In this document: piece after piece, positions 1 through 64,000 of the stretch | Layout of the letters: every line of letters begins with the position of its first letter | Position numbering within the stretch: position 1 is the first letter of the stretch | Source: Thermoplasmatota archaeon | Lineage (GTDB): Archaea; Thermoplasmatota; JAKEGO01 | Assembly (NCBI GenBank): GCA_028279595.1 | Contig: JANQNK010000001.1 | Coordinates: 69,016-133,015, forward strand | Length of the DNA stretch: 64,000 nt | Direction of reading: 5' to 3' | Notes under the pieces: generated by a model | Databases searched by the model: none | What the model was told of the DNA's origin: nothing | The model's input: the letters and a program-made list of their open reading frames with translations, nothing else | Position numbers and translations under genes: made by a program

Positions 1-279
1 ACTGGCGAAACCCGGAAGGGTCGCGGCCCACACCGAACTCCGGGGATTGTGTTTCATGGTGCACGAGCCCAGCGGATAGAAGCCGGACTCGACGCAGTGG
101 TTCATCTGGCTGAGCCTGACGTAATGGCGCATCACCTCGGCCTCGGTGAGGTCGGGAAGGTCGACCGTACCCTTCAATCCGTCAGGTATGTGCCCTGTCG
201 CAGACCGAACATGGCTCTCACCGCCTATCTCGAAGACCGTGCCCTCGTCGTACCGGGCCATCCTGTACTGGCCGGTCAT
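1..279 (-). CDS. gcvPB: glycine dehydrogenase (decarboxylating) subunit 2, N-terminal part; gene runs off the left edge
   Basis: Open minus frame from ATG at 277-279 ([21 protein letters not shown]...[36 protein letters not shown]) matches the conserved GcvPB N-terminus. ATGA start/stop overlap with gcvPA. Absent from the ORF track because it has no stop inside the window. Confidence 0.85.
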
Positions 280-1568
280 ACGAGCACCTCCTTCAGGGCG
301 GCACCGAACCTCTCTATATCGGCCGCCGTGTGCTTTTCAGTGGTCGCTACCAGGATGTGGTCCGCAAGCCCCGATCCGTCAAGGTCGATCCCTGGAAGGA
401 CACCTCTGTTCAGCATCTCGGCGCTGAACTCATCGAAAGGCATTGGAAGTCTGACCGTGAATTCGTTAAAATGATGGCCGTCGAAGGCTGGTTCGATCCC
501 GACAGCCTTGAACTGCTCCTCCAGGAGCGCCCTGTTGTCGAGGCACCTCTCGGCGATGTCCACCAGCCCCGGTCCGACGACGCTCAGGTACGCGGTCCCC
601 ATGACGGCGCAGAGGCCGTGGTTCGTGCAGATGTTCGATGTCGCCCGGTGGCGTCGGATATGCTGCTCCCTCGTCTGGAGGGTCATCGTGAAGGCCCGGT
701 TCCCGTCGGAGTTCTGGGTCATGGCTATCAGCCGCCCGGGCATCTGCCTGACATGCTTCTTCGTCGAAGCCATGACACCCAGGAGAGGGCCGCCGAACCC
801 CATCGGGATCCCGAGGGGCTGGCCCTCTGCGACGACGATATCGGCGCCGTACCCTCCCGGAGCCTTCAGCACTCCGAGGGATATCGGGTTCACGCCCACG
901 ATGAGGACGTCGACCTTCTCGCGAATTGCGTCCAGTTTATCCTCGATGACCCCGAAATAGTTGGGTGTCTCGACGTACATGATCCCGCCTTCGGGAACAC
1001 CGTCCAGATCGAGAGTACCCATCGTCCGGTCGTACGGGACCTTTTCAATGGAGATACCTGCTGTGTCCGAGTAATTGTGAAGTACTGACACCTTCCAAGG
1101 CGCGATCGCCTCTGGTATATGAACGACGTCGCCCCTCGAGATCCTCGCGGCCATCCGCACGGCCTCGCCCAGGGCCGTGGCGCCGTCGTACATGGAAGCG
1201 TTCACGACGTCCATCTTCAGCAGCCTGGCCAGGAGGCTCTGGTACTCGAATATGGCCTGGAGCATCCCCTGGCTCATCTCGGGCTGGTACGGTGTGTATG
1301 CTGAGAGGAACTCCGCCCTCGACGCGATCTCCATGACCGCAGGCGGGATGTGGTGGTCGTAGACGCCGCCTCCGAGGAACGAAAGGAGCGGCCCGACCGG
1401 CGTGTTCAGCGATGCCAGGTCCTCGAGATGTCTGTGGAGGTCCACCTCGGCCATCGGGCCGGGAAGGTCCAATCCGGCCCTGACGTCCTCCGGGACGTCC
1501 GAGAAGAGCTCCGATATGTCGGATACGCCGACCGCCTCGAGCATGGCCCTGACATCTTCCTGCGTCAT
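276..1568 (-). CDS. gcvPA: glycine dehydrogenase (decarboxylating) subunit 1
   Basis: ORF 276..1688. The homology-consistent start is the internal Met at 1568 ([15 protein letters not shown]), which leaves a gap to tmk. Conserved GcvPA blocks present: [39 protein letters not shown]. Confidence 0.9.
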
Positions 1569-1617
1569 CGCGTCACCTATGTGTTGGTAGATGAGGATTT
1601 CACGGAAAAGGTTTGCC

Positions 1618-2196
1618 CTAGTCCTCGAGCATCTCGAGGACGACCTCCTCGGCCTTCCCGAGGACGGTCTCGATGGGCTTCCCCGCATCTATGGACACTG
1701 TGTTCCGTGGCAGGATCTCGTCGAAGACGGCCTTAACCTTGCGGAGGAACTCGGTGTCCTCGAACCTGTCGTGGTTCTTTAGGCGCGAGACTCCTATGTC
1801 CGGCGGGACCTCGAGGTGGATGACCGCGTCGGCGTCCGGCGCGAAACCGTTTATGAACCTCAGGAAGGCCATGTCCACGCCCTCCGCCCCCTGGTATGCC
1901 AGGGACGAGTAGAGGTAGCGGTCGGTGACGACCCACTTGCCCTGCTCAAGAGCCGGCATCACGACGTTCTGGACATGTCCGTGCCTGTCGGCAGCGAACA
2001 GCAGGGCTCTCTGATATGGAGTCAGTTCGAGCTTCCCGAGGCTCTTGCGGATGACGTCTCCGATGGGACCCTTCGTCGGTTCCTGGGTGAGTACGACCTC
2101 GATCCCGCGGTCTACCAAGAAATCGTGTATGTACTTTGCGACGGTCGTCTTCCCCGATCCGTCTATTCCCTCAATCGCCAGGAACGCTCCCGTCAT
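1618..2196 (-). CDS. tmk: thymidylate kinase
   Basis: P-loop EGIDGSGKTT, LTQEPT and VTDRYLYSSLAYQ blocks typical of dTMP kinase. TAG stop. Confidence 0.9.
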   Translation of the reverse strand: MTGAFLAIEGIDGSGKTTVAKYIHDFLVDRGIEVVLTQEPTKGPIGDVIRKSLGKLELTPYQRALLFAADRHGHVQNVVMPALEQGKWVVTDRYLYSSLAYQGAEGVDMAFLRFINGFAPDADAVIHLEVPPDIGVSRLKNHDRFEDTEFLRKVKAVFDEILPRNTVSIDAGKPIETVLGKAEEVVLEMLED

Positions 2197-2857
2197 CGCT
2201 CTCCCCCTCCCTGTCGATCATCGACATGAACTTCGACGGGACCTCGTCCGTCAGGTAGACCACCGTCCCGGCCTGGCAGATGACGATCTCGTCCTCCATG
2301 GCCGATCTCGCGTCGATCTCGATGATTATCGGCGATCCTTCCCTGTGGCGTCCGGCCTCCATCGCCTGCTCGTACGTCTTGCTGAGGTGGACGAACTTCC
2401 TGTCCGTCGGCTTCAGGCCGGTCTCGAACAGCAGTTCGACCTCCTCCGCCGTGGTCGGATAGAAAAGGGAGTCCGGCACGGTATCGGTCGGGTGGTCAAG
2501 CTCGAGATCGATGGTGTGCCCGTAGGTCGCCCTGATCTCGTTCCCGTCGATCTGGTAGCGCCCCTTCGGGTCGGTCTCGACTATCGCCCTCAGGTGATGC
2601 GGCTTGAGCCAGTGAAGCGTTATCCTGTGGTCCCGGACCGACTCGACGAGCTCGTCGATGTTCGCCCATCCGTTCTCGCTGAGCTCGATGTCGAACTTCT
2701 CCGGGAAATGACGGAGAACGCCGGCCATTATCCTTCCGAGATGCCCGAGCTCCTCCCCGGACATGAGGTATCGCCCGTCGCTGCCGCACGCTGTGCAGGT
2801 CTTTCCGCGGAAATAACCGTGCTCCTCGCATCTACGCAATGCTGGTTCCTCTGTCAT
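2171..2857 (-). CDS. kptA: RNA 2'-phosphotransferase (Tpt1/KptA family) with a Cys/His-rich N-terminal knuckle
   Basis: Tpt1 core blocks present (LSENGWANIDELV, ETDPKGRYQ, IRATYGHT, FVHLS). N-terminal CEEHGYFRGKTCTAC. 26-nt overlap with the tmk start. Confidence 0.85.
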   Translation of the reverse strand: MTEEPALRRCEEHGYFRGKTCTACGSDGRYLMSGEELGHLGRIMAGVLRHFPEKFDIELSENGWANIDELVESVRDHRITLHWLKPHHLRAIVETDPKGRYQIDGNEIRATYGHTIDLELDHPTDTVPDSLFYPTTAEEVELLFETGLKPTDRKFVHLSKTYEQAMEAGRHREGSPIIIEIDARSAMEDEIVICQAGTVVYLTDEVPSKFMSMIDREGESDDGSVPGD

Positions 2858-2949
2858 ACGATTCCATTCATCCTCTGCATGGTATAAAAAGATGGTCCTT
2901 TTCGGTACCAGAACGTCCCCTTTTTAATCGATAACGCATATCGTCGTCC

Positions 2950-3273
2950 ATGCCCCAACGCCGGGGAAGGCGCGGGCGCAGGACCAAGGAGACAGTCGAT
3001 CTCGTCAAGCGGCGGATAAGGCGTCTCTTCGACCTCGCCGACGCTGAGGCCAAGGCAGGCAACGCCGGGCTCGCCGACAGGTACATGGCGATGGCGAGGA
3101 AGCTGAGCACGAGGTACAACGTCCGGATCCCGCGTAGCATGAAGAGGCGGATGTGTCCCGATTGCCAGGCCTACCTGATGATCGGGGATGCGGCAACCTA
3201 CAGGGTCCGAAGGGGGCGGGTCATCGTGCACTGCCAGAGGTGCGGGGCGACCATCAGACGGCCCTACAAGTGA
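2950..3273 (+). CDS. rnp4: RNase P protein component 4 (Rpr2/Rpp21 family)
   Basis: Basic helical N-terminus (RIRRLFDLADAE...ADRYMAMARKLSTRYNVRIP) followed by a CPDC...CQRCG zinc ribbon, the Rpp21 architecture. Divergent from kptA. Confidence 0.8.
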   Translation: MPQRRGRRGRRTKETVDLVKRRIRRLFDLADAEAKAGNAGLADRYMAMARKLSTRYNVRIPRSMKRRMCPDCQAYLMIGDAATYRVRRGRVIVHCQRCGATIRRPYK

Positions 3274-3302
3274 TTGTCAAGAGTCTTCAGAAATCTATTA
3301 GT
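3272..3302 (+). promoter_or_regulatory. conserved upstream element GATTGTCAAG-N4-TTCAG-N3-CTATTA (promoter of surface-protein paralog 1)
   Basis: Near-identical element repeated at 4945-4976 upstream of the paralogous gene. The CTATTA(A/G) TATA-like part lies about 35 nt before each ATG. Confidence 0.55.
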
Positions 3303-3334
3303 GTGAGTAACTGCCCTCACGTATTGGGGGTATT

Positions 3335-4921
3335 ATGTTTATCCGTATGAGGGTCCTGGGCATCGGGCTGCTGCTCGCGATATCTGTTCTCACGTTATTT
3401 ACCGGCGCTTCGGAAGCGACCGTCGATGTCGGATATATCGATGTCATCGGAGGAGCACAGATCATCGATCAGGACGAGATCGCCGAGTACGACGTCTCGA
3501 TGGATGTCGAGGTGACGAACGGTTCAGCAGATGTTTCCGCGACGATATCGGAGGCCACCGACGGCTGGACCGCATGGGTCGACGAAGGCGGGAACGAGAT
3601 CACATGGACAGGTGTTAACGAATCCGGATACCTCAACTTCACCCTTTACGTACAGCCTCCCGAAAGGGCAGGCTCGGAAGCGCTCGTCCTCGACATATGG
3701 GCGAACTCGACGGATGGAAAGGACGAGGCGACATCGCTGTCGACGTTCGTCAATGGCCATTCGATAGAGGTGACCTTTCCGGCAGACTCGATCAAGGTCA
3801 GTCCCGAGGAGGGAGAAAATATCGAGACGGTCCAGTTCGAGGTAGAGAACACCGGCGATTCTCCCGACGACATCAAGGTGACCGTGGATCAGGACCCCGG
3901 TCCAAACCCGGGCAATCTCGATTGGGTCGATATCTCCTACGAAGAGCTCACCGGTCTCGGTCCGGACCATACGATCCAGGACATGAAGACAGATGTCATC
4001 GAGCTCGTGCATGTCGAGTTCGACGTCGGAAGTGTTCCGATCGATGCAGCCACTGGAAATTACACCTACATGATAACTTTCGACTGCGTCCCCGGCAATC
4101 CCGAGGATCCAGGGATAATCTTCACCCATTACCTTACGCTCGTGGTCGACAGGGTCGCCGGAATGTACGTCGAGTTAAACGAGACCCAGGCAGAGATCGA
4201 CGTCGGCGCGCATATCACCGATGACCACGCCCTCGTGGACATCATGGTCCAGAACTCGGGCAACTTCAACGACACGTTCAAGGTACAGACGTTCGCGACC
4301 TCCGCCGATGTCGACATCTCCTTCGACGACAGGGGTGACCCCGCCGAATTCGCCATGCGATCGGGACTGACGCGGACCATTCAAATGAAGATTACCGTGG
4401 ACCCGAGGACCCGGGGGGGAATCGAGGAGTTCGTCATCAGGATATCCTCTGCCGAGGGCGGGTTCGTCAACGAGACCGATTTCAATCTTACAGTGCTGGG
4501 ACCGGACATCCGGTTCACGAAACATGACATTCAAATGGTAAATCCTGAACCGGGAACAGGGGAGGACAAGGTGTTTCGAGTCCGCGTATGGAACAATGGA
4601 ACCTCGCCCGCCACGGACCTCAAGATCAGCTACTACCAGGGAGGCATCCTGAAAGGGAACTACACCATCGACTTCCTCAGGAACGGCAGGTACGAGGACG
4701 TCATCTTCGATTGGGACGGCAAGGACAGGTCCCGGTGCAGGTTCCAGACCGAGGGTGCAATGCCCGAGGAGCTCAATATCAGGTTTGATTTCGTACGTGC
4801 TCCGGAAGAAGAGATCAAGAGAGACCAGCTGGGTGCCTTACTCCAGATCGCAGCCGTCGGCATCATCGCTGGCGTCGTGGTGATGCTGTACTACCACCAC
4901 TACCTGAGCTGGAGGTTCTGA
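3335..4921 (+). CDS. surface (glyco)protein: signal peptide, CARDB/COG1470-like beta domains, C-terminal TM anchor
   Basis: N-terminal hydrophobic signal (VLGIGLLLAISVLTLFTGA). Repeated F.VEN.G....D beta-sandwich motifs and a CARDB-like VRVWNNGTSPATDL block. Many N-x-S/T sequons. C-terminal TM AAVGIIAGVVVMLYY. Paralog of 5008..6651. Confidence 0.7.
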   Translation: MFIRMRVLGIGLLLAISVLTLFTGASEATVDVGYIDVIGGAQIIDQDEIAEYDVSMDVEVTNGSADVSATISEATDGWTAWVDEGGNEITWTGVNESGYLNFTLYVQPPERAGSEALVLDIWANSTDGKDEATSLSTFVNGHSIEVTFPADSIKVSPEEGENIETVQFEVENTGDSPDDIKVTVDQDPGPNPGNLDWVDISYEELTGLGPDHTIQDMKTDVIELVHVEFDVGSVPIDAATGNYTYMITFDCVPGNPEDPGIIFTHYLTLVVDRVAGMYVELNETQAEIDVGAHITDDHALVDIMVQNSGNFNDTFKVQTFATSADVDISFDDRGDPAEFAMRSGLTRTIQMKITVDPRTRGGIEEFVIRISSAEGGFVNETDFNLTVLGPDIRFTKHDIQMVNPEPGTGEDKVFRVRVWNNGTSPATDLKISYYQGGILKGNYTIDFLRNGRYEDVIFDWDGKDRSRCRFQTEGAMPEELNIRFDFVRAPEEEIKRDQLGALLQIAAVGIIAGVVVMLYYHHYLSWRF

Positions 4922-4944
4922 GTCCTCTGGATGCAATTTATCAC

Positions 4945-4976
4945 GATTGTCAAGCGGTTTCAGTAAGCTATTAAAG
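4945..4976 (+). promoter_or_regulatory. conserved upstream element (promoter of surface-protein paralog 2)
   Basis: cgattgtcaagcggtttcagtaagctattaaagg compared with tgattgtcaagagtcttcagaaatctattagtg at 3272-3302. Confidence 0.55.
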
Positions 4977-5007
4977 GCATGAGAATTCCTATTTTCTAGG
5001 GATCAGT

Positions 5008-6651
5008 ATGCGTGTCTGTTGGCGAATCGCGTTTGGTTTGATGTCGATCTTAATCCTTGTTACGTTCCTTACTGGAGCGACCGAGGGTAGTGTCGATGTC
5101 ACAGGTATCGATGTCGAAAAAGGAACAATTTGGATAGGATCGCACGAGGTCGCGACCTTCAACGTCACCATCAACATCACAGCCGACGGCGGAGAGGCCG
5201 ACATCTACGTCAACCTCTCGGACGAGCTGGCCGGATGGAGCTCATGGGTCGAAGGATCCGATGACTCCCACGTCTTTGAGAACGTCAGCACGACCCAGCA
5301 GATAATATTCAACGTGATCGTCGACCCCGACTCCGAGGCCGAGGAGGACGACCAGAGCACCACCGACATCTCGGTCCAGTCCTCGAACGGGACGAACAGG
5401 TTGAGGACCGTCAAGACAAAGATCAGAGGGTATTCAATATCTGTCGCATTTCCCACGAACAAAACGAAGGTAAGCCCTGTGGAGGGGGACAATAACGAGA
5501 CACTACAGTTCGATGTAGAGAACACGGGCGATGGACCGGACGACATCGAGATCAGGATATCAGAGACGCCTGGCCTCGAGGGCTCGGACATCGAGCCTGG
5601 TGAACTCAATTGGATCAGCTCCATAGGCCCATTTGACGACAAAGCGAACGGAACTTCCTACCTTTTCGAAGACCTGGAGGCCAATACTCCTCAGACGGTA
5701 TTCCTGGAGTTCGACGTTGGCACAATACCCGTCGATGCCGAGGCTGGTGAATATTCCTTCATGGTGCACATAGAATCGAAGGGAGCAGCTCATGGGGATC
5801 CCGATGCAAACGAGTATGTCAATATCACGTTGGAGATCGAAAAGGTAGCCGGTTTCGAATGGACCATGGACATGGATGATGGAGAGATCGACCCCACCGG
5901 TCTCGACAAACAGGATGAAATCGATGTACCAATAACCATTCACAACCAGGGTAACTTCGATGATGCATACAAGGTCGAGACCGTGGGTCTTTCCCCTGAC
6001 GTTGATGTGATCTTCGGATGGCATGATACAAATCCCGCAACATTTAATATCGATTCAGATCAGGAAGCGGTAGTAACGATGGTGATTACAGTTGATGAGG
6101 ACATACTCGAGGGTTGGAACAATTTCACTGTTCGAATATCCTCTTCGGATGCTAGTTCTGAGACAAGAAAATTCAATCTATCCATCCTTGCCCCCGACAT
6201 CAAGATCGCCGACAATGACATCACACTTTCCGAAAACGTTACGGACATTGAGGAGAATGACGATGTCCTCGTTCACGTCCGCATTTGGAACAACGGTTCA
6301 GGTCCAGTAGAGGATCTCGTGATCAACTTCATCGTTGGTAGTACATGGGTGGACAACGTCACGATCGAGGAAATCGGAGCTGATCGGTGGGAAGACATTG
6401 ATTTCAACTGGACCATCGGGAACACCACCGACCAGACGATAAAGATCCAGACGGACGGTGCCAAACCGGACGAACTGAACGTCATCAAGACCTTCAGCTT
6501 CCCAAAGATCGTTGAGGAAGAGCCAGAAACCCCTGAGGACGACGAGGAAGACAAGGGAGGATTGACGGCGACACAGGCCGGGGTCGCTGGACTGCTGGTC
6601 ATCGTTGTAGTGGTCGTGGCACTGTTCTTCCTGATGCAGAGGAAGAAGTAG
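5008..6651 (+). CDS. surface (glyco)protein, tandem paralog of 3335..4921
   Basis: Same architecture and collinear motifs (VAFPTNKTKVSPVEGDNNETLQFDVENTGDGPDDIE vs VTFPADSIKVSPEEGENIETVQFEVENTGDSPDDIK; VHVRIWNNGSGPVEDL). C-terminal acidic linker, TM segment and RKK tail. Confidence 0.7.
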   Translation: MRVCWRIAFGLMSILILVTFLTGATEGSVDVTGIDVEKGTIWIGSHEVATFNVTINITADGGEADIYVNLSDELAGWSSWVEGSDDSHVFENVSTTQQIIFNVIVDPDSEAEEDDQSTTDISVQSSNGTNRLRTVKTKIRGYSISVAFPTNKTKVSPVEGDNNETLQFDVENTGDGPDDIEIRISETPGLEGSDIEPGELNWISSIGPFDDKANGTSYLFEDLEANTPQTVFLEFDVGTIPVDAEAGEYSFMVHIESKGAAHGDPDANEYVNITLEIEKVAGFEWTMDMDDGEIDPTGLDKQDEIDVPITIHNQGNFDDAYKVETVGLSPDVDVIFGWHDTNPATFNIDSDQEAVVTMVITVDEDILEGWNNFTVRISSSDASSETRKFNLSILAPDIKIADNDITLSENVTDIEENDDVLVHVRIWNNGSGPVEDLVINFIVGSTWVDNVTIEEIGADRWEDIDFNWTIGNTTDQTIKIQTDGAKPDELNVIKTFSFPKIVEEEPETPEDDEEDKGGLTATQAGVAGLLVIVVVVVALFFLMQRKK

Positions 6652-6653
6652 TA

Positions 6654-7688
6654 TCAATCTCCGAAGACACCCTTGATCTCATCCGCCTTCAGAACACCCT
6701 TCTCGGTGATGAAGCCAGTGATATACCTCGCAGGAGTGACGTCAAATGCCGGATTGCGGGCCACTGCGCCCTCCGGACCGACTCGCAAGCCTCCCCACTC
6801 CAGTACTTCGTCCTGAGACCGCTCCTCGATTGGAATGGCGTCTCCGGATTCGGCGGTGGGATCGAACGTCGTCGCGGGAGCGGCGATGTAGAATGGGATA
6901 CCATTCTCATGTGCAACGACAGCCTTCTCGTAGGTACCGATCTTGTTAGCGGCATCGCCGTTCATCGCGATCCTGTCGGCACCAGTTATTACCATGTCGA
7001 CCTCGCCCCGGGACATGAAGTGTCCCGCAGCGTTGTCCACGATTATCGCGTTGGGTATCCCTTCCATCCTGAGCTCCCAGGCCGTCAATCTGGCACCCTG
7101 GTAACGGGGCCGGGTCTCGTCGACGAAGACATAGGGCTTCTTGCCATGGTAATGGGCGAACCTTATCGGTGCGAGCGCCGTTCCCCAGTAAACGGTAGCT
7201 AAAGCCCCGGCGTTGCAATGAGTGAGTATCTTCATATCCTTCGAGATCAGCTCGGCACCGGTCTCTCCGATGGTCCTGCAGGCCTCCTCGATCTCAGAAG
7301 CGTAATCTATCGCTGCCGCAACGGGGTCCTTCCCCGATGTCCAGACGTCAGCTATCCTGTCGACCGCGGTGAAGAGGTCCTTCGCAGTTGGACGGCTCGC
7401 TTCGAGCTTCTCTTTGGCTTTATCCATGTCAACGCCATTGACGTATGCAAGTGCCATTCCGTAGGCTGCGGCGATACCGATGGCGGGAGCTCCCCTGACC
7501 ACCATATCGGTTATGCTGGCCGCAAGCTTATCGACGCTGTGGATATTCTCGAAGACGAAGTCGTGCGGCAGCATCCTCTGGTCGAGCATGACGATGTGGT
7601 CGTCCTTCCACTCAACTGCCAAGGGGACCTTCTGCTCGGGAGCCGTCATGGTGATGTGAACGGTCTGGCGATACTTTACACTAACCAT
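6654..7688 (-). CDS. mtnA: methylthioribose-1-phosphate isomerase family protein (eIF-2B alpha/beta/delta-like)
   Basis: MLDQRMLP, MVVRGAPAIGIAAAYG, THCNAGALAT, VDETRPRYQGARLTAWEL and GADRIAMNGDAANKIGTY blocks. The exact substrate (MTR-1-P or a ribose bisphosphate) is not decidable from sequence alone. Confidence 0.8.
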   Translation of the reverse strand: MVSVKYRQTVHITMTAPEQKVPLAVEWKDDHIVMLDQRMLPHDFVFENIHSVDKLAASITDMVVRGAPAIGIAAAYGMALAYVNGVDMDKAKEKLEASRPTAKDLFTAVDRIADVWTSGKDPVAAAIDYASEIEEACRTIGETGAELISKDMKILTHCNAGALATVYWGTALAPIRFAHYHGKKPYVFVDETRPRYQGARLTAWELRMEGIPNAIIVDNAAGHFMSRGEVDMVITGADRIAMNGDAANKIGTYEKAVVAHENGIPFYIAAPATTFDPTAESGDAIPIEERSQDEVLEWGGLRVGPEGAVARNPAFDVTPARYITGFITEKGVLKADEIKGVFGD

Positions 7689-7726
7689 GGCAACGCTTTT
7701 CTATAACTCAGACCTACACGAAAGAG

Positions 7727-8635
7727 ATGGAGATCGTCGTAGTGGGAGCTGGCGCTCTCGGCTCCCTCGTCGGAGGACTGCTCTCGGGCAGTCATGACGT
7801 CCACCTGCTGGGCAGGGGACCTCACATCGAGGCCATCAAGAAGAACGGCCTAACCATCACAGGGATCACCGAGAAGCACATCATGCTTCCAGCGTCCGAC
7901 AACACCGGGGACATGCCTCACAATCCCGACCTCATGATATTCACCGTCAAGGCCTACAATACCAGGGAAGCGGCGAGGGTCACCCACGACCTCGCAGGAC
8001 CACGGACCCGCGTCCTGACACTTTCGAACGGACTCTGCAACACCGAGATCCTGCAGGACGAGTTCGGCACACACAGGACCATATCCGGTGTAACCAGCAT
8101 GGCCGCCACCAGGCTCGACGACGGCGTCGTCGTCCACGCGGGTGTTGGACAGACAGTCATAGGCCGCCCGGATGGCAAGATAGACGACGATGTCCGCGAG
8201 ATCGCCGAGGTCCTGAGCCTGGCCTCACCGCTTACGACGAGCGAGAACATGTGCGGCGTCCTGCATCAGAAGGCCATCGCCAACGCTGCGATCAATCCTC
8301 TCACCGCGATAAACGACATCCCCAACGGCGAACTCCTTGAGCGCGAGGACCTGCGGGAGATGTTGGAAGCGATAGTCCAGGAGAGCGTCACTGTCGCTGA
8401 ATCCCGCGGCATCATCCTGCCTGAAGAAGACGTGCTCGAATATGTCCTTGAGATCGTCAGGAACACTTCCGAGAACCGGTCCAGCATGCTTCAGGACATC
8501 GACAAGAGACGTCCGACCGAGGTTGACTACATCAATGGTGCTTTCTACACATACGGTAAGGAGGTCGGCGTGGAGACACCTGTGAACCTGGAACTCGTAC
8601 GCGCTGTCCACAAGATCGAACGGGAATTCGATTGA
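7727..8635 (+). CDS. panE: 2-dehydropantoate 2-reductase
   Basis: N-terminal Rossmann VVGAGALGSLVGGLL and ApbA/PanE C-terminal blocks (NAAINPLTAINDIPNGELL, SSMLQDIDKRRPTEVDYING). Confidence 0.8.
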   Translation: MEIVVVGAGALGSLVGGLLSGSHDVHLLGRGPHIEAIKKNGLTITGITEKHIMLPASDNTGDMPHNPDLMIFTVKAYNTREAARVTHDLAGPRTRVLTLSNGLCNTEILQDEFGTHRTISGVTSMAATRLDDGVVVHAGVGQTVIGRPDGKIDDDVREIAEVLSLASPLTTSENMCGVLHQKAIANAAINPLTAINDIPNGELLEREDLREMLEAIVQESVTVAESRGIILPEEDVLEYVLEIVRNTSENRSSMLQDIDKRRPTEVDYINGAFYTYGKEVGVETPVNLELVRAVHKIEREFD

Positions 8636-8637
8636 AA

Positions 8638-9141
8638 CTACTTCTCGACGACTACCTTTCCTCTCGCCGACGGAACCACCTTCATCGGTCCGTCGAAGTC
8701 CTTCTCGAGCTCCTTTCCTTTGAATAACCTGTCAAGGAACACCGCCAGCGCAGCCACCTCGGAATGAGGCTGGTTACCAACGGCAATGTTGTGATCGGAT
8801 AGTTCGTACACGTCCCCGGGGACCTTCTCCGCCCCCACGACGATCATGACGTCCTTCCCGCGAAGGGAATCAACGACATCGTCCAGCTGCTCGCCGTACA
8901 TGGTAAGGTGAACGACGGGACCGTCCCACTCCTTCATGGATCTACGGTACCCTTTGACAGCTGTGACCTGGAAATCTCCACCAAAACGCTCGGCGACCCC
9001 GTCCACCGCTGAAGCGATGGCGGGGTCGTCACCTACGAGGACCAGACCGTCCGCTCCAAAAGCCCTGGCTACAAGCGCCACGTGCGTGGTTATCCTCTTG
9101 TCCCGTTGCGGTCTATGACCGATACGGAGTACGGTGAGCAT
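8638..9141 (-). CDS. trm56: tRNA (cytidine56-2'-O)-methyltransferase aTrm56
   Basis: VLRIGHRPQRDKRITTHVALVARAFGADG start, SPOUT-type C-terminus with NQPHSEVAALAVFLDRL. Archaea-specific family. Confidence 0.85.
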   Translation of the reverse strand: MLTVLRIGHRPQRDKRITTHVALVARAFGADGLVLVGDDPAIASAVDGVAERFGGDFQVTAVKGYRRSMKEWDGPVVHLTMYGEQLDDVVDSLRGKDVMIVVGAEKVPGDVYELSDHNIAVGNQPHSEVAALAVFLDRLFKGKELEKDFDGPMKVVPSARGKVVVEK

Positions 9142-9592
9142 CGATCTCGACCCTGGAGTGGAAGAGGATATACGTGCTCATCGACGTCAGCAGGAACGCG
9201 ATGAGAGCGTGACCAGCCTGCCCTCCGAAGTAGTTTATGGCCGAACCGATGATCACAAGCGACAGCATGAAGATCACACCGGTCATGAACCTGATGTTCA
9301 GGCTCTCGCTCGGCTTGAGGTCTATGTGGAGGACCTCGATCTTCAGCAACAGCGCCATGAGGAAACCCATTATCACGCAGAGCATGGTCACTCCTATGAC
9401 CTCGCTCTGAAGGTGCTGGATGAAGAAGTAGAAGTACGCTCCCAACGCGGTGAATCCCATCCCGGATACCGCTGCGAGGTTCTTCTCGTCCAGCAACTGC
9501 AGCATGTCCCCTAAGGGGGTAGATGCCTTCGGCGTCAGCTTAACGGGTGCCCACTTGTTCTGCGGGTTATGACTTACTCTCCTCATGTCCAT
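9113..9592 (-). CDS. hypothetical polytopic membrane protein
   Basis: About four hydrophobic helices. 29-nt overlap with the trm56 start. No recognisable motif. Confidence 0.5.
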   Translation of the reverse strand: MDMRRVSHNPQNKWAPVKLTPKASTPLGDMLQLLDEKNLAAVSGMGFTALGAYFYFFIQHLQSEVIGVTMLCVIMGFLMALLLKIEVLHIDLKPSESLNIRFMTGVIFMLSLVIIGSAINYFGGQAGHALIAFLLTSMSTYILFHSRVEIDAHRTPYRS

Positions 9593-9599
9593 CTCCTGG

Positions 9600-10470
9600 A
9601 TCTACGGGTGCTGAGTGCACCCCATCCCAACTTCTCATAATGCTCAGGGCATATAAACCTTTCCTATGAAATTCTAAGGAAAACGGCAATTCTTTTATAT
9701 AAGAAGTTAAAACTCGGGCGAAAAGTGGTCAAACCGTCATTTCCGGTGGAATCTACTTATGAAATGGCTTGTCGAATTATCAATTTCAGTCTTCTCTACC
9801 CTGAAATTGCATGAACTTGAATAGATATCAAGGGTCATGCCAGTGGAAATTTCTGAATATCGGGCAATTGAATATGCGACAAATTTGTCCATATCAATAA
9901 TTGATAAACAATTTCAGTCTGCTGATACCTTACAGATTAAAGCCAATTGGTTAATCCTTGCATCAGCTTTGATCGCCTCTCTACTCAGTATCCAACAATT
10001 ACCAAATTCATTTCAACCTCACGTCACATTTTTCTCATTTTCAATCGTTGCCTTGATTTCCTCTATTATCCTCTCACTTCTTGCATCCTTTGGGTTCAGA
10101 TTCAAGTATATAATCCATCCAGAATCATTATGGGAACACGTCGATAGAAATGAATCGCTTGAGGAATTACAACTCCAGGTAATAGCAAATATTATCGACT
10201 CGTATGAAAAGAACCGGGTTAGCTTATTCAGACGAGACAGATACATTTCATATTCAATCATTGCTTACGTTTTCGCACTCTTATCGATGGGTTTATACTT
10301 GCTCGTTCCAATAATAGTGATAGCATGAAAAAGAAAAAGAACTCCATCCTACCTCAGGCAGATACAAAGCGTAGCTCAGAACTCATGAAAGCCGAAAGTA
10401 AGGATGATTAGATATGACATGAATTGACCTTTATTTTCTGCGATCATTAGTGAAATCTGTAAAATCTTAT
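9600..10470. other. AT-rich accessory islet
   Basis: Visibly lower GC than both flanks. Contains one 3-TM ORF plus a coupled micro-ORF. Confidence 0.5.
9837..10328 (+). CDS. small 3-TM membrane protein in the AT-rich islet
   Basis: N-terminal soluble helix ending in SADTLQIKANWLILASALIASLL, then a TM hairpin, a charged helical segment and a third TM. This architecture resembles small membrane effector families such as PycTM/SLATT; that resemblance is unverified. Confidence 0.5.
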   Translation: MPVEISEYRAIEYATNLSISIIDKQFQSADTLQIKANWLILASALIASLLSIQQLPNSFQPHVTFFSFSIVALISSIILSLLASFGFRFKYIIHPESLWEHVDRNESLEELQLQVIANIIDSYEKNRVSLFRRDRYISYSIIAYVFALLSMGLYLLVPIIVIA

Positions 10471-10496
10471 ATACCGACTTCAGCCTTCCTCACAGT

Positions 10497-11279
10497 ATGT
10501 TGAGGCCCAGGCCGACCACCATTCTCCAGAGGAAGGGCGAAGGCAAGGACATGGTCACGTTCACCCTGGACTACAGGGTCAAGGCCAAGCCGGGGAACTT
10601 CCTGATGATCTGGCTCCCCTACGACAGCAATGGTGAGAGGAACGACGAGATATCCGACGAGGTCCCGATGAGCATATCGAAGATCCGGAAAGCGAACCTG
10701 TCGTTCACCGTCAAGGCCGTCGGCCCGACCACTAGCGAAATGATCAAATTGAAGCCAGGCGACAAGGTGGGCGTCTCCGGTCCGTTCGGGAACAACTTCT
10801 CGGTGGAGGAGCGCAAGTCCTTGCTCGTCGGTGGCGGCGTCGGCACGGCACCGCTTATGCCAGTATATCGGCGAATGGTCGCCAGGGGCATAGATCACAA
10901 GTTCATAATCGGCGGAGCCACACGGGAGGACATCCCGTACCTGACCGTCCTTCGGGCCCAGGAGGACACCCACGTCTCGACGGAGGACGGCTCCCTCGGG
11001 ACCCACGGGAACGTGCTCCACGTAATGGAGGATTTCGAACTCGCGGACTTCGACGTCCTGTACAGCTGCGGTCCCATGCCCATGCTCAGGGCGATCTGGG
11101 ATATCGTCAAGGACATCGACATAGACGTCGAGATGAGCCTGGAGTCCTATCTCAGGTGCGGCCGCGGCCTCTGCGGCTCGTGCGCCAGGGGCAAGTACAG
11201 GATCTGCAAAGAGGGGCCTGTCTTTAACAGGAAGATGCTGGAGGAGGTAGGATTCCCGAAACCGGTAAGCGAAGAGTGA
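10497..11279 (+). CDS. PyrK-like FAD/NAD(P)-binding oxidoreductase with C-terminal 2Fe-2S cluster (dihydroorotate dehydrogenase electron-transfer subunit family)
   Basis: KPGNFLMIW, PGDKVGVSGPFGN, LVGGGVGTAPL and the C-terminal CGRGLCGSCA...C cluster motif. TATA-like CTTATATA about 25 nt upstream of the ATG. No pyrD or gltD partner in the window. Confidence 0.75.
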   Translation: MLRPRPTTILQRKGEGKDMVTFTLDYRVKAKPGNFLMIWLPYDSNGERNDEISDEVPMSISKIRKANLSFTVKAVGPTTSEMIKLKPGDKVGVSGPFGNNFSVEERKSLLVGGGVGTAPLMPVYRRMVARGIDHKFIIGGATREDIPYLTVLRAQEDTHVSTEDGSLGTHGNVLHVMEDFELADFDVLYSCGPMPMLRAIWDIVKDIDIDVEMSLESYLRCGRGLCGSCARGKYRICKEGPVFNRKMLEEVGFPKPVSEE

Positions 11280-11683
11280 GGAAGGGCAAGAAGAAGGAAG
11301 GCCCCTACGGTCTCCCGATGGTCCTCGCCAGAAAGGTTCCGGTCAGGGTTCCGGTCAAGACCGAGGTCCAGGACGACGAGACCGTTGTACTGATCTATCC
11401 GAAGGTATTCACCCGTCTGGAAGGCTGGATATTCCGTCGCGTCGGAGGGGTCTCCGACATCCGCAGACCGCTCGACGAGATGGGCACGGACATCTGGAAC
11501 CTCTGCGACGGTGAACACAACGTCGGAGAGATCTGCAAGATCATGCACGAGAAGTACGGGGAGGACCTCGAGCCTGTAGCACCCCGTTGCTGGACCTTCG
11601 TCAAGATGCTCTCGGACAGGAACCTCGTGCTCATCCTCCACAAGAAGGTCCCCCTGGAGAAGAAGGAGGAGAATGATGAGTGA
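11276..11683 (+). CDS. PqqD-family (RiPP-recognition-element-like) protein
   Basis: LDEMGTDIWNLCDGEHNVGEICKIMHEKYGEDLEPVAPRCWTFVKMLSDRNLV matches the PqqD pattern. GTGA overlap with the upstream gene; ATG at 11318 is an alternative start. Confidence 0.65.
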   Translation: MRKGKKKEGPYGLPMVLARKVPVRVPVKTEVQDDETVVLIYPKVFTRLEGWIFRRVGGVSDIRRPLDEMGTDIWNLCDGEHNVGEICKIMHEKYGEDLEPVAPRCWTFVKMLSDRNLVLILHKKVPLEKKEENDE

Positions 11684-11837
11684 GGAGGAGACGGTTCTCC
11701 TGTGTCCTCACTGTCTGAAGTCCAATCTGAAGGTCGTCGGCGGTTTCATGGGGACTCAATACCTCTGCAAGGATTGTGGGTATCAGGGTGCCTTGATCCT
11801 CGAGGTCGACGAGAAGGATGTTCCAGATCAGGATTGA
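11673..11837 (+). CDS. 54-aa zinc-ribbon protein (not in ORF track)
   Basis: MMSEEETVLLCPHCLKSNLKVVGGFMGTQYLCKDCGYQGALILEVDEKDVPDQD, with CxxC-x17-CxxC. The ATG overlaps the PqqD-like stop by 11 nt, suggesting translational coupling. Confidence 0.5.
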   Translation: MMSEEETVLLCPHCLKSNLKVVGGFMGTQYLCKDCGYQGALILEVDEKDVPDQD

Positions 11838-14425
11838 AGCTGTTTTAATTGGTCAGAGTATTGTTTCAATCTTCGCTTATCTCCACTTATAGAATAGAGG
11901 TTACATTTCTCTTCGAAAACTAGTTCAAGTGCTTTTTCATCATTAAGCTCACGAGCAATCTCTTCACCCATATTAAGAAATCGCTCTGCTATCTGATAAT
12001 CTCCTCTCATTGCGTAAAATGACCCATAACCAACCTTTGAATATATGAATCCTGAGGCAAAATGGACGTTGTAAAAGGTTCTCGTACTCTCCTTTAGATA
12101 TTCTAATGCCTTAGAAAAATCGCTTGATTCAATATAAACGCTGGCCAAATTATATTGCATTACTGCAGTTAACCGATAGTTACCTGTTGATAATCCTATC
12201 TCAATCCCGCGAATCCAATTTCGTTTCGCAGAATGCAAATCACCCTGTCTGTAATATAAACGTCCAACATAGTTCAATGCCTCTGCAAGATTGTATAATG
12301 CCCCTTCCTCTTCGAAAATTCGTGCAGCTTCAAGTGCACAATTGAGGTTTTCGTCAGTTATGAAACTTCTTGCCATCAGGACCTTTCCCTCAAGAATATT
12401 ATCCTTCTCTCCTTTTGCGAGAACAATGGCTTCTTTAAAGGCATCTTCACCTTGATCCTTCTTCCCCAATCGTGTGAACGCTTTCCCCTTCCAATGTAAC
12501 GCCTCTGCCCTATTCATAGGAGTAACAAATTCATTGTCAACTATTATTTCATCCATCATAGCAATACATTTGTCAAATTGCCCCTCGTAATAATATCCAC
12601 GTCCAATGATCATTTTACCCTTATATTTGAACTTATCATATTCGGATAGACTGTTGGACTCGATACTTTTAATAATTTCTTTAGTTTCATGATATTCTCC
12701 TAAGGATAAATGTGTTTCTAATCTGAATATATTGAAACGAGATAACCACTCAAGATCAATAACATCAACAAAATTCTCGATTATCTCCTGTATTTCACCC
12801 ACATATCCGTATTCAATAAATCGCGGTAAGAATTCATTTAACAATTCTATACCTTTTGAAAAGGATTTTCCATACATGTAGTGATAAAATGCTTCAACCT
12901 GATCTTCGAATCGAGATTCAGATAATGATTTAGCTGCTTCTATGTGAAGATCTCTCCTCATTGACTCAGGAATTCCTTCATAAATAACTCCACGAATCAT
13001 ATCGTGAAGAGCTATTTCACTACCTGTTTCAGCGATTAAAGATAGTGAAATTAATCGGAATAATATATCAATATCTTCTTCCGTTCTTGTAATTAAATCA
13101 ATGCTAATTGGTTTTCTATAAACTGCAACTTTACGGAGAAATGAACGCAAATCCGGAGAGAGATTATTCATAATCTCATCTTTTACATACGTTGATAAAT
13201 TCGAAGCCCCATCGAGTCCATCTGTCCCCCCTATTAGATCGATGGCAAGCGGATGGCCCCCAGTCACTTGATAGATTGTTGGATAATGAGAAGGATCAAT
13301 AATCCCTCTCTCCTCTAGCAGAGACTTCATTGAGGTGTAATCAATGCCACCAAGATGCATCTCATAAACCTTTTTTTCTGCGATCACGTCTTTTTGACCA
13401 TAGAATTCCGGACTCAACCTAGAAAGAACGCACATATGAAGGTCATCGGAACTCGATACAATTGTGAATATCATACTGATAAGTCGTTTGGTATCCTCAT
13501 TCGCTTTTTGATAGTCGTCGAATACGATAATAACATTTTCTCCGCTGAGATCTTCAGAAATAATTTGATGTACCTCCCAGAGGTCAAAGTGCTGTATCCC
13601 ATCTACATCTCCGTCGTGTAATCCAGCCTTGAGATAATCCATGAGTCGAGCCTTATTAATATCATTTAGAAACTTCGATAGGACGACTAATATACTTCGT
13701 GCAGAGTCCCATTCATGTATCGGGTAATAAATCGTTTCATAACCATAATAGGTGGATAAAAAACTCGATATTAATGACGTTTTCCCCATTCCAGGAAGGC
13801 CAATTATTACTATTGTGTTAGGTCCATTATCGATGAGATCTTCAAGGAGTCCCAACTCATTCTCACGCCCAACAATTTTGATTTCAGGTAAAGAAATATG
13901 GTGATTGATACGGCCAATTTCATCTATGACGGATTTTAAAGATATATTCTCAATAAGGTCTCCTTCAGTAACGATATTAGAGAATACTTTCTCAAACCTA
14001 ATAAAAAATTCAAATGTAGGAATTTCCGCTCCATATATCCTGTAAATCTGAGAAAAAGTCATGTGCTCTAGTGTTCCATCTTTTAATATTTGGAATTCCT
14101 CGTTATTTACTCTGGACGCGACTTCGTTCGCTACTGTATACCCTTCTGTTGATAAGAAATATACAAATCGAACGCGGCGCCCCCCCTCAATATTTGACTT
14201 TTTTTGCTCCACAAGGTTCATATGACGCAACTCTTTCAAAGCCCTTGAAGCATGATTCCATCGAATGCCGACCGATTCTGCAATACCTTCTTGGGTGATA
14301 TCATGAGGAAGACTTTTTACCACAAACTCCGCATCCATATCTATGGGGTCCAACATATTATCGATCGGGAAATCCAAGAGGAAGAACAAGACACGGTCCT
14401 TTACCGTTAGCTCTTCGAATGTCAT
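11828..14425 (-). CDS. STAND NTPase: N-terminal wHTH, NB-ARC-type ATPase, C-terminal TPR array (STAND-1)
   Basis: wHTH ITQEGIAESVGIRWNHASRALKELRHMNLVEQ. Walker A GLPGMGKTS, Walker B IIVFDDYQ, NB-ARC GxP motif TGGHPLAI. About 350 aa of TPR-like repeats. Gene is AT-rich. TATA-like TTTTATATATTAAAAG upstream of the ATG. Confidence 0.8.
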   Translation of the reverse strand: MTFEELTVKDRVLFFLLDFPIDNMLDPIDMDAEFVVKSLPHDITQEGIAESVGIRWNHASRALKELRHMNLVEQKKSNIEGGRRVRFVYFLSTEGYTVANEVASRVNNEEFQILKDGTLEHMTFSQIYRIYGAEIPTFEFFIRFEKVFSNIVTEGDLIENISLKSVIDEIGRINHHISLPEIKIVGRENELGLLEDLIDNGPNTIVIIGLPGMGKTSLISSFLSTYYGYETIYYPIHEWDSARSILVVLSKFLNDINKARLMDYLKAGLHDGDVDGIQHFDLWEVHQIISEDLSGENVIIVFDDYQKANEDTKRLISMIFTIVSSSDDLHMCVLSRLSPEFYGQKDVIAEKKVYEMHLGGIDYTSMKSLLEERGIIDPSHYPTIYQVTGGHPLAIDLIGGTDGLDGASNLSTYVKDEIMNNLSPDLRSFLRKVAVYRKPISIDLITRTEEDIDILFRLISLSLIAETGSEIALHDMIRGVIYEGIPESMRRDLHIEAAKSLSESRFEDQVEAFYHYMYGKSFSKGIELLNEFLPRFIEYGYVGEIQEIIENFVDVIDLEWLSRFNIFRLETHLSLGEYHETKEIIKSIESNSLSEYDKFKYKGKMIIGRGYYYEGQFDKCIAMMDEIIVDNEFVTPMNRAEALHWKGKAFTRLGKKDQGEDAFKEAIVLAKGEKDNILEGKVLMARSFITDENLNCALEAARIFEEEGALYNLAEALNYVGRLYYRQGDLHSAKRNWIRGIEIGLSTGNYRLTAVMQYNLASVYIESSDFSKALEYLKESTRTFYNVHFASGFIYSKVGYGSFYAMRGDYQIAERFLNMGEEIARELNDEKALELVFEEKCNLYSISGDKRRLKQYSDQLKQLQS

Positions 14426-14573
14426 GATTGCTGTATGTTTCTTTTAATATATAAAATTTCCTTAAGTAAGATATAAATTACGCTATGTAATTTAGTACAA
14501 GCCGAAACACCGCATTTTCCTATCCAGATAATAGATTTTTCGACCTTTGGGGGGGGGAGGAGGTGTAAGACAT

Positions 14574-14636
14574 ATGCCAGGAAAGTATGGACTACTCGTA
14601 AGAATGGAAAGCTTGAAAGAGATCGGGAGGAACTGA
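14574..14636 (+). CDS. micro-ORF A, 20 aa (MPGKYGLLVRMESLKEIGRN)
   Basis: Preceded by a G9 run plus GGAGGAGGTG SD, 8 nt before the ATG. Paralogous to micro-ORF B, with conserved residues encoded by different synonymous codons. Its stop overlaps the SD of the next gene. Confidence 0.5.
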   Translation: MPGKYGLLVRMESLKEIGRN

Positions 14637-14649
14637 GGGGGTTTTGCTT

Positions 14650-15345
14650 ATGAATGGTAGAATACTCGCTACTATAGCATTGACCAGCCTCCTTGTGTTG
14701 TCGTTGACTGTGATCGCGACGCCGCCCGAGGCGAAGAGGTGGGCGCTCATTGTGGCGCCTGAGCATGAAGGTGGAACGGTATACGAGGATGCCCTCGATA
14801 TGTACGACTATCTGAAGGATGAGGGATGGACCGATGATGAGATTATCTTCCTGACCGATGGATCCGAGGAGAGTTTCGTTGATGGTGACGCATCGGCTGA
14901 AGAGATATACGCAGCTTTCAGTCATCTTGCATTAAACGTCAATTCCATCGACACTGTTGTGATTGTCTTAGGTGACAATGGGGCATTCGGAACTGAAGAT
15001 TTCTATCTCATCTCATCTGACGATATTCAGATCTCGAGTTGGGATATTGGTCTTCAGCTTGACGCAATAAATACCCAGGATATGGCTGTTGTTGTCTCGT
15101 TTGACTATTCCGGTGGCTTCATCGACAACCTCGCGGGCAACGACCGTCTGGTACTAACCAGCCACGGTATTGAGTCCACGTCAAGCAACGCCTACAATCT
15201 TGCGGATGGTCTGACAGAAGAGGATGCAGACGCGAACGAAGATGGTGTCGTCTCATTCGAAGAGGCACATAGCTGGGTAGCTGAAGAGATCAGTGGACAG
15301 TCTCCCCAGATAAGTGACAACATCTACGGAGAATTCACGATCTGA
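14650..15345 (+). CDS. secreted legumain/peptidase-C13-fold protein lacking catalytic His and Cys (pseudo-peptidase)
   Basis: Signal-like N-terminus ILATIALTSLLVLSLTVIA. KRWALIVA...YDYLKDEGWTDDEIIFLTD aligns by eye to legumain KHWVVIVAG...IPDEQIVVMMYDD. VIVLGDNGAFG sits at the FTDHGSTG position and VVVSFDYSGGF at the YIEACESGS position. The protein has no Cys. EF-hand-like DANEDGVVSFEEA near the C-terminus. SD GAGGGGG 8 nt upstream of ATG 14650; the ORF track uses TTG 14644. Confidence 0.7.
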   Translation: MNGRILATIALTSLLVLSLTVIATPPEAKRWALIVAPEHEGGTVYEDALDMYDYLKDEGWTDDEIIFLTDGSEESFVDGDASAEEIYAAFSHLALNVNSIDTVVIVLGDNGAFGTEDFYLISSDDIQISSWDIGLQLDAINTQDMAVVVSFDYSGGFIDNLAGNDRLVLTSHGIESTSSNAYNLADGLTEEDADANEDGVVSFEEAHSWVAEEISGQSPQISDNIYGEFTI

Positions 15346-15351
15346 GGTGAT

Positions 15352-15417
15352 ATGGTGAAGGGTAAGTATTCACATCTCGTGCATGCTGAGACTCTGAAGG
15401 AACTCGGCCTCAAGTGA
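15352..15417 (+). CDS. micro-ORF B, 21 aa (MVKGKYSHLVHAETLKELGLK)
   Basis: SD GAGGTGAT overlaps the stop of the C13-like gene. Paralog of micro-ORF A. Its stop lies inside the convergent hairpin shared with STAND-2. Confidence 0.5.
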   Translation: MVKGKYSHLVHAETLKELGLK

Positions 15418-15422
15418 GGCCG
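15405..15422. terminator. 7-bp stem / 4-nt loop hairpin containing the stop codons of both convergent genes
   Basis: cggcctc aagt gaggccg. Perfect stem, T-rich run follows on the plus strand. Confidence 0.45.
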
Positions 15423-22865: not shown

Positions 22866-24395
22866 ATGGACCTGAGTTCTTTCAAGTTCAACCCCCGTAT
22901 TGCGGAGGGTATTCGCAGACAAGGTTACACGGAGGCCACTCCCATTCAGGAGAAGGCCATTCCCCATGTGCTCGAAGGCAACGACGTTCTCTGTCTCGCT
23001 CAGACAGGTACTGGCAAGACAGCGGTCTTCGTCCTGCCGATCCTCGAGCATCTTCTCAAGAAGAGACCTGGGCCGGTTCGCGCCCTGATCCTTTCACCGA
23101 CGAGAGAGCTGGCGGAACAGACCAGGGAGTTCTTTACAGCCCTTGGCAGTGCGACCCCCCTCGGATTCACTTCGATATACGGCGGCACGAACATAAACAA
23201 ACAGATCAACAGACTGAAGAATGGAGTTGAAGTGGTCGTGGCCTGCCCCGGCAGGCTTCTGGACCACATGAACAGGGGAACGATCGATCTCTCCGAGGTC
23301 GAGATCCTCGTCATCGACGAAGCGGACAGGATGCTTGACATGGGATTCATCCCGGATGTCAGGAAGATAGTGAAGAAGGTTCCGAGGGATCGTCAGACGC
23401 TGCTCTTCTCGGCGACGATGCCAGACGACGTACGACAGCTGGCTCAGGAGGTCCTGTGGGACCCCGTGACCGTCGAGGTCGCTCATTCGAAGCCGGCTCA
23501 CACCGTTGCTCACGCGATCTATCCTGTCGAGCACTATCTCAAAACGTCCCTCCTGAAGGAGATCCTGAAGATGACGGACACTGGTTCCGTCCTTGTATTT
23601 ACCCGGACGAAGCACAGGGCTCGACGCGTCGGAAACCAGCTCTCGAGGAGCGGTTACGACGCTGCATCACTTCACGGCGACATGGGACAGGGAGCGAGGC
23701 AGGACACACTGAAGAAGTTCAAGAGTGGCAAGATACAGATACTCGTCGCGACCGACATCGCCGCTAGGGGGATTGACATCTCCACCATCTCACACGTCAT
23801 CAACTACGACATCCCGGACACACCTGACAATTACATCCACAGAATCGGCCGGACCGGCCGCGCGGAACGGACCGGCGACGCCTTCACCTTCGTATCCCAC
23901 GAGGACGAGCGGACGGTCAGGGCCATCGAGGGCGTTCTAGGAGAGGAGATAGAACGCCGTTTCATGGACAAGTTCGATTACAGCGCTCCCGCACCGCCCG
24001 GAAGGCCTCCGCAGCATTACAACAAGGGAGGCTCCCGCCACGGAAAGCAGACCAGTGCCGTCTACAACGACGGGAGACGCTATACGGATAGCAGTAGCAG
24101 CCAGAAGCGCTACGCCCAGGGAAGGACCGGCCAACACAGGGATGGCTCGGGTCACGGGGGCCATAGGCGCTATCAGAAGAACAAATCCGGCGGGCAGCAC
24201 TCGAACAAGGGTGGTCACGGAGGGTCGAACCGTCATCATCAAGGGTCGTCCGGCGGGCATCACAAGAAGCACGGTGGCAAGGGCGGTCAGAATCGCCACC
24301 ATCACAACAAATCCGGTGGGCAGCAGAAGAATCGAAGCGGCCAATACCACCATCACAAGAAGGGCGGAAAGGGGAATCGCAGGCGTCGGAAGTGA
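22866..24395 (+). CDS. DEAD-box ATP-dependent RNA helicase with His/Gly/Lys/Asn-rich C-terminal tail
   Basis: Q motif, AQTGTGKT, PTRELA, DEAD (VIDEADRM), SAT and HRIGRTGRAER motifs, followed by a low-complexity tail of about 135 aa. Confidence 0.9.
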   Translation: MDLSSFKFNPRIAEGIRRQGYTEATPIQEKAIPHVLEGNDVLCLAQTGTGKTAVFVLPILEHLLKKRPGPVRALILSPTRELAEQTREFFTALGSATPLGFTSIYGGTNINKQINRLKNGVEVVVACPGRLLDHMNRGTIDLSEVEILVIDEADRMLDMGFIPDVRKIVKKVPRDRQTLLFSATMPDDVRQLAQEVLWDPVTVEVAHSKPAHTVAHAIYPVEHYLKTSLLKEILKMTDTGSVLVFTRTKHRARRVGNQLSRSGYDAASLHGDMGQGARQDTLKKFKSGKIQILVATDIAARGIDISTISHVINYDIPDTPDNYIHRIGRTGRAERTGDAFTFVSHEDERTVRAIEGVLGEEIERRFMDKFDYSAPAPPGRPPQHYNKGGSRHGKQTSAVYNDGRRYTDSSSSQKRYAQGRTGQHRDGSGHGGHRRYQKNKSGGQHSNKGGHGGSNRHHQGSSGGHHKKHGGKGGQNRHHHNKSGGQQKNRSGQYHHHKKGGKGNRRRRK

Positions 24396-24450
24396 ATCAA
24401 TTCTCCAATAGTCATATAAGGGTCCTATTCGTAAGAAGGATGGGATCAAA

Positions 24451-25104
24451 ATGAGACTCCGTTCAACAGCGATATATCTCGTAATATCTGTCATTATTCT
24501 GAGTGTCATCAGTCCGGTCGTTGATGGAGCCCCTGCTGCTCGGAAACCGATCGTTCTCGAGATCCGGACGGTAAATCATTCGGACCAGAGCATTCAGACG
24601 AACATTACAGATGCATCCATTCTCCGAGTACTTGGTGAGATAGACAACTACGGCGGTCTCGCATTCACAGAACCGGTCTCTGAAAGCATCCTGGATATCG
24701 ACAGCTTCGCTCTCGATCTCGAGTTCATGAACCTCTCGATGTCACATATCAATGGTAGTGCTCGGATAATTCCATTCGATCAGGCTGAAGTCAGCGGCCT
24801 CGTATCGTTGCACCTTAGGATCCACTCGCGGGTCCAGCCTATCGACACGAATGGTGATGCGATCTGGGACACGACCTACATCTACATCACGACCGATGGC
24901 AGCCGAGACGATACAGTCCGCAAAGAGGTGAGGTCATACATCGCCGAGCACAATGAGAGGGTTCCAGCAAACATGAAGCTAGATCTACTCATCCACAGCG
25001 AGGATGATGAAGAAGTCCATGATGTGACGCTTATCTTCATTGGTATCGTTGCTGTTGCGCTAATCCTACTGGTCGCAACGCGCCATATCGATCGAAAGAA
25101 GTAG
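24451..25104 (+). CDS. hypothetical exported protein with C-terminal TM anchor
   Basis: Signal-like N-terminus, N-x-S/T sequons, C-terminal TM LIFIGIVAVALILLV plus a basic tail. Confidence 0.55.
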   Translation: MRLRSTAIYLVISVIILSVISPVVDGAPAARKPIVLEIRTVNHSDQSIQTNITDASILRVLGEIDNYGGLAFTEPVSESILDIDSFALDLEFMNLSMSHINGSARIIPFDQAEVSGLVSLHLRIHSRVQPIDTNGDAIWDTTYIYITTDGSRDDTVRKEVRSYIAEHNERVPANMKLDLLIHSEDDEEVHDVTLIFIGIVAVALILLVATRHIDRKK

Positions 25105-25374
25105 CTCACTGTCCAATCTTTACTAGAATTGATATAAACCCCGAGAACAAAGGTGTGTTAATCAAGAGAGTGCAAACTCTCCCGCCACCGAACGTGAGAG
25201 GTCACCCCAAGAAAGCTCTCTTGAGAAGCACAAAACGGGGATCGCGGTCATCGCCAGCCAATTCTTCATGGGCGACATTGGTCCCTCCGCGGTCCCCACA
25301 CAATGTGCTGTGGTATTGTCATTCCCCAACGATACCTTTTTCTCGCTCGCATCTGTATAAGAAACGGGTTGCCC

Positions 25375-25971
25375 ATGAGCAAGTACCAGCTGAGACAATG
25401 GATAACTGCGAAAAAAGATGCCATTTCAATAGGTCTTTCCCTTCTAGTTCTCATTGGTGCGATCGTTTGGTCGTATTACTATATAGAAATGAATCGACAC
25501 GATCAAGACCCTAGCGATCTGGAAGGCACCTGGGAACTTAGCGATGATGGTGATTACGTTCTTAAGTTCGAGGGCAATTTCTACCAACCACATGGTTTTA
25601 TTAGCTGGGAATTACGGGATGATCAAGGGCGCCTCGTGAATTGGACGGATCCCTCCGGAGAGATCATCTCAATGAAAGGAATGTTGAATAAAGTTAATTA
25701 TACATATCGACATGTTATGCGAGCGGATATCACGTACGGTAACTTTCACTCTAGAACTCCAATGGTGAATCCACACTCAAATCAAAACCACACATTATGC
25801 ATCGTTACAATGGATGACGACGACAATACCAACTTCAGCGATGGGGATTCCCTCTGGATTAGATCCATAGCCAACGGGGGTTGCGCCGACGTCGGATATT
25901 CTTTACATCTTCGTAACATTGATGAAAACCTAAACTACAAGACGCTCACAATACCAGATGGCTTAGGATAG
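25375..25971 (+). CDS. hypothetical N-terminally anchored protein
   Basis: Internal ATG of ORF 25303..25971 (MSKYQLRQWITAKKDAISIGLSLLVLIGAIVW). Lower GC than neighbours. 9-nt convergent overlap with purP. Confidence 0.5.
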   Translation: MSKYQLRQWITAKKDAISIGLSLLVLIGAIVWSYYYIEMNRHDQDPSDLEGTWELSDDGDYVLKFEGNFYQPHGFISWELRDDQGRLVNWTDPSGEIISMKGMLNKVNYTYRHVMRADITYGNFHSRTPMVNPHSNQNHTLCIVTMDDDDNTNFSDGDSLWIRSIANGGCADVGYSLHLRNIDENLNYKTLTIPDGLG

Positions 25972-27024
25972 GATGTCCCCTAGCCGCCCCGTGTCCCTCG
26001 CCATCTTGATTTCCTGCCCGATCCTCACGCCGGTCGAGAGGTTCGGCTCGATCATCTCGGAATAGGCCGACCCACCGATGAACGGATTCGTCCCGGCAAC
26101 AATTCTAGCAGAGATCTCGAAGACAACGAACTCGAGTTGATCGGTAACAATTGTCTCAAGACAGAACGGACCCCAGAGTCCGCCGAAGAGCTCGATGGAC
26201 TTCTCGACGACGTCCTCACCCATCTTGAGCACCTTCGGAAGAAGGCTCTCTCGAATAACGATCGGAACGTTTCCAGTGACGACGAAGGAAGCATAGATCC
26301 CGAGCCGCTTCAGCTCCTCCTGGCTTCCAAGCTTGTACATCTCGTCGATGTTGGTCTCGTCGCGACGGTCCATGGAGAGCATCTGAAGGGTTCCCTTCGA
26401 TAACTGGTAACCTTCTTCCTGGATTGGAGAGTAGAAGTAATGGAGATAGTAGCGGGTCCCTGTCACGTATTCCTGGATGTTGTACTCCTGGGTCGGGTCC
26501 AGACCCTGCTCGAAGTCGTCGTAGTTCTTGGCGATGAAGAAACCCCTGCCACCTTTTGCGCCCTGGTACTTGACCAACACTGGCCTATCTATCTTGGTGG
26601 GGTCCTCGATCAGCGTGGGCATCTTGATCCCAGCTGACTCGAGCCATTCCCGCTGTTTCTTCCTGTCGCTCTCCCATGCCAGCACTCCGCGGTTCCCGAA
26701 GATGGGAACATCCAGCTCGACGACCTTGTCGGCTCCGAGGTACTCGACGAACGACCCGTGGGGGACGATGACGGAGTTCCTGGCCAGGAGCTCGTCCTTC
26801 AGCCCCATCAGCTCGGCGTAGCTGTCCAGGAGGATGAACTCGTCCGGTTTTCCCAGGGGGAATGCATCGTAGAACTTGGGAGGCCTGTTGACGGCGATCC
26901 CCAGGGTCTTCAACCCTTCCTTCTTCGCACCGTGGAAGATCTGAAGACTTGAGTGAGAACATACTGTGGTAACGGTAACATCGGAATAATCGTCTATTAT
27001 CCTTGCTAGGTCATCCGTTTCCAT
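25963..27024 (-). CDS. purP: 5-formaminoimidazole-4-carboxamide ribonucleotide (FAICAR) synthetase PurP
   Basis: Archaeal PurP blocks (TVCSHSSLQIFHGAKKEGL, ATP-grasp region VKYQGAKGGRGFFIA, RRDETNID). Start at internal Met 27024, which avoids overlap with the upstream gene. Confidence 0.85.
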   Translation of the reverse strand: METDDLARIIDDYSDVTVTTVCSHSSLQIFHGAKKEGLKTLGIAVNRPPKFYDAFPLGKPDEFILLDSYAELMGLKDELLARNSVIVPHGSFVEYLGADKVVELDVPIFGNRGVLAWESDRKKQREWLESAGIKMPTLIEDPTKIDRPVLVKYQGAKGGRGFFIAKNYDDFEQGLDPTQEYNIQEYVTGTRYYLHYFYSPIQEEGYQLSKGTLQMLSMDRRDETNIDEMYKLGSQEELKRLGIYASFVVTGNVPIVIRESLLPKVLKMGEDVVEKSIELFGGLWGPFCLETIVTDQLEFVVFEISARIVAGTNPFIGGSAYSEMIEPNLSTGVRIGQEIKMARDTGRLGDILS

Positions 27025-27056
27025 TACGGGCCTATGAAGGGTCTCCTTTAAGATAT

Positions 27057-28952
27057 TTACGCTCGACCGATCTTGGCCAATCCCTTCGTGGCCTTGACGT
27101 CGTTCGGGTCCTTGGTCAGTGCCTCGCGGTAGCACTTCTCGGCCTTGTCATGGTCGTTGAGCTGGCGGTAGGCGAACCCGAGGCTGGTCCAGAGCCTGAC
27201 ATTGTCCTCGTCAGATTTCAGCAGGACCTCGTACAGGCCGATGGCATCGAGGTAGTTGCCAGCGAGGAGCTTTCTGTCGGCGGCCTTCCTGTCGAAGATC
27301 CTCATGGTCTCCTCTGGGACGCTGTCCGCCGCTGTGGGCTTCGCGTCTGTTGGGATGACCTTCTTGGGTCTTGGTGGTGCCTTCGTTGGCCTCGGCTTCG
27401 GAGCCACTGCCGGGACACCCATCTTCGCCTTCACGCGCTTCCTCCTCTCCTTCGGAGCCCTTACTTCCACGTCCAGCTCATCTTGCGCTGGCGACTCCAA
27501 CGCCCTGACCTCGGCCAGGCATGCGTCGCGGCCCGCACGGAATTTCGGCTCGTCCCGGTCGAGGATCATCGCCCTCTCGTATGCGATCACCGCCTCCTCG
27601 TAACGGTTCAGCGCACGCAGTGCGATGGCCTTGTTGTTCCAGAAATGCGGATTGTCGGGATCGATCGTAAGCGCCCTCTCGAAGAGGACCAGGGCCTCAT
27701 CGTACCTGTCCTGTCTGAACAGCTCGTTCCCCGACTCCTTGAGCTTGTCGGCCTCCTCGTTGAGGTACTGCATGAACTGCTTCTTGTCTATCTTCTCGAG
27801 CCTCGCCTGGACCGCCTTCTCCGTGGATAGTCCACGGGCCATGTCGGGGATGTACGGCGACTGTTCCACCAGTCCCTCGGAGATCGATCTGGCGTATATG
27901 TAAAGGGCAGCGTATCCGACCAGGGAAATGGACGAGATAAGGAAGATGAGGACCCCGATCGGACGTAGGTAGAACACGGTGGAACGGAGGCTCACCTCGG
28001 CGGGCTCATCCTCCAGGCTGACGATTATTATGGTATAGCGTCCGGGATAGAGGCCCTTGTCCAGCTCGATGTTCGATCCGGTCCCGAACACCACCGGGTC
28101 CTCCCCCGCCCACCTGTAAACGACAACCTCCGTGTGGGCGACGATCTCGTCCCCGAAGAGCAGTACCCGGTAGGAACCCTGGGCCAGTGATACGAATCCT
28201 GTCACGTCCCCGGTGTCATCCCAGTAGACAGTGCAGTTGTCCCTGAAGTCGGGATCGTTCCAGAGCGCTCCAAGCCCGAGTTCGTTGACGAAATGCAGGT
28301 AGGTCGTCTCGTCGACGACGCACATGTCCACAGCCCCCTCGCTCGTGAGCCCGAACCTCCAGGTCTCCGTCGTGTTCCTGACGACCATGTTCACGACATT
28401 CATCGGGTCGTTGGACGGGAACCCTTCGAAAACGTTCTCGATCCCCGATGGGATCTCGATGATCTCATCCTCCTCGTAGGGAATGACGTACAGGTCGAAC
28501 TTCTGGTCCGACTCGAGCTCTATCGCCACTTCCTGTCTGAAGGTCGGTATCCCGAGGACCCAGAAGCTCATCTCGCCGTAGACCGGTGGATTGATGGTCT
28601 CCTTGTGCTCCGACGGGGTAGTCATCTGGGTCATGATGAGGAGGGGCGAGACGATGAGCATCATCACGACGATGACGAGGACCACGGAACGGGAGCGTCC
28701 CAGGAACTGGCGCGTCCTTATCCTTGCCAGGAGCGGCACCTCCTTCATCATGAGGTTGAGCTCCTCTCGAAGGAATATGAAGCCCTCGAAGACGGCGATC
28801 ACTAGGAAGATCGTCACTGCCCCGAACTTGGCCGCCTGGTCCATGGGCTTCATGATCATCTCGAGGATGAAGAAGAGGAGGAGCGTCTGTAGGATTAGGA
28901 GGAGAATGAATCCCTTCCTGAAGCTCCGGACCCCTCTCGGCATCTCCGTCAC
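27057..28952 (-). CDS. membrane protein with extracytoplasmic domain and two cytoplasmic TPR blocks
   Basis: N-terminal TMs, a middle domain of about 230 aa, another TM, then TPR repeats (GNELFRQDRYDEALVLFERALTIDPDNP...) separated by a Pro/Lys-rich linker. Confidence 0.7.
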   Translation of the reverse strand: MTEMPRGVRSFRKGFILLLILQTLLLFFILEMIMKPMDQAAKFGAVTIFLVIAVFEGFIFLREELNLMMKEVPLLARIRTRQFLGRSRSVVLVIVVMMLIVSPLLIMTQMTTPSEHKETINPPVYGEMSFWVLGIPTFRQEVAIELESDQKFDLYVIPYEEDEIIEIPSGIENVFEGFPSNDPMNVVNMVVRNTTETWRFGLTSEGAVDMCVVDETTYLHFVNELGLGALWNDPDFRDNCTVYWDDTGDVTGFVSLAQGSYRVLLFGDEIVAHTEVVVYRWAGEDPVVFGTGSNIELDKGLYPGRYTIIIVSLEDEPAEVSLRSTVFYLRPIGVLIFLISSISLVGYAALYIYARSISEGLVEQSPYIPDMARGLSTEKAVQARLEKIDKKQFMQYLNEEADKLKESGNELFRQDRYDEALVLFERALTIDPDNPHFWNNKAIALRALNRYEEAVIAYERAMILDRDEPKFRAGRDACLAEVRALESPAQDELDVEVRAPKERRKRVKAKMGVPAVAPKPRPTKAPPRPKKVIPTDAKPTAADSVPEETMRIFDRKAADRKLLAGNYLDAIGLYEVLLKSDEDNVRLWTSLGFAYRQLNDHDKAEKCYREALTKDPNDVKATKGLAKIGRA

Positions 28953-29057
28953 GATCCCACCTTATGCGGATAATCGTGACTCAGCATATTAAACCTACTG
29001 AGAACCCGGAGACCCCAGAATGCACAAGCATTTATTATCCTGCTACGATTCCGCGTC

Positions 29058-30542
29058 GTGAGCGGATTCGTCGTCCTCATGGTCCTCGACGGCTGGGGCG
29101 TCGCCCCCGAAGGGAGCGGCAACGCGATATCGAGGGCGTCCACACCGTCCTATGACGATCTTCTATCAAGGTGGCCGAACTCGACACTGAAGGCGAGCGG
29201 GAACGCCGTCGGTCTCCCTGAGGGACAGATGGGCAACTCTGAGGTCGGGCACATGACCATCGGGGCCGGCCGCATCCTCCTTCAGCCGTTGAGCAGGATG
29301 AACGAGGCCGTCAGGACTGGCCAGTTCGCTGATAACGAAGTCATTTCGAGGGCAATGGACGTTCCAGAGGGGAACAGGCTCCACCTCATCGCCATGCTCA
29401 GCGACGGAGGCGTCCACAGCCACCAGGAGCACTTGTTCCACATGTTGAAGCTCGCACGTGAGAGAGGACTCGAGCCATGGATCCATGTCGTGCTGGACGG
29501 ACGCGACACCCCCCCGAGGTCCGCCCGACCGTACTTCGAGGCGCTTGAGGGGGCGATCGCGGAGCACGGAGGAAGGGTCGCCACCATCGCGGGACGATAC
29601 TTCGCCATGGACCGGGACAACAGGTGGGACAGGACGAGGCTCGAGTACGATGCCATCGTGAGCGCGGAGGGCCCGACGCGTTCGAACTGGGAGATTACCC
29701 TCGACGATTCCTACAACGACGGGAAGGGTGACGAGTTCGTCGTTCCTGTGGCCATCGACGGATACGGCGGTCTCAATGACGGCGACAGCGTGATCATGGT
29801 CAACTTCAGGCCAGATCGTATCCGCCAGATATCGGAGGCGCTGACCTCACCATCCTTCGATGGGTTCGACCGCGCATCCCCTCCGGACATTTCATACACC
29901 ACGATGATGACCGTCTCGGACGGCACCGTGGGGGAGATCGTCCTGCCGCCGATAACCGTGACTGAGACCCTCGGCGAGATCGTCTCCCTGAATGGAACGC
30001 AGCTGAGGCTCGCGGAGACGGAGAAGTACGCTCATGTGACCTTCTTCCTGAACGATGGCCGGCGCGAACCCTACCCCGGAGAGGAGAGGGTGCTTGTCCC
30101 TTCCCCGAAGGTCGCCACATACGACATGAAGCCAGAGATGAGCGCCAGCGAGGTCGCCGACAACCTCATCGAACGGCTGGACGCCGGGCACATTCTGATC
30201 GTTGTCAACTTCGCTAACCCGGACATGGTCGGGCACACAGGAGACATGGAAGCCACGATCGCCGCCGTGGAAGCGGTCGATTCATGCCTGGGCCGTATCA
30301 GCTCGGCGGTCGAGGAACGCGGCGGGAACATCGTCCTGATCGCTGACCACGGGAACGCTGAGCAGATGTTCGACGACGATGATGTAAGGACGGCTCACTC
30401 TCTCAACCGCGTCCCATGCATCGTCACTGGCGTCGAGGGAGAGCTCGAAGACGGGGAGCTCCAGGACGTCGCCCCGACGGTGCTCACGCTGCTCGGATTG
30501 GATGTCCCCGATGGGATGACGGGCCGCAACCTACTTCACTGA
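29058..30542 (+). CDS. gpmI: 2,3-bisphosphoglycerate-independent phosphoglycerate mutase (GpmI type)
   Basis: VLDGWG, GNSEVGHMTIGAGR, SDGGVHSH, NFANPDMVGHTG and ADHGNAE motifs. GTG start. Confidence 0.9.
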   Translation: MSGFVVLMVLDGWGVAPEGSGNAISRASTPSYDDLLSRWPNSTLKASGNAVGLPEGQMGNSEVGHMTIGAGRILLQPLSRMNEAVRTGQFADNEVISRAMDVPEGNRLHLIAMLSDGGVHSHQEHLFHMLKLARERGLEPWIHVVLDGRDTPPRSARPYFEALEGAIAEHGGRVATIAGRYFAMDRDNRWDRTRLEYDAIVSAEGPTRSNWEITLDDSYNDGKGDEFVVPVAIDGYGGLNDGDSVIMVNFRPDRIRQISEALTSPSFDGFDRASPPDISYTTMMTVSDGTVGEIVLPPITVTETLGEIVSLNGTQLRLAETEKYAHVTFFLNDGRREPYPGEERVLVPSPKVATYDMKPEMSASEVADNLIERLDAGHILIVVNFANPDMVGHTGDMEATIAAVEAVDSCLGRISSAVEERGGNIVLIADHGNAEQMFDDDDVRTAHSLNRVPCIVTGVEGELEDGELQDVAPTVLTLLGLDVPDGMTGRNLLH

Positions 30543-31105
30543 TCGGCCTTCGCTTCCGGCCCTGTCTTCAATTCCGCGACCTTTCTCTTGACGCTCTTGT
30601 CGCATATCTTGCAGTAGAAGCCCCTGTCCTTGCGCTCCATCACCTGTCCGCAGAAGGCGCATGTCGATTTTATCACGCCGAGGTCCGGCGCGTTCAGCTT
30701 GATCCTGACCGCAGGTTCGTCCTCTATAACGATCGCCTTGACGATGTCGCCGGGCGCGACCGCGTTCGAGAAGTCCTTGTGGTACTCTCCCGAGATCTTC
30801 GAGATGTGAAGGGTGGCGTAATCCTCGGTTATGATCGTCCTCGGATTGTTGATGCAGTGCATGATCTCGACCATCGCCATGGAGCTCCTCGTCATGGCGA
30901 CCATGCCCACGACGAGGTCCCCTTTCCTCGGAGGTCCGGGCTCGGGTTCGCCCGTCTCCACGCGGACGGTCCTCTCGCTGTCGTCGATGATCGCTGTCCC
31001 CGCCCTGCCGGCGAAAATGGTACCGTCCTCCTCGTAGGTACCCGCCTGTCCGATGTACTCTTCAGATAATCCCAGCTTCTCGCCGGGAACGACTGGCTTC
31101 TTCAT
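30536..31105 (-). CDS. csl4: exosome complex RNA-binding protein Csl4
   Basis: Internal Met MKKPVVPGEKL. S1-like core and a C-terminal CAFCG...CKIC zinc ribbon typical of archaeal Csl4. Confidence 0.85.
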   Translation of the reverse strand: MKKPVVPGEKLGLSEEYIGQAGTYEEDGTIFAGRAGTAIIDDSERTVRVETGEPEPGPPRKGDLVVGMVAMTRSSMAMVEIMHCINNPRTIITEDYATLHISKISGEYHKDFSNAVAPGDIVKAIVIEDEPAVRIKLNAPDLGVIKSTCAFCGQVMERKDRGFYCKICDKSVKRKVAELKTGPEAKADQ

Positions 31106-31109
31106 TGTA

Positions 31110-31475
31110 TCACTTGATCCTCTGGAACCCGCCCTTGCGGTCCCGATCCCCGCTGTCGGTGGTCGCACCGCCCTTGTCGGAGCTTTCGATGTAATCGACC
31201 TCGATGTCGCCCTTGCCGACCATCTGGTTGAACTCCGCGACGATCTCCTCGCTCTCCTTGAGATAGAACTCGACCTTGCCGCACTTCATGCATGCCCACA
31301 TCCATATGGGCACCGACATCTTCAGCCACGAGCTCCAGGGCTTCTGCCATGACATGAAGTTCCCCTGGTGGGAGAAGCTCTTCGAACGTACTAGTGGCCC
31401 GCCGCACTTCTCGCACTTCATGACGCGAAGCGAGGTCTTCTCCGTAACTCCCGTGGTTGCCATCAATCCTAGCAT
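31110..31475 (-). CDS. zinc-ribbon protein (DUF2082-like; unverified)
   Basis: MKCEKCGG...CMKCGKVEFY pattern. Start uncertain (ATG 31475, ATG 31463 or Met 23). Sits immediately upstream of csl4. Confidence 0.5.
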   Translation of the reverse strand: MLGLMATTGVTEKTSLRVMKCEKCGGPLVRSKSFSHQGNFMSWQKPWSSWLKMSVPIWMWACMKCGKVEFYLKESEEIVAEFNQMVGKGDIEVDYIESSDKGGATTDSGDRDRKGGFQRIK

Positions 31476-31561
31476 AACCGAGTCCAATATTAATCTTTCC
31501 GTGACCAGAACGAAGCGTTCGAGCGAATTCGTTTTAAATATATCGTGTGGGATTGCGGACC

Positions 31562-32305
31562 ATGGCCTTCAACGCAAAGGCCGCGGCCGGTGCCGCCGTC
31601 GCGATCATCGTGGTCCTCGGACTCTACCTGACGATGCCCCTCTCTCCAGAGGAGGATTCGAAGGACACCACCACCGTTGACGCCACGATCCAGGCGAACC
31701 GCACCGACCTCAGGGTCGGAGCCGAGCTCGTCCTCGACGGCACCCACTCTACAGGGGACATCGTCGAGTACAGATGGAACCTCGGAGAGGGCTCGAACAG
31801 GAACGGAGACACGGTCACACATTCCTACAACGAGGTCGGCAGATATCACGTTTCTCTCACCGTAACGGACGGGGACGGGAAGACCGACAAGGATTACATC
31901 TACGTCAGGGTCTTCTCCGTCGTCTGGTACAACGGGACTGTCAACGCCGACGACCAGGAGGAGACCCACACCTTCGAGGTGATCTGGGAGGAGCGATCGG
32001 AGGCCCCGGTCCAGAAGGCCCAGGGCGCTGACATCCTCGTGACTTACGACGCAACACCGAACGTCGGCGACGAGAACCAACTCAACGTCACAGCAAGGAG
32101 CCCGGCGGGCGACGTTGAACGCGACAGCCCCGACGAGGAGTGGGAGGAGTCGGGGACCAAGTACGCTAGAATAATCTTCGTCGAGCAGGAGATGCTCTAC
32201 CGGGGCGGTGACTGGGAAGTGACGATCAGGTACGACCGCGGTGGTCTGCCCCCTGCCGGCAACTCGGACATCGACTACCACGTCAGGATCTTCGTGTTCT
32301 ACTAA
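31562..32305 (+). CDS. membrane-anchored PKD-domain protein
   Basis: N-terminal TM, then a PKD signature (LDGTHSTGDIVEYRWNLGEG...HSYNEVGRYHVSLTVTDGDGKTD). TATA-like TTTTAAATATAT about 20-30 nt upstream of ATG 31562. Confidence 0.65.
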   Translation: MAFNAKAAAGAAVAIIVVLGLYLTMPLSPEEDSKDTTTVDATIQANRTDLRVGAELVLDGTHSTGDIVEYRWNLGEGSNRNGDTVTHSYNEVGRYHVSLTVTDGDGKTDKDYIYVRVFSVVWYNGTVNADDQEETHTFEVIWEERSEAPVQKAQGADILVTYDATPNVGDENQLNVTARSPAGDVERDSPDEEWEESGTKYARIIFVEQEMLYRGGDWEVTIRYDRGGLPPAGNSDIDYHVRIFVFY

Positions 32306-32407
32306 GTTCAAGAGAATTCATCTTTACCAAACCATATTTATCTCACAATCGTATCCAGATGAGTGAAACCATATCGATTGAGCGGCCGGGCGAGATCGGG
32401 GATTGGT

Positions 32408-33343
32408 ATGGATCTTACATATGGGATACTTCTCCTAGCAGTAACCATCCTACTTGCTTTCGATCCGAGGTTGTTCGTGGATCTCCAATTATCATTGGTA
32501 TGGTTATTCATTGCTGGATTCACCGCAATGATATTCTATCATTTCTCGGGCTCGGTGCGAATGAAGACCCTTGAGGTCGATGACCTCGGAGTTCGACTAT
32601 TTATCGGCTCTAAGAAGGAATGGGATATACCGTGGAGCGCAATTGACTCAGTTGGATCCTCATCGGTTCCAGGCCGATACCCACGAGTCGGATTCAGTAT
32701 CGTTAGTGCCGGAAAGGGCCATTCTGTTAATGACAGGGATCAGATGGGTAACAGAAATGAACTTGAACAAGCCTTTGAGATAATCGTCAGAAAAGCTACC
32801 ACCTACAATATCGACATTAATGACACTCTCGGATGGGCTACGGATGTATTACCGACCGATTACATTGAATATAAACAGAGGTTATTCGCACATGGCAAAG
32901 AAAAATGGCATGACACGGGACAACGAGGAGCATTTGACAATGTATTCCTGTATTTCATACTCTCATTCTTAGTGGTTGGTGTGGGGATTCTGATTCTCCT
33001 TCCGGGATCAGAATTTCAAATTTGGGGATATATGCTGTTGGTACAACCTATGATATTCCTCCCCATTATCCTCTTGATCTATCTATCGAGCATTGCTAGC
33101 ATATGGTTTGATGATACGGGTATCGTGTTACGGTTTCCAAGGGGGAATGATAAGGTCATCAGATGGGGCGATATCAAGAACATCGGGGCAAACCCGAGAA
33201 CGGGGTATATCGGAATATCTACATTCAGCGGAAAGGGTTGGGCCGGATTCAAGTTCCAGGAAGATGTTTGCGAAGCCATACAAGTTCATTTTTCCGCTTT
33301 CGAAAAACGGAGGAAATCCGCTCCCGGAAGGGGAAAGTGGTGA
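32408..33343 (+). CDS. hypothetical membrane protein with internal duplication (2 TM plus small beta module, twice)
   Basis: LEVDDLGVRLFIGSKKEWDIPWSAIDSV and IWFDDTGIVLRFPRGNDKVIRWGDIKNIG each follow a TM hairpin. AT-rich gene. Confidence 0.5.
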   Translation: MDLTYGILLLAVTILLAFDPRLFVDLQLSLVWLFIAGFTAMIFYHFSGSVRMKTLEVDDLGVRLFIGSKKEWDIPWSAIDSVGSSSVPGRYPRVGFSIVSAGKGHSVNDRDQMGNRNELEQAFEIIVRKATTYNIDINDTLGWATDVLPTDYIEYKQRLFAHGKEKWHDTGQRGAFDNVFLYFILSFLVVGVGILILLPGSEFQIWGYMLLVQPMIFLPIILLIYLSSIASIWFDDTGIVLRFPRGNDKVIRWGDIKNIGANPRTGYIGISTFSGKGWAGFKFQEDVCEAIQVHFSAFEKRRKSAPGRGKW

Positions 33344-33527
33344 AGGGGGGTTCGTGGGGACCAAATTCGGGTGCAGATGCATAGAATATGTCGAATTCCC
33401 CCGACACCGGGGCGCAGTAATCCCATGTCGTTTATAAGCTCTTCGGTACATCGCGTAAAAATATCAACCGGGCAATGAATTTTCGCATCAAAGTGATGCA
33501 TTATTCTCGGGTCAACCGTTACAGGAA

Positions 33528-34109
33528 TTGGAAATCCCGGTGCCGGAATTAATAATGTCCGGAGCATCCGAGTCGTGTGATTACATTTCTTATACCCATT
33601 CCGTCATACTCGTCCGAGGTGATCGATTGGAGATAGAACTGATCGACGTCGACAAGCCGGAGGACATGAACTTCATTCTCGGACAGAGCCATTTCATCAA
33701 GACGGCCGAGGACGTCTTCGAGGCGCTGGTCAACGCGGTGCCTGGCATCGAGTTCGGCGTCGCCTTCTGCGAGGCCTCGATGAAACGACTGGTCAGGGCG
33801 GAGGGGACCTCGGACGAGCTCAGGGACCTTGCCGCGAAGAACGCCGAGAACATCGGCTGCGGACACTCCTTCATCATAATGCTCGGGAACGTCTTCCCGC
33901 TGAACGTGCTCCATGCGGTCAAGGGAGTTCCCGAGGTCGTCGGGATCTTCTGTGCGACAGCGAATCCGACCAAGGTCGTCGTGGCCGTGGAGGGCGACCA
34001 GCGCGGTATCCTCGGTGTCCTTGACGGGTTCAAGCCCCTCGGCATCGAGACGGAGGCTGACGTCGAGGACAGGCGCAAGTTCCTGCGGGCCATTGGCTAC
34101 AAGAAGTGA
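33528..34109 (+). CDS. adenosine-specific kinase family protein
   Basis: ILGQSHFIKTAEDVFEAL, FGVAFCEAS, IGCGHSFIIML, GVPEVVGIFCATANP, ILGVLDG and FLRAIGYK blocks. Start may be the Met at 33555. Confidence 0.7.
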   Translation: MEIPVPELIMSGASESCDYISYTHSVILVRGDRLEIELIDVDKPEDMNFILGQSHFIKTAEDVFEALVNAVPGIEFGVAFCEASMKRLVRAEGTSDELRDLAAKNAENIGCGHSFIIMLGNVFPLNVLHAVKGVPEVVGIFCATANPTKVVVAVEGDQRGILGVLDGFKPLGIETEADVEDRRKFLRAIGYKK

Positions 34110-34137
34110 ATTCACTGCCGTCCCGAACGGAGCGTTC

Positions 34138-35226
34138 TCAGTATCTCAACAGAGCGCCGACGCCGCCGAGCTCGTCCAGTGAGGGCTGTTCCTTGACGAA
34201 CTCGAGGGCGGTCCTCATCTCGACCGCCTTCTCGGCCAGCTCCTCGACGAGGTCGACGTTCAGGCACTCGGAGCCGCAGTTCGGACATTCGGCGCTATCG
34301 AACGAGACTATCCTGTCCTTCTCGCACTTCCATCCGGGGACCCTGAGTCCCATCGCGACCACGATGAGGTCCGACCTTCCGGCCTCCGTCGCCCTGTACG
34401 TCTCCTTGATCCCGTAGACCGCAGCGTCTCCCTTCAGGATCGCCGAGACCAGGGCCTCCACGGCCTCCCTCTCCTCGATCGCCTCCGTCTCGAAGAACAT
34501 CTCTGTCGCCCTCTCGAGGACCTCCGAATCGGAGGCGTCCCCGGAGACGGGAAAGGTCCCGATGACCCTCCTGCTCAGGTCCTGGGGAAGACTTCCCACG
34601 AAGACCTCGCGGGCTATCCCGGGCCCCGTAACGATGATCCGCCTCACTTCGGTCTTGCCGACCATCTCGTCGAGCGCGTCCTCGACATCCTTGAAGAAAT
34701 GTTTGAGTTCTATGTCCCGGTTCCTCTGGTAGCGCATCTGCGACCATCCGCCCTTCTTGTGGTGGTGGAAGATCGATTCGCTCAGCTCCCTCCGGCCGGC
34801 GATCATCTCGCCCTCGACTATGCTGAGGCGGGCGTGGTTCTCGTCGATGTAGACAACGATGTAGGTCTCGTACTCCTCGTTGTAGGTCAGAAGGGGAAGT
34901 ATGTAAGGGGATGAATCGACGACCATCGAGGTGCCCGCGCTCGCTCCGAGCTCGAACACCCTCTCGAACCCGTTCTCAACGGAGACGAAGACCGCCGTGG
35001 GAGTGGACCTTCCCTTGAGCAGGTCCATCGCCCGCTCCAGGTTCTTCTCGAAGGGGTCCCGGAGGTCCCTCCTCTCGCGCAGGGCCTTCGATATGTCCGA
35101 TGCCCTCCTGTAGAGGGCGGACTCGTTCGTCCTCACCGTCGGGTCCGAGTAGACCGACAGATATCGTGGGGATTCGTCGTAGGTTTCCGCTAGCTCAAGT
35201 AGTTCGTCGCGTTCGAGCAAGTTCAT
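34138..35226 (-). CDS. eRF1/Pelota-fold paralog (baeRF/VLRF1-like) with a Cys4 insertion
   Basis: YLSVYSDP N-terminus, HHHKKGGWSQMRYQRNRD at the GGQ-loop position, C-terminal domain ending GGVGALLRY, and a WKC-x13-CPNC-x3-C insertion. Confidence 0.65.
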   Translation of the reverse strand: MNLLERDELLELAETYDESPRYLSVYSDPTVRTNESALYRRASDISKALRERRDLRDPFEKNLERAMDLLKGRSTPTAVFVSVENGFERVFELGASAGTSMVVDSSPYILPLLTYNEEYETYIVVYIDENHARLSIVEGEMIAGRRELSESIFHHHKKGGWSQMRYQRNRDIELKHFFKDVEDALDEMVGKTEVRRIIVTGPGIAREVFVGSLPQDLSRRVIGTFPVSGDASDSEVLERATEMFFETEAIEEREAVEALVSAILKGDAAVYGIKETYRATEAGRSDLIVVAMGLRVPGWKCEKDRIVSFDSAECPNCGSECLNVDLVEELAEKAVEMRTALEFVKEQPSLDELGGVGALLRY

Positions 35227-35231
35227 CCCTC

Positions 35232-35534
35232 CTAGGATTTGATTATCGCGATCAGGAACACTCCGGCAGCCAGTATGGCCCCGAGGATGACGCCGATCAC
35301 GACCATGGCCGCGTGGAAGATGTCCACATCCTCGAAGAAGAACCCTTCGACGTCCGCTATCAGGACGTAAGAGTAAAGGGCTATGATCGCGAGGCCGATC
35401 ACAAGGAACACACCACCGATCTTGCGGGTCTTCCCCGCGCCGAAATAGAGGGTGAAAGCGCCAGCGAAGAGCATCAATATCGAGAACGATAACAGGAAGA
35501 CTGCTCCTATTACTTCAATGGGTCCAGCGCACAT
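35232..35534 (-). CDS. small three-TM membrane protein
   Basis: 100 aa, almost entirely hydrophobic helices. Confidence 0.5.
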   Translation of the reverse strand: MCAGPIEVIGAVFLLSFSILMLFAGAFTLYFGAGKTRKIGGVFLVIGLAIIALYSYVLIADVEGFFFEDVDIFHAAMVVIGVILGAILAAGVFLIAIIKS

Positions 35535-35595
35535 TTTCTATCCCTCCCGACCAAATCGCCGTTTGGTTATTAAACCTTTTTGGGACAGGGATATA

Positions 35596-36369
35596 ATGGG
35601 TGTAGGGGATGGTGAGCCGATCGAAATGGAGATACCCGAGGACCACCCGAGATACCTGTCGCTGACGTCGCGGGAGAGGATAGCCGACGGCGTGGAAGCA
35701 GGGCTCGTCGACCGGACGGGGCTCATCGCCCACGGCAGGGGAGAGGCCTTCGACTACCTCCTCGGGGAGACGACCATCCCTCCCGCAGAGATGGCCACCA
35801 AGGCGGCTGCTGCAGCACTTGTGCAGGCGGACTCGTCCGTCATCTCCGTGAACGGAAACACAGCTGTCCTTTCCGGGGAGGAGATCGCCTCGATGTCCAG
35901 GATCCACGACATCCCCGTCGAGATCAACATCTTCCACCGCACCGAGGGGAGGGTCGCACGACTGGTGGACCACATGAAAGGCTTCGGGCTCGACGACGTT
36001 CTCGGTATAGATCCCGATGCAACGATACCCAACCTCGCTCAACCGAGGGCGGCCTGCTGCGAGGTCGGGATATACAATGCCGACGTCGTCCTCGTTCCGC
36101 TCGAGGACGGCGACAGGGCCCAAGCCCTGAAGGGGATGGGAAAGACCGTCATCACTATCGATCTCAATCCTCTTTCCAGGACCGCCAGGACGGCCGACAT
36201 CACCATCGTCGACAACGTCGTCAGGGCCATCCCGAACATCGACGAGGCCATGTCCGAGATGTCAAGGGAGGAAGCGCAAGGGATACTCTCAGCCTTCGAT
36301 AATGGTGACAATCTGAAGGAAACGATGGAGTTCATCGCCCGCAGGATGTCCGCGGGCGACGATCGCTGA
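35596..36369 (+). CDS. 4-phosphopantoate--beta-alanine ligase (archaeal phosphopantothenate synthetase)
   Basis: HPRYLSLTSRE, GLIAHGRGEAFDYLLGE, ISVNGNTA, VVLVPLEDGDR, IDLNPLSRTA and IVDNVVRA blocks of the archaeal PPS family. Start at internal ATG 35596. Confidence 0.85.
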   Translation: MGVGDGEPIEMEIPEDHPRYLSLTSRERIADGVEAGLVDRTGLIAHGRGEAFDYLLGETTIPPAEMATKAAAAALVQADSSVISVNGNTAVLSGEEIASMSRIHDIPVEINIFHRTEGRVARLVDHMKGFGLDDVLGIDPDATIPNLAQPRAACCEVGIYNADVVLVPLEDGDRAQALKGMGKTVITIDLNPLSRTARTADITIVDNVVRAIPNIDEAMSEMSREEAQGILSAFDNGDNLKETMEFIARRMSAGDDR

Positions 36370-36425
36370 GAAAACTCGAGGATCCGTATCAGAGTACGGT
36401 ATTTATCACGATAATGACCACGAAG

Positions 36426-36467
36426 GGAGAGCGGACCGCCTGTCCCCCGACCCGCCGGCCGCTCTCC
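36426..36467. terminator. 9-bp perfect inverted repeat (GGAGAGCGG ... CCGCTCTCC) between convergent genes
   Basis: Stem arms at 36426-36434 and 36459-36467, with a 24-nt C-rich loop. Confidence 0.35.
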
Positions 36468-36481
36468 GTTGTGATCCTTCT

Positions 36482-36577
36482 CACTCGATGTTGATCAGTT
36501 CGCCCTTGACGAGCACGTAGTGTTTCGGCTTGATCAGATCGAACCGGACCATCGCGAACTTCTTTTCTTTCACCATT
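36482..36577 (-). CDS. 31-aa candidate small protein (MVKEKKFAMVRFDLIKPKHYVLVKGELINIE)
   Basis: AGGAGGGG SD-like box ending 7 nt before the ATG. Downstream of the S2P gene on the same strand. Not in the ORF track. Confidence 0.3.
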
Positions 36578-36700
36578 TTTTGTCCCCTCCTCTTAGAACT
36601 ACTACACACCCCTCCTTTAAGTCGAGATTAGTGCGGTCTTTTTACATCTTTAATAGACATTGGTCCGATGTTTTGACATCAGCGGGGAAGAACACACTTT

Positions 36701-38092
36701 CTACTGGAATCCTGCCGCCACCCGCGGCCCCAACACCTGCCATATAACGAGGAAGAAAACTAGTAGACTGATGAACAGCAGGCTCCTTCCCACTGCCCTC
36801 TCCGTCCTTTCCTTCTTCCAGCCAAGCTTCGTGAAGAACGCGGTCGCTCCGTCGTGGAATATGTAGGAGCCGTCGAACGGCACTGCTGGCAGGGCGTTGC
36901 TGATGCCGACCATCAGGTTGAGCCAGAAGAGCCAGTAGAAGACATTTGCCAGGAGCCAGAACATCGGCTCTGACGTCTCCGCTATAGGTCCAGACGGTTC
37001 GTAGACGTCGGTGATCGGCTCGTGGAACGGAACGAGACCCGAGAACGGCGGGACGATGGCGTAGTTGATCATGTTGTTCCTGAGCTCCCCGAAGTCGTCG
37101 GCGGACGCGATCGGATGGTGGAGCACCTCCTTCAGCTCCACCGTGCTGACGCCCATGAGGTAGATGCCGATGTATCCGTTGTCCCTGTCCTCATCGAGCT
37201 TCGTGTAATCGTACCTGTCGGCCAGAGTGGCGTTGATCCACTGTTTCTCGCCCTCGTACCACACGTACAGGCTGACGTTGTCCCCAGGTTCGGTGAACTC
37301 CATGAAATCGTGGAAGTCGTCGTAGTTCCTGACCCTGAAGTCGCCCAGGGGTATGCCCAGACGGTCGCCGGATATGTTCAGGAGGATCATTCCCGCCTTC
37401 AGCCCGGCGTCGTCAGCGGGCGAGTCCTCGACGATGCCGGTGATCAGGATGCCCTCCTCGACGGGCGTCACGGCCGCCATGAAGACGTGGGAGAATATTG
37501 CAGCACAGAGTATCGCGAATAGTATGTTCGTTGCCGGACCGACCGCAGCCATCCTGTCCCTGACCCGGGGCTTCGCCTCCTTCAACGCCTCCTCGTCCGG
37601 CTCGACGAATGCGCCTACGGGGACGATGAAGAACAGCAGTCCGAGGGACTTGATCTTGAGCTTTCCGACCAGTGAGAGTATTCCGTGCGCCCCCTCGTGT
37701 ATTACGATGGCCACTGCGAGGGCCATTATTCCGTACCAGAGAGGTATGACGGGATTGATGCCCGGAAGTCCGATGATGTGCTTCGGTTCGGGGGACCTGT
37801 CCGCGGGCAGTGACATGACGTAGACGGCGCTCCAGAGGAGAAGCACCATCATGGCGACCATGGCGAAGACCGTTATCGCTATCGATACGTCGCCATACCA
37901 CTTCCAGAACCTGTCCTTCTCCGCCATCCTTTCCAGGAGGGCCTTGCCCTTCTCGGTCTTCCACATGATGAAGGGTCCGTAGAGCGCGAGGTGGTACCTC
38001 TCGAGGATGCCCTTGTTCCTGGCATACAGCGCCAGGAGTAGGTACGCGCCTATCAGGGCCTCGGTGAAGATGTACCACTCGTAAACGTTCAT
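36701..38092 (-). CDS. site-2 protease (peptidase M50) with PDZ domain
   Basis: HEGAHG (HExxH) within a TM helix, PDZ block ITGIVEDSPADDAGLKAGMILLNISG, multiple TMs. Start moved to ATG 38092, with TTAAATAAG TATA-like box about 27-36 nt upstream. Confidence 0.8.
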   Translation of the reverse strand: MNVYEWYIFTEALIGAYLLLALYARNKGILERYHLALYGPFIMWKTEKGKALLERMAEKDRFWKWYGDVSIAITVFAMVAMMVLLLWSAVYVMSLPADRSPEPKHIIGLPGINPVIPLWYGIMALAVAIVIHEGAHGILSLVGKLKIKSLGLLFFIVPVGAFVEPDEEALKEAKPRVRDRMAAVGPATNILFAILCAAIFSHVFMAAVTPVEEGILITGIVEDSPADDAGLKAGMILLNISGDRLGIPLGDFRVRNYDDFHDFMEFTEPGDNVSLYVWYEGEKQWINATLADRYDYTKLDEDRDNGYIGIYLMGVSTVELKEVLHHPIASADDFGELRNNMINYAIVPPFSGLVPFHEPITDVYEPSGPIAETSEPMFWLLANVFYWLFWLNLMVGISNALPAVPFDGSYIFHDGATAFFTKLGWKKERTERAVGRSLLFISLLVFFLVIWQVLGPRVAAGFQ

Positions 38093-38315
38093 GTCAACGT
38101 CGAGGCATTGCAACGTCCTTATTTAAGCGAATAGGTATTAATCGGGAATTCCCGGGACCTCGGCCCCCTCTCAATTGATATAAAGGAAGCCCTTCCGGGG
38201 GGTAGAATTCCACGGGCACCGGCGGTCGGCGGGCGGACTCCCTGGCACATGCCTGGAATCGCCGTTATGGGAACATTTATTAATCCCCCGTACCATCACA
38301 ACCGGGGGTTATCCC

Positions 38316-40715
<2,400 letters not shown>

Positions 40716-40716
<1 letters not shown>

Positions 40717-42347
40717 TGGCTGTCGTAGGTTTCGAGGGCACCGCCCACACGGCGGGCGTCGGTGTCGTCTCCGACGATGGAGAGTTCCTTTCGAACATCA
40801 TCGACATGTACAGGCCGGAGTCCGGCGGGATCCATCCCCGGGAGGCTGCCGACCATCACTCCGCGGTCTTCAGTGAACTGTTGCGCAATGCGATGGAGGA
40901 GGCAGGCATCGGCCGGAACGACATCGACGCCGTCGCATTCTCCATGGGGCCGGGCCTCGGTCCCTGTCTCAGGGTCACGGCGACGGCGGCGAGGACCGCC
41001 GCTATGTCGCTTGGAGTGCCGCTTGCGGGTGTCAACCACTGTGTCGCACACCTCGAGATCGGGCGCGCCTTCGGCGCGTCGGACCCCGTTCTGCTCTACG
41101 TTTCTGGAGGGAACACACAGGTCATCGCCTACGTCGAGGGAAGGTACCGCGTGATCGGAGAGACCCTAGACATCGGCATCGGGAACATGCTCGACAAGCT
41201 CGGGCTCTCGATGGGCCTGACGTTCCCGGCCGCGCCGAAGCTGGAGAAGATGGCACTCGAAGGGTCCGTCATCCATGAACTCCCGTATTCGGTGAAGGGC
41301 ATGGACGTGGCCTTCTCAGGGATACTGACCGCCGCGCAACGGATGGAGGCCGCCGAGAACGACCTCGCCCTCTCGGTCCAGGAGACCGCATTCTCGATGC
41401 TCATCGAGGTGACGGAGAGGGCAATGGCCCATACAGGCAAGGAGGAGCTCCTTCTCGGAGGGGGAGTGGCCCAGAACTCCCGCCTCGTCGAGATGGCCCG
41501 CATCATGTGTGAGGAGAGGGGCGCCACCATGATAGTCCCGCCGAGGGACCTGCTCAGGGACAACGGCGCGATGATTGCGTACACTGGCCTGCTCATGCAC
41601 AGGGCCGGCGCACACACACCCATCGATTCAAGCACCGTCTTGCAGAGGTTCCGGACGGACGAGGTCGACGCATTCTGGACGGGCCTCGACACCACGGATA
41701 ATCCCGGGATGTCCTTCACACCAGGCGGTGAGGTCCACAGGATCGGGGCCGAGGCGACGGTGACATCCACGGATTGGCACGGGATCCCTTCGGTCTCCAA
41801 GGAGAGGCGGCCAAAGGGCTATCGCTCCAGCGACCTCGACAGGTCCCTCCGGGACAGCAGGACGAGGCACGAGGCCAGGATGCTGTCCGAGGCGAGGCGG
41901 ATCGGGGTCATGACCCCGAGGGTCCTGGATGTCGACCGGTCCACGTCCACCATCGTTATGGAGAGGATCGACGGCCCGACCCTCAGGGACGTCCTGTCGG
42001 ACGATCCCGAGGGTGAGGCCCTTGCAAGGTTCGGAACGGTCCTGGCGACCCTTCACAACGGGGGATTCACCCACGGGGACCCGACGACCTCCAACGCCCT
42101 CGTCACGGACGACGGATTGGTCCTGATAGACCTGAGCCTCGGCGGCGCCCAGGCGGACCCTGAAGGGATGGCCGTGGACCTGAAGCTCGCGAGGGAAGCG
42201 CTCGAGAGCACCCACCCGAACGCCGACTTCGGAAAGGTCCTCGGCGCGTACAGCGAGGTCTCGAACGAGCCCGGGGTCCTCGGACGTCTCGAAGACCTCG
42301 ATTCCAGGGGCCGTTACAGAAGGCGGGAAGCCGTCCAGGACCATTGA
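40716..42347 (+). CDS. kae1: bifunctional Kae1 (tRNA t6A transferase) / Bud32 kinase fusion
   Basis: ATG overlaps the purA TGA. N-terminal Kae1 blocks (GFEGTAHT, GIHPREAADHH, GPGLGPCLRV, NHCVAHLE, SGGNTQ) and a C-terminal Bud32-type kinase (GAEATV, HGDPTTSN, LIDLSLG). Confidence 0.9.
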
Positions 42348-42415
42348 AAACGCCGTTTTCCTGCGTATTTCACCTCGAATCCGTTGTCAAATATCGATTA
42401 AAAAGTTTATATGCG

Positions 42416-43423
42416 ATGAGACCGGATTTGTTCCTGATGAGAAGTCTCTTCATCGTTCCGGCGCTGATACTGCTCCTCGCTCTGGGCTCTGCAGCCGGAG
42501 CGCCGAACCCCGACCCCCCGGGGGACGAGATCACCGTCGTCATCGAGTTCGCTGCCAATTCCCAGATCACAGCAACACCGGGATCCTCTTTCGACCTTTA
42601 CGGCAACGTCAGTTACGAGAATCCCTACTCGTCAGAGCTGACGGTAGAGCTGTCCGCCGACGCCGGGACCTGGAACTCGCACGTTATACCAAACAACTTC
42701 ACGGTCGAGGACGACGTTGGCATCGTCGCATACACGGTCAGGGTGACCGTCCCGGACGGAGCGAGTTCGACCGAAAGCGTGTGGGCCACCGGCGAGTGGT
42801 CCTCCGGCGACATGGAGGGCGACGCCGTCCCCGACAGGGTCCAAGCCGGGGCCATACCGGGCGACGAGAGCCATGATTCCAGCCCAAATGACATGATGAT
42901 GCTGGCCGCTGTCACCACTGGAGCGGCTGCAGCAGCCATCGGGATCGGCTACGCCTCATGGGCAGCCATGAAGAAGCTCCCACCGGTCGTTCCCCCGTAC
43001 TATACACGTTTGAAGAAGGCCGATATCGTCGGACACAAGGCCAGGCATGACATCCTGAACAAGCTCGAGGAGGAGCCGGGCATGTCACTCGGGTCGATCG
43101 TCGACGAGCTCGGAGACTCGCGAAGTACGGTCATGTACCACCTCAGGGTCCTCGAGAAGGAGGGCCTGGTCCGGTCCCAGAGGGAAGGCCGCTCCCGGCT
43201 ATTCTATCCGCAGGGTGCCCCGGCACATCCACACGTGGAGCTGGAGGACTCCATCCTCCAGACAGTGATGCTGAACCCCGGCTCCGACATCTCGGAGATC
43301 GCCCGCGAACTCGGGACCAGCAAACAGCTGATATCCTACCACGTCAACAAGCTCGCCACCTCAGACAGGTTGTGGGTAGAGATGGACGGCCGGAGGAAGC
43401 GCTGCTATCCCCGGGATACCTGA
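42416..43423 (+). CDS. membrane-tethered protein with extracytoplasmic domain and two cytoplasmic ArsR-type wHTH domains
   Basis: Signal or TM-like N-terminus, exported domain of about 150 aa, TM AAVTTGAAAAAIGIGYASWAA. Then two wHTH units (SLGSIVDELGDSRSTVMYHLRVLEKEGLV; SDISEIARELGTSKQLISYHVNKLA). Confidence 0.65.
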   Translation: MRPDLFLMRSLFIVPALILLLALGSAAGAPNPDPPGDEITVVIEFAANSQITATPGSSFDLYGNVSYENPYSSELTVELSADAGTWNSHVIPNNFTVEDDVGIVAYTVRVTVPDGASSTESVWATGEWSSGDMEGDAVPDRVQAGAIPGDESHDSSPNDMMMLAAVTTGAAAAAIGIGYASWAAMKKLPPVVPPYYTRLKKADIVGHKARHDILNKLEEEPGMSLGSIVDELGDSRSTVMYHLRVLEKEGLVRSQREGRSRLFYPQGAPAHPHVELEDSILQTVMLNPGSDISEIARELGTSKQLISYHVNKLATSDRLWVEMDGRRKRCYPRDT

Positions 43424-43471
43424 GCCAGTCCCGCGACAGATTTTAATATTTCCAGCCCTTTACATCCACCA

Positions 43472-44482
43472 ATGGGTGTAGACTGGGGGCGCGACGATAA
43501 CGAGTACGAGTACGACGAATACGATCGCCCACAGGACCGTAGGAAGAAACGGCGGGGAGCCGACTGGGACGACCGCGACTGGGCTCCCAGTGACGAACCG
43601 ATGGGTCCCGACGCCGACTGGGACAGGGACTTCCAGCCACAGCGGTCCCCCGAGGAGGAGGAGCGATACCGCCGGGAGTACGAGGACAGGGCGCGATCGC
43701 ACCATTATTACCACGGCGGCATGACCGAAGTGGAACGTGAGAAGGTCCAGTTCGAGGAGGCTCGATGGGAGGCCAGCAGGGAGCCGAGACGGGCCCCGCC
43801 CCCGCAGAGCCGCGGATACAAGGGTTCCGGAGGCAAATGGGAGGACGACGTCTATCAGAGCCACCGGCCTCCCGACAGGAACATGGCGGCGGACGAGTTC
43901 TACCGCATGCAGCAGAGGGAATGGGAGGACAAGCAGTACGAGGACCCGTACCGCCCGAAGAAGAAGCCGAAAGCCAGTGCACCCAAGTGGTACAAGACCG
44001 ATGCCGAGAAGTCCAGGATGGCCAAGAGGCAGGCGCACACCCCATATGTGGAGAAGGAGAAGATCATCTTAGAGGCCTACAATCTCCCTGTCGGAATGGT
44101 CATATTAACCGTACTGATGATGATTGGTGGTGCGATCGGATTAATGTTTACATTCCTCGCGATTTTCGCATCTTCATCCTTATCAGGATTTGGTGTAGAT
44201 CCTGCTAGTGTTGCGGGAATAGCTATCTTTATCGGATTAGTAGTCGGAGGTCCTTCCTTATTAGCGATCTACGCTGGGATTGCTATATTCGAACGGAAGC
44301 ATTGGGGATGGGCGTATATGCGTTTCGCTATATGGTTAGTGTTCATTCCCGCCATTTACCTAATGTTCTTCACTGCAGCTTTCCTTAGTATATGCCTATT
44401 CACATGTATTGCGCCAATTGTCGGGATAGGTGGTGCAATCCTGGTTTACACCTCACGTCATGAATCCATCTTTAAAGGCTAA
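43472..44482 (+). CDS. hypothetical protein: ~195-aa charged W/D/E/R/Y-rich disordered N-terminus plus 4-TM C-terminal domain
   Basis: ORF as given in the track. The TM part (about 44050-44480) is visibly AT-rich compared with the N-terminal part. Confidence 0.55.
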   Translation: MGVDWGRDDNEYEYDEYDRPQDRRKKRRGADWDDRDWAPSDEPMGPDADWDRDFQPQRSPEEEERYRREYEDRARSHHYYHGGMTEVEREKVQFEEARWEASREPRRAPPPQSRGYKGSGGKWEDDVYQSHRPPDRNMAADEFYRMQQREWEDKQYEDPYRPKKKPKASAPKWYKTDAEKSRMAKRQAHTPYVEKEKIILEAYNLPVGMVILTVLMMIGGAIGLMFTFLAIFASSSLSGFGVDPASVAGIAIFIGLVVGGPSLLAIYAGIAIFERKHWGWAYMRFAIWLVFIPAIYLMFFTAAFLSICLFTCIAPIVGIGGAILVYTSRHESIFKG

Positions 44483-44485
44483 TCC

Positions 44486-45220
44486 TCATTTCAACATCTT
44501 GAAATCCCTGTCAAGACGGTTGGCCAGCTTCTTGACCTTTTTTCCGTGCTCCTTGTTGTAAGGACCGACCAAAACGAATGACCGGATCTCCTTCAGACCT
44601 CTTCCCTTCGAGACCCGGACCTCGGTCCCGTCGTCGATGATGAACCTCTTCATCCTTCCGTACTGATGGGCCATCTTCCGACCGATGTGGTGGTTGCGCC
44701 CGGACGCCCTGATCACCCTCTCGACGACCTCCTCGGTCTCGGACCGCGGCATCTTCGTTGTCGTGGCCAGCGCGGGGAACTTCCGCATGTTGTTGTACTG
44801 GTAGAGGGCAACGGCCAGGCTCACCAGCAGGGTCGTCAGGTTCAGGAGCATCATGGTGATATCGCCGTCACGCCATGGGATCGATATCATTATCACGACG
44901 ACCATCACCACTAGAGCAAATCCCAACATGGGGTACGATCGTTGGGTATGGTACGTCGTGGACCACCACCCCTTCGTCATCGGCCTCATGGATTCCCATC
45001 CGGCCTTCACGAGACCGATCACCAGTACAACGAACAGGACGGCACCCAGTAGCAGGAACATGAAGCAGATTTCCGCCGATTCGGAAGGGCCGAACCTCGC
45101 GAACGGCCCCCATATCAACACTACGAAGATGAATGCGATGGTAACGATGAAGATCGTCCCGACCTCCATCATCTTCCTGCTGGTCAATTTGAACATTGCA
45201 TCGACACGTCTCAGAGCCAT
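44486..45220 (-). CDS. hypothetical membrane protein with basic cytoplasmic C-terminal domain
   Basis: About four TMs, then a soluble K/R-rich segment of about 90 aa. Confidence 0.55.
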   Translation of the reverse strand: MALRRVDAMFKLTSRKMMEVGTIFIVTIAFIFVVLIWGPFARFGPSESAEICFMFLLLGAVLFVVLVIGLVKAGWESMRPMTKGWWSTTYHTQRSYPMLGFALVVMVVVIMISIPWRDGDITMMLLNLTTLLVSLAVALYQYNNMRKFPALATTTKMPRSETEEVVERVIRASGRNHHIGRKMAHQYGRMKRFIIDDGTEVRVSKGRGLKEIRSFVLVGPYNKEHGKKVKKLANRLDRDFKMLK

Positions 45221-45283
45221 GGTCCCTCACCTGGGCATGGCTCATTCGGATAAAGTAGATTTTGGTCTGTGGAATGGTCCCGG

Positions 45284-46975
45284 TCACTTGTGAGCGAAGT
45301 TGCAGACCACCCTGTCGCCTACCTCGACGACGTTCACGAACCCGAAACGTTCCAGCTGGACCACGGTCATCGGCTCGATCTTCTGCACGCCGTTCTCAAT
45401 GAAGCCCTTGAGGACCGCGCCGTCCGGCATCCGGACCTCGCAGGGTACCGCGATCGTCTCCGGAACAGCCTGGACCATCGGCGCACCCTTCTTCAGAACC
45501 GAGATATCGTTGCCGATGTAAACCCCTTTCCTGACCGTCGTGTCACCTGGCTCCAGTTCCACGTTGCAGAGGTCCTTGAGCCTGAGCACACCGCTCTCAG
45601 GCACCTCGCCACCCGGCAGGTATGCACTTATGGTCCCGTCCCTTGGTTCGATCCCGTACTCGCGGAACCCCCGGTCCGGATGGTTCGGCTGGACCGGCGC
45701 TTTCAATGTCAATGCCTCATCGGTGGCTATATCGAGTCTCACTGGGTCCGCGGAGAAGAACAACCTCATGGCGTCGTCGTCCACGGCCTTCTTGTTCTGG
45801 GCGAAGAGGTTCTTCCAGGAGAATACGATATCGACCTCGTTGGTCCCGACCTCCTTCCAGGTCTCCCGGATGGCCTCGGGCTGTATGCCCCTCGCCTTCA
45901 TGGTCTTCAGTGTCCCGAGCCGGACGTCGTCCCAGCCGGAATAGGCGTCGGCGGCTATGGCCTCCTTGATCGTGGACGTCTTCAGTACGGCGCCGTCGAT
46001 CTTGACCCAGCCGTAGTGCTTGAATACCGGTTCGGGCCATCCGAAGTGCCTGTAGACGTACTGCTGTCTGATCGTGTTGTTGAGGTGGTCCTTGCCCCGG
46101 AGGATGTGCGTCATGCCCATCAGGTGATCGTCCACCGCCACTGCGAAGTTGTACGTTGGATAGACCCGGTATTTATCCCCCGATCGCGGATGGGGGTCCT
46201 CCACTATCCTCATCGCGACGAAGTCCCTTACTGCAGGGTTCTTGTGTTCGAGGTCCGTCTTGACCACGAGGGAGGCCTCACCCGGCGAGAAGGTCCCGTC
46301 GAGCATCCTCTTCCAGTCGCCGGTGCCGTCCGTGTCCCGGTGCTCGCACGCGACCGATGCAGCCTTCTTCTCACGCCATTCCTCCACCGGACAGGTGCAG
46401 ACGTAGGCGGCGCCCATCTCGAGGAGCAATTTGGCGTGTCCGTAGTAGGTCTCCATCCGGTCGCTCTGTGCGACGACCTCGGTGACCTCTACGCCGAGCC
46501 ACTCGGCGTCCTCCTCGATCATCACGTAGGCTTCTGGTAGGATGTTGGTAGGATTCGTGTCCTCGATCCTGAGGACCATCCTGCCTCCGTAGCGTTTGAC
46601 GTATTCGTCATTGAGGATCAGTGCCCTGGTGTGTCCGAGGTGGAGCGGACCGGACGGGCCGGGAGCGAAGCGCATGACCACCTCTCCTTCCCATTCCTTT
46701 CCGGAGCCATCGAGCAGTGGAGGGAGTCCCTTCTGCACCTGCCTCTCGGGCGCTTCGTAGCCGAGGTCCTCGAGAGCGGCGAGCTGCTGGTCCGTGGTCA
46801 TGGCGTTGACACCCTCGGCCAGCCGGGTTGCCAGTTCCATCACGGTCTCCACGTCCGAACGCAGTTCCGGGTGGTCTCCCAGGATAGCACCCAGGACGGC
46901 CTTCGGCTGTGCCTTGCCGTCATGCTTCGTCGCGTTGACGAGCAGCAGCAGCTTGATCTCGTCCGCAAGGGCCAT
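45284..46975 (-). CDS. gltX: glutamyl-tRNA synthetase (archaeal type)
   Basis: RFAPGPSGPLHLGHTRA (HIGH-like), RIEDTNP, class I core and archaeal C-terminal anticodon-binding region. Confidence 0.9.
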   Translation of the reverse strand: MALADEIKLLLLVNATKHDGKAQPKAVLGAILGDHPELRSDVETVMELATRLAEGVNAMTTDQQLAALEDLGYEAPERQVQKGLPPLLDGSGKEWEGEVVMRFAPGPSGPLHLGHTRALILNDEYVKRYGGRMVLRIEDTNPTNILPEAYVMIEEDAEWLGVEVTEVVAQSDRMETYYGHAKLLLEMGAAYVCTCPVEEWREKKAASVACEHRDTDGTGDWKRMLDGTFSPGEASLVVKTDLEHKNPAVRDFVAMRIVEDPHPRSGDKYRVYPTYNFAVAVDDHLMGMTHILRGKDHLNNTIRQQYVYRHFGWPEPVFKHYGWVKIDGAVLKTSTIKEAIAADAYSGWDDVRLGTLKTMKARGIQPEAIRETWKEVGTNEVDIVFSWKNLFAQNKKAVDDDAMRLFFSADPVRLDIATDEALTLKAPVQPNHPDRGFREYGIEPRDGTISAYLPGGEVPESGVLRLKDLCNVELEPGDTTVRKGVYIGNDISVLKKGAPMVQAVPETIAVPCEVRMPDGAVLKGFIENGVQKIEPMTVVQLERFGFVNVVEVGDRVVCNFAHK

Positions 46976-47785
46976 TCATTCCCTCCAGTCGTATCCGGGC
47001 GTCCTCGGCCCGAGCTTCAGGACCAGGGGCATCCTCCTCTTGTGGGCGGACCCCCGGACCATATCCCGGACCCTCTTCACCTCGTCCACAGGGATGTCCT
47101 CGCGGGATGATATCGTCTCGTCATCAAGGCGCATCTCCAGTCCGCGGAGGATCCGGTCGAGGGTCCCGTAGTCGATACCGAGGTCGTCCTCGTCGCACTG
47201 GCCCGGAAGCAATCCTGCCGTCGGCGCCTTTTCGATGAAGGAGGCGGGCACGCCGATCTCTTCGGCAAGCACACGCACCTGCGATTTGTATAGGTCCCCG
47301 ATGGGGAGGTAGTCCGACCCTCCGTCCCCCCATTTCGTGAAGTAACCGACGAGGAGCTCCGTCTTGTTCGAGGTTCCGAGGACGAGGCGGTCCTCCTCGT
47401 TCGCCAGCGCGTAGAGCAGGCTCATCCTGATCCTCGCCTTGAGGTTGGCCATCGTCACGGGTCCAGAGGACGCCATCGGTCCTGCAGCGACCTCGACGAT
47501 TCCCCCTATCGGGACGACGGTGTAAGCGACCCCGAGCTCCTCGCACAGGGTCCTGGCGTCCGCCATATGAACTCCCTCCTCCGAGCTGTCGTCGAGGGTC
47601 TCGGGCATCAGCAATGCCTTGGTCCTGTCGGCACCGAGCGAGTCGGCGGCCAGTTTCAGCACGACGGCTGAGTCCAGTCCGCCGCTCACTGCGACGGCGA
47701 CCCCTTTGCTCCCCGACGTCTCCAGGTTGTCCCTCAGGAACCTGTCGATCGTGGCAACGGCATCCTCGGGCGGTCTCATGCTCAT
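46976..47785 (-). CDS. nadE: NH3-dependent NAD+ synthetase
   Basis: PP-loop VAVSGGLDSAV. GTSNKTELLVGYFTKWGDGG block. Its stop abuts the gltX start. Confidence 0.9.
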   Translation of the reverse strand: MSMRPPEDAVATIDRFLRDNLETSGSKGVAVAVSGGLDSAVVLKLAADSLGADRTKALLMPETLDDSSEEGVHMADARTLCEELGVAYTVVPIGGIVEVAAGPMASSGPVTMANLKARIRMSLLYALANEEDRLVLGTSNKTELLVGYFTKWGDGGSDYLPIGDLYKSQVRVLAEEIGVPASFIEKAPTAGLLPGQCDEDDLGIDYGTLDRILRGLEMRLDDETISSREDIPVDEVKRVRDMVRGSAHKRRMPLVLKLGPRTPGYDWRE

Positions 47786-47791
47786 CCTTCT

Positions 47792-48745
47792 TCACCTCGC
47801 TCCGTTGAAATGGTCTCTCACTCTAGCTAGGACGGCCTCCACGGCCTCCTCGATCATGTTATCGGGGGCGTTCAATCCAGCGGCTCCGGCGTGGCCTCCC
47901 CCCCAGCCGCCGACGTCCTTTCCGACCTCCTCCAGGATCATCCCCAGATGGAGGTCGCCGTCGACGACCTCGGGCCTCGCCCTGGCGCTTATCCTGCCGC
48001 CGCCGTTCTTCTTGTTCGAGGAAACGATCGCGACGTCGGCTCCGGCGTGGATCAGTATCCTGGCGGCGCCGCCCTCGTAGGCGGATATCCGGGACATCGC
48101 GATGACCCTGTCACCCTCCCTCTCGACCCTGGTCCTCTGGAGTGTCCGAAGGAGCGCTATCCTCCTCGACACATCGAAGTAGTGGTCGGTCTCCACCAGT
48201 GCGAGCGCACCGGTGATGTCGCCTCCCGCGTCCATGAGGTCGGCCGCGGTCCTGAGCGATCCCGCGTCCGCGAACCGGAACCGCGCCGTGTCGGCGAGGA
48301 TCCCGGCCAGTGCTATCCTAGAGTCCTCTGGCGAGAGCGTGACATCCATCTCGTCAAGTATCCTGAGGACGACCTCGACGCATGACGGTCTGTCCTCGTC
48401 CTGGATGTGGACGGCGTCCTTCCACCCGTCCTGAGGGCGGTGGTGGTCTATCACGAGGTCGGGGGTGATGGTCCTGTCCGGCGTCAGCATCTCGGGAGTG
48501 CTCGCATCGACCACGACGATGACCTCGTAGCCATCCGGGTCCGGGTCGATGGTGTAATCGATACCCAGGTTCGCGGCCATCTCCTTTGCCGTGTTCCCGA
48601 GGTCGCCGAACGAACCGATGGTGCTATCCTCGAATATCCGTGAGATGAGCCACGCGCTCGCCAGCGCATCTGGGTCTGCCTGGGTGTGCATGAGCACTAG
48701 CGCAGGACCCTTCCCGGTCAGTTCGCGGACCCTCTCCACGTCCAT
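47792..48745 (-). CDS. DHH/DHHA1 phosphoesterase (NrnA-like)
   Basis: HTQADPDALAS, VVVDAS, DHHRP and GGGHAGAAG motifs. Start at internal Met MDVERVRELTG. Confidence 0.8.
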   Translation of the reverse strand: MDVERVRELTGKGPALVLMHTQADPDALASAWLISRIFEDSTIGSFGDLGNTAKEMAANLGIDYTIDPDPDGYEVIVVVDASTPEMLTPDRTITPDLVIDHHRPQDGWKDAVHIQDEDRPSCVEVVLRILDEMDVTLSPEDSRIALAGILADTARFRFADAGSLRTAADLMDAGGDITGALALVETDHYFDVSRRIALLRTLQRTRVEREGDRVIAMSRISAYEGGAARILIHAGADVAIVSSNKKNGGGRISARARPEVVDGDLHLGMILEEVGKDVGGWGGGHAGAAGLNAPDNMIEEAVEAVLARVRDHFNGAR

Positions 48746-48989
48746 CGCCCCGATATTCAGGAGGACTCTACTTAAACGTAATTGCAGGAAGCCCTCATCA
48801 AGCAAGGAATTCGCCCCTGGATCCCCGGTCTGGGACCCCTGCCTCTCCCCCAATCTTAAAATATGGTACCGTGATACGGGATGGAGGGATAGATTGGGAC
48901 AGGTCCGTAGATCTAGCTACCGCCAGCCGCCAACCCCCGAGGGACTCAAGAAGATCGAGGACGGGACGCTCGAGCACTTCGACATCGAG

Positions 48990-51008
48990 ATGTTCTCGAA
49001 CATGAACACCGAGGTCCTCGAGGAGTACCTCGACGAGAAGAACAGGACCTCGGGCTTCGAGAGGAGCAAGTGGAACTGGCCAAAGATAGGTCTCGGTCTG
49101 GTGATCGGCATGGCCTTCGCCATGATCAACCAGTACGTCGGTCTGAAGATCGGTCTCATCACCGGCGGCGCATGGTACATGGCATACCTCATGGGAATGG
49201 CCCTCAAGTGGAGCCCCACCGAGGTCAACATGACCGCGGGGACGGCCACTGGCGCTGACAGGACATGTACAGGCTTCGTCTTCACCTACCCGGCGATCTT
49301 CCTCTTGGCATACGCCGCTGCGGACAATCCAGTTACCGCGGGCTATCTGAAGCCAGGCGGCGTCGGGACGTTCATATCGGAGGGAGATATCCCGCCCCTC
49401 GCCATCGCCTACATGGCCGCAGTGCTCGGCGCCCTGCTCGGCATCATGTACTTCATCATCTTCAGGCGTATTTGGCTCGTGGAGGATCCCCTCCCCATGC
49501 CCGGTTTCCAGGCCGCCGTGAAGCTGATGGACATCACCAACGATCTCTCCGCCGGTTCATCGGACGAGGCAAGACGATCGCTCAGGATAGTAACCATGGT
49601 CGGCGGAGGAATGGCTTTCTTCACGTTCCTTCGGGACTTCCCGTTCCATTCGAACGACAATTCCGTACTTTCGGAAGCCTTCCACGGGAATCCCCACTAT
49701 CACAACGGTGAGATCAAGGTGGCGGACGACGCCGACATCTCGAGATACACCCATCTGGGCTATGAACTGACCGGTATCCAGCTCGCGATCGGCTGGTTCA
49801 TGAAGTTCAGGACCGCATTCCTGGTCAGCCTCGGGACACTCTTCACATGGTATGTCATCGTGCCCCTGGCTGTCGGGATGGACGTACCAGCATACGTGCC
49901 CATCGTCCCCGGCTCGAACCCGGCGTCCGAAGGGTTCATAGCACCTGCCTATTTCCCCGATAAACTGGGAACCGTCAACGCAACTGCCGCTTACTTCGCC
50001 TACGGACGCGTCGCAAGGGTCATGGCGATAGGCGCGATCCTCGGAGGCGGTTTCACCGGCCTGCTGAAGATGGCCCCGACCTTCAAGACCGCGACCGCGG
50101 ACATCCAGGGCCTCGTCAAGGGCGGCGACGGCGTCGCCAGGAAGGACTTCTCCCCCGGCAAGGGCTGGTACGAGTGGCCCGTCACCCACATCCCGATCTA
50201 TGCGGGCTTCGTGCTGGTTGCGATGACCTTCGTGTTCGTCGCTGGTGGTTTCCCGGTCATGCAATCGGCGGCCTTCAGCATAGTCCTGGTCATCGTGACG
50301 TTCATCCTTGGCGCTATCGCCATCAAGGTTGCCGGAGAGGTCGGGATCACACCGGTCTCTGGAACCAGTTTCATCACCCTGTTGCTACTGGTCGGTGTAT
50401 TCACTGCACTCGGCACCGACTCGAAGACCACCGCCATCATGGCGCTGTTCGGCACCACGATATTCGGCACTTCGATCTCACTCTCCAGCGACATCACCTA
50501 CGACTTCAAGGTCGGGCTGTACTGCGGTACCAGACCCGCTCACCTGATGCGCGGCGAGATGACCGGGATCGCATTCGGAACGATCATCGCGGCCACGTTC
50601 GCGACGATATTCTCCAAGGGTCTCGTGGACGGCGACATCGAGCTGGCCGCACCCCAGGCCCACGCCTTCGCGACCTTCACCCAGATCGTCATGGGCGGCA
50701 AGGTCCAGTGGTCGATATTCGGGCTAGGCATCTGTATCGGCATTTTCATGGAACTGCTGACAGGCATGGGGACCGCGTTCGGACTCGGAATGTACCTTCC
50801 GATCCAGGTCACCCTGCCGTTCCTTGTCGGCGGCGGCGCGAGGGACCTGTGGGAGAAGCACTACCTCGAACCCACTGCAAAGGCCGAGGGATGGGACGAG
50901 AGGAAGAAGACGATGAAGCTCCTGGAGACCTACATGATAGCCACAGGTCTCCTTGTTGGTGAAGCAGTCATGGGAGCCATAATCGCCGTCTACATGATCG
51001 GCCAGTGA
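48990..51008 (+). CDS. OPT-family oligopeptide transporter
   Basis: About 16 TM helices, with QYVGLKIGLITGG and GEVGITPVSG blocks. Start uncertain; the long 5' extension in the ORF track overlaps the DHH gene. Confidence 0.75.
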   Translation: MFSNMNTEVLEEYLDEKNRTSGFERSKWNWPKIGLGLVIGMAFAMINQYVGLKIGLITGGAWYMAYLMGMALKWSPTEVNMTAGTATGADRTCTGFVFTYPAIFLLAYAAADNPVTAGYLKPGGVGTFISEGDIPPLAIAYMAAVLGALLGIMYFIIFRRIWLVEDPLPMPGFQAAVKLMDITNDLSAGSSDEARRSLRIVTMVGGGMAFFTFLRDFPFHSNDNSVLSEAFHGNPHYHNGEIKVADDADISRYTHLGYELTGIQLAIGWFMKFRTAFLVSLGTLFTWYVIVPLAVGMDVPAYVPIVPGSNPASEGFIAPAYFPDKLGTVNATAAYFAYGRVARVMAIGAILGGGFTGLLKMAPTFKTATADIQGLVKGGDGVARKDFSPGKGWYEWPVTHIPIYAGFVLVAMTFVFVAGGFPVMQSAAFSIVLVIVTFILGAIAIKVAGEVGITPVSGTSFITLLLLVGVFTALGTDSKTTAIMALFGTTIFGTSISLSSDITYDFKVGLYCGTRPAHLMRGEMTGIAFGTIIAATFATIFSKGLVDGDIELAAPQAHAFATFTQIVMGGKVQWSIFGLGICIGIFMELLTGMGTAFGLGMYLPIQVTLPFLVGGGARDLWEKHYLEPTAKAEGWDERKKTMKLLETYMIATGLLVGEAVMGAIIAVYMIGQ

Positions 51009-51018
51009 CAGCCCTATC

Positions 51019-51037
51019 CCGGTCATAGCGTGACCGG
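51019..51037 (+). terminator. 7-bp stem / 5-nt loop hairpin just after the OPT stop
   Basis: ccggtca tagcg tgaccgg. Confidence 0.35.
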
Positions 51038-51127
51038 TCGATATTCGATAACATGCAGCCTTGCGGCCGTCCCCTGCAGGCGGAAACATGATAAAAGACC
51101 GGACCTTTCACTTTCCTTGGTGACCCC

Positions 51128-52348
51128 ATGAACGACTCCATTCGGGCAGATTTCCCGTTCCTGCAGAGGGACCCTACTCCGATCTATTTCGACAACGCAT
51201 GCATGACCCTGAAGCCGAGGCAGGTCATCGACGCGCTGATGGAGTACTACAACGACTATCCTGTATGCGGTGGAAGGAGCGTCCACGAAGCCGGCATGGA
51301 GGTGACCGTCAAGGTCCAGGAGTCGAGGGACACCTTCGCCAGCACCTTCGGTCGCGAACCCCACGAGGTCATCTTCACGAAGAACACCACCGAGGCCATC
51401 AACCTCGTCGCCAAGGGGTATCCGTTCGAGAAGGGCGATAGGGTGCTTACGACCGGCTACGAGCACAATTCCAACATCATCCCGTGGCTCCAGATGTCCC
51501 GGTTGAAGGGGATCGAGGTGGTCCCGGTACCTCCTGCGGAGGACCTCACCTTCGACATCGAGCCCTTCGCAGAGGAGATATCGAAGGGCGCGGCTATGGT
51601 CTCGGTCACTCACACATCGAACCTGAACGGTTACACGATCCCCCTGGACGACGTGGTCAAGCTGGCACACGAGAACGATGTCCCGGTACTGGTGGATGGT
51701 GCACAGGGAGCACCCCACAGGCGGGTGGACCTGGGCAAGTGCGACGTCGACCTCTACGCACTGTCCGTCCACAAGATGCTCGGCCCGACCGGGGTCGGCG
51801 TACTCCTCGGAAAGGAGGAATACCTGACACAGCTGGAAGCGCTTTGCCCCGGCGGCGGTACGGTCACCAGCGCCTCCTATTCCGGCTACGAGCCCGCGGA
51901 CCTGCCGGACAGGTTAGAGGGCGGACTCCAGGACTACGCTGGCATAATCGCCTCGAAGGCGGCGGTGGACTACCTGATGAAGGTCGGCCCCGAGACGATA
52001 GAGGAGCACGAACGTCTCCTCAACACCAGGGCGACCGAGGGCCTCCTCGATATCGAGGGGATCTCCATCGTCCCGCCGGCGGACCCTGCTCTCCGCGCCG
52101 GGATAATCTCGTTCAACGTCGAGGGCATGAACCCCCACGACATCGCGATACTCCTAGATGACATCGGGAACATCATGATCCGGTCGGGCCAGCACTGCGT
52201 CAACACGTGGTTCGACTCCGTTTCCGACAAGGGGATAACGGGCACTGCCAGGGCCTCGTTCTACGTCTACAATACCGTCGAAGAGGTCGATATCTTCCTC
52301 GAGAACATGCGCGGGATGACGAACTTCATGGGCGGGGAGATCGCCTGA
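51128..52348 (+). CDS. cysteine desulfurase (class V aminotransferase, SufS/CsdA-like)
   Basis: FDNACMTLKP, HEHNSNIIPW-like block, PLP lysine in SVHKMLGPTG, catalytic Cys in RSGQHC. Confidence 0.88.
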   Translation: MNDSIRADFPFLQRDPTPIYFDNACMTLKPRQVIDALMEYYNDYPVCGGRSVHEAGMEVTVKVQESRDTFASTFGREPHEVIFTKNTTEAINLVAKGYPFEKGDRVLTTGYEHNSNIIPWLQMSRLKGIEVVPVPPAEDLTFDIEPFAEEISKGAAMVSVTHTSNLNGYTIPLDDVVKLAHENDVPVLVDGAQGAPHRRVDLGKCDVDLYALSVHKMLGPTGVGVLLGKEEYLTQLEALCPGGGTVTSASYSGYEPADLPDRLEGGLQDYAGIIASKAAVDYLMKVGPETIEEHERLLNTRATEGLLDIEGISIVPPADPALRAGIISFNVEGMNPHDIAILLDDIGNIMIRSGQHCVNTWFDSVSDKGITGTARASFYVYNTVEEVDIFLENMRGMTNFMGGEIA

Positions 52349-52930
52349 TCACTTCTGGTTGAGACGTCCGTTCACTATCGCCGCGATCCCGACAGCACCG
52401 ATGAAGACCATCGCGATTATGAACACGAACAGCAGGCTCAGTTCGTCCTCGGGATCGAACATGAGCTCGACGTCGTGCTCCGACATGTCGAGGGTGAACC
52501 TCACCGTTCCATTGCTGTACTTGTAATCCGACCAGACCTCTCCGTCGAGATAGGCGCTGAAGACCTCCGGGACACCGACGATGGCGTATCTGTTGGTGCC
52601 GTTCCCCACGAACTCGATCTTCAGACTCCCGATGGCGTCGAGGTATCTGGCCACACCCTGGGCCATTATCTCGGTCAGGTCGGCGAAGACACCTCCCAGG
52701 TAGATGGTGATGTTCGCGACGTTCACTTCCTTGACATAGAGCGTGTTGTTCAGTATGTCGTAGGCTATGACCAAACGGCCCGGCATCGACGCGTTCTCCA
52801 GGTCCGCAGTGTAGAACATGCTGTCGCCGTCGCTGACCGTGAAGCTCATCCTCACGTCCGCTCCGGAGGCGGCCGGGGCCATTACTGGCACGGCAAGGAG
52901 CATGACGGCGATCAGCAGGCACGAACGCAT
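52349..52930 (-). CDS. hypothetical exported protein with C-terminal TM anchor
   Basis: Internal Met MRSCLLIAVMLLAVPVMAPAASG (signal). C-terminal TM LLFVFIIAMVFIGAVGIAAIV. The upstream part of the track ORF overlaps adk antisense. Confidence 0.5.
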   Translation of the reverse strand: MRSCLLIAVMLLAVPVMAPAASGADVRMSFTVSDGDSMFYTADLENASMPGRLVIAYDILNNTLYVKEVNVANITIYLGGVFADLTEIMAQGVARYLDAIGSLKIEFVGNGTNRYAIVGVPEVFSAYLDGEVWSDYKYSNGTVRFTLDMSEHDVELMFDPEDELSLLFVFIIAMVFIGAVGIAAIVNGRLNQK

Positions 52931-53015
52931 GACCCGATTTCCCCTGAAACGGATATAAGGATTGCGGTCGGAAGTGTTATAAGCGCGTCCCACATGGGTG
53001 CGAACGGTGACAACC

Positions 53016-53645
53016 ATGAGGATCGTGCTTCTGGGCGCCCCTGGCGCCGGCAAGGGAACCGCTGCGAAGATGCTGTCGGACACTCTGAACGTACCGCACC
53101 TGTCAGCGGGCGACCTCCTCCGGGAGAACGTGGCTGGAGGGACCGATCTGGGCATCCAGGCCAAGACCTTCATGGATGCTGGAGGACTCGTTCCCGACGA
53201 CCTCGTCATCGGGATGATGCGCGAGCGTCTTGCCCGTGACGACTGCCAGACCGGATTCATCCTCGACGGTTTCCCGAGGACCCTCGATCAGGCCGAGGCA
53301 CTCTCGACGGTCACCGGCATCGATGTGGTCCTCAACATCGTCGTTCCCGAGGACGTGATAGTCAAGCGCCTCTCGGGCCGGCGCGTGTGCCCGTCCTGCG
53401 GCGCGGTGTTCAACGTCGACAACAACCCGCCTCAGACCAACGGGGTCTGCGACAGCTGCGGAGGTGACCTGATCCAGCGCGACGACGACCAGCCGGAGAC
53501 CATAGCCCAGAGGTTCGCGACCTACAGGGAGAAGACCGAACCTCTCATCGCGTTCTACACCAGGGACGACCTCGTCCGCGAGATCGACAGCAGCGGATCG
53601 GTCGAACAAACGAGGGAGAACACGAGGGCCGCCCTTGGTTTGTGA
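53016..53645 (+). CDS. adk: adenylate kinase (long bacterial type with Cys4 zinc lid)
   Basis: MRIVLLGAPGAGKGT, GFILDGFPRT, and lid CPSCG...CDSCGG. Confidence 0.9.
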   Translation: MRIVLLGAPGAGKGTAAKMLSDTLNVPHLSAGDLLRENVAGGTDLGIQAKTFMDAGGLVPDDLVIGMMRERLARDDCQTGFILDGFPRTLDQAEALSTVTGIDVVLNIVVPEDVIVKRLSGRRVCPSCGAVFNVDNNPPQTNGVCDSCGGDLIQRDDDQPETIAQRFATYREKTEPLIAFYTRDDLVREIDSSGSVEQTRENTRAALGL

Positions 53646-53829
53646 TACAGCCCAGTGGCGAACGCGCTCGCTGACACGTCAATTGGTCAGCAACGCGTAT
53701 CGGGAGTGCAGGACGGTCGAACCTCTGTTGGTGCTCCCCACATGTTGTCCGTCAGGACCTTGCCTCACCTGTAACGGTGGGAGTACCGACGGTCAGCGAT
53801 CTGGCTATATAAGCGACGGCAGACCGCAA

Positions 53830-53838
53830 TTATAAATA
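53830..53838 (+). promoter_or_regulatory. TATA-like box TTATAAATA upstream of psd
   Basis: Lies 23-31 nt upstream of ATG 53861, consistent with a leaderless transcript. Confidence 0.45.
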
Positions 53839-53860
53839 GATTTCAATCCCTCACTGGGGC

Positions 53861-54586
53861 ATGGGCATCGTGCAGGGCGGGTGGCGCTTCGCATCGCTGC
53901 CGCTGACGTTCGCGGTCCTGACGGGGATATTCGCGAACATCGAGCGGCTCGAGTTCGTTCCGGGTATCGACATGCTCGAGACGTACACAGGCTACCTTCC
54001 TATCCTCATCTACTGGATCCTCTCCATCGCATTGTTCCTACTCGCTGGATTCATTCTCTTCTCCTTCCGGGACCCCAAGAGGCTCATCGGAAAGGGGATA
54101 GTCTCCCCGGCCGACGGCAAGGTGAAGTTCGTCCGGACCGAGGGCGGAAAACTCCACATCAGCATCTATCTGGGCGTCACGAATGTCCATGTCGTTCGTG
54201 CACCGATCTACGGTTCCGTGAAGAACCTGCTTCACAGGAAGGGGAAGCATCACCTGGCCTACAAGCCGGAGAGCATGAACAACGAGCGGTGGGTCCTGAC
54301 CATGAACACACCGAGCGGCGAGATCGGGGTAGCCATGATCACAGGCGGGTTCGCCCGGCGGGTTATACCCTTCATGCGGATGGGCGACAAGATCAAGAAG
54401 GGCGAGAAGATCGGCTTCATCAGGTTCGGATCGAGGGTCGACCTGCTCCTACCCCAGACGTTCGAGCCGAACGTGGCCCCAGGATCGAGGGTCAGGGCGG
54501 CCATCGACACCATCGCCGTGGAATCGAAGGACCCCGGCAAGGAGAGCAACTTCGGCGACGCCTGGGTCATGTCGAGGAAGAGGTGA
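53861..54586 (+). CDS. psd: phosphatidylserine (archaetidylserine) decarboxylase proenzyme
   Basis: FRDPKR, SPADGKV, and self-cleavage-type IRFGSRVDLLLP motif. Confidence 0.85.
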   Translation: MGIVQGGWRFASLPLTFAVLTGIFANIERLEFVPGIDMLETYTGYLPILIYWILSIALFLLAGFILFSFRDPKRLIGKGIVSPADGKVKFVRTEGGKLHISIYLGVTNVHVVRAPIYGSVKNLLHRKGKHHLAYKPESMNNERWVLTMNTPSGEIGVAMITGGFARRVIPFMRMGDKIKKGEKIGFIRFGSRVDLLLPQTFEPNVAPGSRVRAAIDTIAVESKDPGKESNFGDAWVMSRKR

Positions 54587-54589
54587 TCC
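54580..54589 (+). promoter_or_regulatory. strong Shine-Dalgarno GAGGTGATCC spanning the psd stop
   Basis: 10-nt complement of the canonical 16S 3' end. Lies 4 nt before the in-frame ATC at 54594 and 52 nt before the first ATG of pssA. Confidence 0.55.
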
Positions 54590-54641
54590 CACGATCGGAA
54601 GAAGGGACCTACCTGACATTCTCTCCATCACCAACGGGACC

Positions 54642-64000: not shown

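Follow-up and report, generated by a model that had tools for sequence, protein, structure and literature searches.

Two paralogous peptide genes of about 20 codons in a conserved STAND regulator and pseudo-peptidase module of Thermoplasmatota-type archaea

The window analyzed here is a 64,000-nucleotide stretch of contig JANQNK010000001.1 from a Thermoplasmatota archaeon, and it contains two very short open reading frames on the plus strand, one on either side of a gene for a 231-aa protein (14650–15345, plus strand). The upstream frame, pepA (14574–14636), has 20 codons and encodes MPGKYGLLVRMESLKEIGRN, and the downstream frame, pepB (15352–15417), has 21 codons when read from the ATG at 15352 (MVKGKYSHLVHAETLKELGLK) or 20 when read from the GTG at 15355 (MKGKYSHLVHAETLKELGLK). 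Reading the sequence again, we find both frames with the coordinates and peptides that the initial annotation had given them. Each also has the strong Shine-Dalgarno (SD) sequence of its own that had been claimed, and these are kept in all lineages found: GGAGGTG for pepA (14559–14565), after a G9 homopolymer (14549–14557), and GAGGTGAT for pepB (15344–15351), which overlaps the stop codon of the middle gene (15343–15345). The pepB start codon is probably the GTG at 15355 rather than the ATG at 15352, as the GTG has the same 7-nt SD spacing as the orthologues and is where the orthologous start codon aligns, and the ATG is merely 4 nt from GAGG. With a start at the GTG, both peptides are 20 aa long and align without a one-codon offset. 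No annotated gene lies over pepA or pepB in any retrieved locus; micro-ORFs of 20 codons escape gene callers.

We compared the window with related loci (denoted by L and a number), which fall into three deep lineages: the window clade, L006 from a Thermoplasmatota MAG, and L016, a third lineage with pepA only. The stop/SD overlaps between pepA and the middle gene and between the middle gene and pepB, from which translational coupling of the three genes had been proposed, are present, and the pepA stop codon, TGA, directly abuts GGGGG and lies 13 nt from the middle-gene ATG at 14650. The tight coupling of pepB, however, is specific to the window clade, since in L006 pepB is 130 nt downstream of the middle-gene stop. 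Spacing and conservation together suggest a three-cistron unit in the order pepA, middle gene, pepB. In the window, L001 and L005, pepB is in frame with the middle gene; we considered read-through of the TGA from the middle gene into pepB and rejected it because spacers of 11 nt in L004 and 130 nt in L006 put pepB in another frame.

The middle gene encodes a secreted or membrane-anchored protein with a clan-CD fold and an EF-hand-like DxNxDG loop. In Foldseek, its AF2 model (pLDDT 87.3), in which residues 5–18 form an N-terminal hydrophobic helix, matches metacaspase 9 (E 3.9e-8, TMq 0.67) and legumain (TMq 0.63–0.67), and the family profile matches metacaspase (1.3e-7) and legumain (5e-4) in the PDB. 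From the model and the profile, we conclude that the protein has the caspase-hemoglobinase (clan-CD, legumain/metacaspase) fold. Cysteine is absent throughout its 231 residues and the His-Cys dyad is not present; Asn110 aligns with the His of the metacaspase S-G-H-G motif, the catalytic-His position, and by motif reading Asp152 would occupy the Cys position of the D-x-C-H-S-G / E-A-C-E-S-G motif. Because it has no cysteine, the protein is a pseudo-peptidase, as the earlier description of an inactive legumain-fold protein had it. Compared with clan-CD members such as legumain (C13), metacaspase (C14) and GPI8, it thus shares the fold (Foldseek E to 3.9e-8, TMq to 0.67) but differs in its lack of cysteine, its Asn at the catalytic-His position, its small size with an EF-hand-like loop, and the lack of a Pfam match of its own. 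Pfam PF01650 (Peptidase_C13) does not match the window protein even at E ≤ 10, and the model is reached by relatives alone: of 20 close family members 6 match it, and multidomain relatives score 30–66 bits. The wider family bears extracellular domains, and no C13-like fusion to STAND or TPR (a Rosetta-stone arrangement) is found among ten multidomain relatives, which have extracellular domains instead.

The two flanking genes, which had been described as encoding TPR proteins, do so by Pfam, and both products also contain a STAND NTPase (NOD). S1 (11828–14425, minus strand, 865 aa) is divergent from pepA and has a putative N-terminal winged HTH (wHTH), the NOD and a C-terminal TPR region (AAA_16 2.2e-11, ATPase_2 2.4e-9, TPR_12 1e-11, HTH_Crp_2 6.7e-5). 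S2 (15410–18229, minus strand, 939 aa), likewise with a putative wHTH, STAND NTPase and TPR (TPR_12 1.1e-27, ATPase_2 6e-12, AAA_16 1.6e-10, TPR_MalT 1.6e-10), is convergent and shares its final 8 nt with pepB. NB-ARC is also among the matches of the NOD regions, both Walker motifs, A and B, are preserved (GLPGMGKTS and IIVFDD in S1, GIAGIGKSS and LLIFDD in S2), and S2 residues 217–555 match residues 7–320 of 6mfv (PH0952) with an E value of 1.1e-20. Matches of the DNA-binding domain are sub-threshold (HTH_Crp_2 6.7e-5 and 4.3e-3, Sta1/Lrs14 3e-4 to 9e-4); the N-terminal region is conserved in all S1 and S2 proteins, and the wHTH recognition-helix region is near-identical in S1 and S2 (W-x-H-x-SRALKE). 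The S2 TPR region matches the peptide-binding TPR proteins RapF (2e-7) and GPSM2 (3e-15), such TPR-to-TPR matches being generic, and S2 has a weak Pfam match to RNPP_C (0.005). Orthologues occupy the corresponding positions in L001 (67% identity for S1, 82% for S2) and L006 (25% and 38%), and for S2 also in L016 (32%). No protein of the module carries a curated NCBIfam name. A reading of the locus as a defence system was set aside, as PADLOC gives no meaningful match for either STAND protein or for the pseudo-peptidase.

An AT-rich palindromic TATA-like element (TTTAATATATAAAA, 14443–14456), conserved in L001, lies about 20–30 nt upstream of the S1 start codon and may be the promoter of S1, whose transcript would then be leaderless. 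Between it and pepA, 80–100 nt upstream of the latter, is a perfect inverted repeat (TAAATTAC-N5-GTAATTTA, 14474–14494) whose core TTAC..TGTAA is invariant in the window, L001 and L004 amid diverging DNA, and this repeat may be the operator at which the putative wHTH domains of S1 and S2 act. L006 and L016 have different inverted repeats at a similar distance upstream of pepA. At the convergent junction, a GC-rich hairpin (TCGGCCTCAAGTGAGGCCGG, 15404–15423) spans the stop codons of pepB and S2; it is a terminator-like match conserved in L001 and L005 and may serve as a bidirectional terminator.

We read 11 identities among 20 aligned residues of the two peptides (M, G, K, Y, L, V, E, L, K, E, G), at seven of which the two genes use different synonymous codons (GGA/GGT, GTA/GTG, GAA/GAG, TTG/CTG, AAA/AAG, GAG/GAA and GGG/GGC), in agreement with the counts first reported. 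When Met is left out, 10 of 19 residues are identical and the BLOSUM62 score is 47, and none of 20,000 shuffles is as similar (best shuffle, 8 identities and a score of 35; z = 7.9). Synonymous sites between the two paralogues are saturated (pS 0.90). Window-wide, among 536 short ORFs of 15–40 aa, 12 pairs also show at least 11 raw identities, and the best 8 of these 12 are low-complexity, R/S/P-rich minus-strand frames of no more than 40 aa. Because these 12 other pairs reach the same count, raw identity alone is not decisive, and what is decisive for pepA and pepB in sequence comparison is conservation across lineages.

Orthologues of pepA encode MPGKYGLLVRLESLKEIGRTEGVWK in L001, MPGKYGLLVRIESLKEIGRA in L004, MLGKYANLVRYESMKEIENRFF in L006 and MRKEKHNGLIRGESLKEIERKWW in L016, and those of pepB encode MKGKYSHLVHSESMKELGLR in L001 and L005, MKGKYSHLVHSETMKEI.. 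in L004 and, from a TTG start, LGKNSGLIRFESLKEVNDRKL in L006. The pepA SD is conserved in L001, L004, L006 (GAGGTGA) and L016 (AAGGTGGTGA); for pepB, TGAGGTGAT is invariant in the window, L001, L004 and L005, and L006 has GAGGTGATCC. ORFs, start codons and strong SDs are thus kept in the window, L001 to L003, L004, L005, L006 and L016 (pepA only), so that frames expected to stay intact in homologous loci are found, with an SD, in every relative with readable flanks, including loci where middle-protein identity is down to 43–54%. Between the window and L004, pepB has a saturated pS of 0.77 and a pN of 0.08, compared with 0.76 and 0.28 for the gene adjacent to it. In pepA, pN is 0.02–0.03 and pS 0.24. 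Variable columns at the first, second and third codon positions number 4, 0 and 10 in pepB and 1, 0 and 5 in pepA, a three-base periodicity. The proposed selection on the peptide is therefore borne out by the low pN of pepB and by variation at third codon positions, and both ORFs behave like peptide genes under purifying selection. The nucleotide-level alternative of an RNA structure is unsupported: a search of Rfam and for a consensus structure gave no RNA family near threshold and no conserved structure (consensus energy −0.26 kcal/mol). The conserved core of the peptides comprises residues 3–17, with the family consensus M-x-G-K-[YN]-x-x-L-[VI]-[RH]-x-E-[ST]-[LM]-K-E-[ILV], and the C-terminal tails differ in sequence and length (GRA, GRTEGVWK, ENRFF and ERKWW in orthologues). 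From these comparisons, we conclude that pepA and pepB are genuine protein-coding genes of an undescribed family of peptides of about 20 residues.

A degenerate DNA pattern of the peptide core had 0 matches in genome and metagenome contig collections, a result that says little, as these collections are without the JGI loci that were retrieved elsewhere. The sole match of a relaxed pattern, in viral contig L015, is inside a longer unrelated ORF and was judged to be chance, and tblastn of PLSDB plasmids with pepA and the middle protein found nothing.

Comparison of the loci shows that the genes form a module, made up of S1 divergent from pepA, the secreted clan-CD pseudo-peptidase, pepB and convergent S2, that has so far turned up only in Thermoplasmatota-type archaea. 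In the window, pepA is 148 nt from the S1 start and pepB overlaps the S2 3′ end, and this linkage is kept in L001, L006 and L016. S1 and S2 are the edges of the module, and the outer genes differ among the window, L001, L006 and L016. A peptide HMM matches only loci that have a C13-like gene flanked by STAND genes of the S1/S2 type, and it finds none in seven loci of more distant C13-like clades. In L014, a related STAND gene adjoins a C13-like gene, yet there is no peptide; L016 is without pepB and without S1 and retains the C13-like gene. A 7-sequence profile retrieved one genome locus, L006, and nothing from the metagenome collection. The conserved module contains no exporter or transporter. 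A PqqD-like peptide-chaperone gene beside S1 (11276–11683) was considered as a further member; it is conserved in L001 but lies outside the module because it is absent from L006 and L016.

The initial annotation had predicted that both peptides form an amphipathic helix, and this is not what we find: the helical hydrophobic moment (muH, 100 degrees) is 0.07–0.27, and 38–92% of shuffles at least equal it. Mean hydrophobicity is −0.04 to −0.43 and net charge +1 to +3. The absence of a signal sequence does hold, as the peptides have no hydrophobic h-region and no pro-region within their 20–23 aa.

We compared the module with the RRNPP systems Rap-Phr, NprR-NprX, PlcR-PapR, Rgg-SHP and AimR-AimP of Firmicutes and phages. 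In both cases, a very short peptide gene adjoins the gene of a cytoplasmic regulator with a DNA-binding domain (putative in S1 and S2) and a TPR sensor, and cassettes are duplicated as peptide/receptor pairs; the peptide-receptor gene linkage takes the form here of the 148 nt between pepA and S1 and the overlap of pepB with S2, and the S2 TPR weakly matches Rap proteins (2e-7) and RNPP_C (0.005). RRNPP receptors, however, join an HTH (or phosphatase) domain straight to the TPR with no NTPase and are 300–400 aa long, whereas S1 and S2 are about 900 aa long with a STAND NOD between the putative wHTH and the TPR. The host here is archaeal, the peptides have neither a signal sequence or pro-region nor the hydrophobic character of leaderless SHP-type peptides, their genes share a probable operon with a secreted pseudo-peptidase instead of standing directly downstream of the receptor, and the module has no Opp system. 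The domain order of S1 and S2, with their putative wHTH, is that of PH0952 (wHTH effector, NOD, arm/TPR sensor; 6mfv; PMC6468293), and the NOD with Walker A and B motifs and the C-terminal TPR sensor are those of PH0952/MalT-type STAND proteins. MalT senses maltotriose, and the natural inducer of PH0952 from Pyrococcus horikoshii is not known (PMC6468293). In the literature searched, we found no genetically linked peptide for any PH0952/MalT-type STAND factor.

Staphylococcal phenol-soluble modulins (PSMs) and leader peptides such as TnaC and ErmCL resemble pepA and pepB in their length of about 20 codons, their own SD, their lack of a signal peptide and their paralogous copies in one (here probable) transcription unit. 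Unlike the modulins, pepA and pepB are neither amphipathic nor hydrophobic, and the amphipathic character of PSM/bacteriocin-type peptides is not found in them. Unlike leader or arrest peptides, their conserved part is the core at 3–17 and not the C-terminus, and although pepA is positioned as a leader would be, pepB is not, having no downstream gene to regulate.

Taking the gene neighbourhood as a guide, we tentatively favor, at somewhat less than even confidence, a reading in which the TPR sensors recognize the two peptides as ligands in an autoregulatory circuit. Since they have no export signal, PepA and PepB would be produced in the cytoplasm, together with the pseudo-peptidase, and would bind to the TPR sensors of S1 and S2 as STAND transcription factors of the PH0952/MalT type, pepA probably pairing with S2, which every lineage retains, and pepB with S1. 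This binding would promote or prevent inducer-dependent NOD opening and multimerization. The wHTH domains would act at the shared S1/pepA intergenic region, with 14474–14494 as the candidate operator, so that the operon would feed back on its own expression through both peptides, and the outcome would be a peptide-receptor switch with the surface pseudo-peptidase as output. In favor of such ligands, the number of peptides equals the number of STAND proteins in all three deep lineages (2:2 in the window clade, 2:2 in L006 and 1:1 in L016), a match that is statistically weak at three lineages, and the S2 NOD matches PH0952 and the S2 TPR matches RapF and GPSM2. Against them stand the L014 STAND gene without a peptide, the generic nature of the TPR-to-TPR matches, and candidate operators that vary by lineage despite similar recognition helices. 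The likely co-transcription of the peptide genes with that of a secreted protein fits a role tied to this protein equally well, and the pS of pepA hints at an extra nucleotide-level role.

pepA and pepB pass the tests that sequence alone allows, namely deep-lineage conservation, peptide-level selection and dedicated ribosome-binding sites, and the pair is locked into one module with two regulators that belong to a class without known natural inducers in archaea. If the peptides are inducers or anti-inducers, they would give archaeal STAND transcription factors a ligand-receptor pair that can be tested directly, and they would also be the first candidate for peptide-based regulation or signaling in Archaea, where no peptide-receptor switch is known. 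Should they turn out not to be ligands, the peptides still define a new family of small proteins linked to a secreted pseudo-protease. The boldest form of the ligand idea, that these would be the first genetically encoded archaeal peptide signals, sensed by STAND-NTPase factors through TPR in a communication or decision circuit with an origin separate from that of bacterial RRNPP, and would represent the long-missing class of PH0952-type inducers, we consider quite unlikely.

The peptides could instead be partners of the pseudo-peptidase (vestigial groove ligands, small subunits or chaperones), with the STAND proteins merely regulating the operon, and we judge this unlikely. Extended peptides are typical ligands of clan-CD folds, and loss of catalysis often leaves the binding ability of an enzyme in place; here the clan-CD fold of the middle protein is confirmed, and in every case the peptide genes run co-linear with the C13-like gene, closely spaced or overlapping. 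The compartments do not match, however, as the protein has a signal or anchor and the peptides have no hydrophobic signal; the peptides are missing beside most C13-like relatives, and one lineage (L016) drops pepB and S1 while retaining the C13-like gene. Legumain prefers Asn at P1 and the C-terminal residue of the window pepA is Asn, but this Asn is not conserved in the orthologous tails. A cell-to-cell signal of the RRNPP/SHP type, with leaderless export, extracellular accumulation, perhaps holding or trimming at the surface near the pseudo-peptidase, re-import by an oligopeptide transporter and TPR binding, is quite unlikely. It would have the same cassette logic of a short peptide gene, a cytoplasmic HTH/TPR receptor and paired duplicates, as well as a probably co-expressed protein that is predicted to be extracellular, and an OPT oligopeptide transporter gene lies 460 nt from the L016 S2 orthologue. 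The window also carries an OPT gene (48591–51008) and an M50 peptidase gene (36701–38113), but this OPT gene is 33 kb off and the conserved module has no exporter or transporter of its own. The peptides are, moreover, hydrophilic and without a pro-region, and archaeal peptide-based quorum sensing is not described in the literature searched.

We give slightly less credence again to the idea that the ORFs act only in cis, the translation of pepA tuning the pseudo-peptidase by coupling, re-initiation or stalling and that of pepB tuning read-through antisense to S2, with no function in trans. The pepA stop does lie 13–16 nt before the next start (16 nt in L006) or overlaps it (ATGA in L001, TAGAGATG in L016), pepB overlaps the S2 3′ end by 8 nt with a hairpin at its stop, and pepA has additional nucleotide-level conservation. 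Yet the same peptide motif is present in two paralogues with very different downstream contexts, and pepB has no same-strand downstream gene and in L006 lies 130 nt beyond the stop of the C13-like gene, with 80 nt between it and S2. Known stalling peptides (TnaC, ErmCL and SecM) have their conserved residues near the C-terminal stall site, and the conservation of the N-terminal and middle parts here, with a variable C-terminal tail, is the opposite. It is highly improbable that the elements are untranslated DNA or RNA (an operator, leader or terminator) or that the peptides are leaderless antimicrobials or resemble PSMs. Their positive net charge (+1 to +3) would suit an antimicrobial, but the hydrophobic moment does not exceed that of shuffles and mean hydrophobicity is negative. 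The near-invariance of pepA in nucleotides within the window clade would suit an untranslated element, and against this are the conserved PepB peptide with its saturated synonymous sites, the three-base periodicity, the SD and start codon conserved in all lineages, and the lack of an RNA structure or family. The excess of synonymous conservation in pepA (pS 0.24) is in itself a hint of an additional nucleotide-level role.

We found the two micro-ORFs exactly as claimed in the initial annotation, with the sequence and translation of 14300–15700 giving pepA (14574–14636, +), which encodes MPGKYGLLVRMESLKEIGRN, and pepB (15352–15417, +), which encodes MVKGKYSHLVHAETLKELGLK when read from ATG 15352. 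Between them lies the C13-like (legumain/metacaspase-fold) middle gene, which runs for 231 codons from ATG 14650 to its stop at 15345 (+). Two genes for proteins with wHTH-like, STAND NTPase and TPR regions flank this unit: S1 (11828–14425, −, 865 codons) on the left, divergent from pepA, and S2 (15410–18229, −, 939 codons) on the right, convergent and overlapping pepB by its last 8 nt. The SD sequences and the overlaps of stops with SDs described for the locus are also present. GGAGGTG (14559–14565) precedes pepA after a G9 run (14549–14557), GAGGTGAT (15344–15351) precedes pepB, the pepA stop abuts a GGGGG just 5′ of the middle gene, and the middle-gene stop lies inside the pepB SD. The G9 homopolymer is uninterrupted between a TATA-like ATAATAGA (14528–14535) and the pepA SD, is broken in the related loci L001 (GGGGTGGGG) and L004 (GGGGGCAGAGG), and may represent a promoter or 5′ UTR tract that is prone to slippage. 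A GC-rich hairpin with an 8-bp stem (15404–15423), kept in L001 and L005, spans the stops of pepB (+) and S2 (−) at their convergent junction.

The pepB ORF stands as annotated, but its start, and with it the one-codon offset from pepA, probably does not. When the downstream junctions are aligned, GTG 15355 of the window falls opposite the ATG of the pepB orthologues, and it lies 7 nt from GAGG, just as in the orthologues, compared with 4 nt for ATG 15352. Because of this alignment and the matching SD spacing, pepB is probably the 20-aa peptide MKGKYSHLVHAETLKELGLK, collinear with pepA. Read-through of the middle-gene TGA into pepB was rejected, as the two are in frame in three loci but out of frame in L004 and L006. 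Alignment of the S2 orthologues to the 939-aa window ORF begins only near residue 27–42 of that ORF, so that S2 may in fact start at an internal Met (M30, M36 or M45) and not at ATG 18229.

Comparison of pepA with pepB gives 10/19 identities after the Met and an ungapped BLOSUM62 score of 47, whereas 20,000 shuffles gave at most 8 identities and at most a score of 35 (z = 7.9), so for this one pair the similarity exceeds chance. A window-wide control found 12 pairs with at least 11 raw identities among 536 sORFs of 15–40 aa, and thus raw identity alone does not carry the case. The 8 top-ranked control pairs are low-complexity Arg/Ser/Pro-rich frames on the minus strand.

Of 5.8 billion clustered proteins, only four are related to the middle protein (86, 68, 65, and 54% identity). 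Surrounding DNA was obtained for three of the four, and sORFs are found in every available flank: pepA MPGKYGLLVRLESLKEIGRTEGVWK and pepB MKGKYSHLVHSESMKELGLR in L001–3, pepA MPGKYGLLVRIESLKEIGRA and pepB MKGKYSHLVHSETMKEI (cut by the contig end) in L004, and pepB MKGKYSHLVHSESMKELGLR in L005, whose contig does not cover pepA. Searching 1.84 billion representatives with a profile then widened the family, and subsequent pattern-based retrieval gave L006, a Thermoplasmatota MAG locus whose middle protein is 43% identical and whose five-part layout is that of the window. Here, a STAND gene (868–3519, −) is followed by a pepA-like sORF (3895–3963, MLGKYANLVRYESMKEIENRFF, SD GAGGTGA), the C13-like gene (3980–4699), a pepB-like sORF with a TTG start (4830–4898, LGKNSGLIRFESLKEVNDRKL, SD GAGGTGATCC) and a second STAND gene (4979–7690, −). 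In a third lineage, L016 (middle protein ~44% identical), a pepA-like sORF (MRKEKHNGLIRGESLKEIERKWW, SD AAGGTGGTGA) lies directly 5′ of the C13-like gene. The C13-like gene and the S2 orthologue share 15 nt at the S2 3′ end, in place of the hairpin junction of the window, and both pepB and S1 are missing from this locus.

We searched the window and all 18 loci, translated in six frames, with a peptide HMM, which matched only the window, its clade (L001–3, L004, L005), L006, and L016, at E values of 1e-11 to 1e-14 (8e-6 for L016), and the next best match elsewhere in this set had E = 4.8. The peptides recur beside C13-like and STAND genes in relatives, L006 and L016 included, which is where the initial annotation had proposed looking. 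The genes beyond S1 and S2 vary between lineages, and therefore the module ends at S1 and S2. A group next to the S1 3′ end (10497–11837), comprising a PyrK-like FAD/NAD(P) FeS protein (260 aa), a PqqD-like protein (135 aa), and a 54-codon ORF, was rejected as part of the module since L001/L003 retain it and L006 and L016 do not. Just past S2 (18804–20402) is a 532-aa P-loop ATPase that is not conserved in L001 and has weak matches to ORC-CDC6-like proteins, the Sll1717 family (2.7e-12), and an "anti-phage protein" model (4.6e-9, far under that model's cutoff).

Substitution rates (NG86) between the window and L004 are pS 0.76 and pN 0.28 for the middle gene, 0.77 and 0.08 for pepB, and 0.24 and 0.02 for pepA; between the paralogues pepA and pepB they are 0.90 and 0.35. 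Synonymous change in pepB is therefore saturated while the peptide is conserved, and variation falls mostly at third codon positions (variable columns by codon position in the window clade: 4, 0, and 10 for pepB; 1, 0, and 5 for pepA), as claimed for selection acting on the peptide. Covarying RNA structure, the competing account, was not found, as Rfam gave no match near threshold and RNAalifold on five pepA regions gave −0.26 kcal/mol with four pairs. From these comparisons, we conclude that pepA and pepB are two predicted paralogous peptide genes under purifying selection, each with its own ribosome-binding site, and that at the level of sequence they sit in a conserved five-part (or three-part) module. 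An amphipathic helix, also predicted earlier, is not borne out, since the helical hydrophobic moments of all five peptide types are not above those of shuffled versions. The synonymous sites of pepA (14574–14636; compare L001 5927–6004 and L004 138–200) are far more conserved than those of its neighbours, with three changes in ~12 sites versus 0.76 expected (binomial probability ~3e-4). They do vary at depth (L006, L016), no RNA structure or Rfam family accounts for their conservation, and an overlapping 5′ element is a possible cause.

The middle protein itself has no Pfam match; its relatives match Peptidase_C13, and its family profile matches metacaspase (1.3e-7) and legumain (5e-4) in the PDB. 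An AF2 model built from 23 sequences (pLDDT 87.3) resembles metacaspase 9 (E 3.9e-8, TMq 0.67), legumain (TMq 0.63–0.67), MALT1, and GPI8 by Foldseek. The protein contains zero cysteines and has Asn at the catalytic-His position, and the inactive legumain-like label was essentially right: it shares the fold of clan CD peptidases but lacks their catalytic dyad. Its N-terminus forms a hydrophobic helix (residues 5–18), multidomain relatives carry extracellular modules, and the description that fits best is a clan-CD pseudo-peptidase, either secreted or anchored in the membrane. In L005 (22–765, on an 857-bp contig with pepB intact downstream), the homologue P0005 has a MetallophosN-like segment replacing the signal sequence, and either a chimeric assembly or a swapped domain may explain this N-terminus.

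S1 and S2 are paralogues (27% identity). In both, a wHTH-like region at the N-terminus is combined with TPR repeats and a STAND NTPase whose Walker motifs are intact. The STAND NTPase module of S2 matches PH0952 of Pyrococcus horikoshii (6mfv) with an E value of 1.1e-20, and by their NTPase and TPR parts both proteins qualify as PH0952/MalT-type STAND regulators. PH0952, a MalT homologue, is described as a predicted transcription factor whose DNA-binding effector is N-terminal and whose sensor is built of TPRs, and the primary inducer site in this class is said to reside in the sensor (PMC6468293). Of the two, it is S2 that is the conserved partner, at 38% identity to its L006 orthologue and 32% to that of L016; S1 is fast-evolving.

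Distant C13-like genes (~29% identity) in other Thermoplasmatota MAGs (L007–L014, e.g., L013 2843–5287) occupy a different conserved operon, in which a 456-aa wHTH-TPR protein without an NTPase is followed by the C13-like gene and a Cys-rich protein of 113–124 aa (CxxC...CxxC, no Pfam family), and these operons contain no peptide sORF. In general, then, the pseudo-peptidase goes together with wHTH/TPR regulators, and the peptides occur only alongside STAND regulators of the S1/S2 type; the one exception is L014, where a distant STAND is present and the peptide absent. He_PIG or Big surface proteins are found near L009, L012, and L013, and the window encodes a 1869-aa FG-GAP/He_PIG/Big_9 surface protein at 55414–61023.

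We tentatively favour pepA and pepB being ligands of the S2 and S1 TPR sensors that modulate the STAND switch and transcription of their own region, because peptide and STAND counts match (2:2, 2:2, 1:1), because the module boundaries are the two STAND genes, and because the model fits the established TPR-sensor role in this STAND class. The peptides would bind the sensors, binding would modulate the ADP-closed to ATP-open, multimeric switch of the STAND core, and the switch would modulate transcription from the shared S1/pepA intergenic region, which holds a perfect inverted repeat, TAAATTAC-N5-GTAATTTA (14474–14494), with a core that L001 and L004 retain. If the peptides were instead partners of the pseudo-peptidase, the two would have to meet despite a compartment mismatch, and the peptide C-terminus is not conserved, which makes this unlikely. 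A true exported signal re-imported by OPT-type transporters would suit L016, where an OPT-family oligopeptide transporter gene (5701–7632) adjoins the module ~460 nt from the S2 orthologue, but OPT lies outside the conserved module and we consider this somewhat less likely still. We would give slightly less weight again to cis-acting regulatory ORFs, as pepB is not followed by a gene on its strand and the peptides differ in their C-terminal tails, while the coding tests and the unremarkable hydrophobic moments leave an untranslated element or an antimicrobial peptide highly improbable.

The sORF observation itself is solid on sequence grounds and has been extended; we infer the ligand function from three deep lineages in all. 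In its working, the cassette would be closest to the RRNPP peptide/TPR-receptor pairs of bacteria, but it differs by the NTPase in the receptor, the lack of peptide secretion signals, and the archaeal host. The literature searched, with incomplete coverage, holds no description of peptide-linked STAND regulators or of peptide signalling in archaea, and the cassette would be of the peptide plus TPR-regulator type, in this archaeal case with leaderless peptides and with STAND proteins as the receptors. The window also encodes a separate 631-aa TPR protein (27057–28952), and its OPT gene (48591–51008, 805 aa) and an M50 site-2-type peptidase gene (36701–38113) lie 20–33 kb from the module.

Follow-up and report, generated by a model that had tools for sequence, protein, structure and literature searches.

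Animals are known to have pseudo-proteases of the caspase clan, such as cFLIP, and among STAND-type regulators MalT drives exported binding proteins while AfsR has an adjacent small-ORF target (afsS). Bacterial pseudo-orthocaspases, which belong to PF00656, have been described from cyanobacteria and phototrophic Alphaproteobacteria, typically carry Tyr and Ser substitutions, and were absent from Archaea in a survey of caspase (C14) homologues (Klemencic et al. 2019, PMC6426788). Peptide-receptor quorum-sensing pairs of the RRNPP type are known from Firmicutes (PMC10075063). Here we examine a 64-kb stretch of DNA from a Thermoplasmatota archaeon (the window), in which a gene for an exported, legumain-like pseudo-peptidase is the centre of a new conserved cassette that also holds STAND/TPR regulators and previously unnoticed genes for peptides of 20-25 aa.

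The pseudo-peptidase gene lies at 14650..15345 on the forward strand and encodes a C13-like (clan CD) protein of 231 aa, as judged from the ORF, an AF2 model, Foldseek, hhalign, composition and dN/dS. The original prediction gave a protein of 233 aa; the ORF is present, and that length is reached only from an in-frame upstream TTG at 14644. Translation from the ATG at 14650 yields 231 aa, and this is likely the true start by sequence comparison, because all orthologues begin at the MNGR/MIGK methionine. The N-terminus (MNGRILATIALTSLLVLSLTVIA, 14650..14721, +, followed by TPPEAKR) reads as a signal peptide or N-terminal membrane anchor, in line with its earlier description as signal-like: its hydrophobicity peaks at a KD19 of 2.44 and residues 2-20 form a helix in the AF2 model. 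A hydrophobic N-terminus is found in nearly all short relatives, many of which continue with A-x-A and then T/E, and the signal is probably cleaved. The mature protein would be ~22.6 kDa with a pI of ~4, and has 45 Asp+Glu against 4 Lys+Arg. Such extreme acidity is common to other likely secreted proteins of this genome and is therefore not specific evidence for the binding of basic peptides. The reading frame is unbroken in every orthologue and dN/dS against the orthologue at the syntenic locus L001 is 0.25 at a dS of ~1; the gene is therefore under purifying selection and represents a maintained pseudo-enzyme rather than a decaying gene.

Searches of Pfam, NCBIfam and the PDB with the window protein alone gave no useful match, and the family was opened only through relatives from an exhaustive phmmer search, which returned 175. 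PF01650 was matched by 16 of 50 relatives. The window protein itself obtained no PF01650 score in the Pfam search, and its near relatives P0010 and P0016 (phmmer E 8.5e-27 and 2.5e-19 to the window protein) reached 26.8 bits against a gathering score of 22.8. Among 14 near relatives, six matched PF01650 at E<=1 and one matched PF00656, at E 0.02; the window protein had no PF00656 match. A profile built from the near family only found metacaspase-4 as its best PDB match (E 1.6e-7), followed by legumain (E 1.5e-3), and hhalign aligned a profile of the 14 closest relatives to human legumain with a probability of 89% (E 2.1e-6). This alignment reproduced the three collinear blocks that had been proposed by eye (KRWALIVA/KHWVVIVA, GDNGAFG/TDHGSTG and VVVSFDYSGGF/FYIEACESGSM). 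The AF2 model is very confident (pLDDT 94.9, pTM 0.88), and its top Foldseek matches were Yca1, legumain, metacaspase-9 and GPI transamidase (E ~1e-7 to 1e-8, TM 0.54-0.71), with Yca1 first (probability 1.00, E 2.7e-8). The model and its Foldseek match to human legumain (E 5.3e-8, probability 1.00, TM 0.65-0.68) show the alpha/beta/alpha architecture of the caspase/hemoglobinase fold. The similarity to legumain and metacaspases is thus far beyond chance (E 1.6e-7 for the near-family profile, E 2.7e-8 for Foldseek), and on the joint reading of profiles and structure model, both of which support the relationship originally suggested, the protein has the caspase/hemoglobinase fold and is best placed on a prokaryotic branch of Peptidase C13. 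A scan of a genome collection added one distant relative, a three-domain Methanomassiliicoccales protein (L004) that retains His and Cys; of two metagenome scans, the first found no relatives and the second a single uninformative contig of 1.8 kb.

Alignment with human legumain places Asn110 (codon aat, 14977..14979, +), within GDNG, on the catalytic His148 of the DHG motif, and Asp152 (codon gac, 15103..15105, +), within SFDYSGG, on the catalytic Cys189 of the ACESG motif. The HMM alignment to metacaspase-4, in which the Cys motif is SCHSGG, gives the same two columns. The Asn was as predicted; for the Cys position the prediction had left a choice of Asp or Tyr, of which Asp stands and Tyr falls. 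By composition the whole protein has zero cysteines. Both dyad residues being replaced, it cannot act as a cysteine peptidase, and the earlier statement to that effect is sound. A survey of orthologues and relatives at 30-68% identity showed both columns to be unconstrained in the pseudo-peptidase lineage (N/D/R/H/W at the His position, D/N/I/S/R/P at the Cys position across the near family). The catalytic Cys is absent from 56 of 65 short relatives and both dyad residues from 16 of the 65. Legumain residues Asn42, Arg44, His45 and Glu187, which make up the Asn-specific S1 pocket together with the third catalytic residue, correspond in the hhalign columns to Thr, Tyr, Glu and Ser150. Only a Glu-Ser pair (E175-S176) looks retained and is possibly E214-S215 of legumain, according to a by-eye extension beyond the end of the hhalign alignment.

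Compared with legumain (MEROPS C13, PF01650), the pseudo-peptidase shares the fold, export, near relatives above the PF01650 threshold and a collinear series of motifs (KxWAxIVA, IxFLxDx, xDxG after strand 3, xSGG after strand 4 and TxxxxES), whereas the dyad and pocket residues listed above are lost, the C-terminal LSAM prodomain is missing and an EF-hand loop absent from legumain is present. Metacaspases and orthocaspases (C14B, PF00656) supply the best PDB matches in both sequence and structure and likewise involve Ca2+. In contrast to them, the pseudo-peptidase has no His/Cys dyad and is exported rather than cytosolic, and its calcium site, placed after strand 5, has the form of a canonical EF-hand loop and is distinct from the Ca2+ site of metacaspases; its Ser150 falls where metacaspases have their S1-pocket Asp, two residues before the Cys. 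Like the bacterial pseudo-orthocaspases, it is a prokaryotic clan CD protein in which the His/Cys dyad is substituted and the predicted fold is unchanged, and which is presumed to act without proteolysis (PMC6426788). It differs in being C13-like, archaeal and exported, in carrying Asn and Asp, and in its tie to STANDs and micro-ORFs. The dyad is substituted but the domain is not PF00656, so the pseudo-peptidase is an analogue of the pseudo-orthocaspases and not a member.

The EF-hand-type loop (D194-E205, DANEDGVVSFEE, 15229..15264, +) follows the canonical 12-residue pattern D-x-N-x-D-G-x-V-S-x-x-E, with acidic or amide residues at positions 1, 3, 5 and 12, Gly at 6 and a hydrophobic residue at 8, and in the AF2 model it is flanked by helices 184-189 and 203-213 as a helix-loop-helix. 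Pfam EF-hand models match 12 of 14 close relatives at E<=1 (best E 4.4e-4), bearing out the EF-hand likeness noted earlier; the window protein scores 12.5 bits with EF-hand_5, under the cut-off of 25.9, and the near-family profile finds calcium-binding proteins at E 7.3e-5. From the pattern and the model, the loop is predicted to bind Ca2+.

A second conserved feature is the pair Ser171-His172 (15160..15165, +), which follows the strand after the Cys strand and is invariant in what we term the SH subclade, that is, the relatives with Ser-His at these positions (~33-68% identity; alignments A3 and A4). By subfamily, the column reads SH, DC, SM or T/A. Residues invariant in the clade include A36, P37, D70, D109, S150, G155, F157, S171, H172, N180 and Y182, and the AF2 model locates them at the C-terminal ends of strands 1-5 or immediately beyond, on the substrate-binding side of the fold. 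Judging from the alignments, Ser171-His172 could bind a ligand or a metal, or could serve as a catalytic pair of another kind, as the original prediction had allowed for with Ser and His of LTSHG.

The gene lies between two STAND NTPases and two micro-ORFs, and all four of these predicted neighbours are present. STAND regulator 1 (865 aa, 11828..14425, -, GC 0.38) is divergent from the operon and consists of an N-terminal winged HTH, a P-loop NTPase (ATPase_2/AAA_16) and a TPR sensor. STAND regulator 2 (939 aa, 15410..18229, -) has the same architecture and is convergent downstream. In Pfam and NCBIfam searches both genes exceed the cut-offs for ATPase_2 and AAA_16 and give many TPR matches, and the N-terminal HTH resembles HTH_Crp_2, Lrs14 and Sta1 at scores below the cut-offs. 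The two are 27% identical over their full length. With the full-length downstream STANDs of loci L005 and L006, STAND 2 shares 32-38% identity, and with the partial downstream STAND of L007 it shares 29%; its identity to the upstream STANDs (win_ST1up, L001_ST1up and L006_STup) is 27%. The downstream STANDs share mostly 29-49% among themselves, with a maximum of 49% between L005 and L007 and a more distant member in L016 (24%). By these identities, the downstream STANDs of different loci are mutual orthologues.

Micro-ORF 1 (MPGKYGLLVRMESLKEIGRN, pI 9.7, 14574..14636, +), preceded by GGAGGTG, is the first cistron of the operon. Its paralogue micro-ORF 2 (MVKGKYSHLVHAETLKELGLK, pI 9.4, 15352..15417, +), with GGTGAT ahead, overlaps the 3' end of STAND 2 by 8 nt. 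Both encode basic, hydrophilic peptides of 20-25 aa with the pattern GKYxxLVRxESLKEI and without a signal sequence. Micro-ORF 1 matches nothing in Pfam, is conserved as a protein in L001-3, L005, L006 and L009, and has a dN/dS of 0.07 against L001 (19 codons); a downstream copy in L006, absent from the seed set, was found by HMM at E 1.5e-4. The DNA of the two micro-ORFs is only 57% identical, and the similarity of the paralogues is therefore at the protein level. They occur in the window only beside the pseudo-peptidase gene, on its strand and tightly packed (in L001 the stop and start overlap as ATGA), and are also present in four other lineages; a search around the clades further removed (L007, L010-L016) found none. 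We rejected DNA repeats and a leader uORF as explanations, given the 57% DNA identity with no long repeat between the copies, substitutions that are mostly synonymous or conservative, and the lack of any cistron after the downstream copies. Programmed read-through from the gene into micro-ORF 2 was also discarded: the two are in frame in the window, but the downstream micro-ORF of L006 is out of frame. A terminator-like GC hairpin (15404..15423, +; a consensus match only) marks the operon end between the convergent genes and is also seen in L001. At the other end, the AT-rich divergent intergenic region (14426..14573, between genes on opposite strands) contains TATA-like boxes read from the sequence (TTTTAATATATA and ATAATAGATTTTT), is conserved in L001 and may function as a promoter.

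Together these elements form a conserved operon-like module of micro-ORF(s), pseudo-C13 gene, micro-ORF and terminator, in which one or two micro-ORFs flank the gene and a convergent orthologous wHTH-STAND-TPR regulator lies downstream, often with a second, divergent STAND upstream. STAND neighbours accompany family members at L001-3, L005, L006, L007, L012 and L016, and micro-ORFs and STANDs are equal in number in three lineages (2:2, 2:2 and 1:1). No adjacent STAND was found for the members at L010, L014 and L015; as distant members also have no micro-ORF, the three parts of the module are separable. The L001 locus is syntenic and carries the archaeal marker genes Trm56, Rpr2 and PurP-type DUF1246/1297. 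In L005 the module has an OPT oligopeptide transporter nearby. A PqqD-like neighbour, considered as a clue to RiPP synthesis, is absent from L005 and L006 and so lies outside the core. The GC content of the region is patchy, at 0.36-0.50 against ~0.60 in the flanks. A viral-contig scan and tblastn against phages and plasmids gave no match, PADLOC gave no defence-system match for the pseudo-peptidase gene, and readings as a mobile element or defence system were dropped on these empty searches. Rfam and tRNA scans of the window returned nothing.

The reading we favour, at somewhat better than even confidence, is that the protein is an exported or anchored acidic pseudo-enzyme that serves as a non-catalytic extracellular binder within a conserved, STAND-controlled module. 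The fold and the EF-hand Ca2+ loop of its C13-like lineage are kept, the dyad is replaced by Asn110 and Asp152, and the protein would sit on the outside of the archaeal cell, exported or anchored there, as a Ca2+-dependent binder of peptides or proteins that uses the conserved loops of the former substrate face. Its transcription would be controlled by the adjacent STAND regulators, and each basic micro-ORF peptide may pair, as a cognate small protein, with the TPR sensor of one regulator. The absence of a signal peptide means that these peptides are probably in another compartment than the exported pseudo-peptidase. Conservation of the loops that line the old substrate face, and of the link to STANDs and micro-ORFs, is consistent with such a binding role; the loss of most legumain S1-pocket residues (Arg44 to Tyr, His45 to Glu, Glu187 to Ser150) was counted against it.

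The overall logic would resemble that of the MalT regulon, where exported binding proteins are expressed under a STAND activator. Like MalT and AfsR, the regulators of the window combine a P-loop STAND NTPase, a TPR-like (TPR/SUPR) sensor and a DNA-binding domain; they differ in having an N-terminal winged HTH instead of a C-terminal LuxR or N-terminal SARP domain, and they score below the equivalog cut-offs for both. The likeness to RRNPP pairs lies in a small ORF adjoining an HTH+TPR cytoplasmic receptor and in the matching numbers of peptides and receptors (PMC10075063). The differences are the archaeal host and the STAND NTPase carried by the window receptors; no secreted propeptide with an export signal was found, the 20-25-aa peptides being basic and without a signal sequence. 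A bolder version, which we regard as a long shot, makes the locus an archaeal peptide-sensing or signalling cassette, with each micro-ORF peptide as the cognate ligand of a single wHTH-STAND-TPR receptor and the dead legumain-like protein as the extracellular peptide-binding arm. The pseudo-peptidase would then capture, present or sequester peptides in a Ca2+-dependent manner, and may be what is left of an ancestral signal-maturing protease. If true, no RRNPP-like peptide communication system would have been described in Archaea before it, and this one would have a pseudo-protease at its core.

A structural or adhesive cell-surface role, with the STANDs and micro-ORFs forming a separate regulatory unit in the same variable island, appears unlikely. 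The patchy GC content of the region, the several family members without a STAND neighbour and the similar acidity of other secreted proteins of the genome all fit it. It does not account for an orthologous convergent downstream STAND even where the pseudo-peptidases share only 33-45% identity with the window protein, nor for micro-ORFs that are packed tightly on the strand of the gene and are found nowhere else in the window.

We consider it rather improbable that the protein is a decoy or regulator that pairs or competes with active C13-like peptidases outside its own cell or the cells around it, holding substrates or inhibiting the active enzymes in the manner of cFLIP and caspase-8. Since legumains and metacaspases function as monomers, control through caspase-type heterodimers is not expected. 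Conservation of the fold and loops would suit a decoy, as would the many exported archaeal and bacterial members of the superfamily that retain His and Cys, for example the Methanomassiliicoccales protein; extracellular C13, C11 and C25 peptidases have also been reported for sediment Thermoplasmatota (PMC6461988). Against this, neither the 64-kb window nor the fetched module loci contain an active clan CD paralogue, and the micro-ORFs and the STAND linkage are left unexplained.

Quite doubtful, in our view, is that the protein is still an enzyme, a serine-type or metal-dependent hydrolase on a caspase fold with relocated residues; the nucleophile might, for instance, be Ser150 or Ser171, the base His172 and the acid Asp152 or Asp109. 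The invariance of Ser150, Ser171, His172 and Asp109 across the SH subclade was counted against mere binding, since it could point to a different chemistry, and the model puts these residues at the C-terminal ends of the adjacent strands 3, 4 and 5. Moreover, Ser150 aligns with the legumain S1 residue Glu187, His39 is a second His in the closest clade, and in sister clades the position of His172 is still taken by H, C or M. Neighbouring Ser-His residues rarely make a dyad, though, and the Asp152 column is D/N/I/R within the SH subclade, so that no conserved acid is available there. We know of no precedent for a serine nucleophile in clan CD. Many relatives that retain His and Cys have Cys at position 172 (SC or AC), which suggests a structural or pocket role for this position and not that of a nucleophile. 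That the gene is a decaying pseudogene or a mis-called ORF, as the single sequence without Pfam, NCBIfam or PDB matches and the loss of both catalytic residues might suggest, can be dismissed on the intact frames in every orthologue, the dN/dS of 0.25 at dS ~1, the very confident AF2 model and the conserved signal peptide and EF-hand loop.

The protein thus forms part of a sizeable radiation of short, exported, C13-like proteins that lack the catalytic Cys. This radiation comprises at least 56 clusters at 50% identity among the relatives retrieved, and in one archaeal clade of it both dyad residues are gone while the gene is still under selection. As a non-catalytic binder, the pseudo-peptidase would be a natural case of a protease fold turned into a binding module, and the cassette around it is a concrete candidate, open to testing, for how uncultured archaea might sense peptides or signal with them.

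The pseudo-C13 gene occupies window positions 14650-15345 on the forward strand and encodes 231 aa from its ATG; the ORF is present as predicted, but the 233 aa ascribed to it are reached only from a TTG at 14644. Residues are numbered from the ATG, since the equivalent Met (MNGR/MIGK) is the start in all five close homologues. The whole protein is free of cysteine, as the original prediction had it, and carries 45 Asp and Glu against five Lys and Arg, its 2.2% of basic residues being the lowest among the large ORFs of the window. A signal-like N-terminus was also borne out, with a hydrophobic helix at residues 2-20 followed by VIA/TPPEAKR in both the sequence and the AlphaFold2 model, and an equivalent N-terminal segment common to the relatives, often followed by A-x-A. 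The protein has neither a lipobox, lacking Cys, nor a C-terminal anchor. From the sequence we conclude that the domain is exported, or held outside by a signal-anchor, with signal-peptide cleavage presumed. Large, very acidic ORFs at 3335-4921, 5008-6651, 55414-61023 and 61462-64000 (pI 4.05-4.2 with 5-7% basic residues; one encodes 1869 aa) resemble further secreted or surface proteins; they show that exported proteins of the source genome are typically extremely acidic.

The single sequence had no match in Pfam, NCBIfam or PDB, and a word-indexed search yielded only the five close homologues. An exhaustive phmmer search of 1.84 billion representatives recovered 175 relatives at E<=1e-3. PF01650 (Peptidase_C13) was matched by 16 of 50 aligned relatives and PF00656 by four, with two near relatives (P0010 and P0016) exceeding the Pfam gathering score for PF01650; by Pfam, the lineage appears closer to C13 than to C14. 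A near-family profile, restricted against circularity to the 14 closest relatives (13 of them without the catalytic Cys), matched Arabidopsis metacaspase-4 at E 1.6e-7 and legumain at 1.5e-3, and hhalign of this profile with human legumain, a reference verified against PDB, gave a probability of 89% (E 2.1e-6). The AlphaFold2 model (pLDDT 94.9, pTM 0.88) has a six-stranded sheet between helices, and all its best Foldseek matches in PDB belong to clan CD, namely yeast metacaspase Yca1 (2.7e-8), human legumain (5.3e-8), metacaspase-9, GPI transamidase and MALT1 (probability 1.00, TM 0.54-0.71). These lines concur and confirm the caspase/legumain fold first proposed from an alignment by eye.

HMM alignment to metacaspase-4 and hhalign to legumain give the same dyad columns. 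GDNG is aligned to SGHG (metacaspase-4) and TDHG (legumain), placing Asn110 on the catalytic His, and SFDYSGGF to SCHSGG and EACESGS, respectively, placing Asp152 on the catalytic Cys. The catalytic dyad is thus lost in both alignments, and the Cys position, previously given as Asp or Tyr, is Asp152 and not Tyr. In the model, Asn110 comes after strand 102-108 and Asp152 after strand 144-150; these two strand ends are where the clan CD fold has its His and Cys. Relatives 30-68% identical have N, D, R, H or W in the His column and D, N, I, S, R or P in the Cys column; among all relatives retrieved, 63 domains retain His and Cys, while 56 of the 65 short relatives (<=270 aa) lack Cys and 16 of the 65 lack both dyad residues. 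Such free variation of both columns would be expected once catalysis is no longer selected. Legumain Asn42, Arg44, His45 and Glu187 are not retained either (hhalign). Because the dyad that defines C13 and C14 was sought in pseudo-C13 and is missing, the protein is not a functional member of these families; it has diverged from the prokaryotic C13-like branch as a non-catalytic offshoot. Profiles, model and catalytic columns agree on a dyad-less C13-fold protein, the observation and core interpretation of the original prediction.

Clade-invariant residues, including A36, P37, D70, D109, S150, G155, F157, S171, H172, N180 and Y182, sit at or just past the C-terminal ends of strands 1-5 in the model topology. 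As this is the substrate-binding face of clan CD enzymes, the binding face would have been kept and the chemistry lost; on the topology of the model, conservation of the former substrate face is the main evidence from the protein itself for what may be a binding role. A catalytic or metal site relocated within pseudo-C13 is also conceivable, given that Ser150, Ser171, His172 and Asp109 do not vary within the subclade with Ser-His at positions 171-172, nor His39 within the closest clade. The suspected EF-hand proved to be a textbook loop (D194-A-N-E-D-G-V-V-S-F-E-E205) between two helices of the model, with Pfam EF-hand models matching 12 of the 14 near relatives and the near-family profile matching Entamoeba calcium-binding proteins. 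Since the loop is common in His/Cys-retaining relatives too, it is ancestral to the prokaryotic C13-like branch rather than an invention of the pseudo-enzyme.

Other relatives depart from the dyad differently. A distinct family of ~320-350 aa (31 representatives, among them P0039, P0063, P0065, P0073 and P0081) retains GHG with the catalytic His, carries Ser in the Cys column (A-S-[AS]-S-G-G-F), lacks Cys altogether in 23 of 31 and shares a C-terminal extension, seen as a common block when members are aligned; these may be C13-fold proteins with a serine nucleophile, or a further lineage of pseudo-enzymes. A sister clade of ~248-aa exported proteins (P0009, P0011, P0016 and P0155-P0165; loci L014, L015 and L016) keeps His (LDHA) with Pro in the Cys column, and an invariant Asp-Cys pair closes the following strand in the place of window Ser171-His172, where many His/Cys-retaining relatives also have Cys. 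In L014 and L015 its gene adjoins a threonyl-tRNA synthetase gene, and L015 has two neighbouring copies of it on one strand (6335-7132 and 8001-8798). The only relative in the representative-genome collection is an 882-aa exported protein of a Methanomassiliicoccales MAG (L004 8144-10792; CP070739.1), with three tandem C13-like domains that all have His and Cys (FDHG…QQC[FH]SGGF twice; KDHG…MACFAGEF). Pseudo-C13 could alternatively be a decoy for active paralogues, a rival against which stands the lack of any active paralogue nearby.

The gene lies, as predicted, between two STAND NTPases and two micro-ORFs. Micro-ORF 1 (14574-14636, +; MPGKYGLLVRMESLKEIGRN) and micro-ORF 2 (15352-15417, +; MVKGKYSHLVHAETLKELGLK) are paralogues preceded by the Shine-Dalgarno-like GGAGGTG and GGTGAT, respectively, and in short reading frames of the 64-kb window, searched in all six frames, the motif [RKH]x[EY][ST][LM]K[EQ][LI] is confined to these two sites. 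The family comprises basic peptides of 20-25 aa (pI 9.4-9.7) with the core GKYxxL[VI][RKH]x[EY]S[LM]K[EQ][IL], seen only beside the pseudo-C13 gene, and every copy has a Shine-Dalgarno-like motif; the peptides have no signal sequence and match no Pfam family. A copy precedes the gene in L001-L003, L005, L006 and L009 (two tandem copies in L009); the family members of these loci, upstream and downstream, include 9930-10004 and 10706-10768 in L001, about 1782-1853 in L005, 7889-7957 and 8815-8892 in L006, and 54-140 and 128-211 in L009; the independent downstream copy in L006 is an HMM match (E 1.5e-4) from outside the seed set. The window and L001 differ mainly by synonymous or conservative substitutions (dN/dS 0.07 and 0.23, from small samples), the two window copies share only 57% DNA identity without a long repeat, and no cistron follows the downstream copies; these comparisons show the micro-ORFs to be coding small genes and not DNA repeats or leader uORFs. 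A GC hairpin (15404-15423) ends the unit, so the transcript likely runs micro-ORF 1, gene, micro-ORF 2 and terminator, from a promoter in the AT-rich divergent region 14426-14573. Micro-ORF 2 is in frame with the gene, with one TGA between …GEFTI and GDMVKGKY… (window 15343-15417, L001 10694-10768); the L006 downstream copy is 120 nt off and out of frame, so the shared frame probably reflects chance among close relatives and not programmed read-through.

STAND 1 (11828-14425, -; 865 aa), upstream and divergent, and STAND 2 (15410-18229, -; 939 aa), downstream and convergent, are paralogues with 27% identity end to end, each with an N-terminal winged HTH, a P-loop STAND NTPase (ATPase_2/AAA_16) and a TPR array. 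The window layout recurs in L001-L003 (relative 68% identical); L006 (about 43-45%) has both STANDs, L005 (about 42-45%) only the downstream one, L007 and L012 a convergent TPR-rich 3' end of a partial gene, and L016 a STAND at 2 kb, while L010, L014 and L015 have no STAND neighbour. Among downstream STANDs, pairwise identities mostly fall at 29-49%, the most distant being that of L016 (24% to the window copy), against about 25-28% to upstream STANDs, indicating that the pairing with pseudo-C13 is old and inherited. This orthologous linkage weakens the view that pseudo-C13 is a surface protein functionally unrelated to its neighbours. Where the flanks are long enough, in three lineages, micro-ORFs and STANDs are equal in number, at 2:2 (window and L001), 2:2 (L006) and 1:1 (L005); in distant clades STANDs are present and no micro-ORF was detected. 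Against the syntenic L001 orthologue, dN/dS is 0.25 (dS ~1), which refutes a pseudogene: the gene is clearly under purifying selection, though more relaxed than neighbouring housekeeping genes (0.07-0.17).

Directly downstream of STAND 1 are a 135-aa PqqD-like gene (RiPP-recognition-element type; 11276-11683) and an overlapping 54-aa zinc-ribbon gene (11673-11837), a pair kept in L001 and L003 and absent from the L005 and L006 modules. A small winged-helix gene (DUF6293_C-like, weak match; 18060-18629, L001 13650-13985) is divergent from STAND 2, and because the listed ORF overlaps the STAND 2 5' end it probably starts later (111 aa in L001). The region 9800-22400 is a compositionally patchy island between flanks of GC ~0.60, with low-GC genes at STAND 1 (0.38), 9837-10328 (0.37), 18804-20402 (0.36; ORC/CDC6-like AAA, no PADLOC match) and 21289-22419 (0.39). 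Syntenic L001, which carries archaeal markers (Trm56, Rpr2, PurP-type), has a DEAD-box helicase and a Laminin_G_3 protein in place of the 18.8-22.4 kb segment. Phage, plasmid and defence-system links to the gene were searched for and none found.

The gene encodes an exported pseudo-peptidase with an EF-hand loop, maintained by selection within a conserved cassette of STAND/TPR/wHTH proteins and basic peptides. We propose that the STAND proteins would regulate the operon, with the micro-ORF peptides as their small-protein partners, one per regulator, and that exported pseudo-C13 would bind peptide or protein ligands in a Ca2+-dependent manner through the former substrate face. In function, the closest parallel is the MalT regulon, where a STAND activator responds to an internal ligand and switches on exported binding proteins. 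Near the L005 module lies an OPT oligopeptide transporter, and related sediment archaea are reported to live by degrading peptides (PMC6461988); both fit a peptide theme, and neither proves it. Pseudo-C13 works like a clan CD pseudo-protease, the closest described concept being bacterial pseudo-orthocaspases, PF00656 proteins of phototrophs, whose pseudo-variants were reported absent from Archaea (PMC6426788). The searchable literature yielded no account of the micro-ORF family or the cassette, and it is this conserved peptide/STAND cassette that is most worth following up.
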